From positions 1-60,858 of the IMG/VR virus record IMGVR_UViG_3300021963_000139: a DNA stretch of 60,858 nucleotides. One strand, 5' to 3'. The notes below the pieces were generated by a model. It did not search any database. It saw only the letters and a list, made by a program, of their open reading frames with translations, and was not told where the DNA came from. The number at the start of each line of letters is the position of its first letter. Position 1 is the stretch's first letter. Below are positions 1-60,858 of the stretch, piece after piece. Both the position numbers and the translations under genes were made by a program. Source of the stretch: a virus. Lineage: Duplodnaviria; Caudoviricetes.

Positions 1-185
1 GTAGGTACAGGCTCAGTAGGTACAAGTTCAGTAGGAACGGGTTCAGTAGGAACGGGTTCAGTAGGAACGGGTTCAGTAGGAACGGGTTCAGTAGGAACGG
101 GTTCAGTAGGAACGGGTTCAGTAGGAACGGGTTCAGTAGGAACGGGTTCAGTAGGAACGGGTTCGGTAGGAACGGGTTCGGTAGG
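1..185. repeat. 15-nt tandem repeat (gtaggaacgggttca) encoding PTEPV
   Basis: About 12 near-identical units are directly visible; the array continues at 60748-60858. Confidence 0.95.
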
Positions 186-3100
186 CGTAACAGGAGATGG
201 CGTTTCTTTGACAATATTTATGAGATCTTCTTGCGTAATTGGATTGCCCATATCATCGACAACAATTGTCGGCGTCACGGTTGAGATAGGGGCTGTTGGA
301 GTAATTGTCGGTGCAAACGTAGGTGTTTGAACAGCTGGCGCCTCCCCAGTAACCATTCTGAACAATTCTTGTTGAGTAACAATTTTTCCGTCTTGATCAA
401 CCAAGTCTGTTGGGTCTACGGTTTCTGTAGCTACTCGTAAGTTTCCCTGATCATCTACTAGCCCTGCTATTCTTAATACATCTTCTAATGAATCATCCGC
501 AAATAACAATTCAGTTTGTTGATTTGAACCAAACAAACTTCTTAACTGCTGTACGTCAAAGGGTGAAGGCGTAACCGTTGGGGGCTGACCTCCAACAGGG
601 GGTTCAGGTGGCGGCGTTATATCTACTGTGGGAACTTCGGTCGGAACTGTGGGAACTTCGGTCGGAACTGTAGGAGTTTCTGTAGGAGCAGTCAGTGGTT
701 CAACGGGAGCAACTGTAGGAGTCGTCGTGGGAACAGCAAGTGTAGGAGCTGTCGTGGGGACGGCGGTAGGCGTTGCGCTTCGTGTAATGCTTTGCGTTGA
801 TACGTATAGCGTTTCTCCGGGGGTTAAATCCGAAAACTTTAAACCGCTACTTGTAAATGCCGTTGCGGGCGTAAACGTATATCCTGATCCATCGGTATTT
901 TTGGTCAATACGCCGCGATCATTTGAAACAATGACTTCTCCGCGCTGGGCGGCATCAGAAGCAAACGCAACTGTTTTGGCTGCGTTAACAGCCATTTGAT
1001 TGACGGGGTCATCTTGATTGTCTTGAATGCTTTTTGCAGCATCTGGGTCTTGAAACGTTAATAACTGCAAAACATTGTTGTAAAATTTGTCTGCATTAAT
1101 AACCGTTTCGCCTGCGTCGCCTTCAAACGTAAACGTGCCTTCGTTAGTATCAACGCTTTTTAAATCAAGATTTAGTTTTGGCCCTATGTCTAATACAAAA
1201 GGAACCAAACTTAATGTGGGTTCAGTTCTTGTTGGAACGCCTGTTGCTGTATTGAACTCTAGTTCAACAGGATTGCCGCTTTTATTTGTAATGGTTTGCC
1301 CTGCTAAAGTAAGGGCTTGTTTCCCTAACGATATACCGCCGCCCGTAATTGCAATCTGACCCGTTGTTGTTACAGCAGCATCTCTTGCAATACTGAGCAA
1401 CTCATCCGTTGTGTATTTTTTCCCTGGTTGTAAACCTATATCAGGGATTGTGTCTACATATGCCTGGGCAATTGCCGTTGCTATCTCTGACGGAACATTT
1501 GCCGCCACATTTTTAGCGTAGCCTTCTAAAAATGTTTGTGGTGTAAGTTGCTTTGAAAATAAATCTTTTAAGAACTTTGTGGTGCCAGGAACGCCAATAA
1601 GTTCTCCAGTTCCTTCTAGGCTCGACATGATTGCGGCTCGTGTCGCCGACATGGTTTTTGACGTTTCAGCGTCAAACCCTCTGGCTTCAAACTCTCTAAT
1701 GCCTTTTACATACTCTGATGAAAATAAAGGCAGCGCCGCGCTTGAGAAAGCAACACCTAACGCGACGGGGATGCCTGCTCCTGATAGTGCAGCCAACCCC
1801 ATAGCTGCCGTCGAAGGAATTGATGCGACCGCTGACGCAAAAGCATTTCTAAAATCTTTGTCTCCCTGCTTTGACAATGACTTTTGATACTCAATTAATT
1901 CGTCTACCGTTTCAAATTTTCTCCCTGTTGCAAGTTCCGCTGCGCCTAATACCTGCAATGCAATCTCTGCGCCGCCAATTTGAATGCCTGCCGTTGTTCC
2001 GCTACCCCATCTTTTGGCAACATTCATTAATCCATCAACAGTAGGACTAAAGTCAATGCCTAATCGTTTTTCGCGAATTTGATTAGCTTCATCAATAACT
2101 AATTTTTCTTGTTCTGGGTTTCCTTTTGCCAAGGCAAACTTGGACTCAATATCTTGCATTTCTTCCTCTGAAAAACCAGAGGACATCATCCAAGTACTAA
2201 GATTATTAGGATCATCTTTTGCGTAATAATTGTAATTTGCTTCATCTAACGGACGCGTTAAATATTTTTCTCCTTCTAATTGTGTATAAAGCCCACTTGG
2301 GTAAATATATGTTTGAGCATTTGCCGGAGAGGTTCCTGCTGGAGCAGTAACTGTTATTGATGGCGTCGGCGTTTGTGCAGGCGTTTGTGCAGGCGCCTGT
2401 GTAGGCGTCTGTGTAGGCGTTGCAACTGGAGTTTGATCTACGTAAGAAAAATCGCTTTCGTCTGTGGGAGTACCAATTTCTATTGGTGGCAAGTCCGCTG
2501 GTGGTTTTGCTACTGGCGTAACAGGCGATATTGTTGGAACAGTAGGTAAAGGAGCCGTGGGCGGTGCTATAGGAGTTGTAGGCTCTACCGGTGGCGCTGT
2601 TGGGGTTACAGGAGCCAGAGGTGGCGCTGTAGGCACCGCGGGGGCCGTTGGCGTCACTACAGGCGTAGGCTCTGCTATAGGAGTAACTGTTGGTGTTGTA
2701 GCAGGCGGAGAAACATTAATATCAGGCCAAGTCGTTGGGTCAGACGGGTCAAAACTTGGATCAAGATCTGGATCAGGCCAAGTTGTTGCATCATATGGAT
2801 CAAAAATTGGCTTGTTTGGATCAAATGATTTTGGCGCTATTGGAGTTAATAAATCACCGCCGAGGTCCGCATCAATTGCGCCAACCCCTTCACTATTAAT
2901 AAGTAACTGTCCAACTTGCGATTTAGTAACAAGATAGTTTGCGCCAGCTTGTAAATTTTGCGCCGCGTTTGCAATCGCATTTAAGTTCCCTGATTCAAGA
3001 GCTTTAACTAATTGCAAGGCTGCGCCGGCGGTTTTTAACTCTGCACTATTTGCCGCGCGGCCCGCATCCATTAAAGCCCCTGCGATATCGCCTTTGACAG

Positions 3101-5366
3101 CTTTGTCAACCGCTGATGCCGCATTTAATGCGTCCGATACCGTCAAACCATTGCCAAGGTCTACAGTACCAATGCCTTGACCTAATGAACTACCAGCGAT
3201 TGTTGCCAACGCACCAAGCAAATTGCCTTCTTTGACGGCATTAGCTGCATTGGCCCCCGCCTGTATGGCTGAAGCAGTCGCAGTATCAATTAACCCTGTG
3301 TAACCGCCAAAACCTGCTAAACTTGCGGCGATGGCAAAGGGATTTTCGCTTGCAAGAGCATTGATTGAATTAACGGCTAACGTCAGCGGCGTTAATGCAC
3401 CTCCTGTTAAGAAGTTAGCAATATTGAGAACTGGCCCTGCTTTAGCCACGGCTTTTATGAACGGGTCAGTTGAATCGTCTCCTAAAGTCTGAACCTTAAG
3501 TTTTCCTTCAGCGTCAGCAGTTACGTTCCCGTAGGTCGTTCCTGGACCTTGACCCCATGTTCCAAGCGACCCATCCCAGTCTATTGTTTGGCCTGTCGCT
3601 TTATCAAAAAACTCGGTTTTTGTTGACGCTGGAACGTACTCTTCAAAATCTCCGCCTTCGCCACCAGAAACCGTTCTGTAATATCCTTCAACCGAAACTT
3701 GTCTTGCGCCAAGTTGACTTAAGTCAGTTATCCCTGTTCTTTCTACGATTCTTTGACCAATCTGGTTTAGCATTCCTTGCGTACCAAACCCAGGGCCGCT
3801 ACTTTTGCCCGCCTGTGTTGTCCATGCCCCGCCTGTAGAATTTGGATCTAAAATTGACGCGGCTTGTTTTGCAACTTTTTCTGCTGCAACAAATTGTTTT
3901 TCTATGCCATTTGGTGTAACAACAAACTTTGTGCCATAACCATCATCAAATAACACAGGATTGACTTCTGCCCCTGTGGTTTTATTTATTAGGGCAGTTC
4001 TCGTTTGCGGAGAATTAACAAAATCCTCCAGCCCTTCGCTAATGTTTTCCAACGATAGCTGATCTAGGCTTGTAATTCCTTGTTCTTTCAATTGTTTGTC
4101 TAAAAGCTGCTTTAATAGCTGCGTCTCATCTTTGCCGCTAATTGGGTCAATATACTTGTCTACCCCTGAAAGGAGACTGGATGTTGGCGGCGGCGTAGTC
4201 GGCTTTACTACATCATTGCCGGTTGCTCCTGTGATTGTGTCTGCGCCTACCAGAGGAGACCCAGCAGTCGTCAATAACTCTTGCAGCGTGCGTATCGGCG
4301 TTCCCTGGCCAATAAGAAGCGCATCTACAGATGTCACCTGACCATCTTTATTAACGTCATAAAGCATGTTTGCAGGAATTATTCCTGCCGCCATTTGATG
4401 CGCTATCTCCATGTCCGATAACGTCGGCGCAATAGGTGGCGTCGTCGGCGTTGTGCCTACCAATGTTGGGTCGTAAGGCAGATCGCCCCATTCATTTCGC
4501 GTTTCGTCTACTGTTGGACTTGTTGTAGGCCCTCTCACATCTATATCGACTGGCGACGGACTTCCACCGGTTGAACCTCCACTTACTGTGTCGTTTCCTG
4601 TTCCACCGAAAACAGAGGTTTGCCCTGCCGCTTGCTCCCTAGCTAACCGTTCTGCTGCCTCAATGGCCTCACGTTGAAGTCTTGCTTGTTCGGCAAAATA
4701 CCCAGGGTATGGTTCTCCTGGCAATAGCGTTGTAATCCCCGCAGTAGGTGGTGCAGTAGGTGGTGCAGTAGGTGGTGCAGTAGGTGGTGCAGTAGGTGTT
4801 ACATCCGATTGATTTAAGTAAGTAAAAAATGCATCAACATTTTCTTGTGTTGATATTGGCCTTCCTGCGATACTTTCAATCCTGGCGGCGAGTGCCGCAC
4901 CTTGTTCTGGCGTTAGAAAATCACCAGTTGCTGCGTCTATCTGTGCTTGACGGATTGCAATTAGCTGGGCATTCGTTAATGGACTAGGAGTAGCGACTGT
5001 GGGCGTGTTTGGGACTAGCGAAGCTATACCAACAGAAGGCGGTTCAATTGGTGTGACAGCTATAGGCGAGGCGATTGGCGTTACAAATACAGGAGAAGCG
5101 GTTGGCATCGGGGGTGGAACATAATCTGACTCTACATACGTTGGCGCTGGTGGCGGGTCAGAAGCTGGCGCTGGTGGCGGGTCAGAAGCTGGCGCTGGTG
5201 GCGGGTCAGAAGCTGGCGCTGTATAACTAAAACTCGTCCCTGGATCAGAGTAATATACGTCATACAAGTCAACGCCATACTTAGAAGCAGCCGCAATAAC
5301 ATCATCTAGGCTCGCCCCGCCAGCAAGCATTTCCATGCCTATATTAAGGATTGCTTCTCTATCCAT
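1..5366 (-). CDS. N-terminal part of a giant Pro/Thr-rich virion (putative ejection or surface) protein; continues across the circular junction to 59584 (~2190 aa in total)
   Basis: ATG at 5366 lies just after the stop of 5370..6011. Hand translation starts MDREAILNIGMEMLAGG, and the frame stays open to base 1. It is absent from the ORF track because no stop falls inside the linear window. Contains PTAP, APASDPPP and PTEPV repeats. Confidence 0.85.
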   Translation of the reverse strand, partial: MDREAILNIGMEMLAGGASLDDVIAAASKYGVDLYDVYYSDPGTSFSYTAPASDPPPAPASDPPPAPASDPPPAPTYVESDYVPPPMPTASPVFVTPIASPIAVTPIEPPSVGIASLVPNTPTVATPSPLTNAQLIAIRQAQIDAATGDFLTPEQGAALAARIESIAGRPISTQENVDAFFTYLNQSDVTPTAPPTAPPTAPPTAPPTAGITTLLPGEPYPGYFAEQARLQREAIEAAERLAREQAAGQTSVFGGTGNDTVSGGSTGGSPSPVDIDVRGPTTSPTVDETRNEWGDLPYDPTLVGTTPTTPPIAPTLSDMEIAHQMAAGIIPANMLYDVNKDGQVTSVDALLIGQGTPIRTLQELLTTAGSPLVGADTITGATGNDVVKPTTPPPTSSLLSGVDKYIDPISGKDETQLLKQLLDKQLKEQGITSLDQLSLENISEGLEDFVNSPQTRTALINKTTGAEVNPVLFDDGYGTKFVVTPNGIEKQFVAAEKVAKQAASILDPNSTGGAWTTQAGKSSGPGFGTQGMLNQIGQRIVERTGITDLSQLGARQVSVEGYYRTVSGGEGGDFEEYVPASTKTEFFDKATGQTIDWDGSLGTWGQGPGTTYGNVTADAEGKLKVQTLGDDSTDPFIKAVAKAGPVLNIANFLTGGALTPLTLAVNSINALASENPFAIAASLAGFGGYTGLIDTATASAIQAGANAANAVKEGNLLGALATIAGSSLGQGIGTVDLGNGLTVSDALNAASAVDKAVKGDIAGALMDAGRAANSAELKTAGAALQLVKALESGNLNAIANAAQNLQAGANYLVTKSQVGQLLINSEGVGAIDADLGGDLLTPIAPKSFDPNKPIFDPYDATTWPDPDLDPSFDPSDPTTWPDINVSPPATTPTVTPIAEPTPVVTPTAPAVPTAPPLAPVTPTAPPVEPTTPIAPPTAPLPTVPTISPVTPVAKPPADLPPIEIGTPTDESDFSYVDQTPVATPTQTPTQAPAQTPAQTPTPSITVTAPAGTSPANAQTYIYPSGLYTQLEGEKYLTRPLDEANYNYYAKDDPNNLSTWMMSSGFSEEEMQDIESKFALAKGNPEQEKLVIDEANQIREKRLGIDFSPTVDGLMNVAKRWGSGTTAGIQIGGAEIALQVLGAAELATGRKFETVDELIEYQKSLSKQGDKDFRNAFASAVASIPSTAAMGLAALSGAGIPVALGVAFSSAALPLFSSEYVKGIREFEARGFDAETSKTMSATRAAIMSSLEGTGELIGVPGTTKFLKDLFSKQLTPQTFLEGYAKNVAANVPSEIATAIAQAYVDTIPDIGLQPGKKYTTDELLSIARDAAVTTTGQIAITGGGISLGKQALTLAGQTITNKSGNPVELEFNTATGVPTRTEPTLSLVPFVLDIGPKLNLDLKSVDTNEGTFTFEGDAGETVINADKFYNNVLQLLTFQDPDAAKSIQDNQDDPVNQMAVNAAKTVAFASDAAQRGEVIVSNDRGVLTKNTDGSGYTFTPATAFTSSGLKFSDLTPGETLYVSTQSITRSATPTAVPTTAPTLAVPTTTPTVAPVEPLTAPTETPTVPTEVPTVPTEVPTVDITPPPEPPVGGQPPTVTPSPFDVQQLRSLFGSNQQTELLFADDSLEDVLRIAGLVDDQGNLRVATETVDPTDLVDQDGKIVTQQELFRMVTGEAPAVQTPTFAPTITPTAPISTVTPTIVVDDMGNPITQEDLINIVKETPSPVTPTEPVPTEPVPTEPVPTEPVPTEPVPTEPVPTEPVPTEPVPTEPVPTEPVPTELVPTEPVP
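4741..4797. repeat. 12-nt tandem repeat (gcagtaggtggt) encoding PPTA
   Basis: About 5 units are visible. Confidence 0.9.
5142..5220. repeat. 24-nt tandem repeat encoding APASDPPP
   Basis: Three full units are visible. Confidence 0.9.
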
Positions 5367-5369
5367 TTT

Positions 5370-6011
5370 TTACTCTGGTATTGATGACACAAAAGCCATC
5401 GTCGCAATGACCGAAGGAGTCTCGGGCCTTGTTGGCGATGCCGCCGCGGGCAAATGTTCGATAGTTACCGCTGTGTTCGTTGTAGCCCAATACAGCTCTA
5501 CATAATCACCTGATTCCATGCTCAAAAACAAATTAAGCGCCGCAATCAAATGCCCGTCAATACCACCATGCCTATTAGGAACAGAAAACCGAGAGTTGCT
5601 ATTGTCAACATTCGTCCCATTTACAGCGGCCCAAACATCAACATCGTGAATTTGTGTATTCGTATTATTAAACTGGATACTGAATTGTAGGTTGTAAACG
5701 CCGGGATAGGTTACGTTTAAACGCGAACTATTGCTTAAGTAAACACTATCACTAATATCTGTGACATCATAAGTAACAGCATAGGCTGCTGTTGTACTTA
5801 CCGCCGCCTGATCTGAATCGCTTGAAAACGCCCCAAATGGATTGCTCATGAAACGACCACCATCAGGCCCCAACAAATTTCTTGTAATATTTTCTAATCT
5901 ATTTAAATAAAGCCTTAAAACATTATTTAATTGATCTTGATAAACCCGTGAATAGACCTCTAACCCTTGAGGAAGATTAGGAACTGCGGGGCTGTCAAGA
6001 CGTAATGTCAT
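5370..6011 (-). CDS. Virion structural protein with a C-terminal beta-sandwich (C1q/TNF-like) domain
   Basis: Position after the tail nozzle gene; GVYNLQFSIQF and GDYVELYW strands. Confidence 0.55.
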   Translation of the reverse strand: MTLRLDSPAVPNLPQGLEVYSRVYQDQLNNVLRLYLNRLENITRNLLGPDGGRFMSNPFGAFSSDSDQAAVSTTAAYAVTYDVTDISDSVYLSNSSRLNVTYPGVYNLQFSIQFNNTNTQIHDVDVWAAVNGTNVDNSNSRFSVPNRHGGIDGHLIAALNLFLSMESGDYVELYWATTNTAVTIEHLPAAASPTRPETPSVIATMAFVSSIPE

Positions 6012-8155
6012 GCGCCTTGTCCTGTCGCTCTGCCATCTGGCCTGATATCAATACGCGGCGCGCCAAGCTGCCACGCACATCCCACTTGATTTGATTCAAT
6101 TTTAAATATCATCTGCCGGCCTCGAACTCTTACATAAACCTGCCCTGTAAATTGTTCAATTGTTGCAGTTGATGTTCTTGTTACTGTTGCTGATGATGAG
6201 CCACTGTTTGACTGCGGATTGTTGTACCCCGATCCCGAGTTCATCATTGGGATCAATGTCATCGTAACTTCCGGCGCAGAAGACTCTGACCCGTCAAAGG
6301 TAATGTCCGGAAGTATTCTATACACATATCCAATATTATGACCGTCTTGTATATCAAACTCCGCCGATTCAATATACGCATTAATTGCTTGCGGCGTTCC
6401 CGATACGTTATCGTCTACACCGCGTTCGTGATCTACAAGATTATTGCTATACGTTGCCGCTTGTGGGTATGGCCTTAACCCTGAATCGCTCCAAGCGGTT
6501 CTCGCCATCGTGCCGTAGTACCAAACGCCTTGTCCATTATTTTCGGCGTAGTTAAATACAACATAACGATCAACAGACTCAGAATCTTCAGAACAATAAA
6601 ACCACCAAATTTCATTAAACCCTTCATTTGTTCCAGCAAAGATTTGATAGTTTTGATACAGATTAATATCGTTGAAAATATACCTTCGAAGATCACAGTT
6701 TAATGTTTTGACTACGCCGTCATAAATGTAAAATTTATCAATTCCCATCCAATATGTTTTGCTTGACGCAACGGCAACAGCATTTGGCCCAACAATAGAA
6801 ATATTGTCCGCCAAAATTTGTGACCCCCAAACCAACGGCGCGCCAAGAAATTGAATCGAAAAAAGTGACGAATCAGTCCATGTCAAAATTTCTTGCCGTT
6901 GCTGTTGCACAGTAATAATTTGAGATCCGCGTGACAGTCTTATTGACCCTGCGGTGTTTGTTGCCGACGGATTCCAATCAACTAAGGATTCTTGGCTACA
7001 CCATCTAATTAACATTGGGTCAGCCGTTGCGGAGTCTAATGGATTACATCCAAATACCATTAAATAACGATAAGCGTCTGATACAAGTAGCGAATATTGA
7101 ACTTTCGGCACATCTTCAAGAACCATCGAGTGGACTCCTGACTGCGTGCCGGAAGTTATAATTGCAGTTCCCGTCGCTGTTGTTGCTAAATTTGCCGTAA
7201 GACCACTTACGTTGATTAAATAATATGTTGTGTTTGTAGACAGCCCTGTTGGCAACGCACCTGTGGTTGTTAATGAAATCGATGTTCCCGCAACCAACGC
7301 TACGGTAAACGTAATTACACAAGGAGAGGCTATGGTCAAAGTAACAACTCCGCCAAGGCTACTTAGCGCAACGCCCCTTGTTGATAATCCACCTGTGGCA
7401 TCCCAATAATATAAGCCGGCGGCTCGTGGACCAAACACTAAATCTTCGCCCCAATTGTTTGCGTTCCAAATCCTTAATGGATCTGTCACTTGTGGCGTGA
7501 TCCCCCAAGAGCCACCACCCCAAGAGCCACCGCCCCACCCAATGAGCGGGACTTGTGCTACACCTGGACCCGTGTTGACTTGAAACGCACCTACCGCACT
7601 TGCTCCACCATTGCCAACATCAGACGCGTTAGAGGTTACTGCTGCGCCTGTGCTTGGGTTCGTCGCTGTAATTGTGAATGTATTGACTGTCGGTACACTT
7701 GTGATTTGGTACTCTTGGTTTAATACCGCCGCAGTGATATTTCCACCAAGACTCACAGCTCCCGAAAACGTTACGAAATCATTCGTGATTGCGCCATGAT
7801 TTGCCGAGGTTACGGTTATTGTTGATGAAAACGGTGCGGTTGTTACTGCGGCAAAGGTTACTGACTGTGTCAATCTAATAGGCGTGATGTCGGTATATGC
7901 CCCGCCTTGTTCAATGTAATATTTTAAGTTTGTCCCAACGCCAAGTAAATTTGCGTTTGTTAAAGTAACCCAATTCCATAACGACCGGCATATACCTAAA
8001 AAAACAGCCTGAGAAATCCTTAGCCAGCCTCCGATCTTCTCTGGAGTCCCTTGACGAAATCTTACTTTCTCAGATACATACCAACCGTTCTCATTGGTAT
8101 AGCGTGTATTTTCTTTATTAACTCCGGGTTTGTTAATAACCTTTGATAGAGGCAT
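6008..8155 (-). CDS. Tail tubular/nozzle (stabilisation) protein with inserted beta domains
   Basis: 715 aa with an MPLxK..KPG start and beta-propeller-like content, in the podovirus tail-module position. Confidence 0.6.
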   Translation of the reverse strand: MPLSKVINKPGVNKENTRYTNENGWYVSEKVRFRQGTPEKIGGWLRISQAVFLGICRSLWNWVTLTNANLLGVGTNLKYYIEQGGAYTDITPIRLTQSVTFAAVTTAPFSSTITVTSANHGAITNDFVTFSGAVSLGGNITAAVLNQEYQITSVPTVNTFTITATNPSTGAAVTSNASDVGNGGASAVGAFQVNTGPGVAQVPLIGWGGGSWGGGSWGITPQVTDPLRIWNANNWGEDLVFGPRAAGLYYWDATGGLSTRGVALSSLGGVVTLTIASPCVITFTVALVAGTSISLTTTGALPTGLSTNTTYYLINVSGLTANLATTATGTAIITSGTQSGVHSMVLEDVPKVQYSLLVSDAYRYLMVFGCNPLDSATADPMLIRWCSQESLVDWNPSATNTAGSIRLSRGSQIITVQQQRQEILTWTDSSLFSIQFLGAPLVWGSQILADNISIVGPNAVAVASSKTYWMGIDKFYIYDGVVKTLNCDLRRYIFNDINLYQNYQIFAGTNEGFNEIWWFYCSEDSESVDRYVVFNYAENNGQGVWYYGTMARTAWSDSGLRPYPQAATYSNNLVDHERGVDDNVSGTPQAINAYIESAEFDIQDGHNIGYVYRILPDITFDGSESSAPEVTMTLIPMMNSGSGYNNPQSNSGSSSATVTRTSTATIEQFTGQVYVRVRGRQMIFKIESNQVGCAWQLGAPRIDIRPDGRATGQGA

Positions 8156-8158
8156 GGC

Positions 8159-8629
8159 TCACCTCATCAATGCAGCTTCTGCTGCTCGGCGGCGGGTAAG
8201 TCCGGGGAGTACACGACCGTTTGCTTTGTTCCATTTGACACATTCAGTCGCTGCACCATCCCAATCCCCCGCATCAACACGTTTTTTAAACGTAGAAACC
8301 CTGTAATTCCCTAAGCCACAATTGTAGACCCAGCTTGTCACTGCGGCAATGCGCCGTGGAGATGCCTTTTGAAACGTCGGAGAAAGCTTGCAGATGCCTG
8401 CATAAAAGTAATCAATGTGATGACTCAGCGAATCCTCACACTGCTGCATGGTCCAAATTGTTCCGGGCTGAATGTCAGGGCCAGTAGATCCCCAGCCAAT
8501 CGTCCAAGGATGCCCCCGAGTGCCGGGATCAGGGTATGAAGTTACAGTTCCGTTTGGCAGTAGTCTAGCTAGCCCTTCAAAGGGCTTAATAAGTACATTT
8601 TTAGCTAGCTTTTTAGCCTCATCGTTCAT
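8159..8629 (-). CDS. Endolysin, phage lysozyme (GH24)
   Basis: Motifs FEGL, YPDP..WTIGWG, YNCG and GLTRRRAAE. Likely start is ATG 8629 (MNDEAKK), overlapping the upstream stop (ATGA). Confidence 0.9.
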
Positions 8630-9105
8630 TTCTGATATTTTTCTATTGCGAGCTGCTTGCGTTTTTGCCACCAGATTTTTATGGACTCAGATTGTTTTTT
8701 AACTGATTCTTCAGATCGTTTTTTTCCAAGCCAGTGGCGTGATGACCTTCCCTTTCTTGCTTTGTCTTGCATATTGTCCGCATCAGTTCCAAGGAAAAGA
8801 TGCTCTGGATTCACGCACTTGCGGTTGTCACACTTGTGCAGAACTAATAACCCAGAAGGTATTGATCCGTTAGTAAGTTCCCATGACATGCGATGTGCAT
8901 TTACAGGGGTTTTTGAGTCAAGTGCAAATTGCCCATACCCTGTCTGCGTAAATACAGACCACTGCCATTCCCAGCACCCGCTTTTTACGCGGCTTACCTT
9001 AGACCAAAACCGACAAGCGATTGAACACTGCTTTTCCCTGCCGCCATTTTTACGTTCAAACAGTCTGCCGCAATGACTACAGTTTATTGGAATTTTTTTG
9101 CTCAC
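8626..9105 (-). CDS. Free-standing HNH homing endonuclease
   Basis: [38 protein letters not shown], an N-terminal Cys cluster and a NUMOD3-like basic tail. Confidence 0.85.
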
Positions 9106-9587
9106 GATTTTCTGTACTTTTCCAGGGGTCTACCAACAAAAAAGAATGAGATACACATCGTAAACAACCCAAAATCGTCAGCATCCCAGACTGTAGTTAC
9201 CACCTCGGTCCATACCGCGCCAGTCTGAAACGCCATAACAAGCGCTGCCGCCTTGACTGCCGCGTACATAAAAAATAATGCCCAAGTGATGCCGGGACGT
9301 ACAAGAGCAGAGATTGCAGCCACAAACCAGCCTGCTGCTTTAGCCGTTTCAGCCTGCTCTTGAAAGGCCGCTTTAATCGCTTCGGTCTGCTGGATGGAGT
9401 AGTCGACATACTTTTCCTCTACTCTGAACTCACCACGCATTTTCTCCAGATCGGTCTGGAGTTGGAACATACTTAGCTCATGCTTACGCTCATTGGCCTT
9501 GTCAAGAAACTTCAGGATTTCGGGGGCAAGCCTAAACAAACCACCAAAGATAGAGCCAAGCAAGCCACCCGAGAGGAGATCAAACAT
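9102..9587 (-). CDS. Holin-like membrane protein
   Basis: Several hydrophobic segments, VRP and FFFVGR motifs, located upstream of the endolysin. Confidence 0.6.
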
Positions 9588-9726
9588 CCTTCTTTTCTTC
9601 TAATTGAGCAACGGCTTGAGACTTAATCTTCTCAAACAATACGGCTATTTGTTTATAGGGCAGGTTCCCTAGGGTATCCAATACCATATTGATTTCATCA
9701 ACCGTAAGCTCAAGGTTGATTTTCAT
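9580..9726 (-). CDS. Small protein (48 aa), putative fibre chaperone; not in the ORF track
   Basis: Hand translation [48 protein letters not shown]; it fills the gap between neighbours. Confidence 0.7.
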   Translation of the reverse strand: MKINLELTVDEINMVLDTLGNLPYKQIAVLFEKIKSQAVAQLEEKKDV

Positions 9727-10072
9727 TTTTTACCCAACTGGTTGTCTCTTCATCCCAGCTATACATGCCATCTGTGGGCGTGGCAACAGGCGCTTCCCAC
9801 TGTGCATTAGCGTTCAGAATCCATGACGGGAAAGGCTGTGGCGGCACAAACGCGTCAATGTCTTGCCTGTAGGTATAGCCAATCCCTGCGTAGTTCTTAC
9901 GCATGTTGCCGTTATAAGATGTCTGCTTCCATACGCCACCGAGAATTTTCTCTAGATGTGCAGCGCCGATGTGTTCTTTTTCAACGCCAAACGCATCAGC
10001 CGTGTCTTTGTTATCAACAACAACCACACGCAAGACTACGTTGTTTTCATCAAGCTCGCAAAAATGTGCCAT
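9710..10072 (-). CDS. Conserved tail-fibre-associated phage protein
   Basis: MAHF.ELD.NN.V and WKQTSYN..RKNYAGIGY motifs. Confidence 0.7.
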   Translation of the reverse strand: MAHFCELDENNVVLRVVVVDNKDTADAFGVEKEHIGAAHLEKILGGVWKQTSYNGNMRKNYAGIGYTYRQDIDAFVPPQPFPSWILNANAQWEAPVATPTDGMYSWDEETTSWVKNENQP

Positions 10073-10675
10073 CTAAGCCTCCAGCCTTAAACCGGTTAAA
10101 TCCATCTCTTCCCCAACGACACCGACAGGGAAGGTATTAAATGACAATGAGATTCTTGTGTCATCGCCTTTGACTTCAGGAACCATGTGAGTCAGCGACG
10201 AAGGAAAGAGAATCAAGCGACCTGCATAAGCCTCAAACCACCATGACTCAGAGTTATACGGATTCCACTGGTCAGGAGGAAACTTGATCTGCTGCCAGCC
10301 ATCTTTGTAGAAGTAAATCCGATCATCAGGGTTGGTCTGCACATAAAACACACCTGAGATGTAACTATTAGGATGAGCGTGTTTGTGGTGGTACTGGCCT
10401 TGCTCTGAGTAGTTGCACCAGCTTTGTGTGACCCTTAAAGATACGTTGTGCTTAGGATTGACTGTGGACTTGAAGTATTCGCCTACAGCATCTTCAATGA
10501 ACGATCTTAGGTTCGTCAGCACAGGGCTGCGAAGTACGAAATTATCAGTGCTTGTGGTGTTGCCTTGATTCGGTCTTGTCTGTAACTCACGGATGAAGAA
10601 CAACTCTTCATCTGACAAGGGTCTACCTAACTCAGCAAAGCCAACAGGGATGGGGAATAGGTTATGCAACTGCAC
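10073..10675 (-). CDS. 2OG-Fe(II) oxygenase, TIGR02466-like
   Basis: HAHPNSYISGVFY, LILFPSSLTHMV and RISLSFN motifs. Confidence 0.85.
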   Translation of the reverse strand: MQLHNLFPIPVGFAELGRPLSDEELFFIRELQTRPNQGNTTSTDNFVLRSPVLTNLRSFIEDAVGEYFKSTVNPKHNVSLRVTQSWCNYSEQGQYHHKHAHPNSYISGVFYVQTNPDDRIYFYKDGWQQIKFPPDQWNPYNSESWWFEAYAGRLILFPSSLTHMVPEVKGDDTRISLSFNTFPVGVVGEEMDLTGLRLEA

Positions 10676-10916
10676 GCTCGAATTCCTCTTTGGCTATGCC
10701 CATCTCTTTGAGTTGCTCGTCGGTGTAGATCGTAGGGATGCTGTCCTCAAACTCTCTGATCTTGTCGATAACCCAGTAGACCTCTTCAATACTCGGACAA
10801 GGCCGTGGGTCATCCCAGCGTGTGAATACGTTATTAGAGATTTCCCACTTAGCACCAGGACGTAGTAGGTGCATGGCTGTGTCAATGCCTAAGAAGCGAT
10901 ATGTTTTAGTAGTCAT
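10662..10916 (-). CDS. Small tail-fibre-associated protein (XkdW-like)
   Basis: LRPGAKW..W.D.RPCPS.EEV motif, downstream of the fibre gene. Confidence 0.5.
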   Translation of the reverse strand: MTTKTYRFLGIDTAMHLLRPGAKWEISNNVFTRWDDPRPCPSIEEVYWVIDKIREFEDSIPTIYTDEQLKEMGIAKEEFERAVA

Positions 10917-10917
10917 G

Positions 10918-12642
10918 TTATTGATTGATTTTGATGATTACGATACCGGAGCCGCTATTCCCGCCCGCTCCAGACAAACCAGGACCACCACCGCCACCGC
11001 CGCCGCCACCGCCGGTATTAACTGTTCCGGCTGATCCAGCAGCACCTTTTCCACCTGCACCGCCACCGCCTGAACCACCCGATCCTGCTGGACCTGAGGT
11101 TCTTGAATCAACACCACCACCGCCACCGCCAGCATAAGTTACAGATGATCCAGTAATGCTGTTTGCTGTACCTGCGCCGCCATTGCCTCCATCTGTACTA
11201 GATCCAGTTCCTCCAGTACCAGTAGCGCCACCGCCGCCACCACCAGCAAAAGCCGGTGAAGTTCCGGTTCCTACACCCCCATTATTTCCTTGAGATGGGC
11301 TAGTTGACGGTGTATTCCCTGTTCCCGCTGTCAATCCTTGTGAGCTACCGCCGCCAGAACCTCCATTGTTACCCGTCTGTCCTCCAGCGCCATCGCCGCC
11401 ACCACCACCGCCGCCTCCGGCAGAAACAATCCCAGGCGAAGCAAAAGGAGATGGAGAAGATCCTCCAACTATTGATGACAGATTACCATCTGTCCCACGA
11501 TTCTTTCCAACAGCGCCTCCAGGCGATGAAGCTCCGACTGTAATAGTTAATGTCGCGCCAATTGAAACTGTTTGGCTTGAGCCAATCCTAAACCCTCCTG
11601 CACCACCACCTCCGGCCCCAAAACCTCCGGCTGCGCAACCACCGCCGCCACCGCCACTTGCCACGCACAAATAATCAATACTCGTTACGCCAGTAGGCAC
11701 AGTCCATTGTGTCGTACCTTTGAATACAAAGACGGTTTGGCTAGGTACGGCGTACTTTAGGATGACGATACCGGAGCCGCCTGCTGAACCGGGGCCACCA
11801 GCACCGCTTGTTTGCCCTCCTCCCCCTCCTCCACCGCCTGTATTTGCTGAAGCATCCGAAGGTGTTCCATTTCCTTTTTGTCCGGCAGCTCCACCTCCAG
11901 AGCCGCCAGTACCTGCAACAGTGGTAGGAGCGGAAACAACACCACCACCGCCTCCACCAGCATATGTAACGGAAGACCCACTTATAGTAGAGCTAGTCCC
12001 GCTTCCACCGTTGCCACCATTTGTTGTTGTACTATTTGCGCCTGATGACGTTGCGCCACCGCCACCGCCACCGCCAAAACTCGGTCCAGCTCCATCAGCT
12101 CCATTACCTCCATTGGTTCCCTGGGATGGTGAAGTAGACGGTGTGTTACCAGTACCCCCTAAACCAGGATTTGTCCTGCCGCCACCCCCGCTACCTCCGT
12201 TTGCTCCGTTTGCTCCGCTTGCTCCACCACCATAGCCGCCTTTGGTAGATGTAATAGTAGAAAAAATGGAATCATTTCCACTATTATTCTTAGCCCCTCC
12301 ACCGCCAACAGTAACGGTGTAATTGCCATTGCCATCACCGCCGGTAGTAGACACGGGTAATCCAGTTCCGGTTCTAAATCCACCTGCTCCACCACCACCA
12401 CCAACATACGCGGCTCCAGCGTCTCCACCACCCCCGCCACCAGCCACTACCAAATACTCAACCTCTGTCACCCCAGTTGGGCAAGTCCACGTTGAGGTAG
12501 CCGTAAAGGTTTGGATGATGGTGTAGTATCCCGGCCAAATGCCTTGTTTCTGAGCAAGGAACTGCTCCATAAGCGACCAAACACCTTTGGCCGAAGATAA
12601 AGTCGGTATGTTTGCTGGGCCAATAATCCCGCCATTTGTCAT
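10918..12642 (-). CDS. Glycine-rich tail fibre/adhesin with two tandem Gly-rich modules
   Basis: Two copies of WTxPTGVT.[VI].YL.VA.GGGGG...GSGIVI. Confidence 0.8.
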   Translation of the reverse strand: MTNGGIIGPANIPTLSSAKGVWSLMEQFLAQKQGIWPGYYTIIQTFTATSTWTCPTGVTEVEYLVVAGGGGGGDAGAAYVGGGGGAGGFRTGTGLPVSTTGGDGNGNYTVTVGGGGAKNNSGNDSIFSTITSTKGGYGGGASGANGANGGSGGGGRTNPGLGGTGNTPSTSPSQGTNGGNGADGAGPSFGGGGGGGATSSGANSTTTNGGNGGSGTSSTISGSSVTYAGGGGGGVVSAPTTVAGTGGSGGGAAGQKGNGTPSDASANTGGGGGGGGQTSGAGGPGSAGGSGIVILKYAVPSQTVFVFKGTTQWTVPTGVTSIDYLCVASGGGGGGCAAGGFGAGGGGAGGFRIGSSQTVSIGATLTITVGASSPGGAVGKNRGTDGNLSSIVGGSSPSPFASPGIVSAGGGGGGGGDGAGGQTGNNGGSGGGSSQGLTAGTGNTPSTSPSQGNNGGVGTGTSPAFAGGGGGGATGTGGTGSSTDGGNGGAGTANSITGSSVTYAGGGGGGVDSRTSGPAGSGGSGGGGAGGKGAAGSAGTVNTGGGGGGGGGGPGLSGAGGNSGSGIVIIKINQ

Positions 12643-12659
12643 CGCGTATCCCCGACAAA

Positions 12660-13037
12660 TTAGTTAATTTCTTCCCAAGAACAGGTCACCACAAGATCGT
12701 TTGCGGTTCCCGCAATAGCCCCAATGGATTGATTCTCAAGCAGATAAATTGCGTTGTCTTTTGAAATGACGACTAAGGTTGCATCAGCGGGAACAGAAAT
12801 CGTTGATGCCACTGCATACGCTGTGCCACTTCCTGCGGTTGCATTTGAATACACATTAATGGTGATGTCAACGGTCGCTGACCCATCCACATTTGCAGCC
12901 ATTAAAGAGTTAATCTTGTAGACTTTCCCGCTTGACGCTGCATTACTAACGATTGAGGTCACCGATGTTGTACTTAATGCGGTAAACGATGAATTACCGT
13001 ATATCGCACTAACATTAATAATATTTGGGTTTGCCAT
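12660..13037 (-). CDS. Tail fibre connector protein
   Basis: MANPNIINV start and SWEEI end; lies between two fibre genes. Confidence 0.55.
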   Translation of the reverse strand: MANPNIINVSAIYGNSSFTALSTTSVTSIVSNAASSGKVYKINSLMAANVDGSATVDITINVYSNATAGSGTAYAVASTISVPADATLVVISKDNAIYLLENQSIGAIAGTANDLVVTCSWEEIN

Positions 13038-13055
13038 TTGAAATAACTCCTATCT

Positions 13056-15401
13056 TTAACCAAAGACCATAGCCATAGCTACAGCAAACCCATTCGTTGC
13101 CAAAGTTCCCGTGGCATTTGGTAGCGTCAAAGTTTGATTTGCGGTAAGCGTTGTGGGGGTAAGCGTTACTGCGTAACTAGAACTGCCGCCAGCCCTTGGC
13201 AATAACCTTACGGCATCGTAGGCTGTATTAGCTGCTGGTACAACACGAATTGCCCCTGTACCTTTGGGACGAAGGTTGATATCAATATTGCTATCACTGC
13301 CTGATGCAGAAAGAATTGGGCTATTCGTTGTCGCTGCATTGGTGATTGTGAATTCATTGACCGCTGATGCAGTCGCCGAGAATCCAAAAAACTCATTACC
13401 GTTTGTATCATTTAGCGCCGTTATGATACGCGGTGATGTCATTGTCAGAGTCGTGCCATCCGACGTTGCATTGGCAATACCACCAAAAGCACCCGCATTG
13501 TTGTACTGAAGTTGCGTCGTAGATCCGCCCGGACTCCCGCCACCACCTCCAGTGGCAGCAATCGTAATCCCACCCGAACCATTGGTAATCGTAATTCCCG
13601 TTCCTTGCGTCAATGTCGCTAAGGAGAAACCCGATCCATTACCAATCAGCAATTGACCGTTTGTGGGCGTTGCCGTGTTACCCGTACCGCCGTTACCAAT
13701 TGGAAGCGTACCCGTGACTTGGGACGCTAAATTGATGTTACTGATGGTGTTATTAGCACCATTAATCGTCTTATTGGTCAGGGTTTCTGCGCCTGCCAGT
13801 GTCGCCAAGGTTCCTGAAGTCGGTAACGTAACCGCAGTATTACCATTTAAGGTTAAGCCAAGGCTGTAGTTGCCTGTAAAAGTCAGTGTATTAAGAGCGT
13901 TATTAGCAACCCCTGTACCACCGTTAGCAGGACTTAACGTACCCGCTACTGTCACCGCACCAGATGTTGCTGTGTTTGGCGTTAATCCCGTGGTTCCAAA
14001 TGAGATCGTACCTACAGTGCCTGCGGTAGTTGCAAGCGTTCCTGATGTGGGTAGCGTGACGTTGGTCGCGCCGGTTGACGTTAAAGTAATACTATTAGAA
14101 CCCGATGTTGCTAGGGTAGAACCATCTGCCAAGGTCAGGGTTGCACTTGTCGCGGGGGCCGTGAAAGCGACTTTATTAACAGACGTTGCTGTCGCTACAC
14201 CTAATGTCGGTGTTACTAAGGTCGCTGATGTTGCCCTAACGACATTACCAGTACCCGTAGAAGAAACCCACTCTGGAGCCGTAGCACCTGAATTAACTTG
14301 TAAAACCTGTGCGGCTGTTCCAATTGCTAGGAAACTTGTTGCGCCTGAGCCTGTCTGATAAGGCACCGATCCAGCCGCGCCGCCTGCGAGGTTTGTCGCA
14401 GTTCCAACAGAAATCCCGGATAAGGACGTCCATTGAGGCGCCGTGCCAGAAGATGTTAAGACTGTTGATCCACCGCCAATTGCTAACTTAGTAAACGCAG
14501 TTCCTGATGCGTAGTAAACAATATCACCAGCGGTGTAGCTTGTCTGGCCTGTGCCGCCCTGATCTGTTGCCAAGGTTCCGGTGGAGGTCAGCGCATTGCT
14601 ACCATCTGAAAATACAGGTTTACTTGCTGTTAAGGTAGAAACAATCGGCGCAGAACTAAACGTATTGGTCCCTGTAAAGGTTTGCCCTGCATCTGTCCTT
14701 GCAATCGTTGCATTTGTAGACGGGAAAGTTTGTGTTGTCCCATCCGTACCTGTTAAGGTCAAGCTACGGTTAGCCGTGAGCGTTTTGCCGTCAGCAATCG
14801 TAAGCGTTGATCCTGTTGCCGGCGCGGTGATCGTGACCTTGTTATAAGCACCCGCTGTAATAGCACCTGTGGTATCTGCCACCGTTGCAGCGGAGTTTTG
14901 GATAATTTTCCCTGTGGTGCCATCAAAACGTGCAATCGCGTTATCTGTGGCAGAAGCTGGGCCGTCCACATCACCGGAAGCGATCTCTCTAAAATCGCCC
15001 GCATTGGTATCCCAAGCCACCCAAGTCTGTTTTCCTGGAGCTACTGATATACCTGTCGTTGGACCTGTTGAACCACGAATCGTGACGTTGAACCCGCCCG
15101 TGGTGTTATTCATCACAATATAAGCTTTGGATGAATTTGGTACGTTGATATATCTAAGTAATGTCCTTGCGCCGGTACAGTTCAAAATCATGTACTGAGC
15201 AGTTGTTGCGCCAATGTTGTCTGCGCTATTTGTGCCTTGTGTATTAACCAAGGTCACATCTGCATCTGTACTAAGCGTTTGCGTTCCCGCTATTGATATA
15301 TCAAGATAGGCCGTCAAACCGCGATTGACAGCATTCCCCCAAGTACCGGATTCCGTACCTTGTACTGGAGTAATGAGGTCTAACAAACTGGTATAAGGCA
15401 T
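13056..15401 (-). CDS. Tail fibre protein
   Basis: GTWG N-terminus, TDNAIARFDGTTGK, GGTG and TLPTSGTLAT repeats, and an AVAMAMVFG C-terminus. Confidence 0.8.
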   Translation of the reverse strand: MPYTSLLDLITPVQGTESGTWGNAVNRGLTAYLDISIAGTQTLSTDADVTLVNTQGTNSADNIGATTAQYMILNCTGARTLLRYINVPNSSKAYIVMNNTTGGFNVTIRGSTGPTTGISVAPGKQTWVAWDTNAGDFREIASGDVDGPASATDNAIARFDGTTGKIIQNSAATVADTTGAITAGAYNKVTITAPATGSTLTIADGKTLTANRSLTLTGTDGTTQTFPSTNATIARTDAGQTFTGTNTFSSAPIVSTLTASKPVFSDGSNALTSTGTLATDQGGTGQTSYTAGDIVYYASGTAFTKLAIGGGSTVLTSSGTAPQWTSLSGISVGTATNLAGGAAGSVPYQTGSGATSFLAIGTAAQVLQVNSGATAPEWVSSTGTGNVVRATSATLVTPTLGVATATSVNKVAFTAPATSATLTLADGSTLATSGSNSITLTSTGATNVTLPTSGTLATTAGTVGTISFGTTGLTPNTATSGAVTVAGTLSPANGGTGVANNALNTLTFTGNYSLGLTLNGNTAVTLPTSGTLATLAGAETLTNKTINGANNTISNINLASQVTGTLPIGNGGTGNTATPTNGQLLIGNGSGFSLATLTQGTGITITNGSGGITIAATGGGGGSPGGSTTQLQYNNAGAFGGIANATSDGTTLTMTSPRIITALNDTNGNEFFGFSATASAVNEFTITNAATTNSPILSASGSDSNIDINLRPKGTGAIRVVPAANTAYDAVRLLPRAGGSSSYAVTLTPTTLTANQTLTLPNATGTLATNGFAVAMAMVFG

Positions 15402-15411
15402 GGTGACTTCC

Positions 15412-15888
15412 TTACGTCGTTATTTGAATCCAATTCGCGGTTTGAGACGTATCAATCTGTTCCCATAAAGCCGACGCTGAAATTGTATCCGCTCCAGACG
15501 CATTTTCAATGACTGATGGATTAATTTGTACACTGATGCTAACAAGATCATTTCCTTGAGCGTTTTCCAAGACGGCACTAAAAAAACTTGCTGACGCAGA
15601 TATGCTGTCCACTCCTGATGAATTCTCCAATACATAGCCGCCAAAATTAGCCGCTCCATAAATTGAGTCAAACCCACTTGCGTTTTCAATAATATTTGCC
15701 GCAAAGTATGGATTTCCAGAAATCACATCATTCCCCGAGGCCTGTTCAAGAATATACGCTGGATACTCAACCCCAGGTACTGCCACAATATCGTTCCCCG
15801 AGGCCAACTCCAAAATACTTCTTTCATACGCTGAACGACCCCACGGCCCGAACCCCCAGTCGCCTGATCCCCAGCCACCTTCACTCAT
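15412..15888 (-). CDS. Structural protein with a GWG motif and ~21-aa ILE.ASG.D.IS repeats
   Basis: About six repeats are visible in the translation. Confidence 0.6.
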   Translation of the reverse strand: MSEGGWGSGDWGFGPWGRSAYERSILELASGNDIVAVPGVEYPAYILEQASGNDVISGNPYFAANIIENASGFDSIYGAANFGGYVLENSSGVDSISASASFFSAVLENAQGNDLVSISVQINPSVIENASGADTISASALWEQIDTSQTANWIQITT

Positions 15889-16457
15889 GACACCTTGCTC
15901 GGTTGCACATCTTGATACGTCCTATTATGCAGTATGTTCAAGATCGCTTTTTTGCTAACGCCAAATTTTTTACCAAGCTGAATAGTCGTTAGAAGTGGAT
16001 ACGTATCACGAATCTCTCTAACATCATCATCAGAAAGTGTTGAATTTGGCCTTTTAGCAACCGGTTTTGTAAGCGCGTCCAATGGGGGCATCCCGTTCTG
16101 CAATCTTTGATGTAAAATTGCGACGCCGATGTTGTACTGTCTAGCCCACTGCGCTTTTGTTTGGGTGATGCCCTCAATCGTAATGTAGCGATTGTTTGAC
16201 TTGTTGTTTGCTTGCTCAAGTCTTGTCGCCCAACGACAGTTAAAAGGCTCGTAATTACCCCTTGAATTAATCCTTTCAAGGGTGCCTTTTTCTGGGCGAT
16301 CACCCATATCAGCAAGGAAATTATTAAATCCTTGCTTGCCGTGCCATCTTTCACAGACGCGAATGCCCTTGGCCCCATAGTTCTTATAGGACTTTTGGTT
16401 TTCGTTATAACAACGATTATGCATTGCGCGCCACACCCTGTTTAGTTGCATATCCAT
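15885..16457 (-). CDS. Free-standing HNH-type homing endonuclease with C-terminal HTH
   Basis: RCYN...YG.KGIRVCERW, TLERINSRGNYEPFNCRWAT..QANN, and a C-terminal HTH-like segment. Confidence 0.8.
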   Translation of the reverse strand: MDMQLNRVWRAMHNRCYNENQKSYKNYGAKGIRVCERWHGKQGFNNFLADMGDRPEKGTLERINSRGNYEPFNCRWATRLEQANNKSNNRYITIEGITQTKAQWARQYNIGVAILHQRLQNGMPPLDALTKPVAKRPNSTLSDDDVREIRDTYPLLTTIQLGKKFGVSKKAILNILHNRTYQDVQPSKVS

Positions 16458-16461
16458 AGCA

Positions 16462-16494
16462 TCTCCTTAAAAAGTTTAAGGAGAGTACCATAAA
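16462..16494 (-). promoter_or_regulatory. RBS-sequestering hairpin plus extended -10 promoter upstream of the HNH gene
   Basis: Perfect 10-bp stem 16462-16471/16475-16484 contains AAGGAG; TGgTACTCT overlaps its 5' arm. Confidence 0.65.
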
Positions 16495-16495
16495 T

Positions 16496-17068
16496 TTATG
16501 CAGAAAGACGGAACTCATACGTGCAGCTAAGCACATCACCCGAAACTACCGACCTATCCCCTGGCGCTTGAAAATCTGCCGCTGAGAATAACGTGCCTGT
16601 GCTTCCAAGAATAGTGTTATTACTTGTCAAAAATGCGCCACCAACCGTTGCCGAAGCGTCAATATTAAACACGGCTTTGTTAGAGGTGTTTGTAACCACC
16701 GAAGGGTTCGCATTGGTTGCAGCGGCAAAAGTTGCAGCAGGTCTTGTTGCGTTGCTATAACAATCAATCTCTGTCCAGCCTGCGTGAGAACTCATGGTAT
16801 CTGAAGCCGCTGGCGTATTACTTGCCGCTGCGCCATAAAGACCAACGTACCACGTTGTGATCTGTGCAACGCTTACTAATGAAGTGCCAGCCATGTACTG
16901 TAGCCCTACATTGACCACCAAATTATCACCCTCGGCAGTCCATTTCAGGTTGCCATCTTTGTCATGGCACTCAGCAATATATCTGCCACAAGCTAGTGCT
17001 TTCTCGCCTGAGCCTGTTTTGGCCGTCAGGCCGCTTGACACTAAGTCGCTTGTTTGTGCTTTTTCCAT
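16496..17068 (-). CDS. Structural protein
   Basis: Likely start is MEKAQT at 17068; NLVVNVGL and GTLFSAADF motifs; structural-operon position. Confidence 0.6.
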   Translation of the reverse strand: MEKAQTSDLVSSGLTAKTGSGEKALACGRYIAECHDKDGNLKWTAEGDNLVVNVGLQYMAGTSLVSVAQITTWYVGLYGAAASNTPAASDTMSSHAGWTEIDCYSNATRPAATFAAATNANPSVVTNTSNKAVFNIDASATVGGAFLTSNNTILGSTGTLFSAADFQAPGDRSVVSGDVLSCTYEFRLSA

Positions 17069-17069
17069 C

Positions 17070-17486
17070 TTAATCCATCCGTATAAGTGCATTTGTTGCA
17101 GAGTTGGTTGGCATTGTAATTATAAATTGAGTCGTTGTTGTTTTGTCAGAACCAAAGTCAAGCACAGCTACTGATCGGTCTGCTTTGCTACTGTTGTATA
17201 TCAAAGCACATCTTGTTGTAAAAGATGCTGGCGTCCAAATTACGTTGTCAAAATCTACATAAGCCGTAGTTCCTGAATAGCTAACGGTAGCTCCCGTTAA
17301 CACTTTGCCCCCTAATGAATACCCAGTACCAGAGATTTCGTTTGTTGACGAATAAACCGTGGTGTTTTGATTCAAATCTGCGTTTGCCGTGTAAAGAGCA
17401 ATTTTTAATACGTCCGTCTGCAAATTATGAATGCCAAGATAAAGCTCGTACTTAAAACTCGTTGTTTGCCCTTGGACAATACTCAT
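17070..17486 (-). CDS. Conserved structural protein
   Basis: SFK.EL..G.H..KIALYT and VLDFGSDKT motifs. Confidence 0.65.
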   Translation of the reverse strand: MSIVQGQTTSFKYELYLGIHNLQTDVLKIALYTANADLNQNTTVYSSTNEISGTGYSLGGKVLTGATVSYSGTTAYVDFDNVIWTPASFTTRCALIYNSSKADRSVAVLDFGSDKTTTTQFIITMPTNSATNALIRMD

Positions 17487-18394
17487 GACACTTCAACCCG
17501 TACCTGCCCATCTCTATAAGCATCCATGCGTTGTTTGCCATCGCCAAGATTCTTCAACAACGCTATCGACTGAACGTAACGGTCATTTGCTAGCTTGAGT
17601 AAATCGGCCTCTAACTTAAGAAATGCCGACCCTTCAAGAATTGTTGCGTTCAATAAAGCTGAATCAAAATTATCGCCAAGCCACGTAGTTCCTAGCAAAT
17701 TATCTACAGACGATACAACGACTGAAAACCCAGACCCAGTACCGCCAATACTTGAATTGGCACAACTTAAAGAATTATTTGCAACATAAAAGCAACCCGG
17801 ATTAGATAATGTAACCGCTGTGATCGCCCCTCCAGATACTGTAATTGTTGCCGTAGCTGACTCTCCGCTACCACCTGTCAAAGGAACATTAAAATAAGTC
17901 CCGTTTACATAGCCTGATCCGCCTGTAATTACTCCAAAACTGTTGATTGCTCTTTGAACAATTGATGTCGGGTAAAAGTAATAATGCAACTCAGCGCTAT
18001 ACCCCGTGTCAGGAGTGGGGCCTACTATAAAAACTAACTCGTTAGGCGTCGATGGATAGTCAGGGCCAAAAATTGCATAATGCTTTGGCAAGCCTGTACT
18101 TGAAGGATCCGGATACGCCTCTCTAATAAAATTAACATCTTTATTTAAAAGATATAAATACTCGCCATTTGTTTTTACAACCGCCAACGAATACACCGAC
18201 AACATATCGGCTGGGCATTGGAGGTATTTGTTATTTGCTGTTAATGAGCCTGTTACATTTTTACGCAAATAAGCTATTTGCACCGTATTGTAAATACGCT
18301 GCTCTGCCTGACGGATCATGGTATTCATGTCCGCTGTTGTAAAAGTGGTCTCAAGATAATCTTGGACCGCCGTCACAAGCTCCTGATAGTTCAC
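17483..18394 (-). CDS. Head-tail adaptor-like protein with an inserted beta domain
   Basis: MNY.EL...QDY.E, QAEQRI and GPTPD motifs, with a GGSGY-type insert. Confidence 0.6.
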   Translation of the reverse strand: MNYQELVTAVQDYLETTFTTADMNTMIRQAEQRIYNTVQIAYLRKNVTGSLTANNKYLQCPADMLSVYSLAVVKTNGEYLYLLNKDVNFIREAYPDPSSTGLPKHYAIFGPDYPSTPNELVFIVGPTPDTGYSAELHYYFYPTSIVQRAINSFGVITGGSGYVNGTYFNVPLTGGSGESATATITVSGGAITAVTLSNPGCFYVANNSLSCANSSIGGTGSGFSVVVSSVDNLLGTTWLGDNFDSALLNATILEGSAFLKLEADLLKLANDRYVQSIALLKNLGDGKQRMDAYRDGQVRVEVS

Positions 18395-18543
18395 GCCATC
18401 GGACCTCTAGCCATTACACCCTTGGTTGCCGCTCCGGTGCCACGGATTTTAATTCCCGTTTTCTTTACATCTTTTTCCGGATATCCCGCAGTGTGCGGAT
18501 TAGGCGCAGGCTTAGGCTGGTTTGGGTTTTTTTTCTCTTTCAT
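18391..18543 (-). CDS. Small basic protein (50 aa); not in the ORF track
   Basis: Hand translation ends GIKIRGTGAATKGVMARGPMA; overlaps both neighbours by 4 nt. Confidence 0.75.
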   Translation of the reverse strand: MKEKKNPNQPKPAPNPHTAGYPEKDVKKTGIKIRGTGAATKGVMARGPMA

Positions 18544-18713
18544 TTCATGCCTTTGTACTTGAAAGAAGACTTGTTTTGGTTGGCAACTTTTGCAAGGTTA
18601 CGCCCCATCTTTAACATATCAGCGTTAGTCTTGCCACCCTTGGCTAATTTAGTTAAAGGTTTGCCCGGGTGCAACGCCTTCTCATGTTTGTGTACTGCTG
18701 CTTTTGCATCCAT
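18540..18713 (-). CDS. Small basic protein (57 aa); not in the ORF track
   Basis: MDAKAAVHKHEKALHPGKPLTKLAKGG..., preceded by a GGAG RBS. Confidence 0.75.
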   Translation of the reverse strand: MDAKAAVHKHEKALHPGKPLTKLAKGGKTNADMLKMGRNLAKVANQNKSSFKYKGMK

Positions 18714-18723
18714 TTTAAAACTC

Positions 18724-19137
18724 CTAAGTCGTAGATATCGTTACTGTACCAACAGCCGTCGTTGCCACCAAGTAGTTTGGCGTCAAAGGATCATCGTAAG
18801 CTGATGCCCCGCCTACAGGACTCCATCCCCACTGAATATCTCGAGAGCCACCTGTTGGAAATCCGCCTGATGAATTTGGAAGTAACTCAAGACCATTTAC
18901 CCCTGCGGTAACATACGTCGTATCTTTTCTTGGGTTCCTTACGGCTTGCGGATCGTCCACAGGAAACATGCCAAGAAGTAATTGAGGCTGGTCGGGATCC
19001 CAGCATTCATTACATACTAATAGGTTATACCGTTTGGTTTTAATAACTTCAGTACGAAGACGCTTTAACTTAAATTGCTGTCCGCACCTATCGCACATCG
19101 CTATAGAATATTTACCGGAAGCAAATCTATTACCCAT
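18724..19137 (-). CDS. Conserved phage protein with two CxxC motifs
   Basis: CDRCG, CNECW and DPQAVRNPR; likely start MGNRFASGK. Confidence 0.7.
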   Translation of the reverse strand: MGNRFASGKYSIAMCDRCGQQFKLKRLRTEVIKTKRYNLLVCNECWDPDQPQLLLGMFPVDDPQAVRNPRKDTTYVTAGVNGLELLPNSSGGFPTGGSRDIQWGWSPVGGASAYDDPLTPNYLVATTAVGTVTISTT

Positions 19138-20068
19138 AGCCGCCTCCAGATCCAATGAACTGTTGGCGAGGTACGAATCGTATAGCTGCCTTCTCTCTAT
19201 CTTCGCCAGCGGCTAAGTTGAATTGCTCTTCGTAGGCTTCTTTCAACATAGGAACTCGAGTCACAAGTTCCGGTACTTTCATGGCTATATAGTAAGCAAG
19301 ACCCGCCACAAGACACGGCAAGAAACGAAAGTTCATATCGGCTGTTTGAATACCTGAGCCTGCGTTCTGAACCCTTCTCATTCTCCAGTAGACGAATTGG
19401 TACGTCGTGCTGTTGTCTGGCGTAGGCCAGACTGTTATTGCGGGGAGGTTAGGGTTGTAGATCGTTGCGCCTGCTGTATGACTTACGGCTGTCGTCCCGT
19501 TTTGTCCGCGAACTACACCGCCAAGACTATTACCATCAAGCCATTGATAAAGAATATCTTCGCTATCAATCCTAATAAATCCCGCACTCGGAAGGCTAGC
19601 TGTCGAACTTAACGTGATTGTTGTTGTCGATGAATTAATCGTCGAAGACAACGTTGCATTAGCCGGTGATACTTGTCCAGATAAACGCTGAATCCAAACC
19701 TGTATAGGTCTGGCTTGCTGTAATTTGTTTGGAATGGTGGCGTAGGTTGAAACGCTAATACGCGTGATCGTAAGATCCGCTTGTGTCGATGAAACATTCT
19801 GTCCTGTACGTATGACATGCTCGAGCAGGTCAATTGTATCGATAGGTAGTGCATACGTATTAACGCCTGCTGTCAGGGTAATCGTCCCCTGATCAATGGT
19901 CCACATGTTAATGCCGCGGTTTTGCCACTCGATAGTCATCAGGTTCATAGACCTTCTAGCCGTGCGAAGGTCATAACCAGTCCGCATCTCGCGGCCAGCC
20001 CTCTCCCACGCTTCTTCAGCGATCTCTGTGAACTCTGGTGAAAAATCTGTTGAACCGCTAGTTGGCAT
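19130..20068 (-). CDS. Head-tail connector/tail tubular protein with an inserted beta domain
   Basis: EEAWERAG..YDLRTARRS.N..EWQNRGIN.W and RFLPCLVAGLAYY motifs. Confidence 0.6.
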   Translation of the reverse strand: MPTSGSTDFSPEFTEIAEEAWERAGREMRTGYDLRTARRSMNLMTIEWQNRGINMWTIDQGTITLTAGVNTYALPIDTIDLLEHVIRTGQNVSSTQADLTITRISVSTYATIPNKLQQARPIQVWIQRLSGQVSPANATLSSTINSSTTTITLSSTASLPSAGFIRIDSEDILYQWLDGNSLGGVVRGQNGTTAVSHTAGATIYNPNLPAITVWPTPDNSTTYQFVYWRMRRVQNAGSGIQTADMNFRFLPCLVAGLAYYIAMKVPELVTRVPMLKEAYEEQFNLAAGEDREKAAIRFVPRQQFIGSGGGYG

Positions 20069-20198
20069 GTTTTGCTTCCAGTTCCCTTAAATCCATGGCT
20101 ACATCTGCTACACCGTGCCAATCTTCAAGAGCAATCATTACTTGCAAATACTCTTTTAAAACTTCTTTTTGTATTTGCCAGTCACTATAGTCCTTCAT
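20058..20198 (-). CDS. Small protein (46 aa); not in the ORF track
   Basis: MKDYSDWQIQKEVLKEYLQVMIALEDWHGVADVAMDLRELEAKHAN; ATGA overlap with the upstream gene. Confidence 0.7.
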   Translation of the reverse strand: MKDYSDWQIQKEVLKEYLQVMIALEDWHGVADVAMDLRELEAKHAN

Positions 20199-20440
20199 CT
20201 AAATCTCGCAGTCTTAGCGGCAATTTTTGCCGGTTGTTTGACAAACTGTTTTCCTGCGCGTTTGCCAGCGCGTTTTGCTCTTGATGTCGCAGCGTATTCT
20301 GAAGGTGTAAGAGCATTAATTGCCGCCGATGGGAGATACCGCTCGCCAGTTGCTTTTGAACCCTGTGTGCTAGGTTTGCCACTTTTAGTCCTCCACTTCT
20401 GGTCAGTCCAATCTTTCAGGCTTTTTTGCGGTGCTTTCAC
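20195..20440 (-). CDS. Small basic conserved phage protein
   Basis: QKSLKDWT.QKWRTKSGK..TGERYLP motif. Confidence 0.75.
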   Translation of the reverse strand: MKAPQKSLKDWTDQKWRTKSGKPSTQGSKATGERYLPSAAINALTPSEYAATSRAKRAGKRAGKQFVKQPAKIAAKTARFR

Positions 20441-20694
20441 TTCATCTTCTTCAACGTCTGCGCCAACCTTGCCCGTTGACCCATCTTACCGGGAGCCTTT
20501 GCTGCTTTGGTTAACTTACCAGCGGGAATCTTTTCACCAGCTTTTACGCCAAGCGATTTACGTAAAGCCCCTGGTTTTTTGACTGCCTCTTGGATCCATT
20601 TACCACCTTTGAACCCTTCTACCCCTCGACCTTTGAGAACGTCCGCTCGAGTAACTTTGCCGTCGTCGTTCAGGTCGGGAAACGATTTAGTCAC
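20437..20694 (-). CDS. Small basic protein with an EF-hand-like motif
   Basis: PDLNDDGKVTRADVL and KKPGALRKSLG; likely GTG start at 20694. Confidence 0.7.
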   Translation of the reverse strand: MTKSFPDLNDDGKVTRADVLKGRGVEGFKGGKWIQEAVKKPGALRKSLGVKAGEKIPAGKLTKAAKAPGKMGQRARLAQTLKKMK

Positions 20695-20971
20695 GATAAC
20701 CTCCACCTTTTTGCTTGTACTTCATGGCAAGCATTTGTGCTTTACGAGCTGACCATTGCCCTGGTGAACCACCTTTACCACCAGCTTTGATCTGATTGAA
20801 TAAAGACTTACGCATTCCCGGCTTAGTGTAATTGCCTGCTTCATTGACCCGAGACTCGCCGCCTTCAGCAAAAGCCATAAAGTCTGTATCGTCTCGACGC
20901 TTTTTACGCCGAGCCGTAGGCATCTTTGAAGGCATGATTGCCCCCATGCCCCTTGAAGACATCATTAGCAC
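20687..20971 (-). CDS. Small basic conserved phage protein
   Basis: NYTKPGMRK..GQWSARKAQ..YK..GGGY motif. Confidence 0.75.
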   Translation of the reverse strand: MLMMSSRGMGAIMPSKMPTARRKKRRDDTDFMAFAEGGESRVNEAGNYTKPGMRKSLFNQIKAGGKGGSPGQWSARKAQMLAMKYKQKGGGYRD

Positions 20972-21360
20972 TTACCGCCGTAGTTCATTTTCTTGACCTT
21001 GCCGCCAGCTTTCATGCCGGTAGAACCCTTCATGGTTACTTCCATGCCACGGGTCTTGCCTTTCTTGGCAATGCCATCAGCAGTTTTGTGACCAGCAGCC
21101 AATCCGCCAGAAGCATAAGCTTTGCCCCCACGGTTCATGGCTTTCATCTCGGCTTCTTCGTGTTTGATCATGGACTTAGGCGCGCCTTTCGCTTTCATGA
21201 AGCCCACCTCTTTTTTCATCATTGCTTTGGATTCTTTCATTTGATCACCTTTGGTAAATTCTTTACCTACTGATTGGGGGACGCCTACCTTCTTTGCAAA
21301 CTTAGGGTTATGCGCGACTGCTTGCATGAACCTTTCTTGTTTGTCAGAAACAGTTGGCAT
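20965..21360 (-). CDS. Small basic protein with repeated xxxGG motifs
   Basis: Likely start MPTVSDKQ at 21360; contains MNRGG, YASGG, MKAGG and MNYGG. Confidence 0.7.
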   Translation of the reverse strand: MPTVSDKQERFMQAVAHNPKFAKKVGVPQSVGKEFTKGDQMKESKAMMKKEVGFMKAKGAPKSMIKHEEAEMKAMNRGGKAYASGGLAAGHKTADGIAKKGKTRGMEVTMKGSTGMKAGGKVKKMNYGGKC

Positions 21361-21581
21361 TACATCTTTACCATCGTTCCGCGGGTGCGTCCTTTTTTGA
21401 CGCATCCATCGGCGGCTTTGACATAACCACCATTCTTGGCAGTCATGATTTCCATACCGTACTCTTCTACCTCAGCCTTCTTCATCGGCTCTTTCTTGGG
21501 CTTAGGCTTTGGAGCAAGCTTTTTGTCGTATTTCGACGAACCCATGTCTGGTGGGCTGGGGATGTTATTGATCACTGCCAT
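21360..21581 (-). CDS. Small basic protein
   Basis: ADGCVKKGRTRG C-terminal motif. Confidence 0.7.
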   Translation of the reverse strand: MAVINNIPSPPDMGSSKYDKKLAPKPKPKKEPMKKAEVEEYGMEIMTAKNGGYVKAADGCVKKGRTRGTMVKM

Positions 21582-21583
21582 GA

Positions 21584-21832
21584 TTATCCTTTCTTTGCGA
21601 GGGCATCAATTTTTGCTTCAAGCCTTTCAAAGCCTGAGTCAAATCGTTCCATAATTTTTTCAAGATCCGCACGAACTTCTGCACGAGTAATGTGGTCACG
21701 AGCGATTTCCTCCCTCGTTCTATTTAGCAAGATCTGAATCCGCTGTTGCTCGTCATGCGAGGTCTTCAGCATAAACATCACCAGTCCCACTAAGATTGAA
21801 GTGATTAGATTCCAAATCAGCATCGGGTCCAT
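21584..21832 (-). CDS. Small membrane-anchored coiled-coil protein
   Basis: N-terminal hydrophobic helix and ILLNRTREEIA motif. Confidence 0.65.
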   Translation of the reverse strand: MDPMLIWNLITSILVGLVMFMLKTSHDEQQRIQILLNRTREEIARDHITRAEVRADLEKIMERFDSGFERLEAKIDALAKKG

Positions 21833-22093
21833 TTAACACTTCCACGCTTTTAACGACAAAGCTTTACGCGTTGGCCGTCCCTTTTCATCTTTCATTGGCC
21901 CTGGCATTCCACTCATCCTTGCACAAAACGACTTGCGTCGATTGGCATCTTTCTCGGTTTTTGGATTTGGGGCGGGAGGTTTTAACCCAGGCTTTCCAGG
22001 ATTAGCAGCGTTATAAGAAGCCCTTCCCTTGGCATTCAAACCACCTTTAGGATTCTTACCTTCTTTCCTTTGCCAAGCCGGTGTCTTAGCCAT
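21833..22093 (-). CDS. Small basic conserved phage protein
   Basis: AWQRKEGKNPKGGLN..RRKSFCARM..WKC motif. Confidence 0.75.
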   Translation of the reverse strand: MAKTPAWQRKEGKNPKGGLNAKGRASYNAANPGKPGLKPPAPNPKTEKDANRRKSFCARMSGMPGPMKDEKGRPTRKALSLKAWKC

Positions 22094-22095
22094 GA

Positions 22096-22677
22096 CTAGC
22101 CGCAAATTAAAGTAACTGCTGTTACGTTGGTCGGCGTTACGGTCGCAAAATCATCATTGCTATAAGCCGTCCTAATTCCTTCTGCCGCCATGTAAAGGCT
22201 ATTTACTTGGGTCGCAGAAGCAGGCGTATCAATCTCAAGAAGAATCTGAGAGTCACTGTTGCGAGTAACGATAACCGTTCCGGCGGATCCCCCGGCAAGA
22301 TAGTACAAACCTTTGATCCTTGTGGCCGGTAATGCTAACGCGCCGCCATATCCTACGGTTATAGCACCTGTCGTTCCTGCGCTAACGGAAATAGACGTTA
22401 TTTGCGAGAAGTAATTTGTACTATAGACCGTCGTGGCGTTTGGCCCCGTCACGGTTTCTGTCACGCTTGCGCCAGCCACCGTTTTGCCAACAATAGTAAA
22501 CGTTACGCCTGACTCATCAGAAACGCCGGTAATAGATACTTTATATCCATAACCGTTTATTCCTGGCTGAGTCTTAAGGAGCGTTAATGCCCCTGCGCCG
22601 GAAGGAGTGACCGAGGCTACATAAAACGCAGCACTTGATCTAATCTTTACCGACCATACATCATATTGCATCCCCAT
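22096..22677 (-). CDS. Putative virion protein
   Basis: Beta-rich, good RBS, located downstream of the capsid gene. Confidence 0.6.
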   Translation of the reverse strand: MGMQYDVWSVKIRSSAAFYVASVTPSGAGALTLLKTQPGINGYGYKVSITGVSDESGVTFTIVGKTVAGASVTETVTGPNATTVYSTNYFSQITSISVSAGTTGAITVGYGGALALPATRIKGLYYLAGGSAGTVIVTRNSDSQILLEIDTPASATQVNSLYMAAEGIRTAYSNDDFATVTPTNVTAVTLICG

Positions 22678-22689
22678 GATGCACTCCTA

Positions 22690-23040
22690 TTAGGACGCGG
22701 TCGTTATCGAAACCCAAGTCGTTCCGCCATCCGAATTAACATAAGCGCGGGTACTGGTCGAAGACCCATCAGTACGGAGATATAACGAACCCTGGGCAGC
22801 CGATACAGTAGGCGCGCCTGATCCGAAATAAACACCAAGGCCAGCAGTGGTGGTAGCTACAAATGCAGCAGCGCCGCCAGCTGTTACAGCGCTAGCGTTT
22901 AGTGCTGTTACTGAACCAGGAGTACTAGCAGTAGACCCAAACGTAGCGGTGGTAGAAACAGCGCCGGTCGTTGAGTTAACCGAGATGGTTTGGAAACCGT
23001 TTTGCGACCTTACTGGGCCAGAGAATGTCGTGTTAGACAT
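22690..23040 (-). CDS. Putative head fibre/decoration protein
   Basis: MSNTTFSGPVRSQNGF N-terminus and GSGAP..AAQGSLYLRTDG motif. Confidence 0.6.
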   Translation of the reverse strand: MSNTTFSGPVRSQNGFQTISVNSTTGAVSTTATFGSTASTPGSVTALNASAVTAGGAAAFVATTTAGLGVYFGSGAPTVSAAQGSLYLRTDGSSTSTRAYVNSDGGTTWVSITTAS

Positions 23041-23044
23041 TTGA

Positions 23045-23120
23045 TCCTCACATGCGATACGGTGTATTAGTCTGCATGTCGTCAGCCGGGACTGTCTAAT
23101 ACACCGGATAACCCCGGAAT
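23045..23120 (-). ncRNA. Candidate structured cis-regulatory RNA leader with two pseudoknots
   Basis: 11-bp stem 23060-70/23096-106; loop segments pair with 23050-55 and 23113-17. Confidence 0.5.
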
Positions 23121-23132
23121 ATATGTGTTTTA

Positions 23133-23735
23133 TCAGTTTGTTGGGGTGGTGTCAACAAGCTTATTGGACTTTAAAAGGTTCTCCTCTTGGGTGACTACAC
23201 GCAAATTCCAAGGAACATGTAAGCCACATACAGCCTCAGAACGCAAAGGCACAATATGATCAACGACATATTGTTCTCCTGTGGTTTTAGTCATCGTAAT
23301 TGCAATTTGATAAATCTGGCGAATCTCCGACTTTTGTTTTCGACTAAGCCATTTAGGCGTTGCTTCTCTGTGCTTACGTCGCCTTGCCTTGGTGTCAGCT
23401 CTTACTTGGGTTTTATTTTTTTCTTTCCAAGCATTTCTATACTGACGCAAAACATCTGCTGACCTCGTAGCAGCCGCTTGAATAACCTGTTCTTTATGAG
23501 ACAAGTACCAATCATTCTTTCGTTCCTTAACTTCTTCTTTCTTGTTGTACTCGCGGAAATATTCCGTCCGCTTTTCAGCCGCTTGTTGCCACTCTACCTT
23601 AAGACAGTCCACACATGAACCTTTCGTTTTGCGTGGTGCTATGTGTCCATGCTTGCAGGGTTCGCCTGTGAAGTAATACTTAGCACCTTTGTCTTGGGCT
23701 TCTTTGCGGGTTTTGGGTAGGTTTGCGGTATCCAT
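23133..23735 (-). CDS. Free-standing HNH endonuclease
   Basis: YFTGEPCKHGH..CVDC N-terminus and VDHIVPLR...VCGLHVPWNL..EN..KSN. Confidence 0.85.
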   Translation of the reverse strand: MDTANLPKTRKEAQDKGAKYYFTGEPCKHGHIAPRKTKGSCVDCLKVEWQQAAEKRTEYFREYNKKEEVKERKNDWYLSHKEQVIQAAATRSADVLRQYRNAWKEKNKTQVRADTKARRRKHREATPKWLSRKQKSEIRQIYQIAITMTKTTGEQYVVDHIVPLRSEAVCGLHVPWNLRVVTQEENLLKSNKLVDTTPTN

Positions 23736-23737
23736 TT

Positions 23738-23775
23738 CATCTCCTGTGACTTAGTAACAGGAAATGTACCATAAA
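23738..23775 (-). promoter_or_regulatory. RBS-sequestering hairpin plus extended -10 promoter upstream of the HNH gene
   Basis: Stem CATTTCCTGT/ACAGGAGATG covers AGGAG; TGgTACATT overlaps the 5' arm. Confidence 0.6.
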
Positions 23776-23783
23776 AGTTTTAG

Positions 23784-23812
23784 AAAACAAAAAACCCCGC
23801 CGAAGCGGGGTT
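23784..23812 (-). terminator. Rho-independent terminator after the major capsid gene
   Basis: AACCCCGC-TTCG-GCGGGGTT followed by a T-run on the minus strand. Confidence 0.85.
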
Positions 23813-23837
23813 CTCTGCGCTAAGTGCTTGATTTACA

Positions 23838-24746
23838 TCAAGCTCCTGGCGAACCGAAGATACCTAGCGGATCGCTCACTCCGAATGAGTATCGCTCTCT
23901 ACTTTTATATCTTACATTCCCAGTATCGAAATCACCATCCATTGACGTACTCAACGGTGTCCTTACGAAGTGCTTAAGGCCGTTAGGAACGTCGGTGGTG
24001 AGGAACCATGCGTTGGTGTCAGTCAAGAAGTGATTAACGGTGAAGCCTTCAGGTATTGAACCCATCATCTTCAGTGCGTTCACATCGTTGTCTGCTGTTG
24101 CAACGCGAAGCTCGGTTTGCAGCAAACGAGTTGCCGTAAACATGAGATTCGGAGGAACAACCAACTTGCGGGGTTTGGCCGCGATCAACAGACCACGTTC
24201 ATCCGTCCAGCCTGCGATCTGAATGACAGCATTCTCAAGAGAAGTCTCATTCAAGTCAGCAGCGGTCGAAGGCGTGTTACTGTTAGTTCCACCAGAGATT
24301 AACGGATGAGCGGTAGAAAACAAAGGCTGTCCGTCACCATAAGTGACTACGGAATTAAAGCCGTTGTTAAGCACCGACGCCGCTTTAACCTGCTTGGTAT
24401 ATGCCATCGCACGAGCCAGTGCTTTGGTGTAACGAGACGACAAGCTGTCGTACAAGTTATCTTCCACAGCCTCTTCGGTAATCGAAAAGCCCATAGCAAT
24501 GGTTTCGTGGTTGTACCGAGCGGTCCACGCTTCTTGTGCGTTGTCATACGCAATCGCACTACCTTCCGGTTTTACCGGAGCGGCACTAAAGCCAGACAGC
24601 TTGGTTTCTTCTTCAAACGAACGCTCGGAGGTCTCGGTTTCGTAGATCTCTTTGTGTTCTTCGCCATAACGAGCATACTCAAGGCCGAACAGTGCGTTCA
24701 GGCCAGGAAGCAGCTCTTTCAACAGTTGTGCGCGTGAAATAGCCAT
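23838..24746 (-). CDS. Major capsid protein
   Basis: MAISRAQLLKELLPGLNALFGLEY, DFDTGNVRYK.RERYSFG, followed by a terminator. Confidence 0.85.
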   Translation of the reverse strand: MAISRAQLLKELLPGLNALFGLEYARYGEEHKEIYETETSERSFEEETKLSGFSAAPVKPEGSAIAYDNAQEAWTARYNHETIAMGFSITEEAVEDNLYDSLSSRYTKALARAMAYTKQVKAASVLNNGFNSVVTYGDGQPLFSTAHPLISGGTNSNTPSTAADLNETSLENAVIQIAGWTDERGLLIAAKPRKLVVPPNLMFTATRLLQTELRVATADNDVNALKMMGSIPEGFTVNHFLTDTNAWFLTTDVPNGLKHFVRTPLSTSMDGDFDTGNVRYKSRERYSFGVSDPLGIFGSPGA

Positions 24747-24756
24747 TTCTTACTCC

Positions 24757-25626
24757 TTAAACGCCAGTTGCGAACTGGTAGCTGTGGTAACCCTGGTTCC
24801 ATTTGACAAGAACTTCTGGGAAACCAACAAAGGTTACCGTCGATCCAGATGCCAAAGTGATAGCCGAGGCCAAGGTAACAGTCGTAGTGTTAACGTTCGT
24901 CACATAGTTGTATGCACCACTGCGAAACGAACCTGCGGTTGCTGCCGGCGCAATAACTTGCATTCCTGCTTGCAAACCCGTAACTGCTGCGGCCAACGTA
25001 AGAGTCGTTGAAGAACCAGACGTTCCACCTGTACCTGTAAGGGTATAAGCGGTTTCCGGAACAACAGCAACAATACGGAAAGGAAGCGCAGTCGTGACAC
25101 GCTTGTTACCCGTTCCATTGGTTGGGTTGTCTGCCGACACAGCCATTGCAGAATTCCCCGTAATCGTGCTACCAGCCGTGCCAGTAACAGCATAAACGTT
25201 TGTTCCAACAAGCCCGGTCGAAGCGTAACCAATCGTGGTAGCTGTGTTAGACACAGAACCAGATTGACCCACCATCGCTACTTTAAAAACTGCCGAAGGA
25301 TCATCCACGACATAAGCAACTGCATCGTTGGCTGCGGTTGAAGCAGGCCAATATTGTGCAAATAACTTTTGTCCTGTGGACGGGTTGGTGTATGAACATC
25401 CAACAAACACCCCAATCTGACCGGCGCGAGCCGTCGAAGTGGTGGAAGTTGTCATGCCCGTAATATTGATTGCACCACCCGCTAGCTCGACTAAGTCACC
25501 ATTGAAGATGCTTGTGCCATAAGCATAAGGGATGGGAATCTGTCGAGTAGCGCCGGCATAAGGAAGGCCATTAAGTTCATTAATTGGCACAAAACCAAAT
25601 GCGGAGCTGACAGTAGGATAAGCCAT
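24757..25626 (-). CDS. Capsid-associated (decoration/minor) protein
   Basis: Immediately upstream of the capsid gene; FGFVP, IFNGDLV and GVFVGCSYT motifs. Confidence 0.6.
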   Translation of the reverse strand: MAYPTVSSAFGFVPINELNGLPYAGATRQIPIPYAYGTSIFNGDLVELAGGAINITGMTTSTTSTARAGQIGVFVGCSYTNPSTGQKLFAQYWPASTAANDAVAYVVDDPSAVFKVAMVGQSGSVSNTATTIGYASTGLVGTNVYAVTGTAGSTITGNSAMAVSADNPTNGTGNKRVTTALPFRIVAVVPETAYTLTGTGGTSGSSTTLTLAAAVTGLQAGMQVIAPAATAGSFRSGAYNYVTNVNTTTVTLASAITLASGSTVTFVGFPEVLVKWNQGYHSYQFATGV

Positions 25627-25640
25627 CTCTAACTCCTAGA

Positions 25641-26090
25641 TTAAGAAGATCCACGCCCAAACGTTACCTTACTCTGCCGGTCATGAAATAACGGCATACG
25701 AACATCGTTCTGGCGCATAAAGTTATTGTCTACAGACTGCATTTGAGCATCCGTTTGTTTTTGGAAAAACTCATTGCGCTGTTCGACCATTTCAACAGGT
25801 GTTTTGCAAAGCAACAGACCACCGATCTCAATGCTGTCCGGGAACCTTGCGGGTGAGCCGGCCATCATATGAACTTCAGGATGCATCGAAGCTTTTACAG
25901 GCTCCCAGCCTTCTCGTAACTTTGAAGAAATATGACGCGGATCAGCTTCGCCCAATGTACTAATACGAATCCATCGAAACTTATATCCTGGCTCCGGCGT
26001 TGGATCAGGCAATAATTGCGGCGGCACCCATTTTTTTGGGCGTTCCGCTGTTTCTCTTGATTCGCGTTGACTTCGTTCTTGCTTTTCCAT
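25641..26090 (-). CDS. Conserved head-module protein
   Basis: WVPP.LLP.P, RWIR, KLREGWEPV and IGGLLLCK; likely start MEKQERS. Confidence 0.65.
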   Translation of the reverse strand: MEKQERSQRESRETAERPKKWVPPQLLPDPTPEPGYKFRWIRISTLGEADPRHISSKLREGWEPVKASMHPEVHMMAGSPARFPDSIEIGGLLLCKTPVEMVEQRNEFFQKQTDAQMQSVDNNFMRQNDVRMPLFHDRQSKVTFGRGSS

Positions 26091-26091
26091 A

Positions 26092-26988
26092 TCAATTCCT
26101 TTGCAATTTCGCGACCTCAAGGGCATACCGTTCTAACGGTATTTTGTACCTATTGGCGTAATCTACCTGCTTTTGCGTAAGCTTGACTTTTTTAGGGGTC
26201 ACGCTTCTTGTTGCAGGCGCCACATTTGACCTTACTGTACGCTGAGATTTCTCAGGTGGCTCCTCGGCGTCAAAGTACTCCGGGAACACTTGCCGCATAC
26301 GAGAATTTAATTTCTCGTAGTATTCGTCAGACGACGCATCTATTCCTTGTTTAATTAACTTGGAATGATAAGCCAGAGCAAACCCTGTCATTTCATCGTC
26401 CGCGCCAAACCATTCGTTAGTCTTTTTCCAAGCTTCGGCTTTTGGATCAACGCGTGGTGGACTAATATGTACTTCTTTTTCCGGCTCTTGTCTAGTGGGA
26501 CGAAAATTATTCACCCGTTCTAGTTTAATTTTTGCCGCTGTTAGTTCTTCATTTGCAACAACTAACCGATCTGAATCACCAGACTCATAAGCTTCTTTAT
26601 ATTTTCGTTTGGCAGCGTCCAACTCTTGAGCAACTGTTTTTTTTGCTTGTTCAAGTAACGCTAACTGCCCGTCTGATAGATGGCCTTTGAGTTTTTTATT
26701 CTCTTCGGCTACTGACTGTGCAATACGAAACGCTTCTTCTTTTGCACGTTCAGCCTCTTCGGCTCGACGTTTCTCAGTTTGATATCCCTTATATAAATGG
26801 TCGATCCGATTCTTTACTCGGTCGCTGTACTCTTTAAGTTCAGCGTCATCAAGCGGCTTAGGCTCTTCACGAAGTTTAGAGTGCTTTGGCTTTTCTTCGT
26901 TTACAACTTCAATTTCAACTTTGTCTTCGCCGCCAACTTCAATTTCAATTTGTTTCTTTTCATCTGGGAACTTAAACTCTTCGCTCAT
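26092..26988 (-). CDS. Putative scaffolding protein
   Basis: Charged coiled coil with DPKAEAW..NEWFG.D.EMT and VKLT..Q C-terminus; head-module position. Confidence 0.65.
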   Translation of the reverse strand: MSEEFKFPDEKKQIEIEVGGEDKVEIEVVNEEKPKHSKLREEPKPLDDAELKEYSDRVKNRIDHLYKGYQTEKRRAEEAERAKEEAFRIAQSVAEENKKLKGHLSDGQLALLEQAKKTVAQELDAAKRKYKEAYESGDSDRLVVANEELTAAKIKLERVNNFRPTRQEPEKEVHISPPRVDPKAEAWKKTNEWFGADDEMTGFALAYHSKLIKQGIDASSDEYYEKLNSRMRQVFPEYFDAEEPPEKSQRTVRSNVAPATRSVTPKKVKLTQKQVDYANRYKIPLERYALEVAKLQRN

Positions 26989-26996
26989 ATTGCCTC

Positions 26997-27398
26997 CTAT
27001 GCTCGAGAAATGCCGCGCGGATCTTGAACCACCGCCTCGACTGAATCATCGTTAATGATTCGAAACTCTTTGCCGTGGATTTTGATCCTTGTCCCCGTGT
27101 TTGGACGAACTAAAACAAAGTCTCCTACTTTGCATGACGGCCCCGACGGAAATCGCGTTTTATCTGCATAAGCATCAGGCCCAACTTTAACAACAAATAA
27201 CACGGGCGAAAGCACCTCTTCGTAGTAAACAGTAGACCCAGCCTTTACAAGGCCGCTGTCATATTCCTCATCCACTTCTGGAAGTACGCACAACAAATGA
27301 TAGGTAGAAGGATCAGGCAACTGCTTGGCCTTTTCCTCTGCCGACTCAGGCAACGTCGTTGCCGTTTCTCCGTCTTGGGAGATTAATAACTCATTCAT
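26997..27398 (-). CDS. groES: GroES-like co-chaperonin
   Basis: P..Y.LL, SGLV, VVKVGPDAY, CKVGDFV and FRIINDDSVEAVV match the Cpn10 pattern. Confidence 0.8.
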   Translation of the reverse strand: MNELLISQDGETATTLPESAEEKAKQLPDPSTYHLLCVLPEVDEEYDSGLVKAGSTVYYEEVLSPVLFVVKVGPDAYADKTRFPSGPSCKVGDFVLVRPNTGTRIKIHGKEFRIINDDSVEAVVQDPRGISRA

Positions 27399-27582
27399 CT
27401 TCTGTTTCCTTTAAACGACTCGCAAGGTCTTGTACTTCTACTTGTGCTGAACGCAGACCCCGAATAACGCCGCACAGCTCTCGATACTCGGCATAATCTT
27501 TTGCCGAGCCGTTGCTCACTGAATCTTTTAGATCCTCAATCCTGTTGTTTACTTTAGTCATTAACAACTCAAATACATCCAT
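27391..27582 (-). CDS. Small conserved coiled-coil protein
   Basis: G.AKDYAEYRELCGVIRGL motif, upstream of groES. Confidence 0.7.
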   Translation of the reverse strand: MDVFELLMTKVNNRIEDLKDSVSNGSAKDYAEYRELCGVIRGLRSAQVEVQDLASRLKETEDE

Positions 27583-28420
27583 TTTCTTTCCTCATGTTTA
27601 CCCATGACTTTACAGCGCGATAAAAATCGTTTTCTAAAAATTGATTGAAGTTAACATCGTCAACCGACTTGATTATTTTTTTATTAAAACGCGAGTCGCA
27701 TGAATAGTGACTTATGTAATGCCATGATTTATATTCATTAAACCCAGGGACGTATACGACATCTTCATGCCGCATGACAACCCGATGGTTAGCACATGCC
27801 ACTTGCAAAGCATACATCCCCGCCCACCATTTAAAATCTTTTGAAGATGTGCTTTGAAATATCTGCTTATGTGCTTGCAGCCACGTAATAAGTATTTTTT
27901 TAAATGTTTTTGCTTTGGCAATAATTGGAACGAAACCGCCATTGTACGCGCCATGATGTTTTGTTAATAGCGGTTCTATTAAATGTTTATGCTCTGACAA
28001 ACTTTTTAAATGCCATGATTCATATACGTTTGATACAACAACTTCGTCTTTGATGTTTAAGTGCGGATGTTTTTTTAGATGACACATATCGCAATCTAAT
28101 AATTCAATTATTTCGTCATCATCAAATTGATCAATAGTCTGTATTAACGCCGATTGAATATTTAACGGCACAATCAATCTGTCGTAAATTTGCTCAATAT
28201 TTAAAAAGTCAAAACAACTTTTCACAATCACATGCGGCAAATTAAGCCGCCACGGTAAAGCCTTATGACTAGTTTCATCAGGGGCGTTTTTATCTACAAC
28301 CAGTGCCACAGCCTTTCGCCATGCGCCAACACCGTATACTTTTTGATGCTGGTGCCAAAACAAATCCAGTTGTAACCCAAAGTTACCGGCACATACTGCA
28401 ATAGGTATGCTTACCATCAA
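27569..28420 (-). CDS. Glycosyltransferase resembling plant SGT1/HPAT (GT96/GT95)
   Basis: DxD motif LLDCDM, plus PLNI, GGFVPII, WWAGMYAL, PGF and SHY in the same order as recalled SGT1/HPAT motifs. Confidence 0.65.
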   Translation of the reverse strand: MMVSIPIAVCAGNFGLQLDLFWHQHQKVYGVGAWRKAVALVVDKNAPDETSHKALPWRLNLPHVIVKSCFDFLNIEQIYDRLIVPLNIQSALIQTIDQFDDDEIIELLDCDMCHLKKHPHLNIKDEVVVSNVYESWHLKSLSEHKHLIEPLLTKHHGAYNGGFVPIIAKAKTFKKILITWLQAHKQIFQSTSSKDFKWWAGMYALQVACANHRVVMRHEDVVYVPGFNEYKSWHYISHYSCDSRFNKKIIKSVDDVNFNQFLENDFYRAVKSWVNMRKENGCI

Positions 28421-29553
28421 AAAGGCCTTTCTCTAAGCCATTTAGTGGCTATCCATTTCACACCTTTTTTTACAGGAACACCTGCGTGCAATGACTCATG
28501 CTCCATCTTGGGATATTTGAATAGCACTGCGTTTCCTTCCACTGCTTCAAATTCAAGATGCATTTCGGGGAATGTCGTCCCGCCTCCAAGTTCTGGGGTA
28601 TTCAAATAAATTAAAAACGTTGCGACTCTTTGTCCTGATTTTTCTAGCGACTGCGTTGTCGGAGGTTTTGATGCATCAAAATAATCGTGATGAGGCTTAT
28701 ACTCTTGCCCCTCTTCGTACCGCAAAATTTGCAATCCTTCTCCGTTTTCTACAGGAATTCCTGTAAGTTGCGCGATTCTTGTTTCAAGTCTTGATATTAA
28801 TTCTGTGCTTCCGCGTTGCAAAAATGCGCCGTAACTTGTTCTGTTTGGATGGTCTGTAGGATGACCTGTTTCGTGATGAACCACAGTAGATTTTTTAAGA
28901 TTTGGTTGCGCCGCACTTATTAATTCTTGACACTCTTGTTTGGTTAAAAAATTACCAAACAATGTTGTCTCAATAGGCTTTTGCTTTTTGAACAATACAG
29001 TACTTGTTTCTTTAATCTCTGGAAGCGACCAGTGAAAAAACATATACACAGCGCGCTGTTTTTCGCCACACAGTAGCTCATCTCTCCAATGAGGAAACTT
29101 TCGGCCTTCCATTACTGCGCCGTACCCAACACCAAAATGCGCTTCTAAAAACTTTTCTTTAAAATGTGCGTTTTGCGCTTTTAAATCCCAGGTGTCGCCA
29201 TGATAAGTTTTGGCGCTTATATTAAGAGGCCAATCTAAATTGTTTTTATCTTCAAGACAAACACTTAAGGTTAAATCTAACCCTTTTCGATCTGTGTGCA
29301 AATTAAGCACGCTATGTCGGTTATAAACTCTTGTGTACGTATTTGCAAATACCGCCGTAGGATATTTTTCCTTTATTAATTTTGTTGCGCGATCTACATA
29401 AGCAATTGACCCTGGTAAATTAAAATATCCGTAACTATTTTTATAGTATTCTGGGCTGTTGTTTTCGTCGTGGTGATCAACTGAAAAAAACTCTTCTACT
29501 AAAGCCTTGCATTCATCGGGACTAAAAATTTTTAAATTGCTTGTCCAAATCAC
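28417..29553 (-). CDS. Tandem 2OG-Fe(II) oxygenase: phage-type N-terminal domain plus a prolyl 4-hydroxylase domain
   Basis: N-domain has HTD..PHWR. C-domain has RTSYGAFL, EGLQILRYEEGQEYKPHHDYF, QRVATFLIYLN, GGGTTFP and HAGVPVKKGVKWIATKW. Confidence 0.85.
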   Translation of the reverse strand: MIWTSNLKIFSPDECKALVEEFFSVDHHDENNSPEYYKNSYGYFNLPGSIAYVDRATKLIKEKYPTAVFANTYTRVYNRHSVLNLHTDRKGLDLTLSVCLEDKNNLDWPLNISAKTYHGDTWDLKAQNAHFKEKFLEAHFGVGYGAVMEGRKFPHWRDELLCGEKQRAVYMFFHWSLPEIKETSTVLFKKQKPIETTLFGNFLTKQECQELISAAQPNLKKSTVVHHETGHPTDHPNRTSYGAFLQRGSTELISRLETRIAQLTGIPVENGEGLQILRYEEGQEYKPHHDYFDASKPPTTQSLEKSGQRVATFLIYLNTPELGGGTTFPEMHLEFEAVEGNAVLFKYPKMEHESLHAGVPVKKGVKWIATKWLRERPF

Positions 29554-31868
29554 GTTTTCACCATTTTTGTCAAAACATCGGCTTTAAGTTTTTTGTCTGT
29601 CTCAAGTGATTTTGCCGCCAGTCGTTGTTGTTCTTTTTGAGCTTCTATTGCAATCCTTTCTTGTTCAACTTTTAATCTTGCTTGGGCTAAAGCAATGTCG
29701 GCTTGGTCTTTCATCGCTTTTCTCTTAACTTCTTCTGCTTTAATCTGTAGTTCAGCTTGTTGCATTTGAACAATTGGATCTTGTGCTTGTTGCATGGCTT
29801 GTTGTTGCTGGGCTTGCGCCATGTTTAGCTGCAAGAGCTGTGCCGCGGCTTGTGCCGTGAGCCTTGATAACTCTACTTCTACGTCTTCAGGAAGTTTTTC
29901 GTTTGGCGGCGGTAGAGGAACCCCTACTTGCTCTTCAATTTTCTTTCGGTAAAGAAAAGACAGGTGTTCTGCGACATGAGCCATGACCGCCGCAGCCATT
30001 TGTTGCGCCATAGGGTTTTGTCCTATGGTTTTTTGGATCATGGGATCTTGCAAAAAAGTCATGTGTGTAGCGATATGTGCATCGTGGTCTTGATAGATAA
30101 ATGCTTTAGTGGGTTCCATCCTTAGAAACGCCATGTTTTCAGAAATAGGGTCTTTGGGATGCTGATCTTCTGGTAAAGGAACTAACCTATCCGCGTTTTT
30201 CACCCCTAAAACTTCAATCATTTGCCGATGCAGTTGAGGCAAATCATAAATTTGCGGGGCTTGGGCCGCTAATTGAATGACCGCTTGGTACTGCATAATC
30301 CTTTGCGCCATCGTTGCAGCGTTAGGGTCACTTACCGGGATGATTTCTACGTGTTCGTAGTCCTCTTGTTTGGCTTTTCTATCTCCTCCCTCGGGGATAT
30401 AGCTGTAGTCTTCAGGGCTACAGTCCTTAATAATTTCTTTTAACAGCTTAAATTCCTGCTTCATTGCCGCATGAACACGAGCTTGAACCGCACTCATGGT
30501 TTTTAGCTGTCTTTCTAATAGCGCCAAAGTCGTTCCTACCGGCGCTTGAGACGACATATCGCTGACTTTCATGTCAGCAATTGATCCTAGTCTTCGTCCT
30601 TCTTCGCTGATCTTTTCTAACAGCATGGCTAATACTTGCGACGGCTCCTTATAAGGAAGCGTCATGATGTTATCTTTAATCGCGCCACTCGGAACGTCTA
30701 CGTCTCTGAATTCTCCTGGCGCTATAGGGGTGTCATCGCCTTTTACCCTAAGACCTCGAGACTTAAGGCCTCCCGGTAAATTCGATAAAGTACCTGCATC
30801 GACCAATTGTCTGATTAACATGGTCCCTGCGCGGGCGTAACCACCTATTAAATGAATATACCCAAACCCATAAGCACCAAAGCCAGGGACATAGTCATAC
30901 TGAACGAGATGTTGTCTTTTCCTATAAAGATAATCACCCTCTCGCCAGTTCCTATAAATGGACAAAATCTTGTTCGTTCCTTTATCAATACTTACAATAT
31001 AAGGAACGGCTACGTCGTCTTCCTTTTCAAACCCAGGTAGATTTAAATCCACCTGTATTTCACAAATTAAATATCTGTCATCGTCGTTAATCGAAAACCC
31101 CGTCTCTTCGGCTTTCTTTTCTTCGACGTCGTTTGATATTTTTATGGGGTCTCCTAAATCAACATCCCTGTAAAACCCTTTAACCTGAAGCCGGTGGATA
31201 TCATTTTTAGTCTTACGCATCATGTGTGTGACGCGTTCCGCGGTTCTCGCCCCCGAGGCTCCGTAGGGAATAATTACGTCCTCCGCAGGAATAAATACCG
31301 CGGTCTCTCTTCCTAAATTAGGATCGTAGTAAACCTTCTTAAAGGCAGCGCCGCTTAGGCCTAAATTAAATAACATCCTCTCATGTTCTGGTCTGTACTC
31401 AGGAATCGTCTCGGTTAAACGATAATTCATATCGTCTCGGACTCTCTCGGCAGCGTCTTCTTTTTCTTTGGTTATTTGACCAATAATTTCTGTTTTAACT
31501 GGACCCTGAGCAGGGAAAGTCTCGATAATCATTTCTGACTGAAACCTTACCGCCGCTTCTGTTAATAAGGTCGAAAATACACCGCAGGCTCCGTTCCACG
31601 GCTCTGTTCTTTCTTCATACTTCATGCCTAAAACTTCTAAGCCTTTGACGTACATATCGACCCAGTCTTTTCTAGAGCCGATATCCGCATCCACTTCGCC
31701 CATTAAATCTGACGCAAGCGTTCCTAACTCCGACTCCGACATATACTCGGCTAAATTTGAATCAAACTCATCGTCTGTTTCTTTATCAGGCTCTAAGACA
31801 ATCTCTAACCCATCTATACCAATTGACACTTCTTCGGGGTCAACAATTTCAATCTCAAGTTCACTCAT
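29550..31868 (-). CDS. Portal protein
   Basis: 772 aa directly after TerL; GAAFKKVYYD, GFGAYGFG and LPYKEPS motifs with a Gln-rich coiled C-terminus. Confidence 0.85.
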   Translation of the reverse strand: MSELEIEIVDPEEVSIGIDGLEIVLEPDKETDDEFDSNLAEYMSESELGTLASDLMGEVDADIGSRKDWVDMYVKGLEVLGMKYEERTEPWNGACGVFSTLLTEAAVRFQSEMIIETFPAQGPVKTEIIGQITKEKEDAAERVRDDMNYRLTETIPEYRPEHERMLFNLGLSGAAFKKVYYDPNLGRETAVFIPAEDVIIPYGASGARTAERVTHMMRKTKNDIHRLQVKGFYRDVDLGDPIKISNDVEEKKAEETGFSINDDDRYLICEIQVDLNLPGFEKEDDVAVPYIVSIDKGTNKILSIYRNWREGDYLYRKRQHLVQYDYVPGFGAYGFGYIHLIGGYARAGTMLIRQLVDAGTLSNLPGGLKSRGLRVKGDDTPIAPGEFRDVDVPSGAIKDNIMTLPYKEPSQVLAMLLEKISEEGRRLGSIADMKVSDMSSQAPVGTTLALLERQLKTMSAVQARVHAAMKQEFKLLKEIIKDCSPEDYSYIPEGGDRKAKQEDYEHVEIIPVSDPNAATMAQRIMQYQAVIQLAAQAPQIYDLPQLHRQMIEVLGVKNADRLVPLPEDQHPKDPISENMAFLRMEPTKAFIYQDHDAHIATHMTFLQDPMIQKTIGQNPMAQQMAAAVMAHVAEHLSFLYRKKIEEQVGVPLPPPNEKLPEDVEVELSRLTAQAAAQLLQLNMAQAQQQQAMQQAQDPIVQMQQAELQIKAEEVKRKAMKDQADIALAQARLKVEQERIAIEAQKEQQRLAAKSLETDKKLKADVLTKMVKT

Positions 31869-31877
31869 CTTAGTTCC

Positions 31878-33359
31878 TTAGTAGTAAGCTTTACGGCGAA
31901 AGGTTACGGGTTCTTCTTCCTCGTCAGACGCAAGCCTTAAGAACCCTCCCTGCCTGAATCGTATCAGTGCCTGCACACTCGAGTCTACGAGGTCATCATG
32001 TTCCGCATTAGGGAAAGCAGCCATCTGTTCGACGACTTCTTCAGCCCATCGTGTATCAGGTCGCCATACTTTCCCTGATCTAAATAAATCAGAAACACTA
32101 TTAATCCTTACAAACTTATCGTTTCCTCTTACCGGGGTGTACTCAGATACTAAAACCCCCATCTGCCTAAGTTCAAACACTAACGGCGCGCCAGCAGCTT
32201 TGGCCTCGATAATACAAGCATCTGGCTCCCAGTACTTATACTGGCTTAAAGCTTTGTCTTTTAACTCAGGGAATTCCATCCTTTTTTGGAAGGCATCCAG
32301 CATTATTATGTTCGGATCCCTTTTATCCTCGTCTTTATAAAAGACTCCCCAAGTCGTACACGCCGAGTAGTCAGCCCTCTCGCTTTTCGTAAACGCGGTG
32401 TCCCAGCTCTGGATAATAAAATCGCATGTCGGAGGATCGTCCTTCTCCCATACTTTCCACCATTCTCTTTTTACTATCGCACCTTCCTCTCCGGTCGGGG
32501 TCTGCTGATACTGAGCATTCCATTTTGAAGGAGGTAATTCTTCCCTTAAAGCCTCTAACTCTTTTAACGACCAGAACTCAGGCCATAGAGGATTTCCACT
32601 TGGCATAATCGCCGGTAGTTCAATAACCTCCCACTCCTCGTGCTTATCCCTCTTCGCCGCTTCTTTAATTATTTTCCCTGTTAAGTCTCTGTCCGACCAC
32701 CTAGTCATGACGACGACTATAGCCCCTCCAGGCTGTAGACGCTGACGCGGTCCAGACGTATACCACTCAAATACCCGATCAAACGCCGCGGGATCCCCTG
32801 TTGCTTCCTGCTCTGAATGCGGGTCGTCAATAATTAATAAGTCTGCACCCTTACCCGTTACCGTACCGCCCACCCCGATAGCAAAATATTCCCCATCAAA
32901 ATTAGTCGCCCACCTTCCCGCGGCCTTGGAGTCTTGCCGTAGAGATACATTAAAGATCTCCCGGTACTGCTCACTCATCACTAAATTTCTAACTTTCCTG
33001 CCAAAGTTCACAGCCAAATCCGCCGTGTTCGAAGTTTGTATAACCTTCTTATTAGGATATTTCCCCAAGTACCAACTTGGCAATAAGTAACTGGCAAATT
33101 CGCTTTTTGTATGCCGAGGAGCAATGTTAATAATTAACCTCTTTAAACTCCCCTCCGCAATCTCCTCAAACTTTTGCCCCATTAATGCGTGATGCCGACC
33201 TAATATAAACCCCGGCCACATCTTTTTCACGTAAGACATGAAGGACTTCTGGCATCTTTCTCTTTCTAAAGCGTTTTTATATTCCACAACCTGACTTAAC
33301 AGTTTCTCCTGTTCCGCCGCGGGCAATTTCGCTATCAGGTCACTTAAATTCATAGACAT
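31878..33359 (-). CDS. terL: Terminase large subunit
   Basis: INIAPRHTKS Walker A, LIIDDP Walker B, MTRW, and RNase H-like SWDTA and HDDLVD. Confidence 0.95.
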   Translation of the reverse strand: MSMNLSDLIAKLPAAEQEKLLSQVVEYKNALERERCQKSFMSYVKKMWPGFILGRHHALMGQKFEEIAEGSLKRLIINIAPRHTKSEFASYLLPSWYLGKYPNKKVIQTSNTADLAVNFGRKVRNLVMSEQYREIFNVSLRQDSKAAGRWATNFDGEYFAIGVGGTVTGKGADLLIIDDPHSEQEATGDPAAFDRVFEWYTSGPRQRLQPGGAIVVVMTRWSDRDLTGKIIKEAAKRDKHEEWEVIELPAIMPSGNPLWPEFWSLKELEALREELPPSKWNAQYQQTPTGEEGAIVKREWWKVWEKDDPPTCDFIIQSWDTAFTKSERADYSACTTWGVFYKDEDKRDPNIIMLDAFQKRMEFPELKDKALSQYKYWEPDACIIEAKAAGAPLVFELRQMGVLVSEYTPVRGNDKFVRINSVSDLFRSGKVWRPDTRWAEEVVEQMAAFPNAEHDDLVDSSVQALIRFRQGGFLRLASDEEEEPVTFRRKAYY

Positions 33360-33777
33360 ACCCCTTACCCCGTCCTAAGTCTTTTATGTTCTCCTCCTTA
33401 AATAAGTTCTCCTTCTTTACATATCCCTTATACTCCCCGCCCCTATCATCCACCACCATCAGCACATAAATATCGCACGGGTCTTGGGTCTTATCCAGTG
33501 TAGCTAGAAGCCGCCCGTTCCTATACCTCGTACTCTTCACATCAATACTTTCACCACTCCTCGAGACAAAATCAGCTTTCCTCTTCCCCAAACTTACATC
33601 CACGTAATAGTTAAACAACTTCCCAAAACACATCTCACCAATCATCCCGTCCACATCCGCCTGGAAGCCGTCATCCATCTTTTTCTTATCCCCATAATTC
33701 CTCCTCCCATACGTCTGCCTCGACGCCGCAATAAAACGCGCCATCATCAACTCCATCTCACTTAACTCAACCCTCAA
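33340..33777 (-). CDS. Putative PD-(D/E)XK-like nuclease
   Basis: GE...ADF...IDVKST pattern. Confidence 0.5.
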   Translation of the reverse strand: MRVELSEMELMMARFIAASRQTYGRRNYGDKKKMDDGFQADVDGMIGEMCFGKLFNYYVDVSLGKRKADFVSRSGESIDVKSTRYRNGRLLATLDKTQDPCDIYVLMVVDDRGGEYKGYVKKENLFKEENIKDLGRGKGYVYEFK

Positions 33778-34052
33778 TCTAAATTCCTAAAATTTATATA
33801 CACAGGCCTTATCGTCCTACCCCTCCTCTCCACCTTCTTTATCGCCCCTATCCTCTCCAACTGATCCACAATCCTCTTCGTGTTTCCTATCCCCATCTTC
33901 CCCCTCAATATCGCCAACTCCCTGATCGTCGGACTATATTGAAACTTCTTCCAGAACTCATCAATCAATATAAACACATCCCTCTGTACCGGCGACATCA
34001 CTTCCACCATCTCATTTAACGTTGATTTTTTGGTAAATTTTATATAACCCAT
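33774..34052 (-). CDS. LexA-type winged-HTH DNA-binding protein without a protease domain
   Basis: SPVQRDVF.LI.EF...YSPTIRELA..L.RIG.I....RTIR. Confidence 0.75.
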   Translation of the reverse strand: MGYIKFTKKSTLNEMVEVMSPVQRDVFILIDEFWKKFQYSPTIRELAILRGKMGIGNTKRIVDQLERIGAIKKVERRGRTIRPVYINFRNLD

Positions 34053-34057
34053 AACTC

Positions 34058-34083
34058 AAACTCCAGTAACGTTACTGGAGTTT
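34058..34083. promoter_or_regulatory. Perfect 26-bp palindrome, putative operator (copy 1)
   Basis: AAACTCCAGTAACGTTACTGGAGTTT; a second copy lies at 46051-46076. Confidence 0.7.
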
Positions 34084-34135
34084 TGGTATGAAACGGTAAA
34101 AATAACTATGCCCCGCCGCATTTGATGGTACCTTT

Positions 34136-34855
34136 TTACACCTGGGGGGAGGTGCTATAAACTTCATCATTATCATCGGGGGAAATTTTGTCTGGGGAGG
34201 GGGTATCTTCGAGAGTTGATTTGAGGGGAATAGATGTTGATTTGTGGGGAATAGTATGTACAGGCGAGGCCGGATCCGTCTCAGCATCCAGGGGGGTGGG
34301 GGAGGGGTGGGCCTGCCCCAGTTCCTGTAACAATTGGGTGGGGTCCACGTCGATCGCCTCGGCCTTGATCAGCGCCGACAGTTGATCCATGATCATCTTT
34401 CGCGCATCGTCGGATGACGAAACGTGTTTGATTTCCTTCCGCTCCACGAATGCGCTAACCTCGGTTACAGTGCCAAGTACTCGAGCGGCGCTGATTCGAG
34501 CGGATTGGCTAGACTCTGGATCGACTAGCACTTGCACCAAGCTTTGGACAACCAATTCTCGCAAGGCGAGCGGAGAGCGATATTTCGCCGACTCAATCGC
34601 CAGCTCGTAAGCTTCGATCTCACGCGCAATCCGAGGGTTTGCGGTTAGCCGGTATGGTTCGTTGTTCAGCGTATTAGGCTTTGCATCATGCTTATATGCT
34701 TTCCGGTATGCACTCGCTTTTGTCTCCCCCATTGCCACTCGTCTCGCGAATTCCCTTTGCTTGTGAGTTAACTGTCGGGAAACGTCTTTACCAAGTACTT
34801 CAACCATTGGCATTTGCTCTAGTGCTTGCTTTGCTTGCTTTCTAGAAAGTTTCAT
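34136..34855 (-). CDS. terS: Terminase small subunit (putative)
   Basis: LTHKQREFARRVAMG.T.ASAYRKAY HTH motif, upstream of TerL; likely start MKLSRK at 34855. Confidence 0.7.
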   Translation of the reverse strand: MKLSRKQAKQALEQMPMVEVLGKDVSRQLTHKQREFARRVAMGETKASAYRKAYKHDAKPNTLNNEPYRLTANPRIAREIEAYELAIESAKYRSPLALRELVVQSLVQVLVDPESSQSARISAARVLGTVTEVSAFVERKEIKHVSSSDDARKMIMDQLSALIKAEAIDVDPTQLLQELGQAHPSPTPLDAETDPASPVHTIPHKSTSIPLKSTLEDTPSPDKISPDDNDEVYSTSPQV

Positions 34856-34960
34856 TTTGTACTGTCTCGCTTCGCTCGTGGTGGGTCGAATTCTATAGGA
34901 ACAAATGCGGAATCCATAGCCCTGGCTGCAACCCCTAACCGCGCAGCAAATCCGGGTGAT

Positions 34961-34989
34961 TTGCATGGTAAGAAAAAGTAGGATATAGT
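34961..34989 (+). promoter_or_regulatory. Sigma70-like early promoter
   Basis: TTGCAT-17 nt-TATAGT upstream of the first plus-strand gene. Confidence 0.65.
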
Positions 34990-35033
34990 GGAATCTCGGT
35001 TACTTATTCGATATTAATTTTATAGGGGTTTTT

Positions 35034-35351
35034 ATGAAAGCTTACCGACACTTAATCAAATATGCCCTTCGCAAAGGGTTTACGGTTTCCGTTGATACCG
35101 GTGGCGACGAACTAGACCTTCGCCGTTCGCAATCCTTTAAGGATATCGTTGATGCCGTTGAAGCTTGCGATGAAGCCGTTATGCTTTTCCGCGATCAGGA
35201 AAACAAAAAACAAGGGTTCGCACTGGTCATCGCCGGGTTAGCCGATGACGAAACCGTCGCCGATCATGCCGTTATTCAATGGCTTGAAGACTGGTCCGAA
35301 GATTACGCGGACCACCAAATCCGCGCAGCTCGCCTAATCCCGAGTCGCTAA
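35034..35351 (+). CDS. Hypothetical early protein
   Basis: ORF with an RBS, downstream of the promoter. Confidence 0.7.
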   Translation: MKAYRHLIKYALRKGFTVSVDTGGDELDLRRSQSFKDIVDAVEACDEAVMLFRDQENKKQGFALVIAGLADDETVADHAVIQWLEDWSEDYADHQIRAARLIPSR

Positions 35352-35404
35352 CCGCTAGCCCTGCGCGCAGGGCTATAGGGTATCGATTCAACTTGGAGAT
35401 AAAC

Positions 35405-36070
35405 ATGAGATTACGTCCAACAAATCCGGCCCTGGAATACGGCATAACCATACACCCGAAGACCGTTAAACCCATCGCCGACTATGCATCACGCCTATTG
35501 AAACCCGCGTCATCAAATGACAAGCTTGGGAATGGTTCGAATGTAATCAGCAAGGGTAAATGGCGCGATTTTCCAATGTACTCGCTTACGTTGGAAGAAA
35601 GATCAACTTGTGATCGGTCTTGTCAACAATGGGCAAATTGCTTTGGCAATAACATGCGCTTTGCTCATCGGATTGGAAACGATGATCCGGATCTACTCAT
35701 GCTTCGCCTGAATGATGAACTCGATCACCTTAGCCGAGTGCATCCCGAGGGTTTTGTTGTCAGATTGCATGTGCTAGGGGATTTTTTTAGCGTGGATTAT
35801 GTGGATTTTTGGGCTAACGCCCTTCGGGCATATCCCGCACTCCACTTGTTCGGCTATACCCATCGCATCGGATCCATAGGCGAAGCAATCGCCAAGCATT
35901 TGCAAAATAGCCGCGCATGGATCCGATTTTCCGACCGTGGTGGTGACATGTCAGCAAATGTCGGAGGGGAGGGGATTGTATGCCCCGAGCAAACGGGCAA
36001 GACCGCGTCTTGTCTGACATGCGGATTATGTTGGACCACGACAAAAGCGATTGCTTTCATCGAACACTGA
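35405..36070 (+). CDS. Gp88-like Cys-rich (Fe-S/radical-SAM-like) protein
   Basis: TCDRSCQQWANC, VRLHVLGDF, GYT and a C-terminal CPEQ...CLTCGLCW. Confidence 0.6.
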   Translation: MRLRPTNPALEYGITIHPKTVKPIADYASRLLKPASSNDKLGNGSNVISKGKWRDFPMYSLTLEERSTCDRSCQQWANCFGNNMRFAHRIGNDDPDLLMLRLNDELDHLSRVHPEGFVVRLHVLGDFFSVDYVDFWANALRAYPALHLFGYTHRIGSIGEAIAKHLQNSRAWIRFSDRGGDMSANVGGEGIVCPEQTGKTASCLTCGLCWTTTKAIAFIEH

Positions 36071-36078
36071 GGAAAACC

Positions 36079-36243
36079 ATGACCGACGAAATTTTTGAAG
36101 TCATTTGGAGTTATGCGGATGACGCCTACATTATGCGAAAGCTTATGCCATACAACATGATCACGCCCGAATTTATTGGGAGTGCTGAAGACTGTAAGGC
36201 TTGGATGTTGGCGAACGTTCAACCGTTCATCCTGTCACATTGA
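36079..36243 (+). CDS. Hypothetical protein
   Basis: GAGGAAA RBS before ATG 36079 (MTDEIFEV). Confidence 0.5.
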   Translation: MTDEIFEVIWSYADDAYIMRKLMPYNMITPEFIGSAEDCKAWMLANVQPFILSH

Positions 36244-36422
36244 ATCGCTTAAAGCACATTCTACCGAGTGTGCTTTTGGATGTTCAACGCCAAAGGAAAA
36301 ACCATGACCCATGACGAAATCCGCGAACTATATACGCGCAAGTTAAACATGACCCTTCGGGAACTCTCACAAATCACCGGGTTATCAATCCCGGCTTTAA
36401 AGAAAATCCTCATGGAGCAATC

Positions 36423-36737
36423 ATGATCAAAATCACCCGATACACTGAACGCCAACCATGTCCGGATGACCGCAATGATTGCCCCGACTACATCCTTGAT
36501 GACGAATGGACTTACGACGTCGGCTTTCGCGAGCTTGTCGAATTGATGCGCGACTTCGCGTATCCCTCAACGTCGCATCCATCCGGTTCGACCTACGAAT
36601 GGCTCATGTCTGAACCTTCATCCGACTTCCGGACGGGCGATGAGATCCAAGAGTCATTGCACTTTGCCCATCAAAATCATCCGCGCGCCGAAAAGTATTG
36701 GGCGAAAGCGATGCGCGCATCGGGATTCATCAAATGA
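36423..36737 (+). CDS. Hypothetical protein
   Basis: ORF with a GGAG RBS. Confidence 0.65.
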   Translation: MIKITRYTERQPCPDDRNDCPDYILDDEWTYDVGFRELVELMRDFAYPSTSHPSGSTYEWLMSEPSSDFRTGDEIQESLHFAHQNHPRAEKYWAKAMRASGFIK

Positions 36738-36810
36738 AAGATTGGATCATTGCCATAGTATTTGGCATAGCCCTTGGATCATCCATCTTTTTTTTCTTAT
36801 AGGGGGAAAC

Positions 36811-37002
36811 GTGGACGAACACCTATTTGTTGACCGTGAAGACGGTATGGCTGCGCATGTCTTTTATAAGCCTGGAAATAATCCTTGGGCGGTTCGAATC
36901 ATAGACATGGATTCGGACAATACCGTCGAACTTCGCCGCTTCGCTGATATCGAAGCCGCTCATCAATTCATCCGGCGTTGCTTGCCAAACGTGGAGGTCT
37001 AA
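36811..37002 (+). CDS. Hypothetical protein
   Basis: AGGGGG RBS before GTG 36811, within track ORF 36640..37002. Confidence 0.5.
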   Translation: MDEHLFVDREDGMAAHVFYKPGNNPWAVRIIDMDSDNTVELRRFADIEAAHQFIRRCLPNVEV

Positions 37003-37003
37003 C

Positions 37004-37201
37004 ATGATCCAAGGAGCTAGAGTCCAGACCCCTCGAGGTCTAGCCGTCTTCGAACGCCAAGACGGCGATGAATACCTTGTCCGGCTGATCAATACATCCG
37101 ATTGGCCTTTTCCTGAATGGGTAAGGTTTAGACGGTCTCAGCTTCGACTTGTACGTCCGCCCAAAAAGACGGTGGAGAATTACGGCGAGGCGTTGTACTG
37201 A
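37004..37201 (+). CDS. Hypothetical protein
   Basis: GGAGG RBS. Confidence 0.6.
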   Translation: MIQGARVQTPRGLAVFERQDGDEYLVRLINTSDWPFPEWVRFRRSQLRLVRPPKKTVENYGEALY

Positions 37202-37283
37202 TGCGGATCCTGACCAACGCCCTACTCGACCTAGTCATTCTCATTGTCTCGGTCTTTTCAATCCTTCGAAATAAGATCAAATG

Positions 37284-37304
37284 AACCCCCGAAAGGGGGT
37301 TTTT
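37284..37304 (+). terminator. Terminator-like hairpin just before the dpdA-like start codon
   Basis: AACCCCC-GAAA-GGGGGTT-TTT. Confidence 0.5.
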
Positions 37305-37307
37305 ACT

Positions 37308-38036
37308 ATGCGATTCTTCACTGGACTACATCACCCCGCTGACGCAAAACACTTTGAGTCGGCTTTTATTTCGGTCAATACGATTCGAAACCGCAAGAGC
37401 CATTTCCCGGTTAATGACTGGATCATGGACTCCGGCGCATTCACCGAGGTCGTCAGACATGGGGGCTATCGTTTCCCCGTCTCAGAATACGCAAGCCAAA
37501 TCAAACGCTTTTCATCGTGCGGGAATCTACTTGCTGCCGTCTCCCAAGATTATATGTGCGAGGCCTTCGTCCTTGAGATGACCGGCAAGACCATCCCCGA
37601 ACATCAAGCCATGACCATCGAACGCTATGATGAGCTGCTTAAACACGACGTTGGCGGCATCACAATCATCCCCGTCCTTCAAGGCTACGACCCATCCGAC
37701 TACGTCAACCACATTCGAATGTATGGCGACCGGCTAAAGCCAAATATGTGGGTCGGTGTAGGCTCTGTCTGCAAACGAAACGCAAACGTCGGGGCTATTG
37801 AAAATGTTTTGCTCGCGATCAAGACCGAACGTCCGGATTTGAGACTTCATGGCTTCGGTGTAAAAACAACTGCCCTATCATCCGGTTTAGTCCGCGAATT
37901 GCTTTATACCGCTGATAGCATGGCTTGGTCTTTTGCCGCTCGATATGAACGCCGCAACGGGAATGACTGGCGCGAAGCGAAAGTGTTTGAAGATCGCATC
38001 AATACCATGCAATATCAGAAACCACTATTCATCTAG
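37308..38036 (+). CDS. DpdA/queuine tRNA-ribosyltransferase-like (TGT-fold) protein
   Basis: MDSGAFT, QDYMCE, IPVLQG, GVGSVC, LHGFG and ADSMAW are TGT-family motifs. Confidence 0.7.
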   Translation: MRFFTGLHHPADAKHFESAFISVNTIRNRKSHFPVNDWIMDSGAFTEVVRHGGYRFPVSEYASQIKRFSSCGNLLAAVSQDYMCEAFVLEMTGKTIPEHQAMTIERYDELLKHDVGGITIIPVLQGYDPSDYVNHIRMYGDRLKPNMWVGVGSVCKRNANVGAIENVLLAIKTERPDLRLHGFGVKTTALSSGLVRELLYTADSMAWSFAARYERRNGNDWREAKVFEDRINTMQYQKPLFI

Positions 38037-38044
38037 GCTTTGTT

Positions 38045-38239
38045 ATGAAAACCATGTTCGCAATCTATCTCATGGAAGACGATAACGGGTTCGTCCGAGT
38101 CAGTGCTGACCACTATGGCCCCGGCCATAACAGCTATGAACTCGGGGTCGAGCTGCTGATGCACCTCAAGTCATGCGAAATGGAAAACCCCCAAGGCCTC
38201 AAAGTTGGGGGCGTGTTCTATGCTTCAAAGCTTCAGTGA
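38045..38239 (+). CDS. Hypothetical protein
   Basis: ORF downstream of the dpdA-like gene. Confidence 0.55.
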   Translation: MKTMFAIYLMEDDNGFVRVSADHYGPGHNSYELGVELLMHLKSCEMENPQGLKVGGVFYASKLQ

Positions 38240-39028
38240 CTTTGTCAAAGCTAATCCGGCCTTTAGTATTCCGACCTTCCGATGGTAATCATTGAAGTCA
38301 TCCCCAACTTCGGGGGGCATGAAATAATTCAAACCGGTTCGCTTCGCTACCTCCTCGCCCGTCCCGCTGGCATCATTGTCCGCGATCACATACCCGTCCT
38401 TCGCTAGCTTCGCCAAGTTGTGTGCCGAAAAGCATACGTGGATCGTGTATCTTCGTTTCATGGACTTCAAGATCATCCGGAGCGATAACGCCGTGGCATA
38501 GCCCTCGCAATAAAAATTCGGGCCATGATTGTCGAAGGTAAAACTCGCTCCCGAGGTCCGCTGCCCAAACAAAAACTTCTTCTCGCCCGTCTCCGAAATC
38601 ATCTGGCATCCGACCAATCGGTTACCAACCCGCATGGGGATGACCAGGATCTTCTGATCATCCTTGAACCACACATTACCCTTCTCATCCTGGAAGCCCT
38701 TCCGAACAAAGTATTCATGCGTGAACAACTCGCACTGGTTCAGAATCCATCCGGCCTTCTTCGCCGCTTTTTCTTGCATGAACTGGACCTTGTCGGTCGC
38801 AGCTTGAATAAACTGCTTGAACTTATGATCATCCGGTTTGTCCGACTGCCACACACTGACCGCGGTATCGAGTGCGTGGTTCTGAACAAAACCGTAAGTC
38901 CCCATCCACTTGACCGCGCCATTCTTTTTATTCGGGTGATCTTCTGTTCTGTATCGTTTCCAAACACCAATCGGTGGAGTCTGATCGATGATGATGCCGT
39001 GTCCCCGGCAGAATGAAATGAAGTCCAT
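38225..39028 (-). CDS. Toprim-domain primase-like protein
   Basis: CEGYATALS, IADND.SGTG and DFND motifs. Confidence 0.85.
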   Translation of the reverse strand: MDFISFCRGHGIIIDQTPPIGVWKRYRTEDHPNKKNGAVKWMGTYGFVQNHALDTAVSVWQSDKPDDHKFKQFIQAATDKVQFMQEKAAKKAGWILNQCELFTHEYFVRKGFQDEKGNVWFKDDQKILVIPMRVGNRLVGCQMISETGEKKFLFGQRTSGASFTFDNHGPNFYCEGYATALSLRMILKSMKRRYTIHVCFSAHNLAKLAKDGYVIADNDASGTGEEVAKRTGLNYFMPPEVGDDFNDYHRKVGILKAGLALTKSLKL

Positions 39029-40509
39029 TACGCTCTCCCCGTCTGAATGATCCGCTTTTTATAAAGAAATGCCCTAAGTTTTTTCTGAATGAACTTCTCG
39101 ACCTCAAGAGACGGTGGTTTCGAAATGTTCTTAAGACCTCGAGGCCAGACACCGAACTTCTCTTTAAACGTATGCGCTGCTCGGCCTTCCCTCCAACCTT
39201 CAAACTCGACCTTGTACCAGAGCTGCGACCACCAGTCCTGTTTGTTTTCACGACTCATCGTACCGAGTTCTGTCAACTCACCGGCTACGCTTGCGACTTT
39301 GTTCTTTCTCTCCCGTACATGCCCACAGTTCGCACAGGTATCCGACCCCTTGGGCCAAAGTGCTGAACACTTCGGACATTTGGACTCTAACTTCTCCTTT
39401 TCGGAAGGTTCTTTCTTTGGCTTTTCTTTACTGTCATCCAACTCATGAACGCCAGACTCGAAAATCTCCTCCCATTCGTCCCTAAATCGCACGTAGTTGC
39501 CCGAATGATCTAGCCATAGGGCAAACTCCTTTCCGGGCGATCCGCGCATCACACGGCCCATCTGTTGGATGTGGGAGGATAAAGACTTCGAGAACGGTCT
39601 CGCACTCACACCGATCTTTACATCCGGTACATCAAAACCTTTAGTCAAGATGTCCGTAGCGATCAGCCCATGAATCTCGGTATCTGGTTTGCTGAACTCC
39701 TTGATAACGTCCTGTTTGAATGCGTCATCATCAAGATACGACACAGCCACAAAGTTATATCCCTGTTCAGCGAACTTCCTCGACAGATCTGCGCCATGTG
39801 CCACGCCCGAACAAAACACAATCGTTTTTTCGGGTTTCCCGAAAACCTCGTGCGTCTTCTTGATCCACTCAGCCACAATATCCCCGGTGATGACCATCCC
39901 TCGTTTTTCAGTCTCAGCCGGTGACCATTCCCCCGCGACCTTCTTAGCCCCGGTCATGTCAATTTCCTTCGCCACAAAGACTTTCAGAGGAACCAACACA
40001 CCCTGATTGACTAATTGCCCCGTAGTGACCGTTGATACGACGTTCTCATAGACCTTGCCTAGACCCTTTGTGAAAGGCGTAGCCGTTAGCCCGATGACCC
40101 GCACCTCGGGATTGTTCTTGATGAAGTCCATCGTTTGTTTTCTTGTGGCATGGCACTCATCCACAATAAGTAGGTTCAACCCTGGGAATGAACCTCGCTT
40201 CTCGAGCGTCTGCGCCGAACAAACTTGAATGTATTCATACGGCCTCCAACGCCAGTGTTTAGACTGAAGGACACCGTGGTCAATGTTGTATCTGTCGAGC
40301 CTTTGACTCGTCTGGTCGCACAGGATGATCCTGTCTAAAATCATGGCTGCGCGCTTACCCTTTTCTCTCGTTGCGTTCAGAAGAGCAATCGCCATCTCAG
40401 TTTTTCCAGCTCCCGTAGGAGCATATAGGATCTGAACCCTTTTCCCCGCGGCAAAGCCTTGTCTTAAGGCCTCGAGCGTCGCGTTCTGATAGTCGCGTAA
40501 ATGAAGCAT
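39028..40509 (-). CDS. SF2 (DEAD/DEAH-box) helicase with C-terminal Zn finger
   Basis: LRDYQ, APTGAGKT, DECH, GLTATP, QQMGRVMR and CPKC..CANC. Confidence 0.92.
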   Translation of the reverse strand: MLHLRDYQNATLEALRQGFAAGKRVQILYAPTGAGKTEMAIALLNATREKGKRAAMILDRIILCDQTSQRLDRYNIDHGVLQSKHWRWRPYEYIQVCSAQTLEKRGSFPGLNLLIVDECHATRKQTMDFIKNNPEVRVIGLTATPFTKGLGKVYENVVSTVTTGQLVNQGVLVPLKVFVAKEIDMTGAKKVAGEWSPAETEKRGMVITGDIVAEWIKKTHEVFGKPEKTIVFCSGVAHGADLSRKFAEQGYNFVAVSYLDDDAFKQDVIKEFSKPDTEIHGLIATDILTKGFDVPDVKIGVSARPFSKSLSSHIQQMGRVMRGSPGKEFALWLDHSGNYVRFRDEWEEIFESGVHELDDSKEKPKKEPSEKEKLESKCPKCSALWPKGSDTCANCGHVRERKNKVASVAGELTELGTMSRENKQDWWSQLWYKVEFEGWREGRAAHTFKEKFGVWPRGLKNISKPPSLEVEKFIQKKLRAFLYKKRIIQTGRA

Positions 40510-40543
40510 ACTTTTCTCCTGCCGGGACACCCCCCGGCGTAGG

Positions 40544-40771
40544 TTAGTAAATACCGTGTTCCTTCTCTGTCGCTCGGACTAACCTCCAGCCCGAATAGTC
40601 CATCGCAAGAAGTCGTACACGGTCCTCTGGAATCGGCGTCTCACGTAGATGTAATGCCTCCCGTAGCGCTTGAAGAGCGTCTTCATCATGCTGCTCCCAG
40701 TCAATTGAATGAACCTTCTTCCATTGTTCAAGACTCTGGATAGCCAGAGTCATAGCTACTGTTGTCTTCAT
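40544..40771 (-). CDS. Hypothetical protein
   Basis: ORF coupled to the ParB-like gene. Confidence 0.6.
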   Translation of the reverse strand: MKTTVAMTLAIQSLEQWKKVHSIDWEQHDEDALQALREALHLRETPIPEDRVRLLAMDYSGWRLVRATEKEHGIY

Positions 40772-41529
40772 GACTTCCTCTGAAGCGCAGCGACTTGTTT
40801 CTTCAGTTGAGCATTCTCATTCTGAAATGTATCTCTTGATATCTTCAATGCTTCGTTTTCTATCTTAAGTATTCTTATCTCTTCTCTTAAGGATTCTATG
40901 GTCTCCTGTGCCATCCACCCTTCGGGTGTGTCCCCGAGCTTCGCAATAGCTAATTGATCCTTGAGCGATTCGTTTTCCTTAAGCAAATCATCAATCGCTT
41001 CTTGCGTTTCATCAACAGGCTCAGGAGGTTTAGGCTCGACGGGTTTAGTCTCTATGGTCGCTACCTTGCCAGTCGATGTTTTGAATTTCCGAACAGTAGG
41101 CTGAACACCAACCTCTTTCCGAAGCTTTGACACAAACGGATGAGACACATGACAATTCCTAGCGATCTCATTGTCAGACCAGCCCGACCACTCCGGATCT
41201 TCCAACATGATCATCACAGCATTACGCTTGTCCTCAGTCGTCCTGCGTAAACCATGAAGTGCGTTCGCGCCACATGCATGTAGGATTGCATCACGCAACG
41301 TCCCTGTTATGACATCTGCATCAATCGCCTTACGTTTGATCCGATTGTGTGCGTGATATCTGTGAAACCCATCAGCCAAGTAATAATTTATGCCATCGTG
41401 ATAGACACGCACCGCGGGAAAGATGCTTCCGTTCTGAAGCGCCTCAGCATATTCAGTCACCGTTTGCTCGTTGATCTCCGCTCTTGACTGCGTCCCCGCA
41501 GATATATTAATTAGATCAATATTAATCAT
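40768..41529 (-). CDS. ParB/Srx-like N-terminal domain protein with HTH and coiled coil
   Basis: TQSRAEIN..V.EYA, FPAV.V, LADGFHRY.A and WSDNEIAR.C.VSH.FV. Confidence 0.8.
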   Translation of the reverse strand: MINIDLINISAGTQSRAEINEQTVTEYAEALQNGSIFPAVRVYHDGINYYLADGFHRYHAHNRIKRKAIDADVITGTLRDAILHACGANALHGLRRTTEDKRNAVMIMLEDPEWSGWSDNEIARNCHVSHPFVSKLRKEVGVQPTVRKFKTSTGKVATIETKPVEPKPPEPVDETQEAIDDLLKENESLKDQLAIAKLGDTPEGWMAQETIESLREEIRILKIENEALKISRDTFQNENAQLKKQVAALQRKS

Positions 41530-41675
41530 TTCACATCCTTCGTTGAGTAGCCCAGCCAAAACCAACGCCAGTAGGTTTGTACGTTTTTAGTGGTGTATTT
41601 CTTGCCATCCCAGGCAGGTATGTCCCGCCCTCCGGCTAACAGCATAGCCTCAAAAAGCTTACGCGCTTGATCCAT
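41526..41675 (-). CDS. Hypothetical protein
   Basis: GGAG RBS before MDQARKLFE; VQTYWRWFWLG. Confidence 0.55.
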   Translation of the reverse strand: MDQARKLFEAMLLAGGRDIPAWDGKKYTTKNVQTYWRWFWLGYSTKDVK

Positions 41676-41705
41676 TTCGACTCCAAAAAGTGTGAATGAG
41701 TATGC

Positions 41706-41744
41706 AGAATAGCACTTGCGCTTACCCAAGTCAACTGGTATATT
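41706..41744. promoter_or_regulatory. Overlapping divergent sigma70 promoters
   Basis: Plus strand TTGCGC-17-TATATT; minus strand TTGACT-17-TATTCT; both have an extended TG. Confidence 0.65.
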
Positions 41745-41767
41745 AGTGTCTTACCAATCAGTTAGGA

Positions 41768-41986
41768 GTGAAAACTAATGCCATGAAAACTTGTCCGCCT
41801 TGTCATCAGGAGTGCAGCCAAGGGCGTTTGTGTCCAGCGCGTTTGACAGATCACGACATCCGTAATTGCATAGCTGAAATCCCCAAAAGCATTACAGCAG
41901 AAAACTTTTTATACGCTTTTGCAAGAGCTGTTGAATTTAAAGTGAGGAATCATGGACTACTCAAATCACATCCAAAGAGCGAGTGA
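41768..41986 (+). CDS. Hypothetical protein
   Basis: CPPCHQECSQGRLCPAR and FARAVE modules. Confidence 0.65.
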   Translation: MKTNAMKTCPPCHQECSQGRLCPARLTDHDIRNCIAEIPKSITAENFLYAFARAVEFKVRNHGLLKSHPKSE

Positions 41987-42115
41987 TGCTCTCAAAAAAA
42001 TGTATAACCTTTGCCAAGAAGGCAGGCACAAAGAAGCTATTGAGTACGGACTCGAGGCGATAGCTGAGGCAAGGATGGCTACACTTTCTGTAAGAGAAAT
42101 CATAGGGGATGACGA

Positions 42116-42400
42116 ATGATTAGAATTTATATCGACAATAAAGGTAGTGGTGATGTAGTCGTTCAAACCACCGCTACGGATACTGAACAGTTCTTGGCAG
42201 AGTTAGCCGAGGCGATGCACCACGCCATCATCAAAGCCTCTGATGACGGGCTGACTGCCCTTCAGATTATGAAGGTTGCCATGCCTATTGCGTACAAACT
42301 TTCTGGCTACAAAGCCGATGGCGTTTCTGAACAAAGAACTTTGGTGTGCGGGTATGTCAGTCCAGAAAACTGTGATGTCCTGAGTACCGCGGGTCGGTGA
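42116..42400 (+). CDS. Hypothetical protein
   Basis: ORF coupled to its neighbours. Confidence 0.6.
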   Translation: MIRIYIDNKGSGDVVVQTTATDTEQFLAELAEAMHHAIIKASDDGLTALQIMKVAMPIAYKLSGYKADGVSEQRTLVCGYVSPENCDVLSTAGR

Positions 42401-42933
42401 TGTTTACGTCACGCGGTGCTGAGTTTTTTTGGTCAAACAAATTCGATGCTTTTGAGCGATGGGTTGATCTTGCGGCACCACAACCGCTGAAACTCGATGA
42501 GGTGATGCGTCTTGCATCTGTTGCAAGACCAAACTCAAGAGAGGGAATCGGTTGGAAAACTGATGTCATCGGCAACCCAATCGTTCAAATTGTTACTAAC
42601 GAATTTTCTTTTTGGAAGGCATGTATGGAACTTGAAACCGTTGCAAAAGAATCCTCTGCCAGAGTTGAGCAGGAGTTACATAGGGTTAAGCAAGTTGTGA
42701 TGTCGTTTCGAGAGACAACCAAGAATGACTTGTCATCTCTCAAAGCTACATCTGATCGTGTTCAAACTGAGACGTTAAAGATGAGCAAAGAATATAAGCA
42801 AGCCGCAGACCTTCTGACTAGCCCTCAGTTTGTCCAGGCTATAGAGAATGCTGAACGCCTAGCCGTAGCGTTGCAAGCGATTCAGAATTTGAATCAAACC
42901 AAAATCAACTTTGCGGTGTTTGGAAATGAGTAG
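42397..42933 (+). CDS. Hypothetical coiled-coil protein
   Basis: 178-aa ORF in the operon. Confidence 0.6.
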   Translation: MMFTSRGAEFFWSNKFDAFERWVDLAAPQPLKLDEVMRLASVARPNSREGIGWKTDVIGNPIVQIVTNEFSFWKACMELETVAKESSARVEQELHRVKQVVMSFRETTKNDLSSLKATSDRVQTETLKMSKEYKQAADLLTSPQFVQAIENAERLAVALQAIQNLNQTKINFAVFGNE

Positions 42934-43111
42934 CCCTCTGTGGAAGTACGCCATGTTAGCTAGCAAGCTTGAGGGTTATAGCCAGGGACTTCCTGATTAC
43001 TGCGAAGCAGAAAAGGCCATGACCAAAGAAGCCGCTGCGCTTTTGAATGAAGTGTATGAGGAAAAGATGAGAGCAAGCGAGCAGTGGAAAACAGATAACG
43101 ATCAAGCATGA
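42926..43111 (+). CDS. Hypothetical protein
   Basis: Likely start MSSPLWKY. Confidence 0.5.
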   Translation: MSSPLWKYAMLASKLEGYSQGLPDYCEAEKAMTKEAAALLNEVYEEKMRASEQWKTDNDQA

Positions 43112-43118
43112 GGACAAC

Positions 43119-43376
43119 ATGGACGACCAACTAAAACTGGAAGCATACGAGCTGTTGATTGAATCTTTGAACGAAGAACGAAACGAACTTCGAGAAAAGG
43201 TTGATCGCGCTTCTGATTCGTGGATCTTTGGGTTCACTCACTTAGCCAAGTTCATACACAAAACACATGGCTACCACGTATTACATGACCTCGCATTAGA
43301 GATCGATGCCGAGGAGTCTAAACACGGCAACAACAAGGGGTTTGCTGAAATGGTGGAGATTGATTATGGCATTTAA
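43119..43376 (+). CDS. Hypothetical protein
   Basis: GAGGA RBS. Confidence 0.6.
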   Translation: MDDQLKLEAYELLIESLNEERNELREKVDRASDSWIFGFTHLAKFIHKTHGYHVLHDLALEIDAEESKHGNNKGFAEMVEIDYGI

Positions 43377-43572
43377 GGGTTACGTCAACATGGGTCCGAA
43401 AGAATGGATAGAGCGATGCAACCGTAAGTGGAAAGACCTTACGGATGAAGAAATCCATATGGCGTTTTGTCATGCCGAATACGAGACTGACAGTAATTGG
43501 CAAGACGATCCTGAAGCTTGGTGCAAAGCGTTCGCTCGGCACTTAGAAAAAACTTTTAAGGACAAAAATTAA
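43366..43572 (+). CDS. Hypothetical protein with a W..LTDEEI module
   Basis: GGAG RBS before MAFKGY. Confidence 0.55.
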   Translation: MAFKGYVNMGPKEWIERCNRKWKDLTDEEIHMAFCHAEYETDSNWQDDPEAWCKAFARHLEKTFKDKN

Positions 43573-44132
43573 TGGATAACAAAGAAGTTCCTTGCAAAGA
43601 TCACCCCGACGCACCGCATGGCTTCATGCGTGACGCATCACACAGCGCAGGACGATATGTCTGTGAGTGTGAGTTTTGGGAACCGCAAGGGGTTGCGGCA
43701 ACTTGCGGCAAGGGGTTGCACCAAGCGCAAGACCACACACCAGAACAAAAACCTGTGGGATATGTATCGGGGTTTTATGGCGGTTATTGCGTCATACAGC
43801 CGACTGATCCTGCTGTTGTTTTGCCTGTTGGCACGGCCCTGTACCGCGCATCACAACCCATTCAACACAGGCGCACAGATATGAACAAGCAAGACATCTT
43901 AAAGCTGGCGGCGGACTGCGGAATTATCTGTTGGACAAGACATCGATGGGCCAACAAAAATTTTGTTCCGATTGACGATGGCATGGAAGGCGATAGCGCC
44001 TGTCTTTTGCAATTCGCCGAACTGATTGCCAAGCGAGAACGTGAGGCGTGTGCGAAGTTGTTTGACGGTGAGGTATGGGCGTATGACTACCGCGAAATAG
44101 CGGCCGCCATCAGAGCAAGGGGTGAGCAATGA
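43572..44132 (+). CDS. Modular hypothetical protein
   Basis: PCKDHPDAPHGF, QKPV and EREACAK..AIRARG modules. Confidence 0.6.
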   Translation: MDNKEVPCKDHPDAPHGFMRDASHSAGRYVCECEFWEPQGVAATCGKGLHQAQDHTPEQKPVGYVSGFYGGYCVIQPTDPAVVLPVGTALYRASQPIQHRRTDMNKQDILKLAADCGIICWTRHRWANKNFVPIDDGMEGDSACLLQFAELIAKREREACAKLFDGEVWAYDYREIAAAIRARGEQ

Positions 44133-44350
44133 AACGCGAACTATATGACTTCACTACACCGCCAGACACTCCCAAAGAAGCTGTGACAACGATGTATTAC
44201 TTCCCGCATCAAACGGCGAGTAGCATGGGATTACAGTCTCGCGCGCCAGCATACAACGATCCACCCTGCATGGCAGCACACTACGACACTTATGGGAGGT
44301 TATTGTTTACACGTTTTATCTTTAAAGATGGCACATGGAGAGACGCATGA
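44129..44350 (+). CDS. Hypothetical protein
   Basis: ATGA coupling at both ends. Confidence 0.6.
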   Translation: MKRELYDFTTPPDTPKEAVTTMYYFPHQTASSMGLQSRAPAYNDPPCMAAHYDTYGRLLFTRFIFKDGTWRDA

Positions 44351-44532
44351 TCAATGACCTTACACTTCGTGACTACTTCGCCGCTAAAGCGATGGCTGCG
44401 TACATTCAGGACGTAGAAGAACAGAAATTTTGGGGAGAAGAATACTCTATCGAGGAGATGATCCAGTTCACAGCAGAGCGTGCTTACGAGCAAGCTGATG
44501 CCATGTTGGTGGCTAGAGAAAAAGGAAGATGA
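44347..44532 (+). CDS. Hypothetical protein, LRDYFAAKAM family
   Basis: LTLRDYFAAKAM..AYEQADAML.AR. Confidence 0.7.
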   Translation: MINDLTLRDYFAAKAMAAYIQDVEEQKFWGEEYSIEEMIQFTAERAYEQADAMLVAREKGR

Positions 44533-44535
44533 ACC

Positions 44536-44883
44536 ATGGGCATGGGCATTGTTCGATTGAGGATGAAAGCAAAAGAAGATCGCGGTCAAGCTTGTCTTAA
44601 ATACATGGAGACAAGAACCACGCCAGTCACTTTGAAAGATTTGGCAAGCAAGCTGGGTATGACAACGAAAGCCATATCCAATTCATTGATGCCGCTGCTA
44701 GATCAAGGACTGATCAAGCGCGAACTTGTGAAACGTCAATCTTCTATCTGTAAGAAATCAGGATGGGCTTACGGCTACGTCGTCACAGAAAGGAAGATCG
44801 AAGGAAAGAAAGAAAAAGAACCTAAGTTTCAATACCACAACCCCTTTGGAATTAAACATGAGTCCCGACCAACTTTGGCTTGA
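44536..44883 (+). CDS. Winged-HTH DNA-binding protein
   Basis: VTLKDLASKLGMTTKAISNSL..L.DQGLI. Confidence 0.7.
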   Translation: MGMGIVRLRMKAKEDRGQACLKYMETRTTPVTLKDLASKLGMTTKAISNSLMPLLDQGLIKRELVKRQSSICKKSGWAYGYVVTERKIEGKKEKEPKFQYHNPFGIKHESRPTLA

Positions 44884-45094
44884 CTACTGTAAAGATTACG
44901 GCATGGACCCCTACAACCGGCATATGAGGTCTGTTTTCATGGCTGGCGTAGTAGCGGAGAGAGAAGCTTGTGATGACGAAATTGCCAAGGTCTATCACAA
45001 GTTTGTTTTAGACCGTGACTACGAGGCCGCAGATATCGTTGAAATGTGTTCTGAAGCCGTCTTAAGTCGGAGAACTTATGAAAATCAATATTGA
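44858..45094 (+). CDS. Hypothetical protein
   Basis: AEREAC module. Confidence 0.55.
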   Translation: MSPDQLWLDYCKDYGMDPYNRHMRSVFMAGVVAEREACDDEIAKVYHKFVLDRDYEAADIVEMCSEAVLSRRTYENQY

Positions 45095-45269
45095 CCCTCG
45101 GGTCATCCTACAGCTCCGCGCAGAGGCTCTGATGGAGGAGGCAGAACGCGCAGCGGAAAAGGCCAAAGCCTTATTAGTAACGTCCGCCGCAACAAAGTCT
45201 TTGGCCGAATCGATCCTAAAAGAACTAAAAGAAAACATGACCCGCCCCGCAGGCAAAAAGCAATCTTAG
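45078..45269 (+). CDS. Hypothetical protein
   Basis: GGAG RBS. Confidence 0.6.
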   Translation: MKINIDPRVILQLRAEALMEEAERAAEKAKALLVTSAATKSLAESILKELKENMTRPAGKKQS

Positions 45270-45271
45270 CT

Positions 45272-45672
45272 ATTTATCACCCAAAGGCTCCCCCTACCCC
45301 ATACGGGTAAAGGGAGGATGCCTTCGGTGATCTTCATCACCCCCTTGCGGGAAGTCCCATGTGCAGGACGGGTTATCTCCTACACCCCCAGGCTTGGAAC
45401 TACGGCGAGCCTGTCGGATTGGCGGATTTGCACCGGCTCAGGTTACCCTGGCATACCGACTACCTATTCTTCCACGCGTCCGGTTTAGACCTTACTAACG
45501 GATGGAGTCCGGTCGGCACCAAAAGCAAAACCCCAGAAGACTTAGGTGGGGCATGGCCCTTGGCATGGGCAATCACGCAGTCTCCCCTACAAAAGACCTT
45601 ATGACCACACACGCCCCACCTAAATACTCTGGGGTTCCTTGCAGGGGACTGCCGGTTGCCACGCCGACCTTT
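45272..45672 (-). ncRNA. Candidate large structured non-coding RNA
   Basis: Multiple long complementary segments, an upstream sigma70 promoter, a long terminal hairpin and no convincing ORF. Confidence 0.5.
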
Positions 45673-45674
45673 TG

Positions 45675-45710
45675 ACTATACCAAAAAAATGCCCCTCATT
45701 GCAAGGGGCA
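45675..45710 (-). promoter_or_regulatory. Sigma70 promoter overlapping a terminator-like hairpin
   Basis: TTGCAA-18-TATAGT with an extended TG; hairpin TGCCCCT..AGGGGCA followed by a T-run. Confidence 0.6.
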
Positions 45711-45760
45711 AATGTTGGGAAGACCAACAACAGGAGACAACATGGACTACAGCCCTCATC

Positions 45761-46048
45761 CTATCTGCATTCCTTCAGTACGGCAAGCGCCTCATCGACA
45801 CTGTTTACGATCAACAATTTGCCGCCGGTCCATGTATCAAAAAAGTTTTGCTCTGCCTCGGTGAGCTTGCGCTGCGACGGTATCTTATCCCCGTCCTTCA
45901 CTTCCATCAGAATCGTATGGCCGCGGTAGCCAACGAGTAGATCTGGTATGCCATCCCCCTGAGAAATGACTCGGACAGTCGCCCCGCAGGCTCGAAGTGC
46001 CTGGACGATAAGCCCTTGATTTGCATCAACTCTTGCTGCGCGTCGCAT
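45761..46048 (-). CDS. VRR-NUC / Holliday-junction-resolvase-like nuclease
   Basis: RVDANQ..IV.ALR..GA, GIPDLLVG..LMEVK and LTEAE..F...W.G. Confidence 0.85.
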   Translation of the reverse strand: MRRAARVDANQGLIVQALRACGATVRVISQGDGIPDLLVGYRGHTILMEVKDGDKIPSQRKLTEAEQNFFDTWTGGKLLIVNSVDEALAVLKECR

Positions 46049-46050
46049 AA

Positions 46051-46076
46051 AAACTCCAGAAACGTTACTGGAGTTT
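46051..46076. promoter_or_regulatory. 26-bp palindrome, putative operator (copy 2, one mismatch)
   Basis: AAACTCCAGAAACGTTACTGGAGTTT. Confidence 0.7.
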
Positions 46077-46082
46077 ACATGC

Positions 46083-46112
46083 TTGACACGCTCACAATAT
46101 ACCTGTTATATT
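46083..46112 (+). promoter_or_regulatory. Sigma70 promoter for the recombination operon
   Basis: TTGACA-18-TATATT with an extended TG. Confidence 0.7.
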
Positions 46113-46141
46113 GCGTACACAACTAGCAGATAGGAGAGAAC

Positions 46142-46369
46142 ATGACACGAGATGAAATGCTTCGGCGACAGATCGAAGGGGCTAGGAATTTCTCCTGGCA
46201 CCTTGGCGAAGTAGCCAACAACCTTGATCTCTTTTTTTTCTATGAGTATCGAGGCGACCATGACACAGCGATGTACTACCACCTTCAACTCTTAGAGGTG
46301 TACGACGAGTACAAGAAGCTGACCAAAGAACATATGGATTTCGTTATCGCACTGAATCATCTGACATGA
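46142..46369 (+). CDS. Hypothetical protein
   Basis: AGGAG RBS. Confidence 0.65.
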   Translation: MTRDEMLRRQIEGARNFSWHLGEVANNLDLFFFYEYRGDHDTAMYYHLQLLEVYDEYKKLTKEHMDFVIALNHLT

Positions 46370-47244
46370 AACTTACAAACAAATTCAATCTGCCGCAGAC
46401 GTTTATCAACGTCATTCATAGACCAACCTACAACAAAGGTGACTCGCACGTTTCAGTCACAGAACTATTGAACTCACCACAGATTGTGAGTCTTAGGCAT
46501 AAGCATTGGGATGAGTTAGAACAGGATGCTTCTGAGATGGTCTGGCAACTGTTCGGCTCCGCCGTCCACAAAGTCCTCGAGCATGGCAAAGACTCACATC
46601 ACATCATCGAGGAACGCCTCTACACAAAACTTGATGGATGGACGATCTCAGGCCAGATGGATCTTCAAGAAGTCTATGAAGACGGCATCGTGATCTCTGA
46701 CTACAAAGTCACCGGAGCTTGGTCCGTCATGAACGAAAAGCAAGACTGGCATAACCAGCTCAACGTTTACGCATGGCTTATCGAACGAACCAAAAACGTC
46801 AAAGTAAAGTCTGCTCAGATCATAGCCATCGTAAGGGATTGGACGGCCCGTGAGGCGCAAACGAAGGAGGGCTACCCACAATCCCCTGTTGCCGTGGTTG
46901 AGATCCCTCTGTGGCCTTCTGAGGCCCGTGAGGCCTATGTCAAAGGAAGGATCTCTAAACACAACGAGGCTTACTTCTCACTTCAACTCGACGACGAGAT
47001 GCCTGAATGTTCGTCTGAGGAAATGTGGGAGCGGCCTACAAGATACGCGCTGATCAAGACCGGCAACGTCCGGGCTAAGTCAGTACACCCAACTTTAGAA
47101 GAAGCTAATCAAGCGTTGGCTTCTTTAAAGGACTCCAAGGGTTACACCGTGGAGGTTAGAGAAGGCGAGCGTGTGCGGTGCGTTTCGTACTGCCAAGTCG
47201 CCAGTTTTTGTAATCAATACAAACGTTATCAGGAGAAAACATGA
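46366..47244 (+). CDS. PD-(D/E)XK (Cas4/RecB-like) exonuclease
   Basis: GSAVH.VLE, E.RL, ISGQMD, DYKVT, QLNVY and a C-terminal Cys cluster. Confidence 0.85.
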   Translation: MKLTNKFNLPQTFINVIHRPTYNKGDSHVSVTELLNSPQIVSLRHKHWDELEQDASEMVWQLFGSAVHKVLEHGKDSHHIIEERLYTKLDGWTISGQMDLQEVYEDGIVISDYKVTGAWSVMNEKQDWHNQLNVYAWLIERTKNVKVKSAQIIAIVRDWTAREAQTKEGYPQSPVAVVEIPLWPSEAREAYVKGRISKHNEAYFSLQLDDEMPECSSEEMWERPTRYALIKTGNVRAKSVHPTLEEANQALASLKDSKGYTVEVREGERVRCVSYCQVASFCNQYKRYQEKT

Positions 47245-47486
47245 ACGTTTTTTTAGGCAATAAAGATCTTGAATTGGTATTCCGTGGTCTGATGGTTCTA
47301 CCTTGGGTCGAGGTTAATCATTTAATTATTCGACTCCAGAACGCAGCAAAGAACGAAGACCTTGCTAATCAAAAACAGATGAGCCAGCCAGTAGCAAAAG
47401 AAGCGCCGCAAGCTAAAAAAGTTGAATACGGTCTTCGTAAAGACGGAACGCCCCGTAGCAAGCCTGGACCAAGGACAAAAAAATGA
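47241..47486 (+). CDS. Hypothetical protein
   Basis: YGLRKDGTPRSKPGP C-terminus. Confidence 0.6.
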   Translation: MNVFLGNKDLELVFRGLMVLPWVEVNHLIIRLQNAAKNEDLANQKQMSQPVAKEAPQAKKVEYGLRKDGTPRSKPGPRTKK

Positions 47487-47573
47487 AACACGAAGACATT
47501 GCCTGGATCCTGTGGGCCTTACAGGACATACGCCAACTCATCGATCAAATTGAACATGTATTAAGGAATCCTG

Positions 47574-48272
47574 ATGAAACAGATCGCCCAATCATTCGTT
47601 AAAGCACAGAAGGCCTTCGGGCCTGCGCTAAAGTCTTCAACAAATCCCCATTTCAAAAACAAGTACGCCGACTTAGCAACTTGCGTTGAAGCCGTGATTG
47701 ATGCATTAAACGATAACGGTATCGCCATGATTCAAAACATACATGATTGCGATAACGGTGTGATCGTTGAGACCGTCTTTATCCATGAGTCAGGCGAGAC
47801 CTTAAGCAACGGTAGACTTCATGTACCCGCGGCTAAACATGATCCTCAAGGATATGGCTCAGCATTGACCTATGCGCGTCGCTATAGCCTCATGGCTGCG
47901 TGCGGTATCGCCCCTGAAGATGATGATGCCAACGCCGCAAGTAAACGCAAGGAAGAGATTAAAAAGCCAGAGCCTAAGCCTGAACCCAAGGTACAAGCCA
48001 AACCTCCGGCTCACATCGAAGGGCAGAAAAAAGACTGGCAAATTAAGATAGACATCACGCCAGACGCAAATCTGGAAGATTGGACAGAGAAAGTCGCTCA
48101 AGCCACATTGGCCGGCCTTGCATTTTGCAAAACACCAGACGAAGTCAAGGAGTTATTCAAGGTCAACAGGAATATCTTTGACCAACTCAAAACCCTTGAT
48201 GAGCCTAACTACAAAGACCTGATGAAACATTTCGTAGACAAACAAAACAAACTTAAAGGAGAAGGAGCATGA
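47574..48272 (+). CDS. erf: ERF-family single-strand annealing protein
   Basis: NPHFKNKYADL, HESGE and QGYGSALTYARRYSL..GIAPEDDD. Confidence 0.9.
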   Translation: MKQIAQSFVKAQKAFGPALKSSTNPHFKNKYADLATCVEAVIDALNDNGIAMIQNIHDCDNGVIVETVFIHESGETLSNGRLHVPAAKHDPQGYGSALTYARRYSLMAACGIAPEDDDANAASKRKEEIKKPEPKPEPKVQAKPPAHIEGQKKDWQIKIDITPDANLEDWTEKVAQATLAGLAFCKTPDEVKELFKVNRNIFDQLKTLDEPNYKDLMKHFVDKQNKLKGEGA

Positions 48273-48646
48273 GTGTTAACCGCGTAATCCTTATCGGTCG
48301 AGTCGGTCAAGATCCTATCGTGAGATACACCGGGGAGGGGATGGCAATAGCCAACGTATCCCTTGCCACATCCACCAAGGTCAAAGGCCAGGAAGAAACA
48401 CAATGGCATCGTCTTGTCTTCTTTGGAAAGCTTGCTGAGATCGTTTCTGAATACGTCAAGAAAGGCGTTCAGATCTATGTTGAAGGATCAATTAAGTACG
48501 GCAAATACACCGACAAAGAAGGCAACGAGAAGACCACTGTTGAGATTTCTTGTTCTGCCATGACCATGCTCGGTGGGAACAAGGAAGTAGGCCGTCCTGA
48601 AAAGCCTACGATCAAACAAGACGATGACCACGACTTGCCGTTCTGA
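48269..48646 (+). CDS. ssb: Single-stranded DNA-binding protein
   Basis: SVNRVILIGR.G.DP, ETQWHR.V.FGKLAEI and DDLPF-type tail. Confidence 0.95.
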   Translation: MSVNRVILIGRVGQDPIVRYTGEGMAIANVSLATSTKVKGQEETQWHRLVFFGKLAEIVSEYVKKGVQIYVEGSIKYGKYTDKEGNEKTTVEISCSAMTMLGGNKEVGRPEKPTIKQDDDHDLPF

Positions 48647-49086
48647 TGAAAACCTCACAATTTGAAGCCGCCAAGGTGGCTATAAAACAGGATAAGACGG
48701 GTTATGTCCTAACCCTTTGTATCCACCCTGACGAAATCCCTGATGAGATTCTGAGGGACTTTGTCGGGGCGAGATATCAAGTGGTAATGGTCAGACTTAA
48801 CACTGATGAAACCCCGATGGTTAGGGAGCGTGAGTATGGACGCGATCCCGTCAGAGCCTCAGCCATGATCTGTAAGGATCCAGCGTTTGCAAGGTTCCTC
48901 GTAGATACAGGAAATATCTTCGAGGAATCAGAAAGCGCCGCCACTGATTGGCTGAAAGAAACCCTCGAGGTGACATCACGTTCTGAACTTAAGAACAAAC
49001 CAGCCGCGGCTAAACGTCTATTCAATATCGAACAGGAATTCAATTCATGGAAAGCAAACGTCTCATCCCCTACTCAGTCCATCTGA
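48646..49086 (+). CDS. Hypothetical protein
   Basis: Coupled ORF in the recombination operon. Confidence 0.65.
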   Translation: MKTSQFEAAKVAIKQDKTGYVLTLCIHPDEIPDEILRDFVGARYQVVMVRLNTDETPMVREREYGRDPVRASAMICKDPAFARFLVDTGNIFEESESAATDWLKETLEVTSRSELKNKPAAAKRLFNIEQEFNSWKANVSSPTQSI

Positions 49087-49352
49087 GAGAGGATATTTAT
49101 TTAAAGCTGAAGGAAGCCGCGAAGGACAGGAAAGCTACCGCCTTAGTACGCGACGCTATCACGATGATGATTGAAGGCAATGACGAATTCAATGCCGGAT
49201 ACAACAAAGCTATTAGAGATGTGGTTAGCGTCCTGCATGAGGATGAACTATGTAGCCGCCTTGGTTATCAAGGCCAAACAATTGCAGAATTTCTTGATGA
49301 TTTGTTAAGCGCGATGATTATTCATCAACGCCCGAATAGGAGAAAAAAATGA
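49047..49352 (+). CDS. Ribbon-helix-helix-like protein
   Basis: YSVHLREDIY.KLK..A......LVRDAI. Confidence 0.5.
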   Translation: MESKRLIPYSVHLREDIYLKLKEAAKDRKATALVRDAITMMIEGNDEFNAGYNKAIRDVVSVLHEDELCSRLGYQGQTIAEFLDDLLSAMIIHQRPNRRKK

Positions 49353-49600
49353 ACGAACGCATATGGAAATCCGGCGCAAACGCAATTGAAATTTGGAAGA
49401 AACAAAAAGCCCCGACTCATGTAGTGAAGATTGATATCTATGGAAAAATTAGCGAACCAGAACCCATCCCACAAGAAGAAGGCGAATGGCCGTCGGTTCC
49501 GCCCACATGGGTCCCGCCATCAGAAGATCCGGCTTATCAAAAGAAATGGGCTTACTGGAGAAGCCTCTTTTCCCACGGTGAGCATGATGAAAGGCGTTGA
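49349..49600 (+). CDS. Hypothetical protein
   Basis: AGGAG RBS; WVPPSEDP. Confidence 0.55.
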   Translation: MNERIWKSGANAIEIWKKQKAPTHVVKIDIYGKISEPEPIPQEEGEWPSVPPTWVPPSEDPAYQKKWAYWRSLFSHGEHDERR

Positions 49601-49784
49601 ATCCCTGGTTAAAGAAGAAGCTGAATCTGATCTCACCATGCTCGATTGGTACGCAGCTTTTGCTATGGTTCGGTATGCTGTCTTGAAAACGCCTTTTGAT
49701 GATCTTCCATGGGCATGTTTTAACCTCGCCGAAGAAATGATGAAAGAAAGAAAAAAACGGATGAGAAAGAAAGGCTTTGAATAA
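49584..49784 (+). CDS. Hypothetical protein, probable paralogue of 44347..44532
   Basis: LTMLDWYAAFAM..FNLAEEMM.ER. Confidence 0.55.
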   Translation: MMKGVESLVKEEAESDLTMLDWYAAFAMVRYAVLKTPFDDLPWACFNLAEEMMKERKKRMRKKGFE

Positions 49785-50034
49785 CAAACTAACCGCTAAG
49801 GAACGTGAACATATACACAGGGTAAAACTCTTACCCTGTAGTGTATGTGACGCACCGGGACCATCTGACGCACACCACGTTAAGCAGCATCAACAATACA
49901 CCGTGGTGGCTTTATGTAAAGACTGCCATCAAGGTTCTATCCTTGGATGGCATGGTCAAAAACGGGCGTGGTCTATCCGTAAGATGGACGAACTCGACGC
50001 ACTTGCCGTGACGATTGAACGATTACTTGGATGA
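49777..50034 (+). CDS. Small HNH/Ref-like Zn-binding nuclease
   Basis: PCSVC..AHH..ALCKDCHQG..G.H. Confidence 0.6.
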   Translation: MNNKLTAKEREHIHRVKLLPCSVCDAPGPSDAHHVKQHQQYTVVALCKDCHQGSILGWHGQKRAWSIRKMDELDALAVTIERLLG

Positions 50035-53000
50035 CTTCCTGACTTCTTCCGCCTGTTGAGCCAAGTCAGCAATAATCAATTTCATTCGATCAATCTCTTC
50101 ACGCTTATCCGCTCCGCTCATGGTGGTATCCGCCATGATGACGCGGATTTGTTTTCTAATCTCAGACATGTTCTTTGATGTCTTGTCATAGAACTTAGCC
50201 AAGGCGATCTTGTCTCCCTTCTCAGAGATGATCTCCTCGACCTTAGCAGCATCACCGACCTCAGCGTAATGCCGCATATCTGCAAAGGCTTGATTGATCT
50301 CTTTGGCATTCTCATAAAAGGATGTCACGTACTTAGCCTGATTAGCCGGTAGATCTCTTGCCAAACCTAAGCTTGCACGATCAATCCACTTTGCATCAGG
50401 ATATTCCCCTTCCCTAAACGGCATGACCGCATAAGTTGATATGGTTGAAGCCGCTCCACCAAGCCATCCAAAGTATCCCTTGATGGCGTAGTCAACCTGA
50501 ACAGGCGAAAGCTCCGCCGCTTTAGGTAAAACTGTCGAACTTAAAATTGACGAAACGCCGCCAAGAGCGATGGCAAGCGGACTTGTTTGATCGGTCATAC
50601 GCTCTTGTTTTGATAGACGCTCAAGACCAGCCGTTTCAATAGGCGCGCCTGTGAATGTACTCTTGTTTGCGTAAAGATCTAACAAGGGTTTAAACATTTG
50701 CGGCGTTGGGTTCATGGCAAACGTATCAAAAATTGCTCGACTAATAGCAGCTTTGAACTGTTTACCCTCTGCTTCTTGGTCTACCATTTGCTCTAAGATT
50801 CTTTCGCTTAAAGTTCCTAACGCGCCTATTTCAAATGGCTTTGGAATCCGATATGCAACGTCTATGCCTGGAAGCTTAAACCACCAAAAATTATCTCTGT
50901 CCCATTCGTCACGCTTCTGGAATTCCTCGTCATCTTTAAAAGCTAAGTAAAGAGCCATAGATGCAAGCATCGTTGCCATTGCTACGTACCCAAACGCTTC
51001 TGCCTTTTGCTTGTCCGAACCTGTTATTTCTTTGCCAGTTGAAACGTTATACAAAACTCTTGAGGTCGGAATAACTCCGTCTCTTCCTAGTTTATAAAGA
51101 CCTTGAATGCGAGCATTTAAAAATGGAACAATTTGTGTAAGGTACCTAAAAGCAGGCCAAGACCCTTGTTTAGAAAAGTCGAGCAAGTCTCTTGCGTAGT
51201 AACTTGCTTCTAAATGACTCATTTTTTTGTCGCGTAAGTTCTTATATAAAGTAAGACGGTTAGCCGATTCAGACGCATTGCCCCAGTCTTGATATTTATC
51301 AAGAAGAAATCGCAGACCGTTTTTAATCCGCTCTCCACTATCAAGGATAGTGTCACGCCCTACACCTTTATCAATTAACCTCTTAATTAGTTTCGATTGG
51401 TCACCTTCATAAGCAGTGCCAAAATTAAAAATAGCACCACCTGCTAACGCCCCAATGTATGTTTCTTTTTTCTCATTGAAAATGGAAACACCATTGAGAA
51501 CGTTTGTGAATGGATTTGAACCAAGTCCACCCCCACTCAGCGCCATCGATTGCCATGAGTCTCGAATTAAGTTGTTTACTTTAAATACTGGAGAAACCGT
51601 CACCCCAAGTTGCAACAGATTCTTGAAGCCTCGCATCACATCAACAAACATATTCTTAGGACCAAGATATCCAATCGCAGAAATTGACTCTAGCAACAAT
51701 GGATCATTGACCTTAAAGTATTTGGCTTGCCCATCAATCATAACTTTTACAGAACCGGTCTTCTCCTTGGTCGGCTCGACCACAGGTGTATCACCTAGTA
51801 CTACACTTTGGGCGGCTTGTAATGTTGATACCGCGGCTTGGTTCTTCATCGCTGCCGACAGGATGTGATTCCAATTTCGTAAAGTGTTCTCTACCAGATC
51901 ACCGAATGGACGCTCACCACCTTTGAGCTGCTTTGAGAAGTACTGACTCGTAAGACCTGATGCTATAGAAGGAGCGTCGATATCCTTATCTTCCATTTCT
52001 TTATAAAAGGGTACGTAATAAATATCTTTTGAAAACTTTTCGAATCCATTTTTATCTATCAATCCGGTATCTAAAGCTATCTGCAAGACAGAACGGTTTA
52101 TGCTATTCATGTCTTGCAACACATCGTTGTAGACTTTTATTCTTTGCTGTCCGTTTAACTGTCCTTTTGAAAGCTCATCTTTTTGGTTGAGCAAATCATC
52201 AGGAACAGACGGGGTTTTTCCTTCTTTACGTAGCTGCTCTTCACGGTTGAGAGCGACCCAGATCATAAAATTATCAACCTCAGTTCCTACAGGCTCCAGT
52301 GCTTTGATAAAACCCTTTGTGTTTTGTTTGATGTTTAACGCGCCGTCGTCGTTAATGACCTCCCCATATAGCATCAAGCCTTCTAACGCGCCGTCAACCG
52401 AGCGTGAAAGCGTGGCTTGCATATGAGCTTTATCACTGTAGTCTTTAATCGATCTAAACTGATCGGCCATACCCTGAGCAATACGCTGCCAGAAGCGATC
52501 CTTTAGACCCTCGATCTTATCGATGATGGTTTTATTCTCAGGAGCGAAGGTAGCCTGTAACTGCTGTGCGATTTGCTCAGAGATCTGTGGCGCAAGTCTG
52601 AGTGGCTCGCGTTTCTGCATGGCTTGTTGAGCTGTTTTCTTTATGCGTTGTGCCGCGCTTGGCTCGCGATTTTCTTCTGAAACAACTAGGTCGCTTGGTA
52701 ATTTGCCAAACGTAGGGCGAGATGTTTGCGACAATTGTTCTACTAAATTTAAAATTTCACTAAGAGCCGTTTTGTTTTTAATGCCCAACAAATTTGCAAC
52801 AAGTTCAACAAACTTAGACCAAACGCTTTGCGATTGGCTGTAAGGAATTTGCATCAATTCATATTGAAACTCAGGGTAAGCCAACGCTTCAGTTACAAAT
52901 TCTAATCCTACTTTTTGAACATCGGTGCGTGTATCAAATGCGTACCACTCAGAGTTTGTATTTGGATCAATTAACTTGCCACGTTTTTTTAATTCCTTTT

Positions 53001-56000
53001 TTGCGTACTCTCGTAATTTTTTAATTTCTTGAACAAATTTACGTGCTTGTGGCGACGGCGCAAGCTGTTGTCTTGCCACCAATGCATGTACTATTTCATG
53101 AATTGTGGTTTTTTCGCTTCCCGCAAAATTAACGCTCATCGTAATTTGATCATATGCGGGGCTGTACTGCCCTTTGCCCCCAATTCTTGCGGGACGCATA
53201 ATTTTTACTTTGTTGCGAAGCGGCTCTGCCAATTCAGCGACTCGTCTATAAACCGGGTTTTTGTGTGTTTTAAAAAAATCAATTAACCCGCCAAAATCCT
53301 TCGCATAATGTAATTTTTCAACGATTGGATTGTTGTAATTGACAGGCAACACATCTTTAAATTGTTCAAGCGTTAAAATTTTCCCTGGCTCAGTAGGCTC
53401 CGTAGGTTCTGTTGGTTCAACGGTTTTTTGTTCAGATTTTTGAGGCGTTTGCTGACCTTCTTTTCTAAGAGCTTTTTCTATAAAACCTCTAGAAATTTGA
53501 TTTTCTTTGTATGCTTGTAGAAATGCTTTTATTTTTTCTTGTTGACCTTTTTCTTCTTGCGTTATTGGTTCAGAACGAACCATTTCATTAAGCAGACGCA
53601 AATAGTAATCAACCGCATCAACACTAGGATTATTAAGAAATTGTATTGCTGGTAATTCAATGCCACTTGTAGGCTCAACTTGACCGGCTTGAATTGTCCA
53701 AATTGTATAACCTAAAGGAGGTTTAGATGTTGGTATGTCATATGGCTTGGCGGTAGGCTTTGCAACATTAGTGACAGGACGGCCAAATACATCTCGAACA
53801 CCTTGAAGCGTAGGACCGGCAATAGGCTGTTGAGATATCTTGGCTTCAGGAGAACCAAGGAATGTCAGGGGAGGAAGCTGTAGTACTTGACGCTCAGTCT
53901 GTAACGCACGTTGGACATCCTCTCGTGGGATACGCCCTGCTTCCCAATCCTTTACAAACCTTTGTGATGCCGGCGTGTTGGTCTGTCTAGCGATCTTGAC
54001 GTAAGCCTCGACCGGATCAATCACAACAGGTTTCTCGGGCGTACCAAATGCCGTAGCCTGTTGTTCAGTAGATAACTTAAATGGTAAGTCAAAAGACTTG
54101 ATTGCAAACTTACCTTGAACCGTTGGATGAGGAACTATACCAAGGCTATTAGGATCTCCGCCCTCGATTTGAAGCATGTTTTTCAGTACACCAAGCCGTG
54201 CGTTAGCTTGCTGTTCTGTTAGCGGTCTTGGATCAACAAGCTTAGGCACCGGAGACTTTCCGATCTTTGGCTTTTCAACTTGGGTGATGCCAGCTCGTTG
54301 CTGTTCTGCCGTAGGAAGTCCTGCCTCCTGGCGGCGACGATCAATCTCTGCCTGTCTTGCTGCTATGGCTTCAGGGCTAGACGCGGTTGGAAGTTGTTGT
54401 GCTAATGGACCTCGCTCTTGTACTTCTGGTCGAGTCTCTGGGCCTACCCTTGGTTGCGGTTTGGCTTGTTTCTGAAGTTCAATCAAACGATTCTTCAGAT
54501 ACTCTCGCTGTTCTGTCGTAAGAGGGTTTGGCGTGTTAGGCAAATTGGCAAGTTGTAATTGCCTAATGATGTCTAGCATTTCTTCGCTAGCCGCTCTAGC
54601 TTCGCCAGGAATAGCCTGTACTTCTCTTACACGTTTACGTTCAGCGTCTCTTGCAATCTTTTCCCGAGCGGCAATGTCTTCTTGTATCTGCTGCGCCTCA
54701 GCCGTAGCAGGCTTTTCAAACTCAGGCATCCTCTCTACTTTTGTTTCGCCAGGACGCAAACCAAACTTACTTGTTGCCTGTTGAAACTCAGGCATATCTT
54801 CGACGCGGGTTTCTCCGGGCTTTAGTAATGAGGCAACGCCACGCTCAAACTCAGGCAACTTAGCCCTTGCCTCTCCTGGTCGAAGCGGTCTACGTTCTTC
54901 TTCTTGCGCGGCAGCTTCTTGTGCCGAAAGCAAACCCTCAATACCAACTCCTGGTTGTCTTCCAACACCGGTCAATGCTTCAATGCGTTGTTGTGTAGCG
55001 GTCGGCTCTACGGGTGGAAGCTGTTCCTCTGGAGTAACGGGAGGCGCCGGTTCTTGGGGAGTAGGCCTTCTAGCCAAACCCGCTATACCACCAAGTCCAA
55101 CGCCACCAATAGCGGCCATACCTGCGGTTTCGCCCAAGCCTTCAGTCAAGGATTGCTCAGGCTTGACCTCGCGCATCGCAAGGTTCTGCGTGAATCGGCC
55201 ACCAACTTCCTCACCGACTTCACTAACACCTTCACCTACCGCACCACGACCAACACGACCGGCTCTGCCTGCGACGCTCGGTACGCCTGCGAATGTTTCT
55301 TCTAAAGCCCTCGCACCAGGAAGTCGTTGAGCCAATACAGAAATGATTGCACCTGATGCGCCTGCCGCCCGGGCAAGATTCAACGCACCTTGCGCCGCCT
55401 CTGTATCGGTTGCGCCTTTAGACTTAAGTTCGTTGTAGATGTTCTCGTAAGCACCAGCGCCAACATCTGCGCCTTGCTGAACACCCGCGGCTCCAATCGC
55501 ACCACGAACACCGGCTTGTGCTGCCGCGGCTTCACCCGCGCCTCGAGCGACTGTCGCACCCTTGGCGATCTTTGCCGCCCCGAAGGGGACTAGCAACTGA
55601 GGAGCCTGCTCTGCAAGAAACGTTAATAACAAACCTGGGTCTTTTACCGTCTCAGAGAACGCAGACTTAAACGCACCAAACTGCCCTTCCTTAGCGGTGG
55701 CTTCTTCAATCGCTTTACGTCTTGCTTCTTCTCTAGCTTTTAGCCCTGCCGACTTCAAAGACTCGGCATATTCTTCGATATCTTTACCAACGCCTAACGC
55801 TCCGGTACGTCTCATATCTCCCGTAGCAAGGCCATATAACTGACCAGGGAGTTGGACGAGCGAACCGATTCCACCTACAACCCCAGCGCCGATATCCTGT
55901 AACGCCTCGCCGTAGGTACGCTCTTTGGATGGTGGCTGTTGCTTTGCAAGGTAAGCAAGGATCTTTGCTTTAGCTGCGGCAGGATCAGTTTCAGCAAGAT

Positions 56001-56034
56001 CATAATGCTGCCCTTGGTATTCATAGACAGGCAT
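50023..56034 (-). CDS. Large polyvalent/ejection protein with an HExxH metallopeptidase-like domain and C-terminal LPD38-like domain
   Basis: 2003 aa; IHEIVH..EFVTEA; PFLNARIQGL and RIPKPFEIG. Confidence 0.7.
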   Translation of the reverse strand: MPVYEYQGQHYDLAETDPAAAKAKILAYLAKQQPPSKERTYGEALQDIGAGVVGGIGSLVQLPGQLYGLATGDMRRTGALGVGKDIEEYAESLKSAGLKAREEARRKAIEEATAKEGQFGAFKSAFSETVKDPGLLLTFLAEQAPQLLVPFGAAKIAKGATVARGAGEAAAAQAGVRGAIGAAGVQQGADVGAGAYENIYNELKSKGATDTEAAQGALNLARAAGASGAIISVLAQRLPGARALEETFAGVPSVAGRAGRVGRGAVGEGVSEVGEEVGGRFTQNLAMREVKPEQSLTEGLGETAGMAAIGGVGLGGIAGLARRPTPQEPAPPVTPEEQLPPVEPTATQQRIEALTGVGRQPGVGIEGLLSAQEAAAQEEERRPLRPGEARAKLPEFERGVASLLKPGETRVEDMPEFQQATSKFGLRPGETKVERMPEFEKPATAEAQQIQEDIAAREKIARDAERKRVREVQAIPGEARAASEEMLDIIRQLQLANLPNTPNPLTTEQREYLKNRLIELQKQAKPQPRVGPETRPEVQERGPLAQQLPTASSPEAIAARQAEIDRRRQEAGLPTAEQQRAGITQVEKPKIGKSPVPKLVDPRPLTEQQANARLGVLKNMLQIEGGDPNSLGIVPHPTVQGKFAIKSFDLPFKLSTEQQATAFGTPEKPVVIDPVEAYVKIARQTNTPASQRFVKDWEAGRIPREDVQRALQTERQVLQLPPLTFLGSPEAKISQQPIAGPTLQGVRDVFGRPVTNVAKPTAKPYDIPTSKPPLGYTIWTIQAGQVEPTSGIELPAIQFLNNPSVDAVDYYLRLLNEMVRSEPITQEEKGQQEKIKAFLQAYKENQISRGFIEKALRKEGQQTPQKSEQKTVEPTEPTEPTEPGKILTLEQFKDVLPVNYNNPIVEKLHYAKDFGGLIDFFKTHKNPVYRRVAELAEPLRNKVKIMRPARIGGKGQYSPAYDQITMSVNFAGSEKTTIHEIVHALVARQQLAPSPQARKFVQEIKKLREYAKKELKKRGKLIDPNTNSEWYAFDTRTDVQKVGLEFVTEALAYPEFQYELMQIPYSQSQSVWSKFVELVANLLGIKNKTALSEILNLVEQLSQTSRPTFGKLPSDLVVSEENREPSAAQRIKKTAQQAMQKREPLRLAPQISEQIAQQLQATFAPENKTIIDKIEGLKDRFWQRIAQGMADQFRSIKDYSDKAHMQATLSRSVDGALEGLMLYGEVINDDGALNIKQNTKGFIKALEPVGTEVDNFMIWVALNREEQLRKEGKTPSVPDDLLNQKDELSKGQLNGQQRIKVYNDVLQDMNSINRSVLQIALDTGLIDKNGFEKFSKDIYYVPFYKEMEDKDIDAPSIASGLTSQYFSKQLKGGERPFGDLVENTLRNWNHILSAAMKNQAAVSTLQAAQSVVLGDTPVVEPTKEKTGSVKVMIDGQAKYFKVNDPLLLESISAIGYLGPKNMFVDVMRGFKNLLQLGVTVSPVFKVNNLIRDSWQSMALSGGGLGSNPFTNVLNGVSIFNEKKETYIGALAGGAIFNFGTAYEGDQSKLIKRLIDKGVGRDTILDSGERIKNGLRFLLDKYQDWGNASESANRLTLYKNLRDKKMSHLEASYYARDLLDFSKQGSWPAFRYLTQIVPFLNARIQGLYKLGRDGVIPTSRVLYNVSTGKEITGSDKQKAEAFGYVAMATMLASMALYLAFKDDEEFQKRDEWDRDNFWWFKLPGIDVAYRIPKPFEIGALGTLSERILEQMVDQEAEGKQFKAAISRAIFDTFAMNPTPQMFKPLLDLYANKSTFTGAPIETAGLERLSKQERMTDQTSPLAIALGGVSSILSSTVLPKAAELSPVQVDYAIKGYFGWLGGAASTISTYAVMPFREGEYPDAKWIDRASLGLARDLPANQAKYVTSFYENAKEINQAFADMRHYAEVGDAAKVEEIISEKGDKIALAKFYDKTSKNMSEIRKQIRVIMADTTMSGADKREEIDRMKLIIADLAQQAEEVRKSSK

Positions 56035-56037
56035 TGC

Positions 56038-57909
56038 TTACCTCAGTTTAATTGGATTAGCCGCACTTCCTTCTGGCGCGCTTGATGCCGCACCGCCAAG
56101 CAGTTGATTTTCTATCGCCTTAATCTCTTGCTGTAAACGTTTTATCTCCTCTTTGACTTCAGGCTTGCTGGCGTATGCCATGTTTTCCATATATGTCTTT
56201 AAGGTGTTTCGTTTGGAGTCAAGTGCCGCTTTAAGTCTTTGTTGTTCTACCGACTCTGCCCCTCTTGCGCCTTTCAACCTTTCAACGGTAGACATATAAG
56301 CTTCCGCTTTTTTGCCTGTTGGATCTTCCCTAAGCAACCTTTGGTACTCATCAAACAATCGTTCCGTTTCGCCGGGACGGTTAGCGGAGGCTGCTTGGAT
56401 TCTAGCAACCAGTAACTGCGTCTCGCGGCTAAGTTTATTTTCTTCAGCCCGAGCCTTGAGTTCTGCAAACGTCCTTGCATTAGATGCTTCAATTTGTGCA
56501 AGGTTACTCGTTAACTGACCGGCAATCTCTCTATCTTTCTGCTGGTACTTTGCAGCTTCCATATCAGCTTGACGCTTGGCTGCGAAATCACCACGCGACT
56601 GAGCGATCCTTGCGGTCTCAATTTCCTGCATCATCTTGATGCGGTTCATCTCACGTTCACGTTGCAGTAATTGTTGTTTCTCTTCACGGCCTCGAGCGGC
56701 TTCGGCCTCTGTCTCAGCGGCTCTACCAAACCCGCCTAGCAAAGCACCGATCCCACGCTGACCACGAGACGCTTCACCAGCAGCCATAAGTGATTTCCAT
56801 AAAGCAGATCTGGTTCTATCTTTCTCCATCTGTTGGAAACGTTCTTGATCTTCTCGGTCGCGACGTTCAAGCGTAGCCAGATATTGCTCAATCTTTTCGC
56901 CAGGAAGCTTCGTGAGATAAGGATTCTTTTCAGCCGCCTTTTTCCATTCCTCTTCGTAGCTTTGAATGGTGGTCGGTTGTTGTTGAGGAATAGATGTTCT
57001 TAAGGCTTGCATCGCTGGGGTTTCAGCAATAGGCTGAGGCGCAACCGTGGCTATGCCTTGCGGGGATGGAATAGGGGCTGGCGCTTGTACCGACGGACCT
57101 CTAGGCGGCGTTTGTGTAGACGTACCAATTCCTTGCGGCGCTTGCGGAGGAGGGCCGGGAGGAAAACGTTGTTCCATCCTCGGGGTTACAGGTTGTGACA
57201 CGGTTTGCCGCGCAGGCGGTGGTGGCGTAGTTCCTAATTCAGCCTGAGCTAGTTGCTGCTCTAGCATCCGTCTTGTCGCCGTAGCCTTTTCATATTCTTC
57301 TTTGCGTTCTGGAAACTCACGCAATTGTTTTGAACCCATAATTCCGGGTTCTAAGAATGCTTGCTCTAAGGCTTTTGCTTGTATAACTTGTTCACGTATT
57401 TCATCAAGCTTTTTCAAATCATCTTCGGTAAGTTCTTTTCTTTGTCCCGGTGACCCACCCGCAAACGCAATGATGCCACCCGATCCAAATTCAAACTGAT
57501 TATCAGGAACACGAATTGTTGCAACACCACCACCTGCCATCTCTATCGGCATTTCTTCGGGCATTTCAGGAACTTGTGGTTGCGGTACTCCTTGCGGGGC
57601 AGGCCCGGGCATTCTTGCCATTTGCTGACCCTGACTCATGGCCGCTTGTTGTTGGCGCAAGCCTTGGGTCTGTAGCTGATCCATCAATTGTTTTTGCAGC
57701 GCAGAAAGGCCAACTTCTTGTTCAAGTTTTTCTTTGACAGTACCTTGCGGCATCTGAGCAGGTTGCATAGCCTGCTCCATTTTCTTTCGCCTGTTCAGTT
57801 CGCCAAGCGCCAGATAAGGCGGAACCTCGGGGTTCATACCATTGGCATACATCATCACCGCTTGAAGCGGCATGTCCTTAAGACGCTCTTGAATTTGAAC
57901 AAGATTCAT
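56038..57909 (-). CDS. Putative internal virion (ejection) protein
   Basis: Gln/Pro-rich N-terminus with MAGGG and FGSGGIIAF, then coiled coils. Confidence 0.6.
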   Translation of the reverse strand: MNLVQIQERLKDMPLQAVMMYANGMNPEVPPYLALGELNRRKKMEQAMQPAQMPQGTVKEKLEQEVGLSALQKQLMDQLQTQGLRQQQAAMSQGQQMARMPGPAPQGVPQPQVPEMPEEMPIEMAGGGVATIRVPDNQFEFGSGGIIAFAGGSPGQRKELTEDDLKKLDEIREQVIQAKALEQAFLEPGIMGSKQLREFPERKEEYEKATATRRMLEQQLAQAELGTTPPPPARQTVSQPVTPRMEQRFPPGPPPQAPQGIGTSTQTPPRGPSVQAPAPIPSPQGIATVAPQPIAETPAMQALRTSIPQQQPTTIQSYEEEWKKAAEKNPYLTKLPGEKIEQYLATLERRDREDQERFQQMEKDRTRSALWKSLMAAGEASRGQRGIGALLGGFGRAAETEAEAARGREEKQQLLQREREMNRIKMMQEIETARIAQSRGDFAAKRQADMEAAKYQQKDREIAGQLTSNLAQIEASNARTFAELKARAEENKLSRETQLLVARIQAASANRPGETERLFDEYQRLLREDPTGKKAEAYMSTVERLKGARGAESVEQQRLKAALDSKRNTLKTYMENMAYASKPEVKEEIKRLQQEIKAIENQLLGGAASSAPEGSAANPIKLR

Positions 57910-57912
57910 GGC

Positions 57913-58743
57913 TTATCCTGTAATAACACCAAGTTTTTTCAACAAATCGTAGGTCGATCCTAATGCGCCTACTGTTGACGACAACTGCCCAATACCACTT
58001 TGTGGAGCTTGAGAAGTAGATACAGTCGAAATAGGTAACCCTTGAAGCATTGATTGCTGAAACTGAAGTTGCTTCGTTGGATAATCACGCTGGGCTAAAA
58101 ACTCGTTGTAGTCTGCTGTAATACCTTCTTGTTCTATAGCCCTTTGCTGCGCGCCTGCGCTAGCCATCATATCTGCTAAGGTTTTGGCCTGTGCTTGTTC
58201 CGTATTGAACTGTTGCATTGCTTTGTCGTAAGCGTTTGCATAGCCCGTGCCAATAGTCTTATTCATTTCCTGAAGAAGATTCCTCGCGCCTTCAGCTTCC
58301 ATAAGCCCATAACGCGACCCACCAAATGCGCCGGCTTGTGCGGCTTTTCCGGCTTGCGCCGCTTGCGTTATGCCAGATTGCCTTCTTAACTCATCTAATT
58401 GCGGAGCAAGAACTGCTTGTAGATATGGGTTCATATACTGCGCTGCCGGCCCCGTTGGAGTCGCGCCACCCGCGGCTCCTGAAGTAGCCGACGGCAATGC
58501 AGGAGCATTAGCCGAAGTAAAGCTTTGCCCTAGTTGTGAAGGAAAAGTAAGCGACCCCAAACCGGCAAAGTATTTAGACTGAAGAGCCGACTCCCCGGCA
58601 GTCATAGGACCGCCATAGACTTGGTAGGGCGTTTCTGCTAAAGCTTGGGCTTTGCCAAGCATATCTGTTACATACTGTCCTGCCCAATCTGATAGGGTGG
58701 ACTGTGTCGAAGTGCCAGCAGCAGGGGTTGTTGTAGTAGCCAT
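57913..58743 (-). CDS. Putative DNA-ejection/pilot protein
   Basis: YMNPY.Q.V and AGAFGGSR motifs; Gln/Ala-rich. Confidence 0.65.
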   Translation of the reverse strand: MATTTTPAAGTSTQSTLSDWAGQYVTDMLGKAQALAETPYQVYGGPMTAGESALQSKYFAGLGSLTFPSQLGQSFTSANAPALPSATSGAAGGATPTGPAAQYMNPYLQAVLAPQLDELRRQSGITQAAQAGKAAQAGAFGGSRYGLMEAEGARNLLQEMNKTIGTGYANAYDKAMQQFNTEQAQAKTLADMMASAGAQQRAIEQEGITADYNEFLAQRDYPTKQLQFQQSMLQGLPISTVSTSQAPQSGIGQLSSTVGALGSTYDLLKKLGVITG

Positions 58744-58745
58744 AT

Positions 58746-59582
58746 TTACCTCGGCAAATAACGATCTGTTTTGGTATCAGCCGCAATGTCTTTGGCTTTG
58801 CGTCTGGCGTTTTTAATCCTATCCATCATGGCGTAAAGCTTCCTTGCGCCAGCTTCTGTAGAGCCATTGCCTAATTCAGAAACAATACGGGCAGGAATAA
58901 CGAATTCGCCGTCAGCCAATCGAGCAGGCTGTTTATCAGTAATGGTTGCGGGAATATCATCGCTCACTCCATCTCCAGGTCCACGAAGTAACTGACCGCC
59001 GTCTGAATAAGAGCCAAGATGTCCATTACGTAAGGACATAATCCCACCGCTTGCGCCTGTTACGGTGTCGTTACCACCCCCACCCGAAACCGTGTCGTTA
59101 CCGGCGCCGCCTGTTGCAGTGCTAACAGGTGTGTACACCATAGGGCTAAAGTAAGTAACACCACCAGACCCTGGCCTGCGAGGAATGGTTGCTAATTGTC
59201 CCGATTGTCCTGCCAACGGATTTGCCATCGTAGTCGGAATAGCATTCATGGTTCTTGTGGCTGTGTATGTGGGAATTTTTCCTTGATATCCTGCATATCC
59301 TCCGCCGCCGCTTGAGCCAAACATTTTATTGGCAAGCGCGCCAACTCCTAAAAGACCAGCCATCTTCGTCGCATTAGAACCAAACAACGCTTTTAACGCC
59401 GCACCCCAATCACCGGTGCCAGTAAGAATTTCCGTCAAATCGGGATTATTACCATCAGTTATCGCTAAGTCTCCAGTAAAAATACTTGGATCTAGCCATT
59501 CTGTTTCTTCACTAGATGCATTTGCCGCAGCATTTGGATCTGCCATCGACGGGTCGTTAAATAAACCAAGATCGACTGCCAT
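58746..59582 (-). CDS. Putative internal virion protein
   Basis: GPGDGVSDDIPA..ARLADGEFVIPA..GNGS..AGA motif, preceded by RTX-like GGxGNDT repeats. Confidence 0.65.
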   Translation of the reverse strand: MAVDLGLFNDPSMADPNAAANASSEETEWLDPSIFTGDLAITDGNNPDLTEILTGTGDWGAALKALFGSNATKMAGLLGVGALANKMFGSSGGGGYAGYQGKIPTYTATRTMNAIPTTMANPLAGQSGQLATIPRRPGSGGVTYFSPMVYTPVSTATGGAGNDTVSGGGGNDTVTGASGGIMSLRNGHLGSYSDGGQLLRGPGDGVSDDIPATITDKQPARLADGEFVIPARIVSELGNGSTEAGARKLYAMMDRIKNARRKAKDIAADTKTDRYLPR

Positions 59583-59583
59583 A

Positions 59584-60858
59584 TTACTGACCTCTCAAAA
59601 TCTGAATAAGTTCATCAAAAGACACGGTCTCGTCGTCTACCGCCCGTAGGATTTGATCTACGGGATTTTCCTCTCTTTTCTCTGTTCGTTCAATCTGTTC
59701 GGCTAACTGTTCCGGCTCCACGCCTGCTTGCGTCACGCTTAAAGGTTTGTATTCTTCCTGCTCGAGCGTTCCTTCTTTGGTGAGTTTTTGTTTCTTTGAG
59801 CCAAACTCTTTGCCGTAATAAAACACATTTGCTAACTGAGGCATACCAAACGAAGCAGCAATAGCCTGCGCCATCGGCCATGAAATTGGTTCAGATGTCG
59901 GCTTAACAGGCACTGTCGGTTTGGTCGGTGTAATTGGTGTAGCGGTTGGTGACGTAGTAGGAACTACAGGAGGAGCGGTAGGAACTGTAGGTGGCTCAGT
60001 AGGAACCGTTGGGGGTTCGGTAGGAACTGTAGGTGGTTCGGTCGGAACTGTAGGAACCGTTGGCGGTTCGGTCGGAACTGTAGGAACGGCAGTGGGGGTA
60101 ACCGTAGGAGCAACCGTAGGAGCAACCGTAGGCGTGACCGTAGGAGCAACCGTAGGAGCAACCGTAGGCGTGACCGTAGGAGCAACCGTAGGAGCAACCG
60201 TAGGAGCAACCGTAGGCGTGACCGAAGGCGTTTCTGTTGGCGTGACCGTAGGCGTGACCGTAGGAGTGATTGTTGGCGTTTCGGTGGGCGTAACTGTAGT
60301 AGTGGCCGTAGGGGTTTCGGTGGGAGTTTGAGTTGGAGTAACCGTAGGAGTCTCTGTAGGGGTCTCTGTAGGAGTCTCTGTAGGAGTCTCTGTTGGAGTA
60401 ACCGTAGGGGTCTCTGTAGGGGTAACCGTAAGGGTCTCTGTCGGAGTCTCTGTAGGGGTAACCGCGGGAATTTCCGTAGGCGTAGCCGTGGGAGTGGCCG
60501 TAGGCGTTTCTGTAGGAGTCTCAGGTACAAAAACAGTGGGAGTTACAGGAGTCTCTACCTCAACACTTGTCGGAGTTATTGTAGGAGTTATTGGCGCCTC
60601 CGTTGGGACAACCGGAGCCTCGGTAGGAACGGTGGGGGTCTCAGTAGGAACGGTCGGAGCCTCAGTAGGAACGGTCGGAGCCTCGGTAGGAACGGTGGGG
60701 GTTTCGGTAGGAACGGTGGGGGTTTCGGTAGGAACGGTGGGGGTTTCGGTAGGTACAAGTTCAGTAGGTACAGGCTCAGTAGGTACAAGTTCAGTAGGTA
60801 CAGGCTCAGTAGGTACAAGTTCAGTAGGAACGGGTTCAGTAGGAACGGGTTCAGTAGG
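59584..60858 (-). CDS. C-terminal part of the giant Pro/Thr-rich protein (the 109-aa track ORF 59584..59913 is its C-terminus)
   Basis: After merging the 65-nt overlap, the frame of 1..5366 matches that of 59584..59913. I found no in-frame stop in 59913-60858, which reads as [12 protein letters not shown] and PTVA repeats. Confidence 0.8.
59950..60790. repeat. Mixed 12-, 15- and 21-nt coding tandem repeats (APTV, TPTE, PTETPTV)
   Basis: Arrays such as accgtaggagca and gtaggaacggtgggggtttcg are visible. Confidence 0.9.
60794..60858. repeat. 65-nt terminal direct repeat identical to bases 1-65 (circular assembly overlap)
   Basis: Exact sequence identity by direct comparison; the match lies inside a tandem repeat. 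Confidence 0.9.

What the first reader, a model, noticed from the sequence alone, without database searches (positions are those of the whole stretch)
27569..29553. Candidate phage-encoded hydroxyproline O-glycosylation system (P4H plus SGT1/HPAT-like glycosyltransferase plus extensin-like virion protein)
Seen: a prolyl-4-hydroxylase-type gene and a DxD glycosyltransferase gene sit directly behind the portal gene, with 4-nt overlaps (29550-53, 28417-20). They are visibly more AT-rich than the head genes that follow. The same late operon encodes a ~2190-aa protein with long PTEPV, PTAP, PTVA and APASDPPP arrays. Known: in plants and green algae, P4H followed by HPAT (GT95) and SGT1 (GT96) glycosylates Pro-rich extensins, and the chlorovirus PBCV-1 encodes a P4H. 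Inference: this phage hydroxylates and O-glycosylates its own Pro/Thr-rich virion proteins, for shielding, stiffening, adhesion or defence evasion. No sugar-synthesis genes are present, so the donors would be host nucleotide sugars. I know of no such pathway described in a bacteriophage.
Basis: partly seen in the sequence, partly recalled or inferred. Interest (0 to 1): 0.9.

Follow-up and report, generated by a model that had tools for sequence, protein, structure and literature searches.

The report
Phage proline-hydroxylase and sugar-transferase cassette
A 61-kb uncultured phage carries, right behind its portal gene, a true proline hydroxylase and a soluble relative of the plant enzyme that puts sugar on hydroxyproline, so it probably hydroxylates and sugar-coats proteins, but which protein it modifies is still open.

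Summary
Behind the portal gene lie a 378-aa tandem 2OG oxygenase and a 283-aa DxD glycosyltransferase. They form the lowest-GC stretch of the genome. A 2191-aa Pro/Thr-rich protein is also encoded.

The enzyme calls are well supported. The C-terminal oxygenase domain matches solved prolyl 4-hydroxylases (Chlamydomonas, E 5e-38) and keeps the Fe and 2OG ligands. The GT passes Pfam HPAT, and its family profile finds canonical HPAT proteins in return (hhalign 98.6%).

A functional link between hydroxylase and GT is supported. In 38 of 64 GT loci a protein hydroxylase is fused, adjacent or nearby. Sister phages have a JmjC hydroxylase in place of the P4H at the same site. In several unrelated phages a Pro-rich repeat protein sits beside such a module.

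The proposed substrate is not supported by co-occurrence. Homologues of the giant protein with long Pro/Thr arrays occur in 3 near-complete relatives that lack GT, P4H and JmjC.

My verdict: this is a probable late protein hydroxylation and O-glycosylation module whose substrate is unproven. I found no published phage example. This scan has noted similar cassettes before on other DNA.

The parts
29550..31868 (-). Portal gene. It is the upstream neighbour, and its stop overlaps the oxygenase start (GTGA).
   Evidence: phrog_1216 portal, E 6.6e-20; junction read.
28999..29553 (-). N-terminal domain (residues 1-185) of the 378-aa protein. It is a second 2OG-Fe(II) oxygenase of unknown substrate.
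   Evidence: phrog_2954, E 3.8e-14 (labelled 'ferrochelatase'). H86-x-D88, H155 and R157 are invariant in 17 of 17 sequences, including stand-alone homologues. AF2 pLDDT is 91.5. Foldseek finds only generic double-stranded beta-helix oxygenases: HygX E 2e-6, DdPhyA, PBCV-1 vCPH, KanJ.
28420..28965 (-). C-terminal domain (residues 197-378): collagen/plant-type prolyl 4-hydroxylase.
   Evidence: PF13640, E 3.3e-16. PDB phmmer: 2jig Chlamydomonas P4H 5e-38, 3itq B. anthracis P4H 1e-33, 7zsc human C-P4H alpha-2 3.5e-24, 5c5t 1.2e-16. H288, D290, H356 and K366 are invariant in 11 of 11.
27569..28420 (-). Soluble HPAT-family GT-A glycosyltransferase, 283 aa from TTG; more likely 282 aa from ATG at 28417.
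   Evidence: PF23452 HPAT, 32.8 bits against a cut-off of 23.9. 48 of 72 homologues hit HPAT and no other family. E106 and D109-x-D111 are invariant. AF2 pLDDT is 96. hhalign to HPAT-type proteins gives 98.6%.
27391..27582 (-). 63-aa gene that overlaps the GT stop by 14 nt. It is conserved downstream of the cassette in relatives; function unknown.
1..5366 (-). N-terminal 1788 aa of the 2191-aa Pro/Thr-rich protein. It is a candidate substrate only.
   Evidence: No Pfam or PHROG family.
59584..60858 (-). C-terminal part of the same protein: PTEPV/TPTV arrays plus a conserved C-terminal domain of about 100 aa.
   Evidence: The C-terminal domain has homologues in 48 viral loci.
56038..57909 (-). 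623-aa late protein with a Pro-rich patch (13 Pro in 40 aa). It is a second, weaker candidate substrate.
   Evidence: It and the giant protein are the only 2 of 67 genes that reach 12 Pro in 40 aa.

Best explanation
The two genes form an accessory protein-modification module acquired by horizontal transfer. They are translated together with the head genes late in infection.

Proposed mechanism (inferred). The C-terminal domain of the 378-aa enzyme uses Fe(II), 2-oxoglutarate and O2 in the host cytoplasm to turn peptidyl proline into 4-hydroxyproline. The soluble HPAT-family GT-A enzyme then moves a sugar from a host nucleotide sugar onto that hydroxyl. The N-terminal oxygenase domain makes a second, unknown oxidation.

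Likely substrates (inferred). The phage's own Pro-rich late proteins are the most likely targets. The 2191-aa Pro/Thr protein is the first candidate and the 623-aa protein the second.

Shown: gene structure, family membership, intact catalytic motifs, and a genomic link between hydroxylase and GT. Inferred: the activities, their order, the donor sugar and the substrate.
For: P4H identity.

HPAT-family identity:
- Pfam score above the cut-off.
- 48 of 72 homologues hit HPAT only.
- The family profile, run against 1.84 billion proteins, gave 95 hits. Of the 10 distant ones I scanned, 8 are strong Pfam HPAT proteins (down to E 4e-164).
- hhalign 98.6%, E 1e-15 over 250 columns, with DxD aligned to DPD.

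Coupling of hydroxylase and GT:
- Start and stop codons overlap.
- All 18 distinct window-like contigs that cover the space between portal and GT encode a hydroxylase there. Thirteen have the tandem P4H and 5 have a JmjC/Cupin_8 enzyme (E 3e-40).
- Single proteins fuse the GT to Cupin_8 in 4 MAG loci and to PF13640 in 2 viral loci.
- Of 16 longer relatives, 3 carry PF13640 and 1 carries PF13621.
- Overall, 38 of 64 loci have a hydroxylase, spread across the GT tree.

Pro-rich neighbours in unrelated contexts:
- L064/65: a (PTPS)n protein directly upstream of the P4H and a GT fusion.
- L056: an (AP)n protein two genes away.
- L040/41: a PVVP-repeat protein upstream of the GT-2OG fusion.
- L011: a (PT)40 protein.
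- L014: a (PPSPSPK)n protein.
- L008: a (GRKPPAP)n protein.
- Collagen-like GPT fibres lie 2-4 kb from the GT in L059-61 and L068.

Accessory nature: lowest GC in the genome. No GT match in 50,697 phage records. After the portal genes of 023Pt_psg01 and HTVC027P only small hypothetical genes are annotated.
Against: Co-occurrence fails in this lineage. G012 (93% complete), G013 (100%) and G016 (95%) hold homologues of the giant protein with Pro/Thr arrays of at least 289, 208 and at least 132 residues. They have no GT, PF13640 or Cupin_8. All 15 records tested that carry such a homologue lack the GT.

Short Pro-rich patches are common in this phage family without the cassette. They occur in 19 of 80 loci, including complete genomes without GT or PF13640.

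No cassette-positive relative could be read as far as the giant gene, so the window is the only case showing both.

In 26 of 64 GT loci no hydroxylase was found within the fetched flanks. Some of those sit among GH130, GT2 and methyltransferase genes.

The JmjC swap argues that the acceptor need not be hydroxyproline. Its nearest solved relatives are JMJD5, FIH and JMJD7.

GT95 is related to the Ser-galactosyltransferase family GT96 (PMC8012813, passage seen). Direct Ser/Thr glycosylation is therefore not excluded.

The reference list of PMC7019647 carries an unpublished note that no hydroxyproline was detected in PBCV-1 virions.
Confidence: 0.55

Rival explanations
1. The module hydroxylates and glycosylates a protein, but not the giant Pro/Thr protein. 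The target could be a head-module or other virion protein, or a host protein changed during takeover.
For: The cassette sits in the head module between portal and scaffold in every window-like contig, 22 kb from the giant gene. Giant-protein homologues with long Pro/Thr arrays exist without the cassette. Sister phages use a JmjC enzyme whose nearest solved relatives are JMJD5, named arginyl-hydroxylase in its PDB entry, and FIH and JMJD7, which I recall as Asn and Lys hydroxylases. That does not point to Pro arrays.
Against: No head-module protein has a conspicuous Pro-rich array; only 2 of 67 genes reach 12 Pro in 40 aa. The P4H domain is of the collagen/plant type, which is known to act on Pro-rich repeats. 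In unrelated phages Pro-rich repeat proteins lie next to such modules.
Confidence: 0.2
2. The GT glycosylates Ser or Thr directly, in mucin or SGT1 style. The oxygenases act independently, for example to stiffen polyproline helices.
For: The arrays hold more Thr (331) than Pro (286). GT95 is related to GT96 Ser-galactosyltransferase (PMC8012813). In 26 of 64 GT loci no hydroxylase was found. GPT collagen-like fibres lie near GTs that have no hydroxylase.
Against: The GT is fused to hydroxylases in three architectures and tightly adjacent across the GT tree. Pfam and the reciprocal search point to HPAT itself.
Confidence: 0.12
3. The pair acts on a non-protein target: DNA bases (as TET/JBP plus GT does), a glycan or a small molecule.
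For: The genome encodes a DpdA homologue, so its DNA is probably modified. The N-terminal domain's best fold matches include the sugar-modifying oxygenases HygX and KanJ. Some GT relatives sit in glycan-type clusters.
Against: The C-terminal domain matches peptidyl-prolyl hydroxylases at E 5e-38. The window protein has no Tet_JBP hit at E 0.01 or better. The swap partner belongs to the protein-hydroxylase JmjC group. The GT's only family is HPAT.
Confidence: 0.08

Closest known systems
Plant and green-algal hydroxyproline-rich glycoprotein pathway: P4H, then HPAT1-3 (CAZy GT95)
   Same: There is a collagen/plant-type P4H; the best solved match is Chlamydomonas P4H. There is an HPAT-family GT with a DxD motif. 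Pro-rich repeat proteins are encoded by the same genome.
   Different: The phage GT has about 280 aa and no membrane anchor, so it would be cytoplasmic. Plant HPATs are type II Golgi membrane proteins (PMC8012813, passage seen). It covers positions 55-250 of the 307-position profile. The donor is unlikely to be UDP-L-arabinofuranose (my inference). No elongating GT77 or GT47 enzymes are present. The oxygenase is a tandem of two domains.
Chlorovirus PBCV-1 prolyl 4-hydroxylase (PDB 5c5t)
   Same: It is a virus-encoded P4H in a genome that also encodes Pro-rich repeats. That it acts on such repeat peptides is recalled from Eriksson 1999, of which I saw only the citation. The sequence match is E 1.2e-16.
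   Different: PBCV-1 infects a eukaryote, and no paired HPAT-type GT is described for it. An unpublished note in the reference list of PMC7019647 says no Hyp was detected in its virions.
Skp1 prolyl-hydroxylation and glycosylation pathway of Dictyostelium and Toxoplasma (PhyA, then Gnt1); recalled
   Same: It is a cytoplasmic P4H followed by a soluble GT acting on Hyp. Relatives of the window's GT are fused to PF11397 'Glycosyltransferase (GlcNAc)' domains. I recall PF11397 as the Gnt1 family.
   Different: The window has no PF11397 domain. The Skp1 target is a single Pro in one protein, not repeat arrays.
Mycobacteriophage virion O-glycosylation (Freeman et al. 2023; citation seen in PMC11256854)
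   Same: Phage-encoded GTs decorate the phage's own structural proteins in the host cytoplasm.
   Different: No hydroxylase is involved there, and I recall the GT families as different. No hydroxyproline is involved.
Mimivirus L230 bifunctional lysyl hydroxylase/glycosyltransferase acting on viral collagen; recalled, not tested here
   Same: A viral hydroxylase is fused to a GT that acts on the hydroxylated residue of a repeat protein. The GT-Cupin_8 and GT-2OG fusions found here are analogous.
   Different: That case involves Lys rather than Pro, different enzyme families, and a giant virus of eukaryotes.

Membership tests
Collagen/plant-type prolyl 4-hydroxylase (2OG-Fe(II) oxygenase, PF13640) | Significant similarity to biochemically characterised peptidyl-prolyl 4-hydroxylases | tested here: met
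   Residues 197-377 match 2jig at 5e-38, 3itq at 1e-33, 7zsc at 3.5e-24 and 5c5t at 1.2e-16. PF13640 scores 60.5 bits against a cut-off of 27.
Collagen/plant-type prolyl 4-hydroxylase (2OG-Fe(II) oxygenase, PF13640) | His-x-Asp...His iron triad and the 2OG-binding Lys after the distal His | tested here: met
   H288, D290, H356 and K366 are invariant in 11 of 11 sequences. They align with 'PHYDYF', 'SLHGS' and 'KGDKW' of the Chlamydomonas enzyme.
Collagen/plant-type prolyl 4-hydroxylase (2OG-Fe(II) oxygenase, PF13640) | Hydroxylation of peptidyl proline | not testable with these tools
   This needs an enzyme assay.
HPAT / CAZy GT95 | Match to the family profile above the curated cut-off, confirmed in the reverse direction | tested here: met
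   PF23452 scores 32.8 bits against 23.9, E 6.4e-8. 48 of 72 homologues hit it. In the profile search, 8 of the 10 distant hits scanned are Pfam HPAT. hhalign gives 98.6%.
HPAT / CAZy GT95 | GT-A fold with a DxD motif | tested here: met
   AF2 pLDDT is 96. D109-x-D111 follows strand 104-108. Foldseek finds GT-A enzymes (GT6) at E 4e-7, TM about 0.5.
HPAT / CAZy GT95 | Type II membrane anchor and Golgi location | tested here: not met
   The protein starts directly with conserved beta-strand 2-9 and has no N-terminal helix. Plant enzymes are membrane-anchored (PMC8012813).
HPAT / CAZy GT95 | Hyp acceptor and UDP-L-arabinofuranose donor | not testable with these tools
   There is context evidence only: fusion and adjacency to hydroxylases.
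Skp1-type pathway (PhyA plus Gnt1, PF11397) | A PF11397 GlcNAc-transferase domain | tested here: not met
   There is no PF11397 hit in the window's cassette. It is present only in relatives L011, L012 and L064.
TET/JBP oxygenase plus GT DNA hypermodification | An oxygenase of the Tet_JBP family | tested here: not met
   The window's 378-aa protein has no PF12851 hit at E 0.01 or better.

The most novel reading that the evidence does not exclude
Bacteriophages run a cytoplasmic hydroxyproline O-glycosylation pathway like that of plants. A two-oxygenase cascade and a soluble HPAT-type transferase turn Pro/Thr arrays of very large late proteins into stiff, sugar-coated rods. The small phage and bacterial GT family would be a prokaryotic sister, or even the source, of plant GT95. 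This would also explain why P4H genes are so common in aquatic viruses.
Probability: 0.3. Interest if true: 0.85.

Novelty: new variant of a known kind. Interest (0 to 1): 0.7.

Why it matters
Prolyl 4-hydroxylase genes are among the most abundant viral auxiliary genes in water. [quoted passage not shown]

A hydroxylase wired to an HPAT-family transferase gives that question a concrete, testable answer.

If it is right, hydroxyproline O-glycosylation is not confined to eukaryotes, and plant GT95 has relatives in phages and bacteria.

It would also add a second, chemically different route to glycosylated phage particles beside the mycobacteriophage case. That bears on phage stability, adhesion and immune recognition.

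I found no paper describing this in a bacteriophage. Supplementary files and non-open journals were not searched.

Tried and rejected
- GT against solved structures by sequence: no credible hit; the best was E 0.003 to a complement receptor.
- N-terminal domain profile against PDB sequences: nothing.
- NCBIfam: no family for either enzyme, nor for the 4 other proteins scanned (the DpdA-like ORF 37281-38036, ORFs 34136-34966 and 24757-25626, and the L050 JmjC protein).
- DNA search of 27000-32000 against phage records: no match.
- Giant protein: no tblastn hit in phage records. Its middle part found no relative in viral contigs. Only the C-terminal domain did.
- The metagenome-contig scan with the GT gave one 2-kb contig, useless for linkage.
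- Linking cassette and giant gene in one relative failed. G001 starts inside the capsid gene, and no cassette-positive contig reaches the giant gene.
- Contigs from the same samples might belong to one phage: L001 with L071, and L005 with L074 and L157. This cannot be shown, so I did not count it.
- The promoter and terminator scan of 20000-34500 found no more sites than shuffled sequence.
- A DNA-modification reading was considered because of DpdA. I rated it low because the oxygenase families are protein hydroxylases.
- I did not run a complex prediction, because the report does not claim that the two enzymes bind each other.
- Earlier notes of this scan on other genomes repeat the idea but are not independent evidence.
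Full report
WHAT IS THERE

The window is a whole virus record of 60,858 bp. Its two ends repeat 65 nt.

On the minus strand the order is: terminase large subunit (31878-33359), portal (29550-31868), a 378-aa ORF (28417-29553), a 283-aa ORF (27569-28420), a 63-aa ORF, a GroES-like gene, scaffold-like genes and the major capsid gene (23838-24746).

The portal stop and the 378-aa start share GTGA. The next junction reads TTGATG. The ATG at 28417 is the more likely GT start, because homologues begin 'MISxPIAV' and the Atlas holds the protein from residue 2. The GT overlaps the 63-aa gene by 14 nt.

The two genes have 38.2% GC against 47.1% for the genome. None of 589 windows of the same length is as low. 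No excess of promoter-like or terminator-like sites sets the cassette apart.

By terminase, the nearest cultured phages are 023Pt_psg01 (56%), DSL-LC04, and Pelagibacter phages HTVC027P and HTVC023P (52-53%). After the portal genes of 023Pt_psg01 and HTVC027P only small hypothetical genes are annotated. The GT has no tblastn match in 50,697 phage records. The oxygenase finds 69 phage records, all through its C-terminal half only, and none covers 80% of it.

The cassette is therefore an accessory insertion.

THE OXYGENASE

Residues 197-377 match solved prolyl 4-hydroxylases:
- Chlamydomonas P4H 2jig, E 5e-38
- Bacillus anthracis P4H 3itq, E 1e-33
- human collagen P4H alpha-2 7zsc, E 3.5e-24
- chlorovirus 5c5t, E 1.2e-16

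H288-x-D290, H356 and K366 are invariant in 11 of 11 two-domain homologues.

Residues 1-185 form a second oxygenase domain:
- It hits phrog_2954.
- It folds with pLDDT 91.5 into a double-stranded beta-helix.
- It keeps H86-x-D88, H155 and R157 in 17 of 17 sequences, including stand-alone versions.
- Its fold matches are generic: HygX, DdPhyA, PBCV-1 vCPH, KanJ, PHD2 and OGFOD1, with TM about 0.6.

The two domain types travel together in three arrangements. They are fused in this order in the window-like phages. They are fused in the reverse order in L035 and L064. They are separate neighbouring genes in L046 and L056.

THE GLYCOSYLTRANSFERASE

- Pfam gives one family, HPAT (PF23452): 32.8 bits against a cut-off of 23.9, covering profile positions 55-250 of 307.
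- Of 72 homologues, 48 hit HPAT and none hits another family.
- The AF2 model (pLDDT 96) is a GT-A fold. The invariant D109-x-D111 follows strand 104-108.
- The nearest solved structures are GT6 enzymes at TM about 0.5. The fold therefore says GT-A and no more.
- The reverse test worked. A profile of the 72 sequences, run against 1.84 billion representatives, found only 95 proteins. Of the 10 distant hits I scanned, 8 are strong Pfam HPAT proteins (E 9e-17 to 4e-164).
- Profile against profile gives 98.6% probability over 250 columns, with DCD aligned to DPD.
- Unlike plant HPATs, which are type II Golgi membrane proteins (PMC8012813, passage seen), this protein starts directly with its first strand and has no anchor.

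ARE THE TWO LINKED?

I collected 53 viral and 12 MAG loci with the GT. I searched them with profiles grown from the window's own proteins.

The count covers 64 loci including the window. Three duplicate loci and two truncated GTs were dropped. Of the 64, 38 have a protein hydroxylase fused, adjacent or within the fetched flanks, and 26 have none. Many loci are near-copies. After removing rows more than 97% alike, 48 remain, and the association is spread over the whole GT tree.

The strongest points:
- All 18 distinct window-like contigs that cover the space between portal and GT have a hydroxylase there. Thirteen have the tandem P4H. Five have a 333-aa Cupin_8/JmjC enzyme instead (E 3e-40). 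Its nearest solved relatives are JMJD5, FIH and JMJD7.
- Single proteins fuse the GT to Cupin_8 (four gammaproteobacterial MAG loci) or to PF13640 (two viral loci).
- Of 16 longer relatives in the 5.8-billion-protein collection, 3 carry PF13640, 1 carries PF13621 and 7 carry PF11397.

This is good evidence that the GT works with protein hydroxylases. It also shows that the hydroxylated residue need not always be proline.

In the 26 loci without a hydroxylase, I scanned 147 neighbour proteins from 19 of them. The commonest families were collagen repeats (5), GT2 (4), GT25 (4), GH130 (4) and PhyH (3).

THE SUBSTRATE QUESTION

The giant protein is real. It has 2191 aa, with 783 residues in Pro/Thr-rich segments. 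It has no family hit.

It lies among likely ejected or polyvalent proteins: an LPD38-bearing 2003-aa protein and a weak 'DNA ejection protein' hit. That it is part of the virion is inferred only.

Pro-rich repeat proteins lie beside hydroxylase-GT modules in several unrelated phages and MAGs: L064/65, L056, L040/41, L011, L014 and L008. GPT collagen-like fibres lie near the GT in L059-61 and L068.

In this lineage the test is negative:
- The C-terminal domain of the giant protein has homologues in 48 viral loci, most with long Pro/Thr arrays.
- All 15 records tested lack the GT. A positive control record did match.
- Three near-complete genomes (93%, 100% and 95%) with arrays of at least 289, 208 and at least 132 residues also lack PF13640 and Cupin_8.
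- Nine of 10 close relatives with enough downstream sequence have no giant gene at that site.
- Short Pro-rich patches are common in cassette-free relatives.
- No cassette-positive relative could be read as far as the giant gene.

So the arrays do not need the cassette. Whether the cassette needs the arrays is unknown.

VERDICT

The giant Pro/Thr protein is a sensible first candidate substrate, but comparison does not support it.

I found no report of such a pathway in bacteriophages. A survey of Baltic viruses calls the role of viral P4H cryptic (PMC9301287, passage seen).

Earlier notes of this scan describe similar cassettes in other genomes. They agree with this reading but are not independent evidence.

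Supplementary files of papers were not seen.

Noticed in passing
window 37281-38036 (+): A 251-aa protein matches DpdA (PF23859, E 1.9e-35). I recall DpdA as the transglycosylase that puts 7-deazaguanine bases into DNA, so the phage DNA is probably modified. No preQ0 synthesis genes were seen among the ORFs scanned.
   Followed up: partly
L050:5331-6332, also L051, L052, L054, L055, L067: Sister phages with the same gene order have a Cupin_8/JmjC hydroxylase between portal and GT in place of the tandem P4H. Its nearest solved relative is JMJD5, E 4e-23.
   Followed up: yes
L008:4936-14107, also L006, L009, L010 (Pyrinomonadaceae MAGs): These bacterial loci hold the GT beside a (GRKPPAP)n protein, a 1600-aa protein with 10% Pro, GT25, GT92/GT2_4 and a PhyH-type oxygenase. 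This may be a chromosomal version of the system.
   Followed up: partly
L059-L061 and L068: Collagen-like tail-fibre proteins with GPT triplets lie 2-4 kb from a GT of this family, with no hydroxylase in the fetched flanks.
   Followed up: partly
window 1-65 and 60794-60858: The 65-nt terminal redundancy lies inside the 45-nt-period PTEPV repeat. The repeat copy number and the exact circular junction are therefore uncertain.
   Followed up: partly
window 50023-56034 (-): This 2003-aa protein has an LPD38 'large polyvalent protein' domain (E 1.3e-34) and an HExxH-like 'HEIVH' motif. It is probably an ejected multi-domain protein.
   Followed up: no
window 15885-16457 (-) and 23133-23735 (-): An HNH endonuclease (phrog_3377, E 4e-50) and an endonuclease VII-like gene are inserted in the structural gene block.
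   Followed up: no
window 10918-12642 (-): This 574-aa protein consists largely of Gly runs, with two repeated halves (phrog_2295, E 5e-77).
   Followed up: no
window 21354-21737 (+): An opposite-strand ORF inside the late gene block is conserved in a relative (L152, E 4e-17). The late genes are therefore not one uninterrupted operon.
   Followed up: no
L105:4815-6584, L107:3401-4581, L139:1-1091: More distant relatives carry P4H-type and N-type oxygenase genes in the tail module, upstream of the 715-aa structural gene. No GT lies in the fetched flanks.
   Followed up: no
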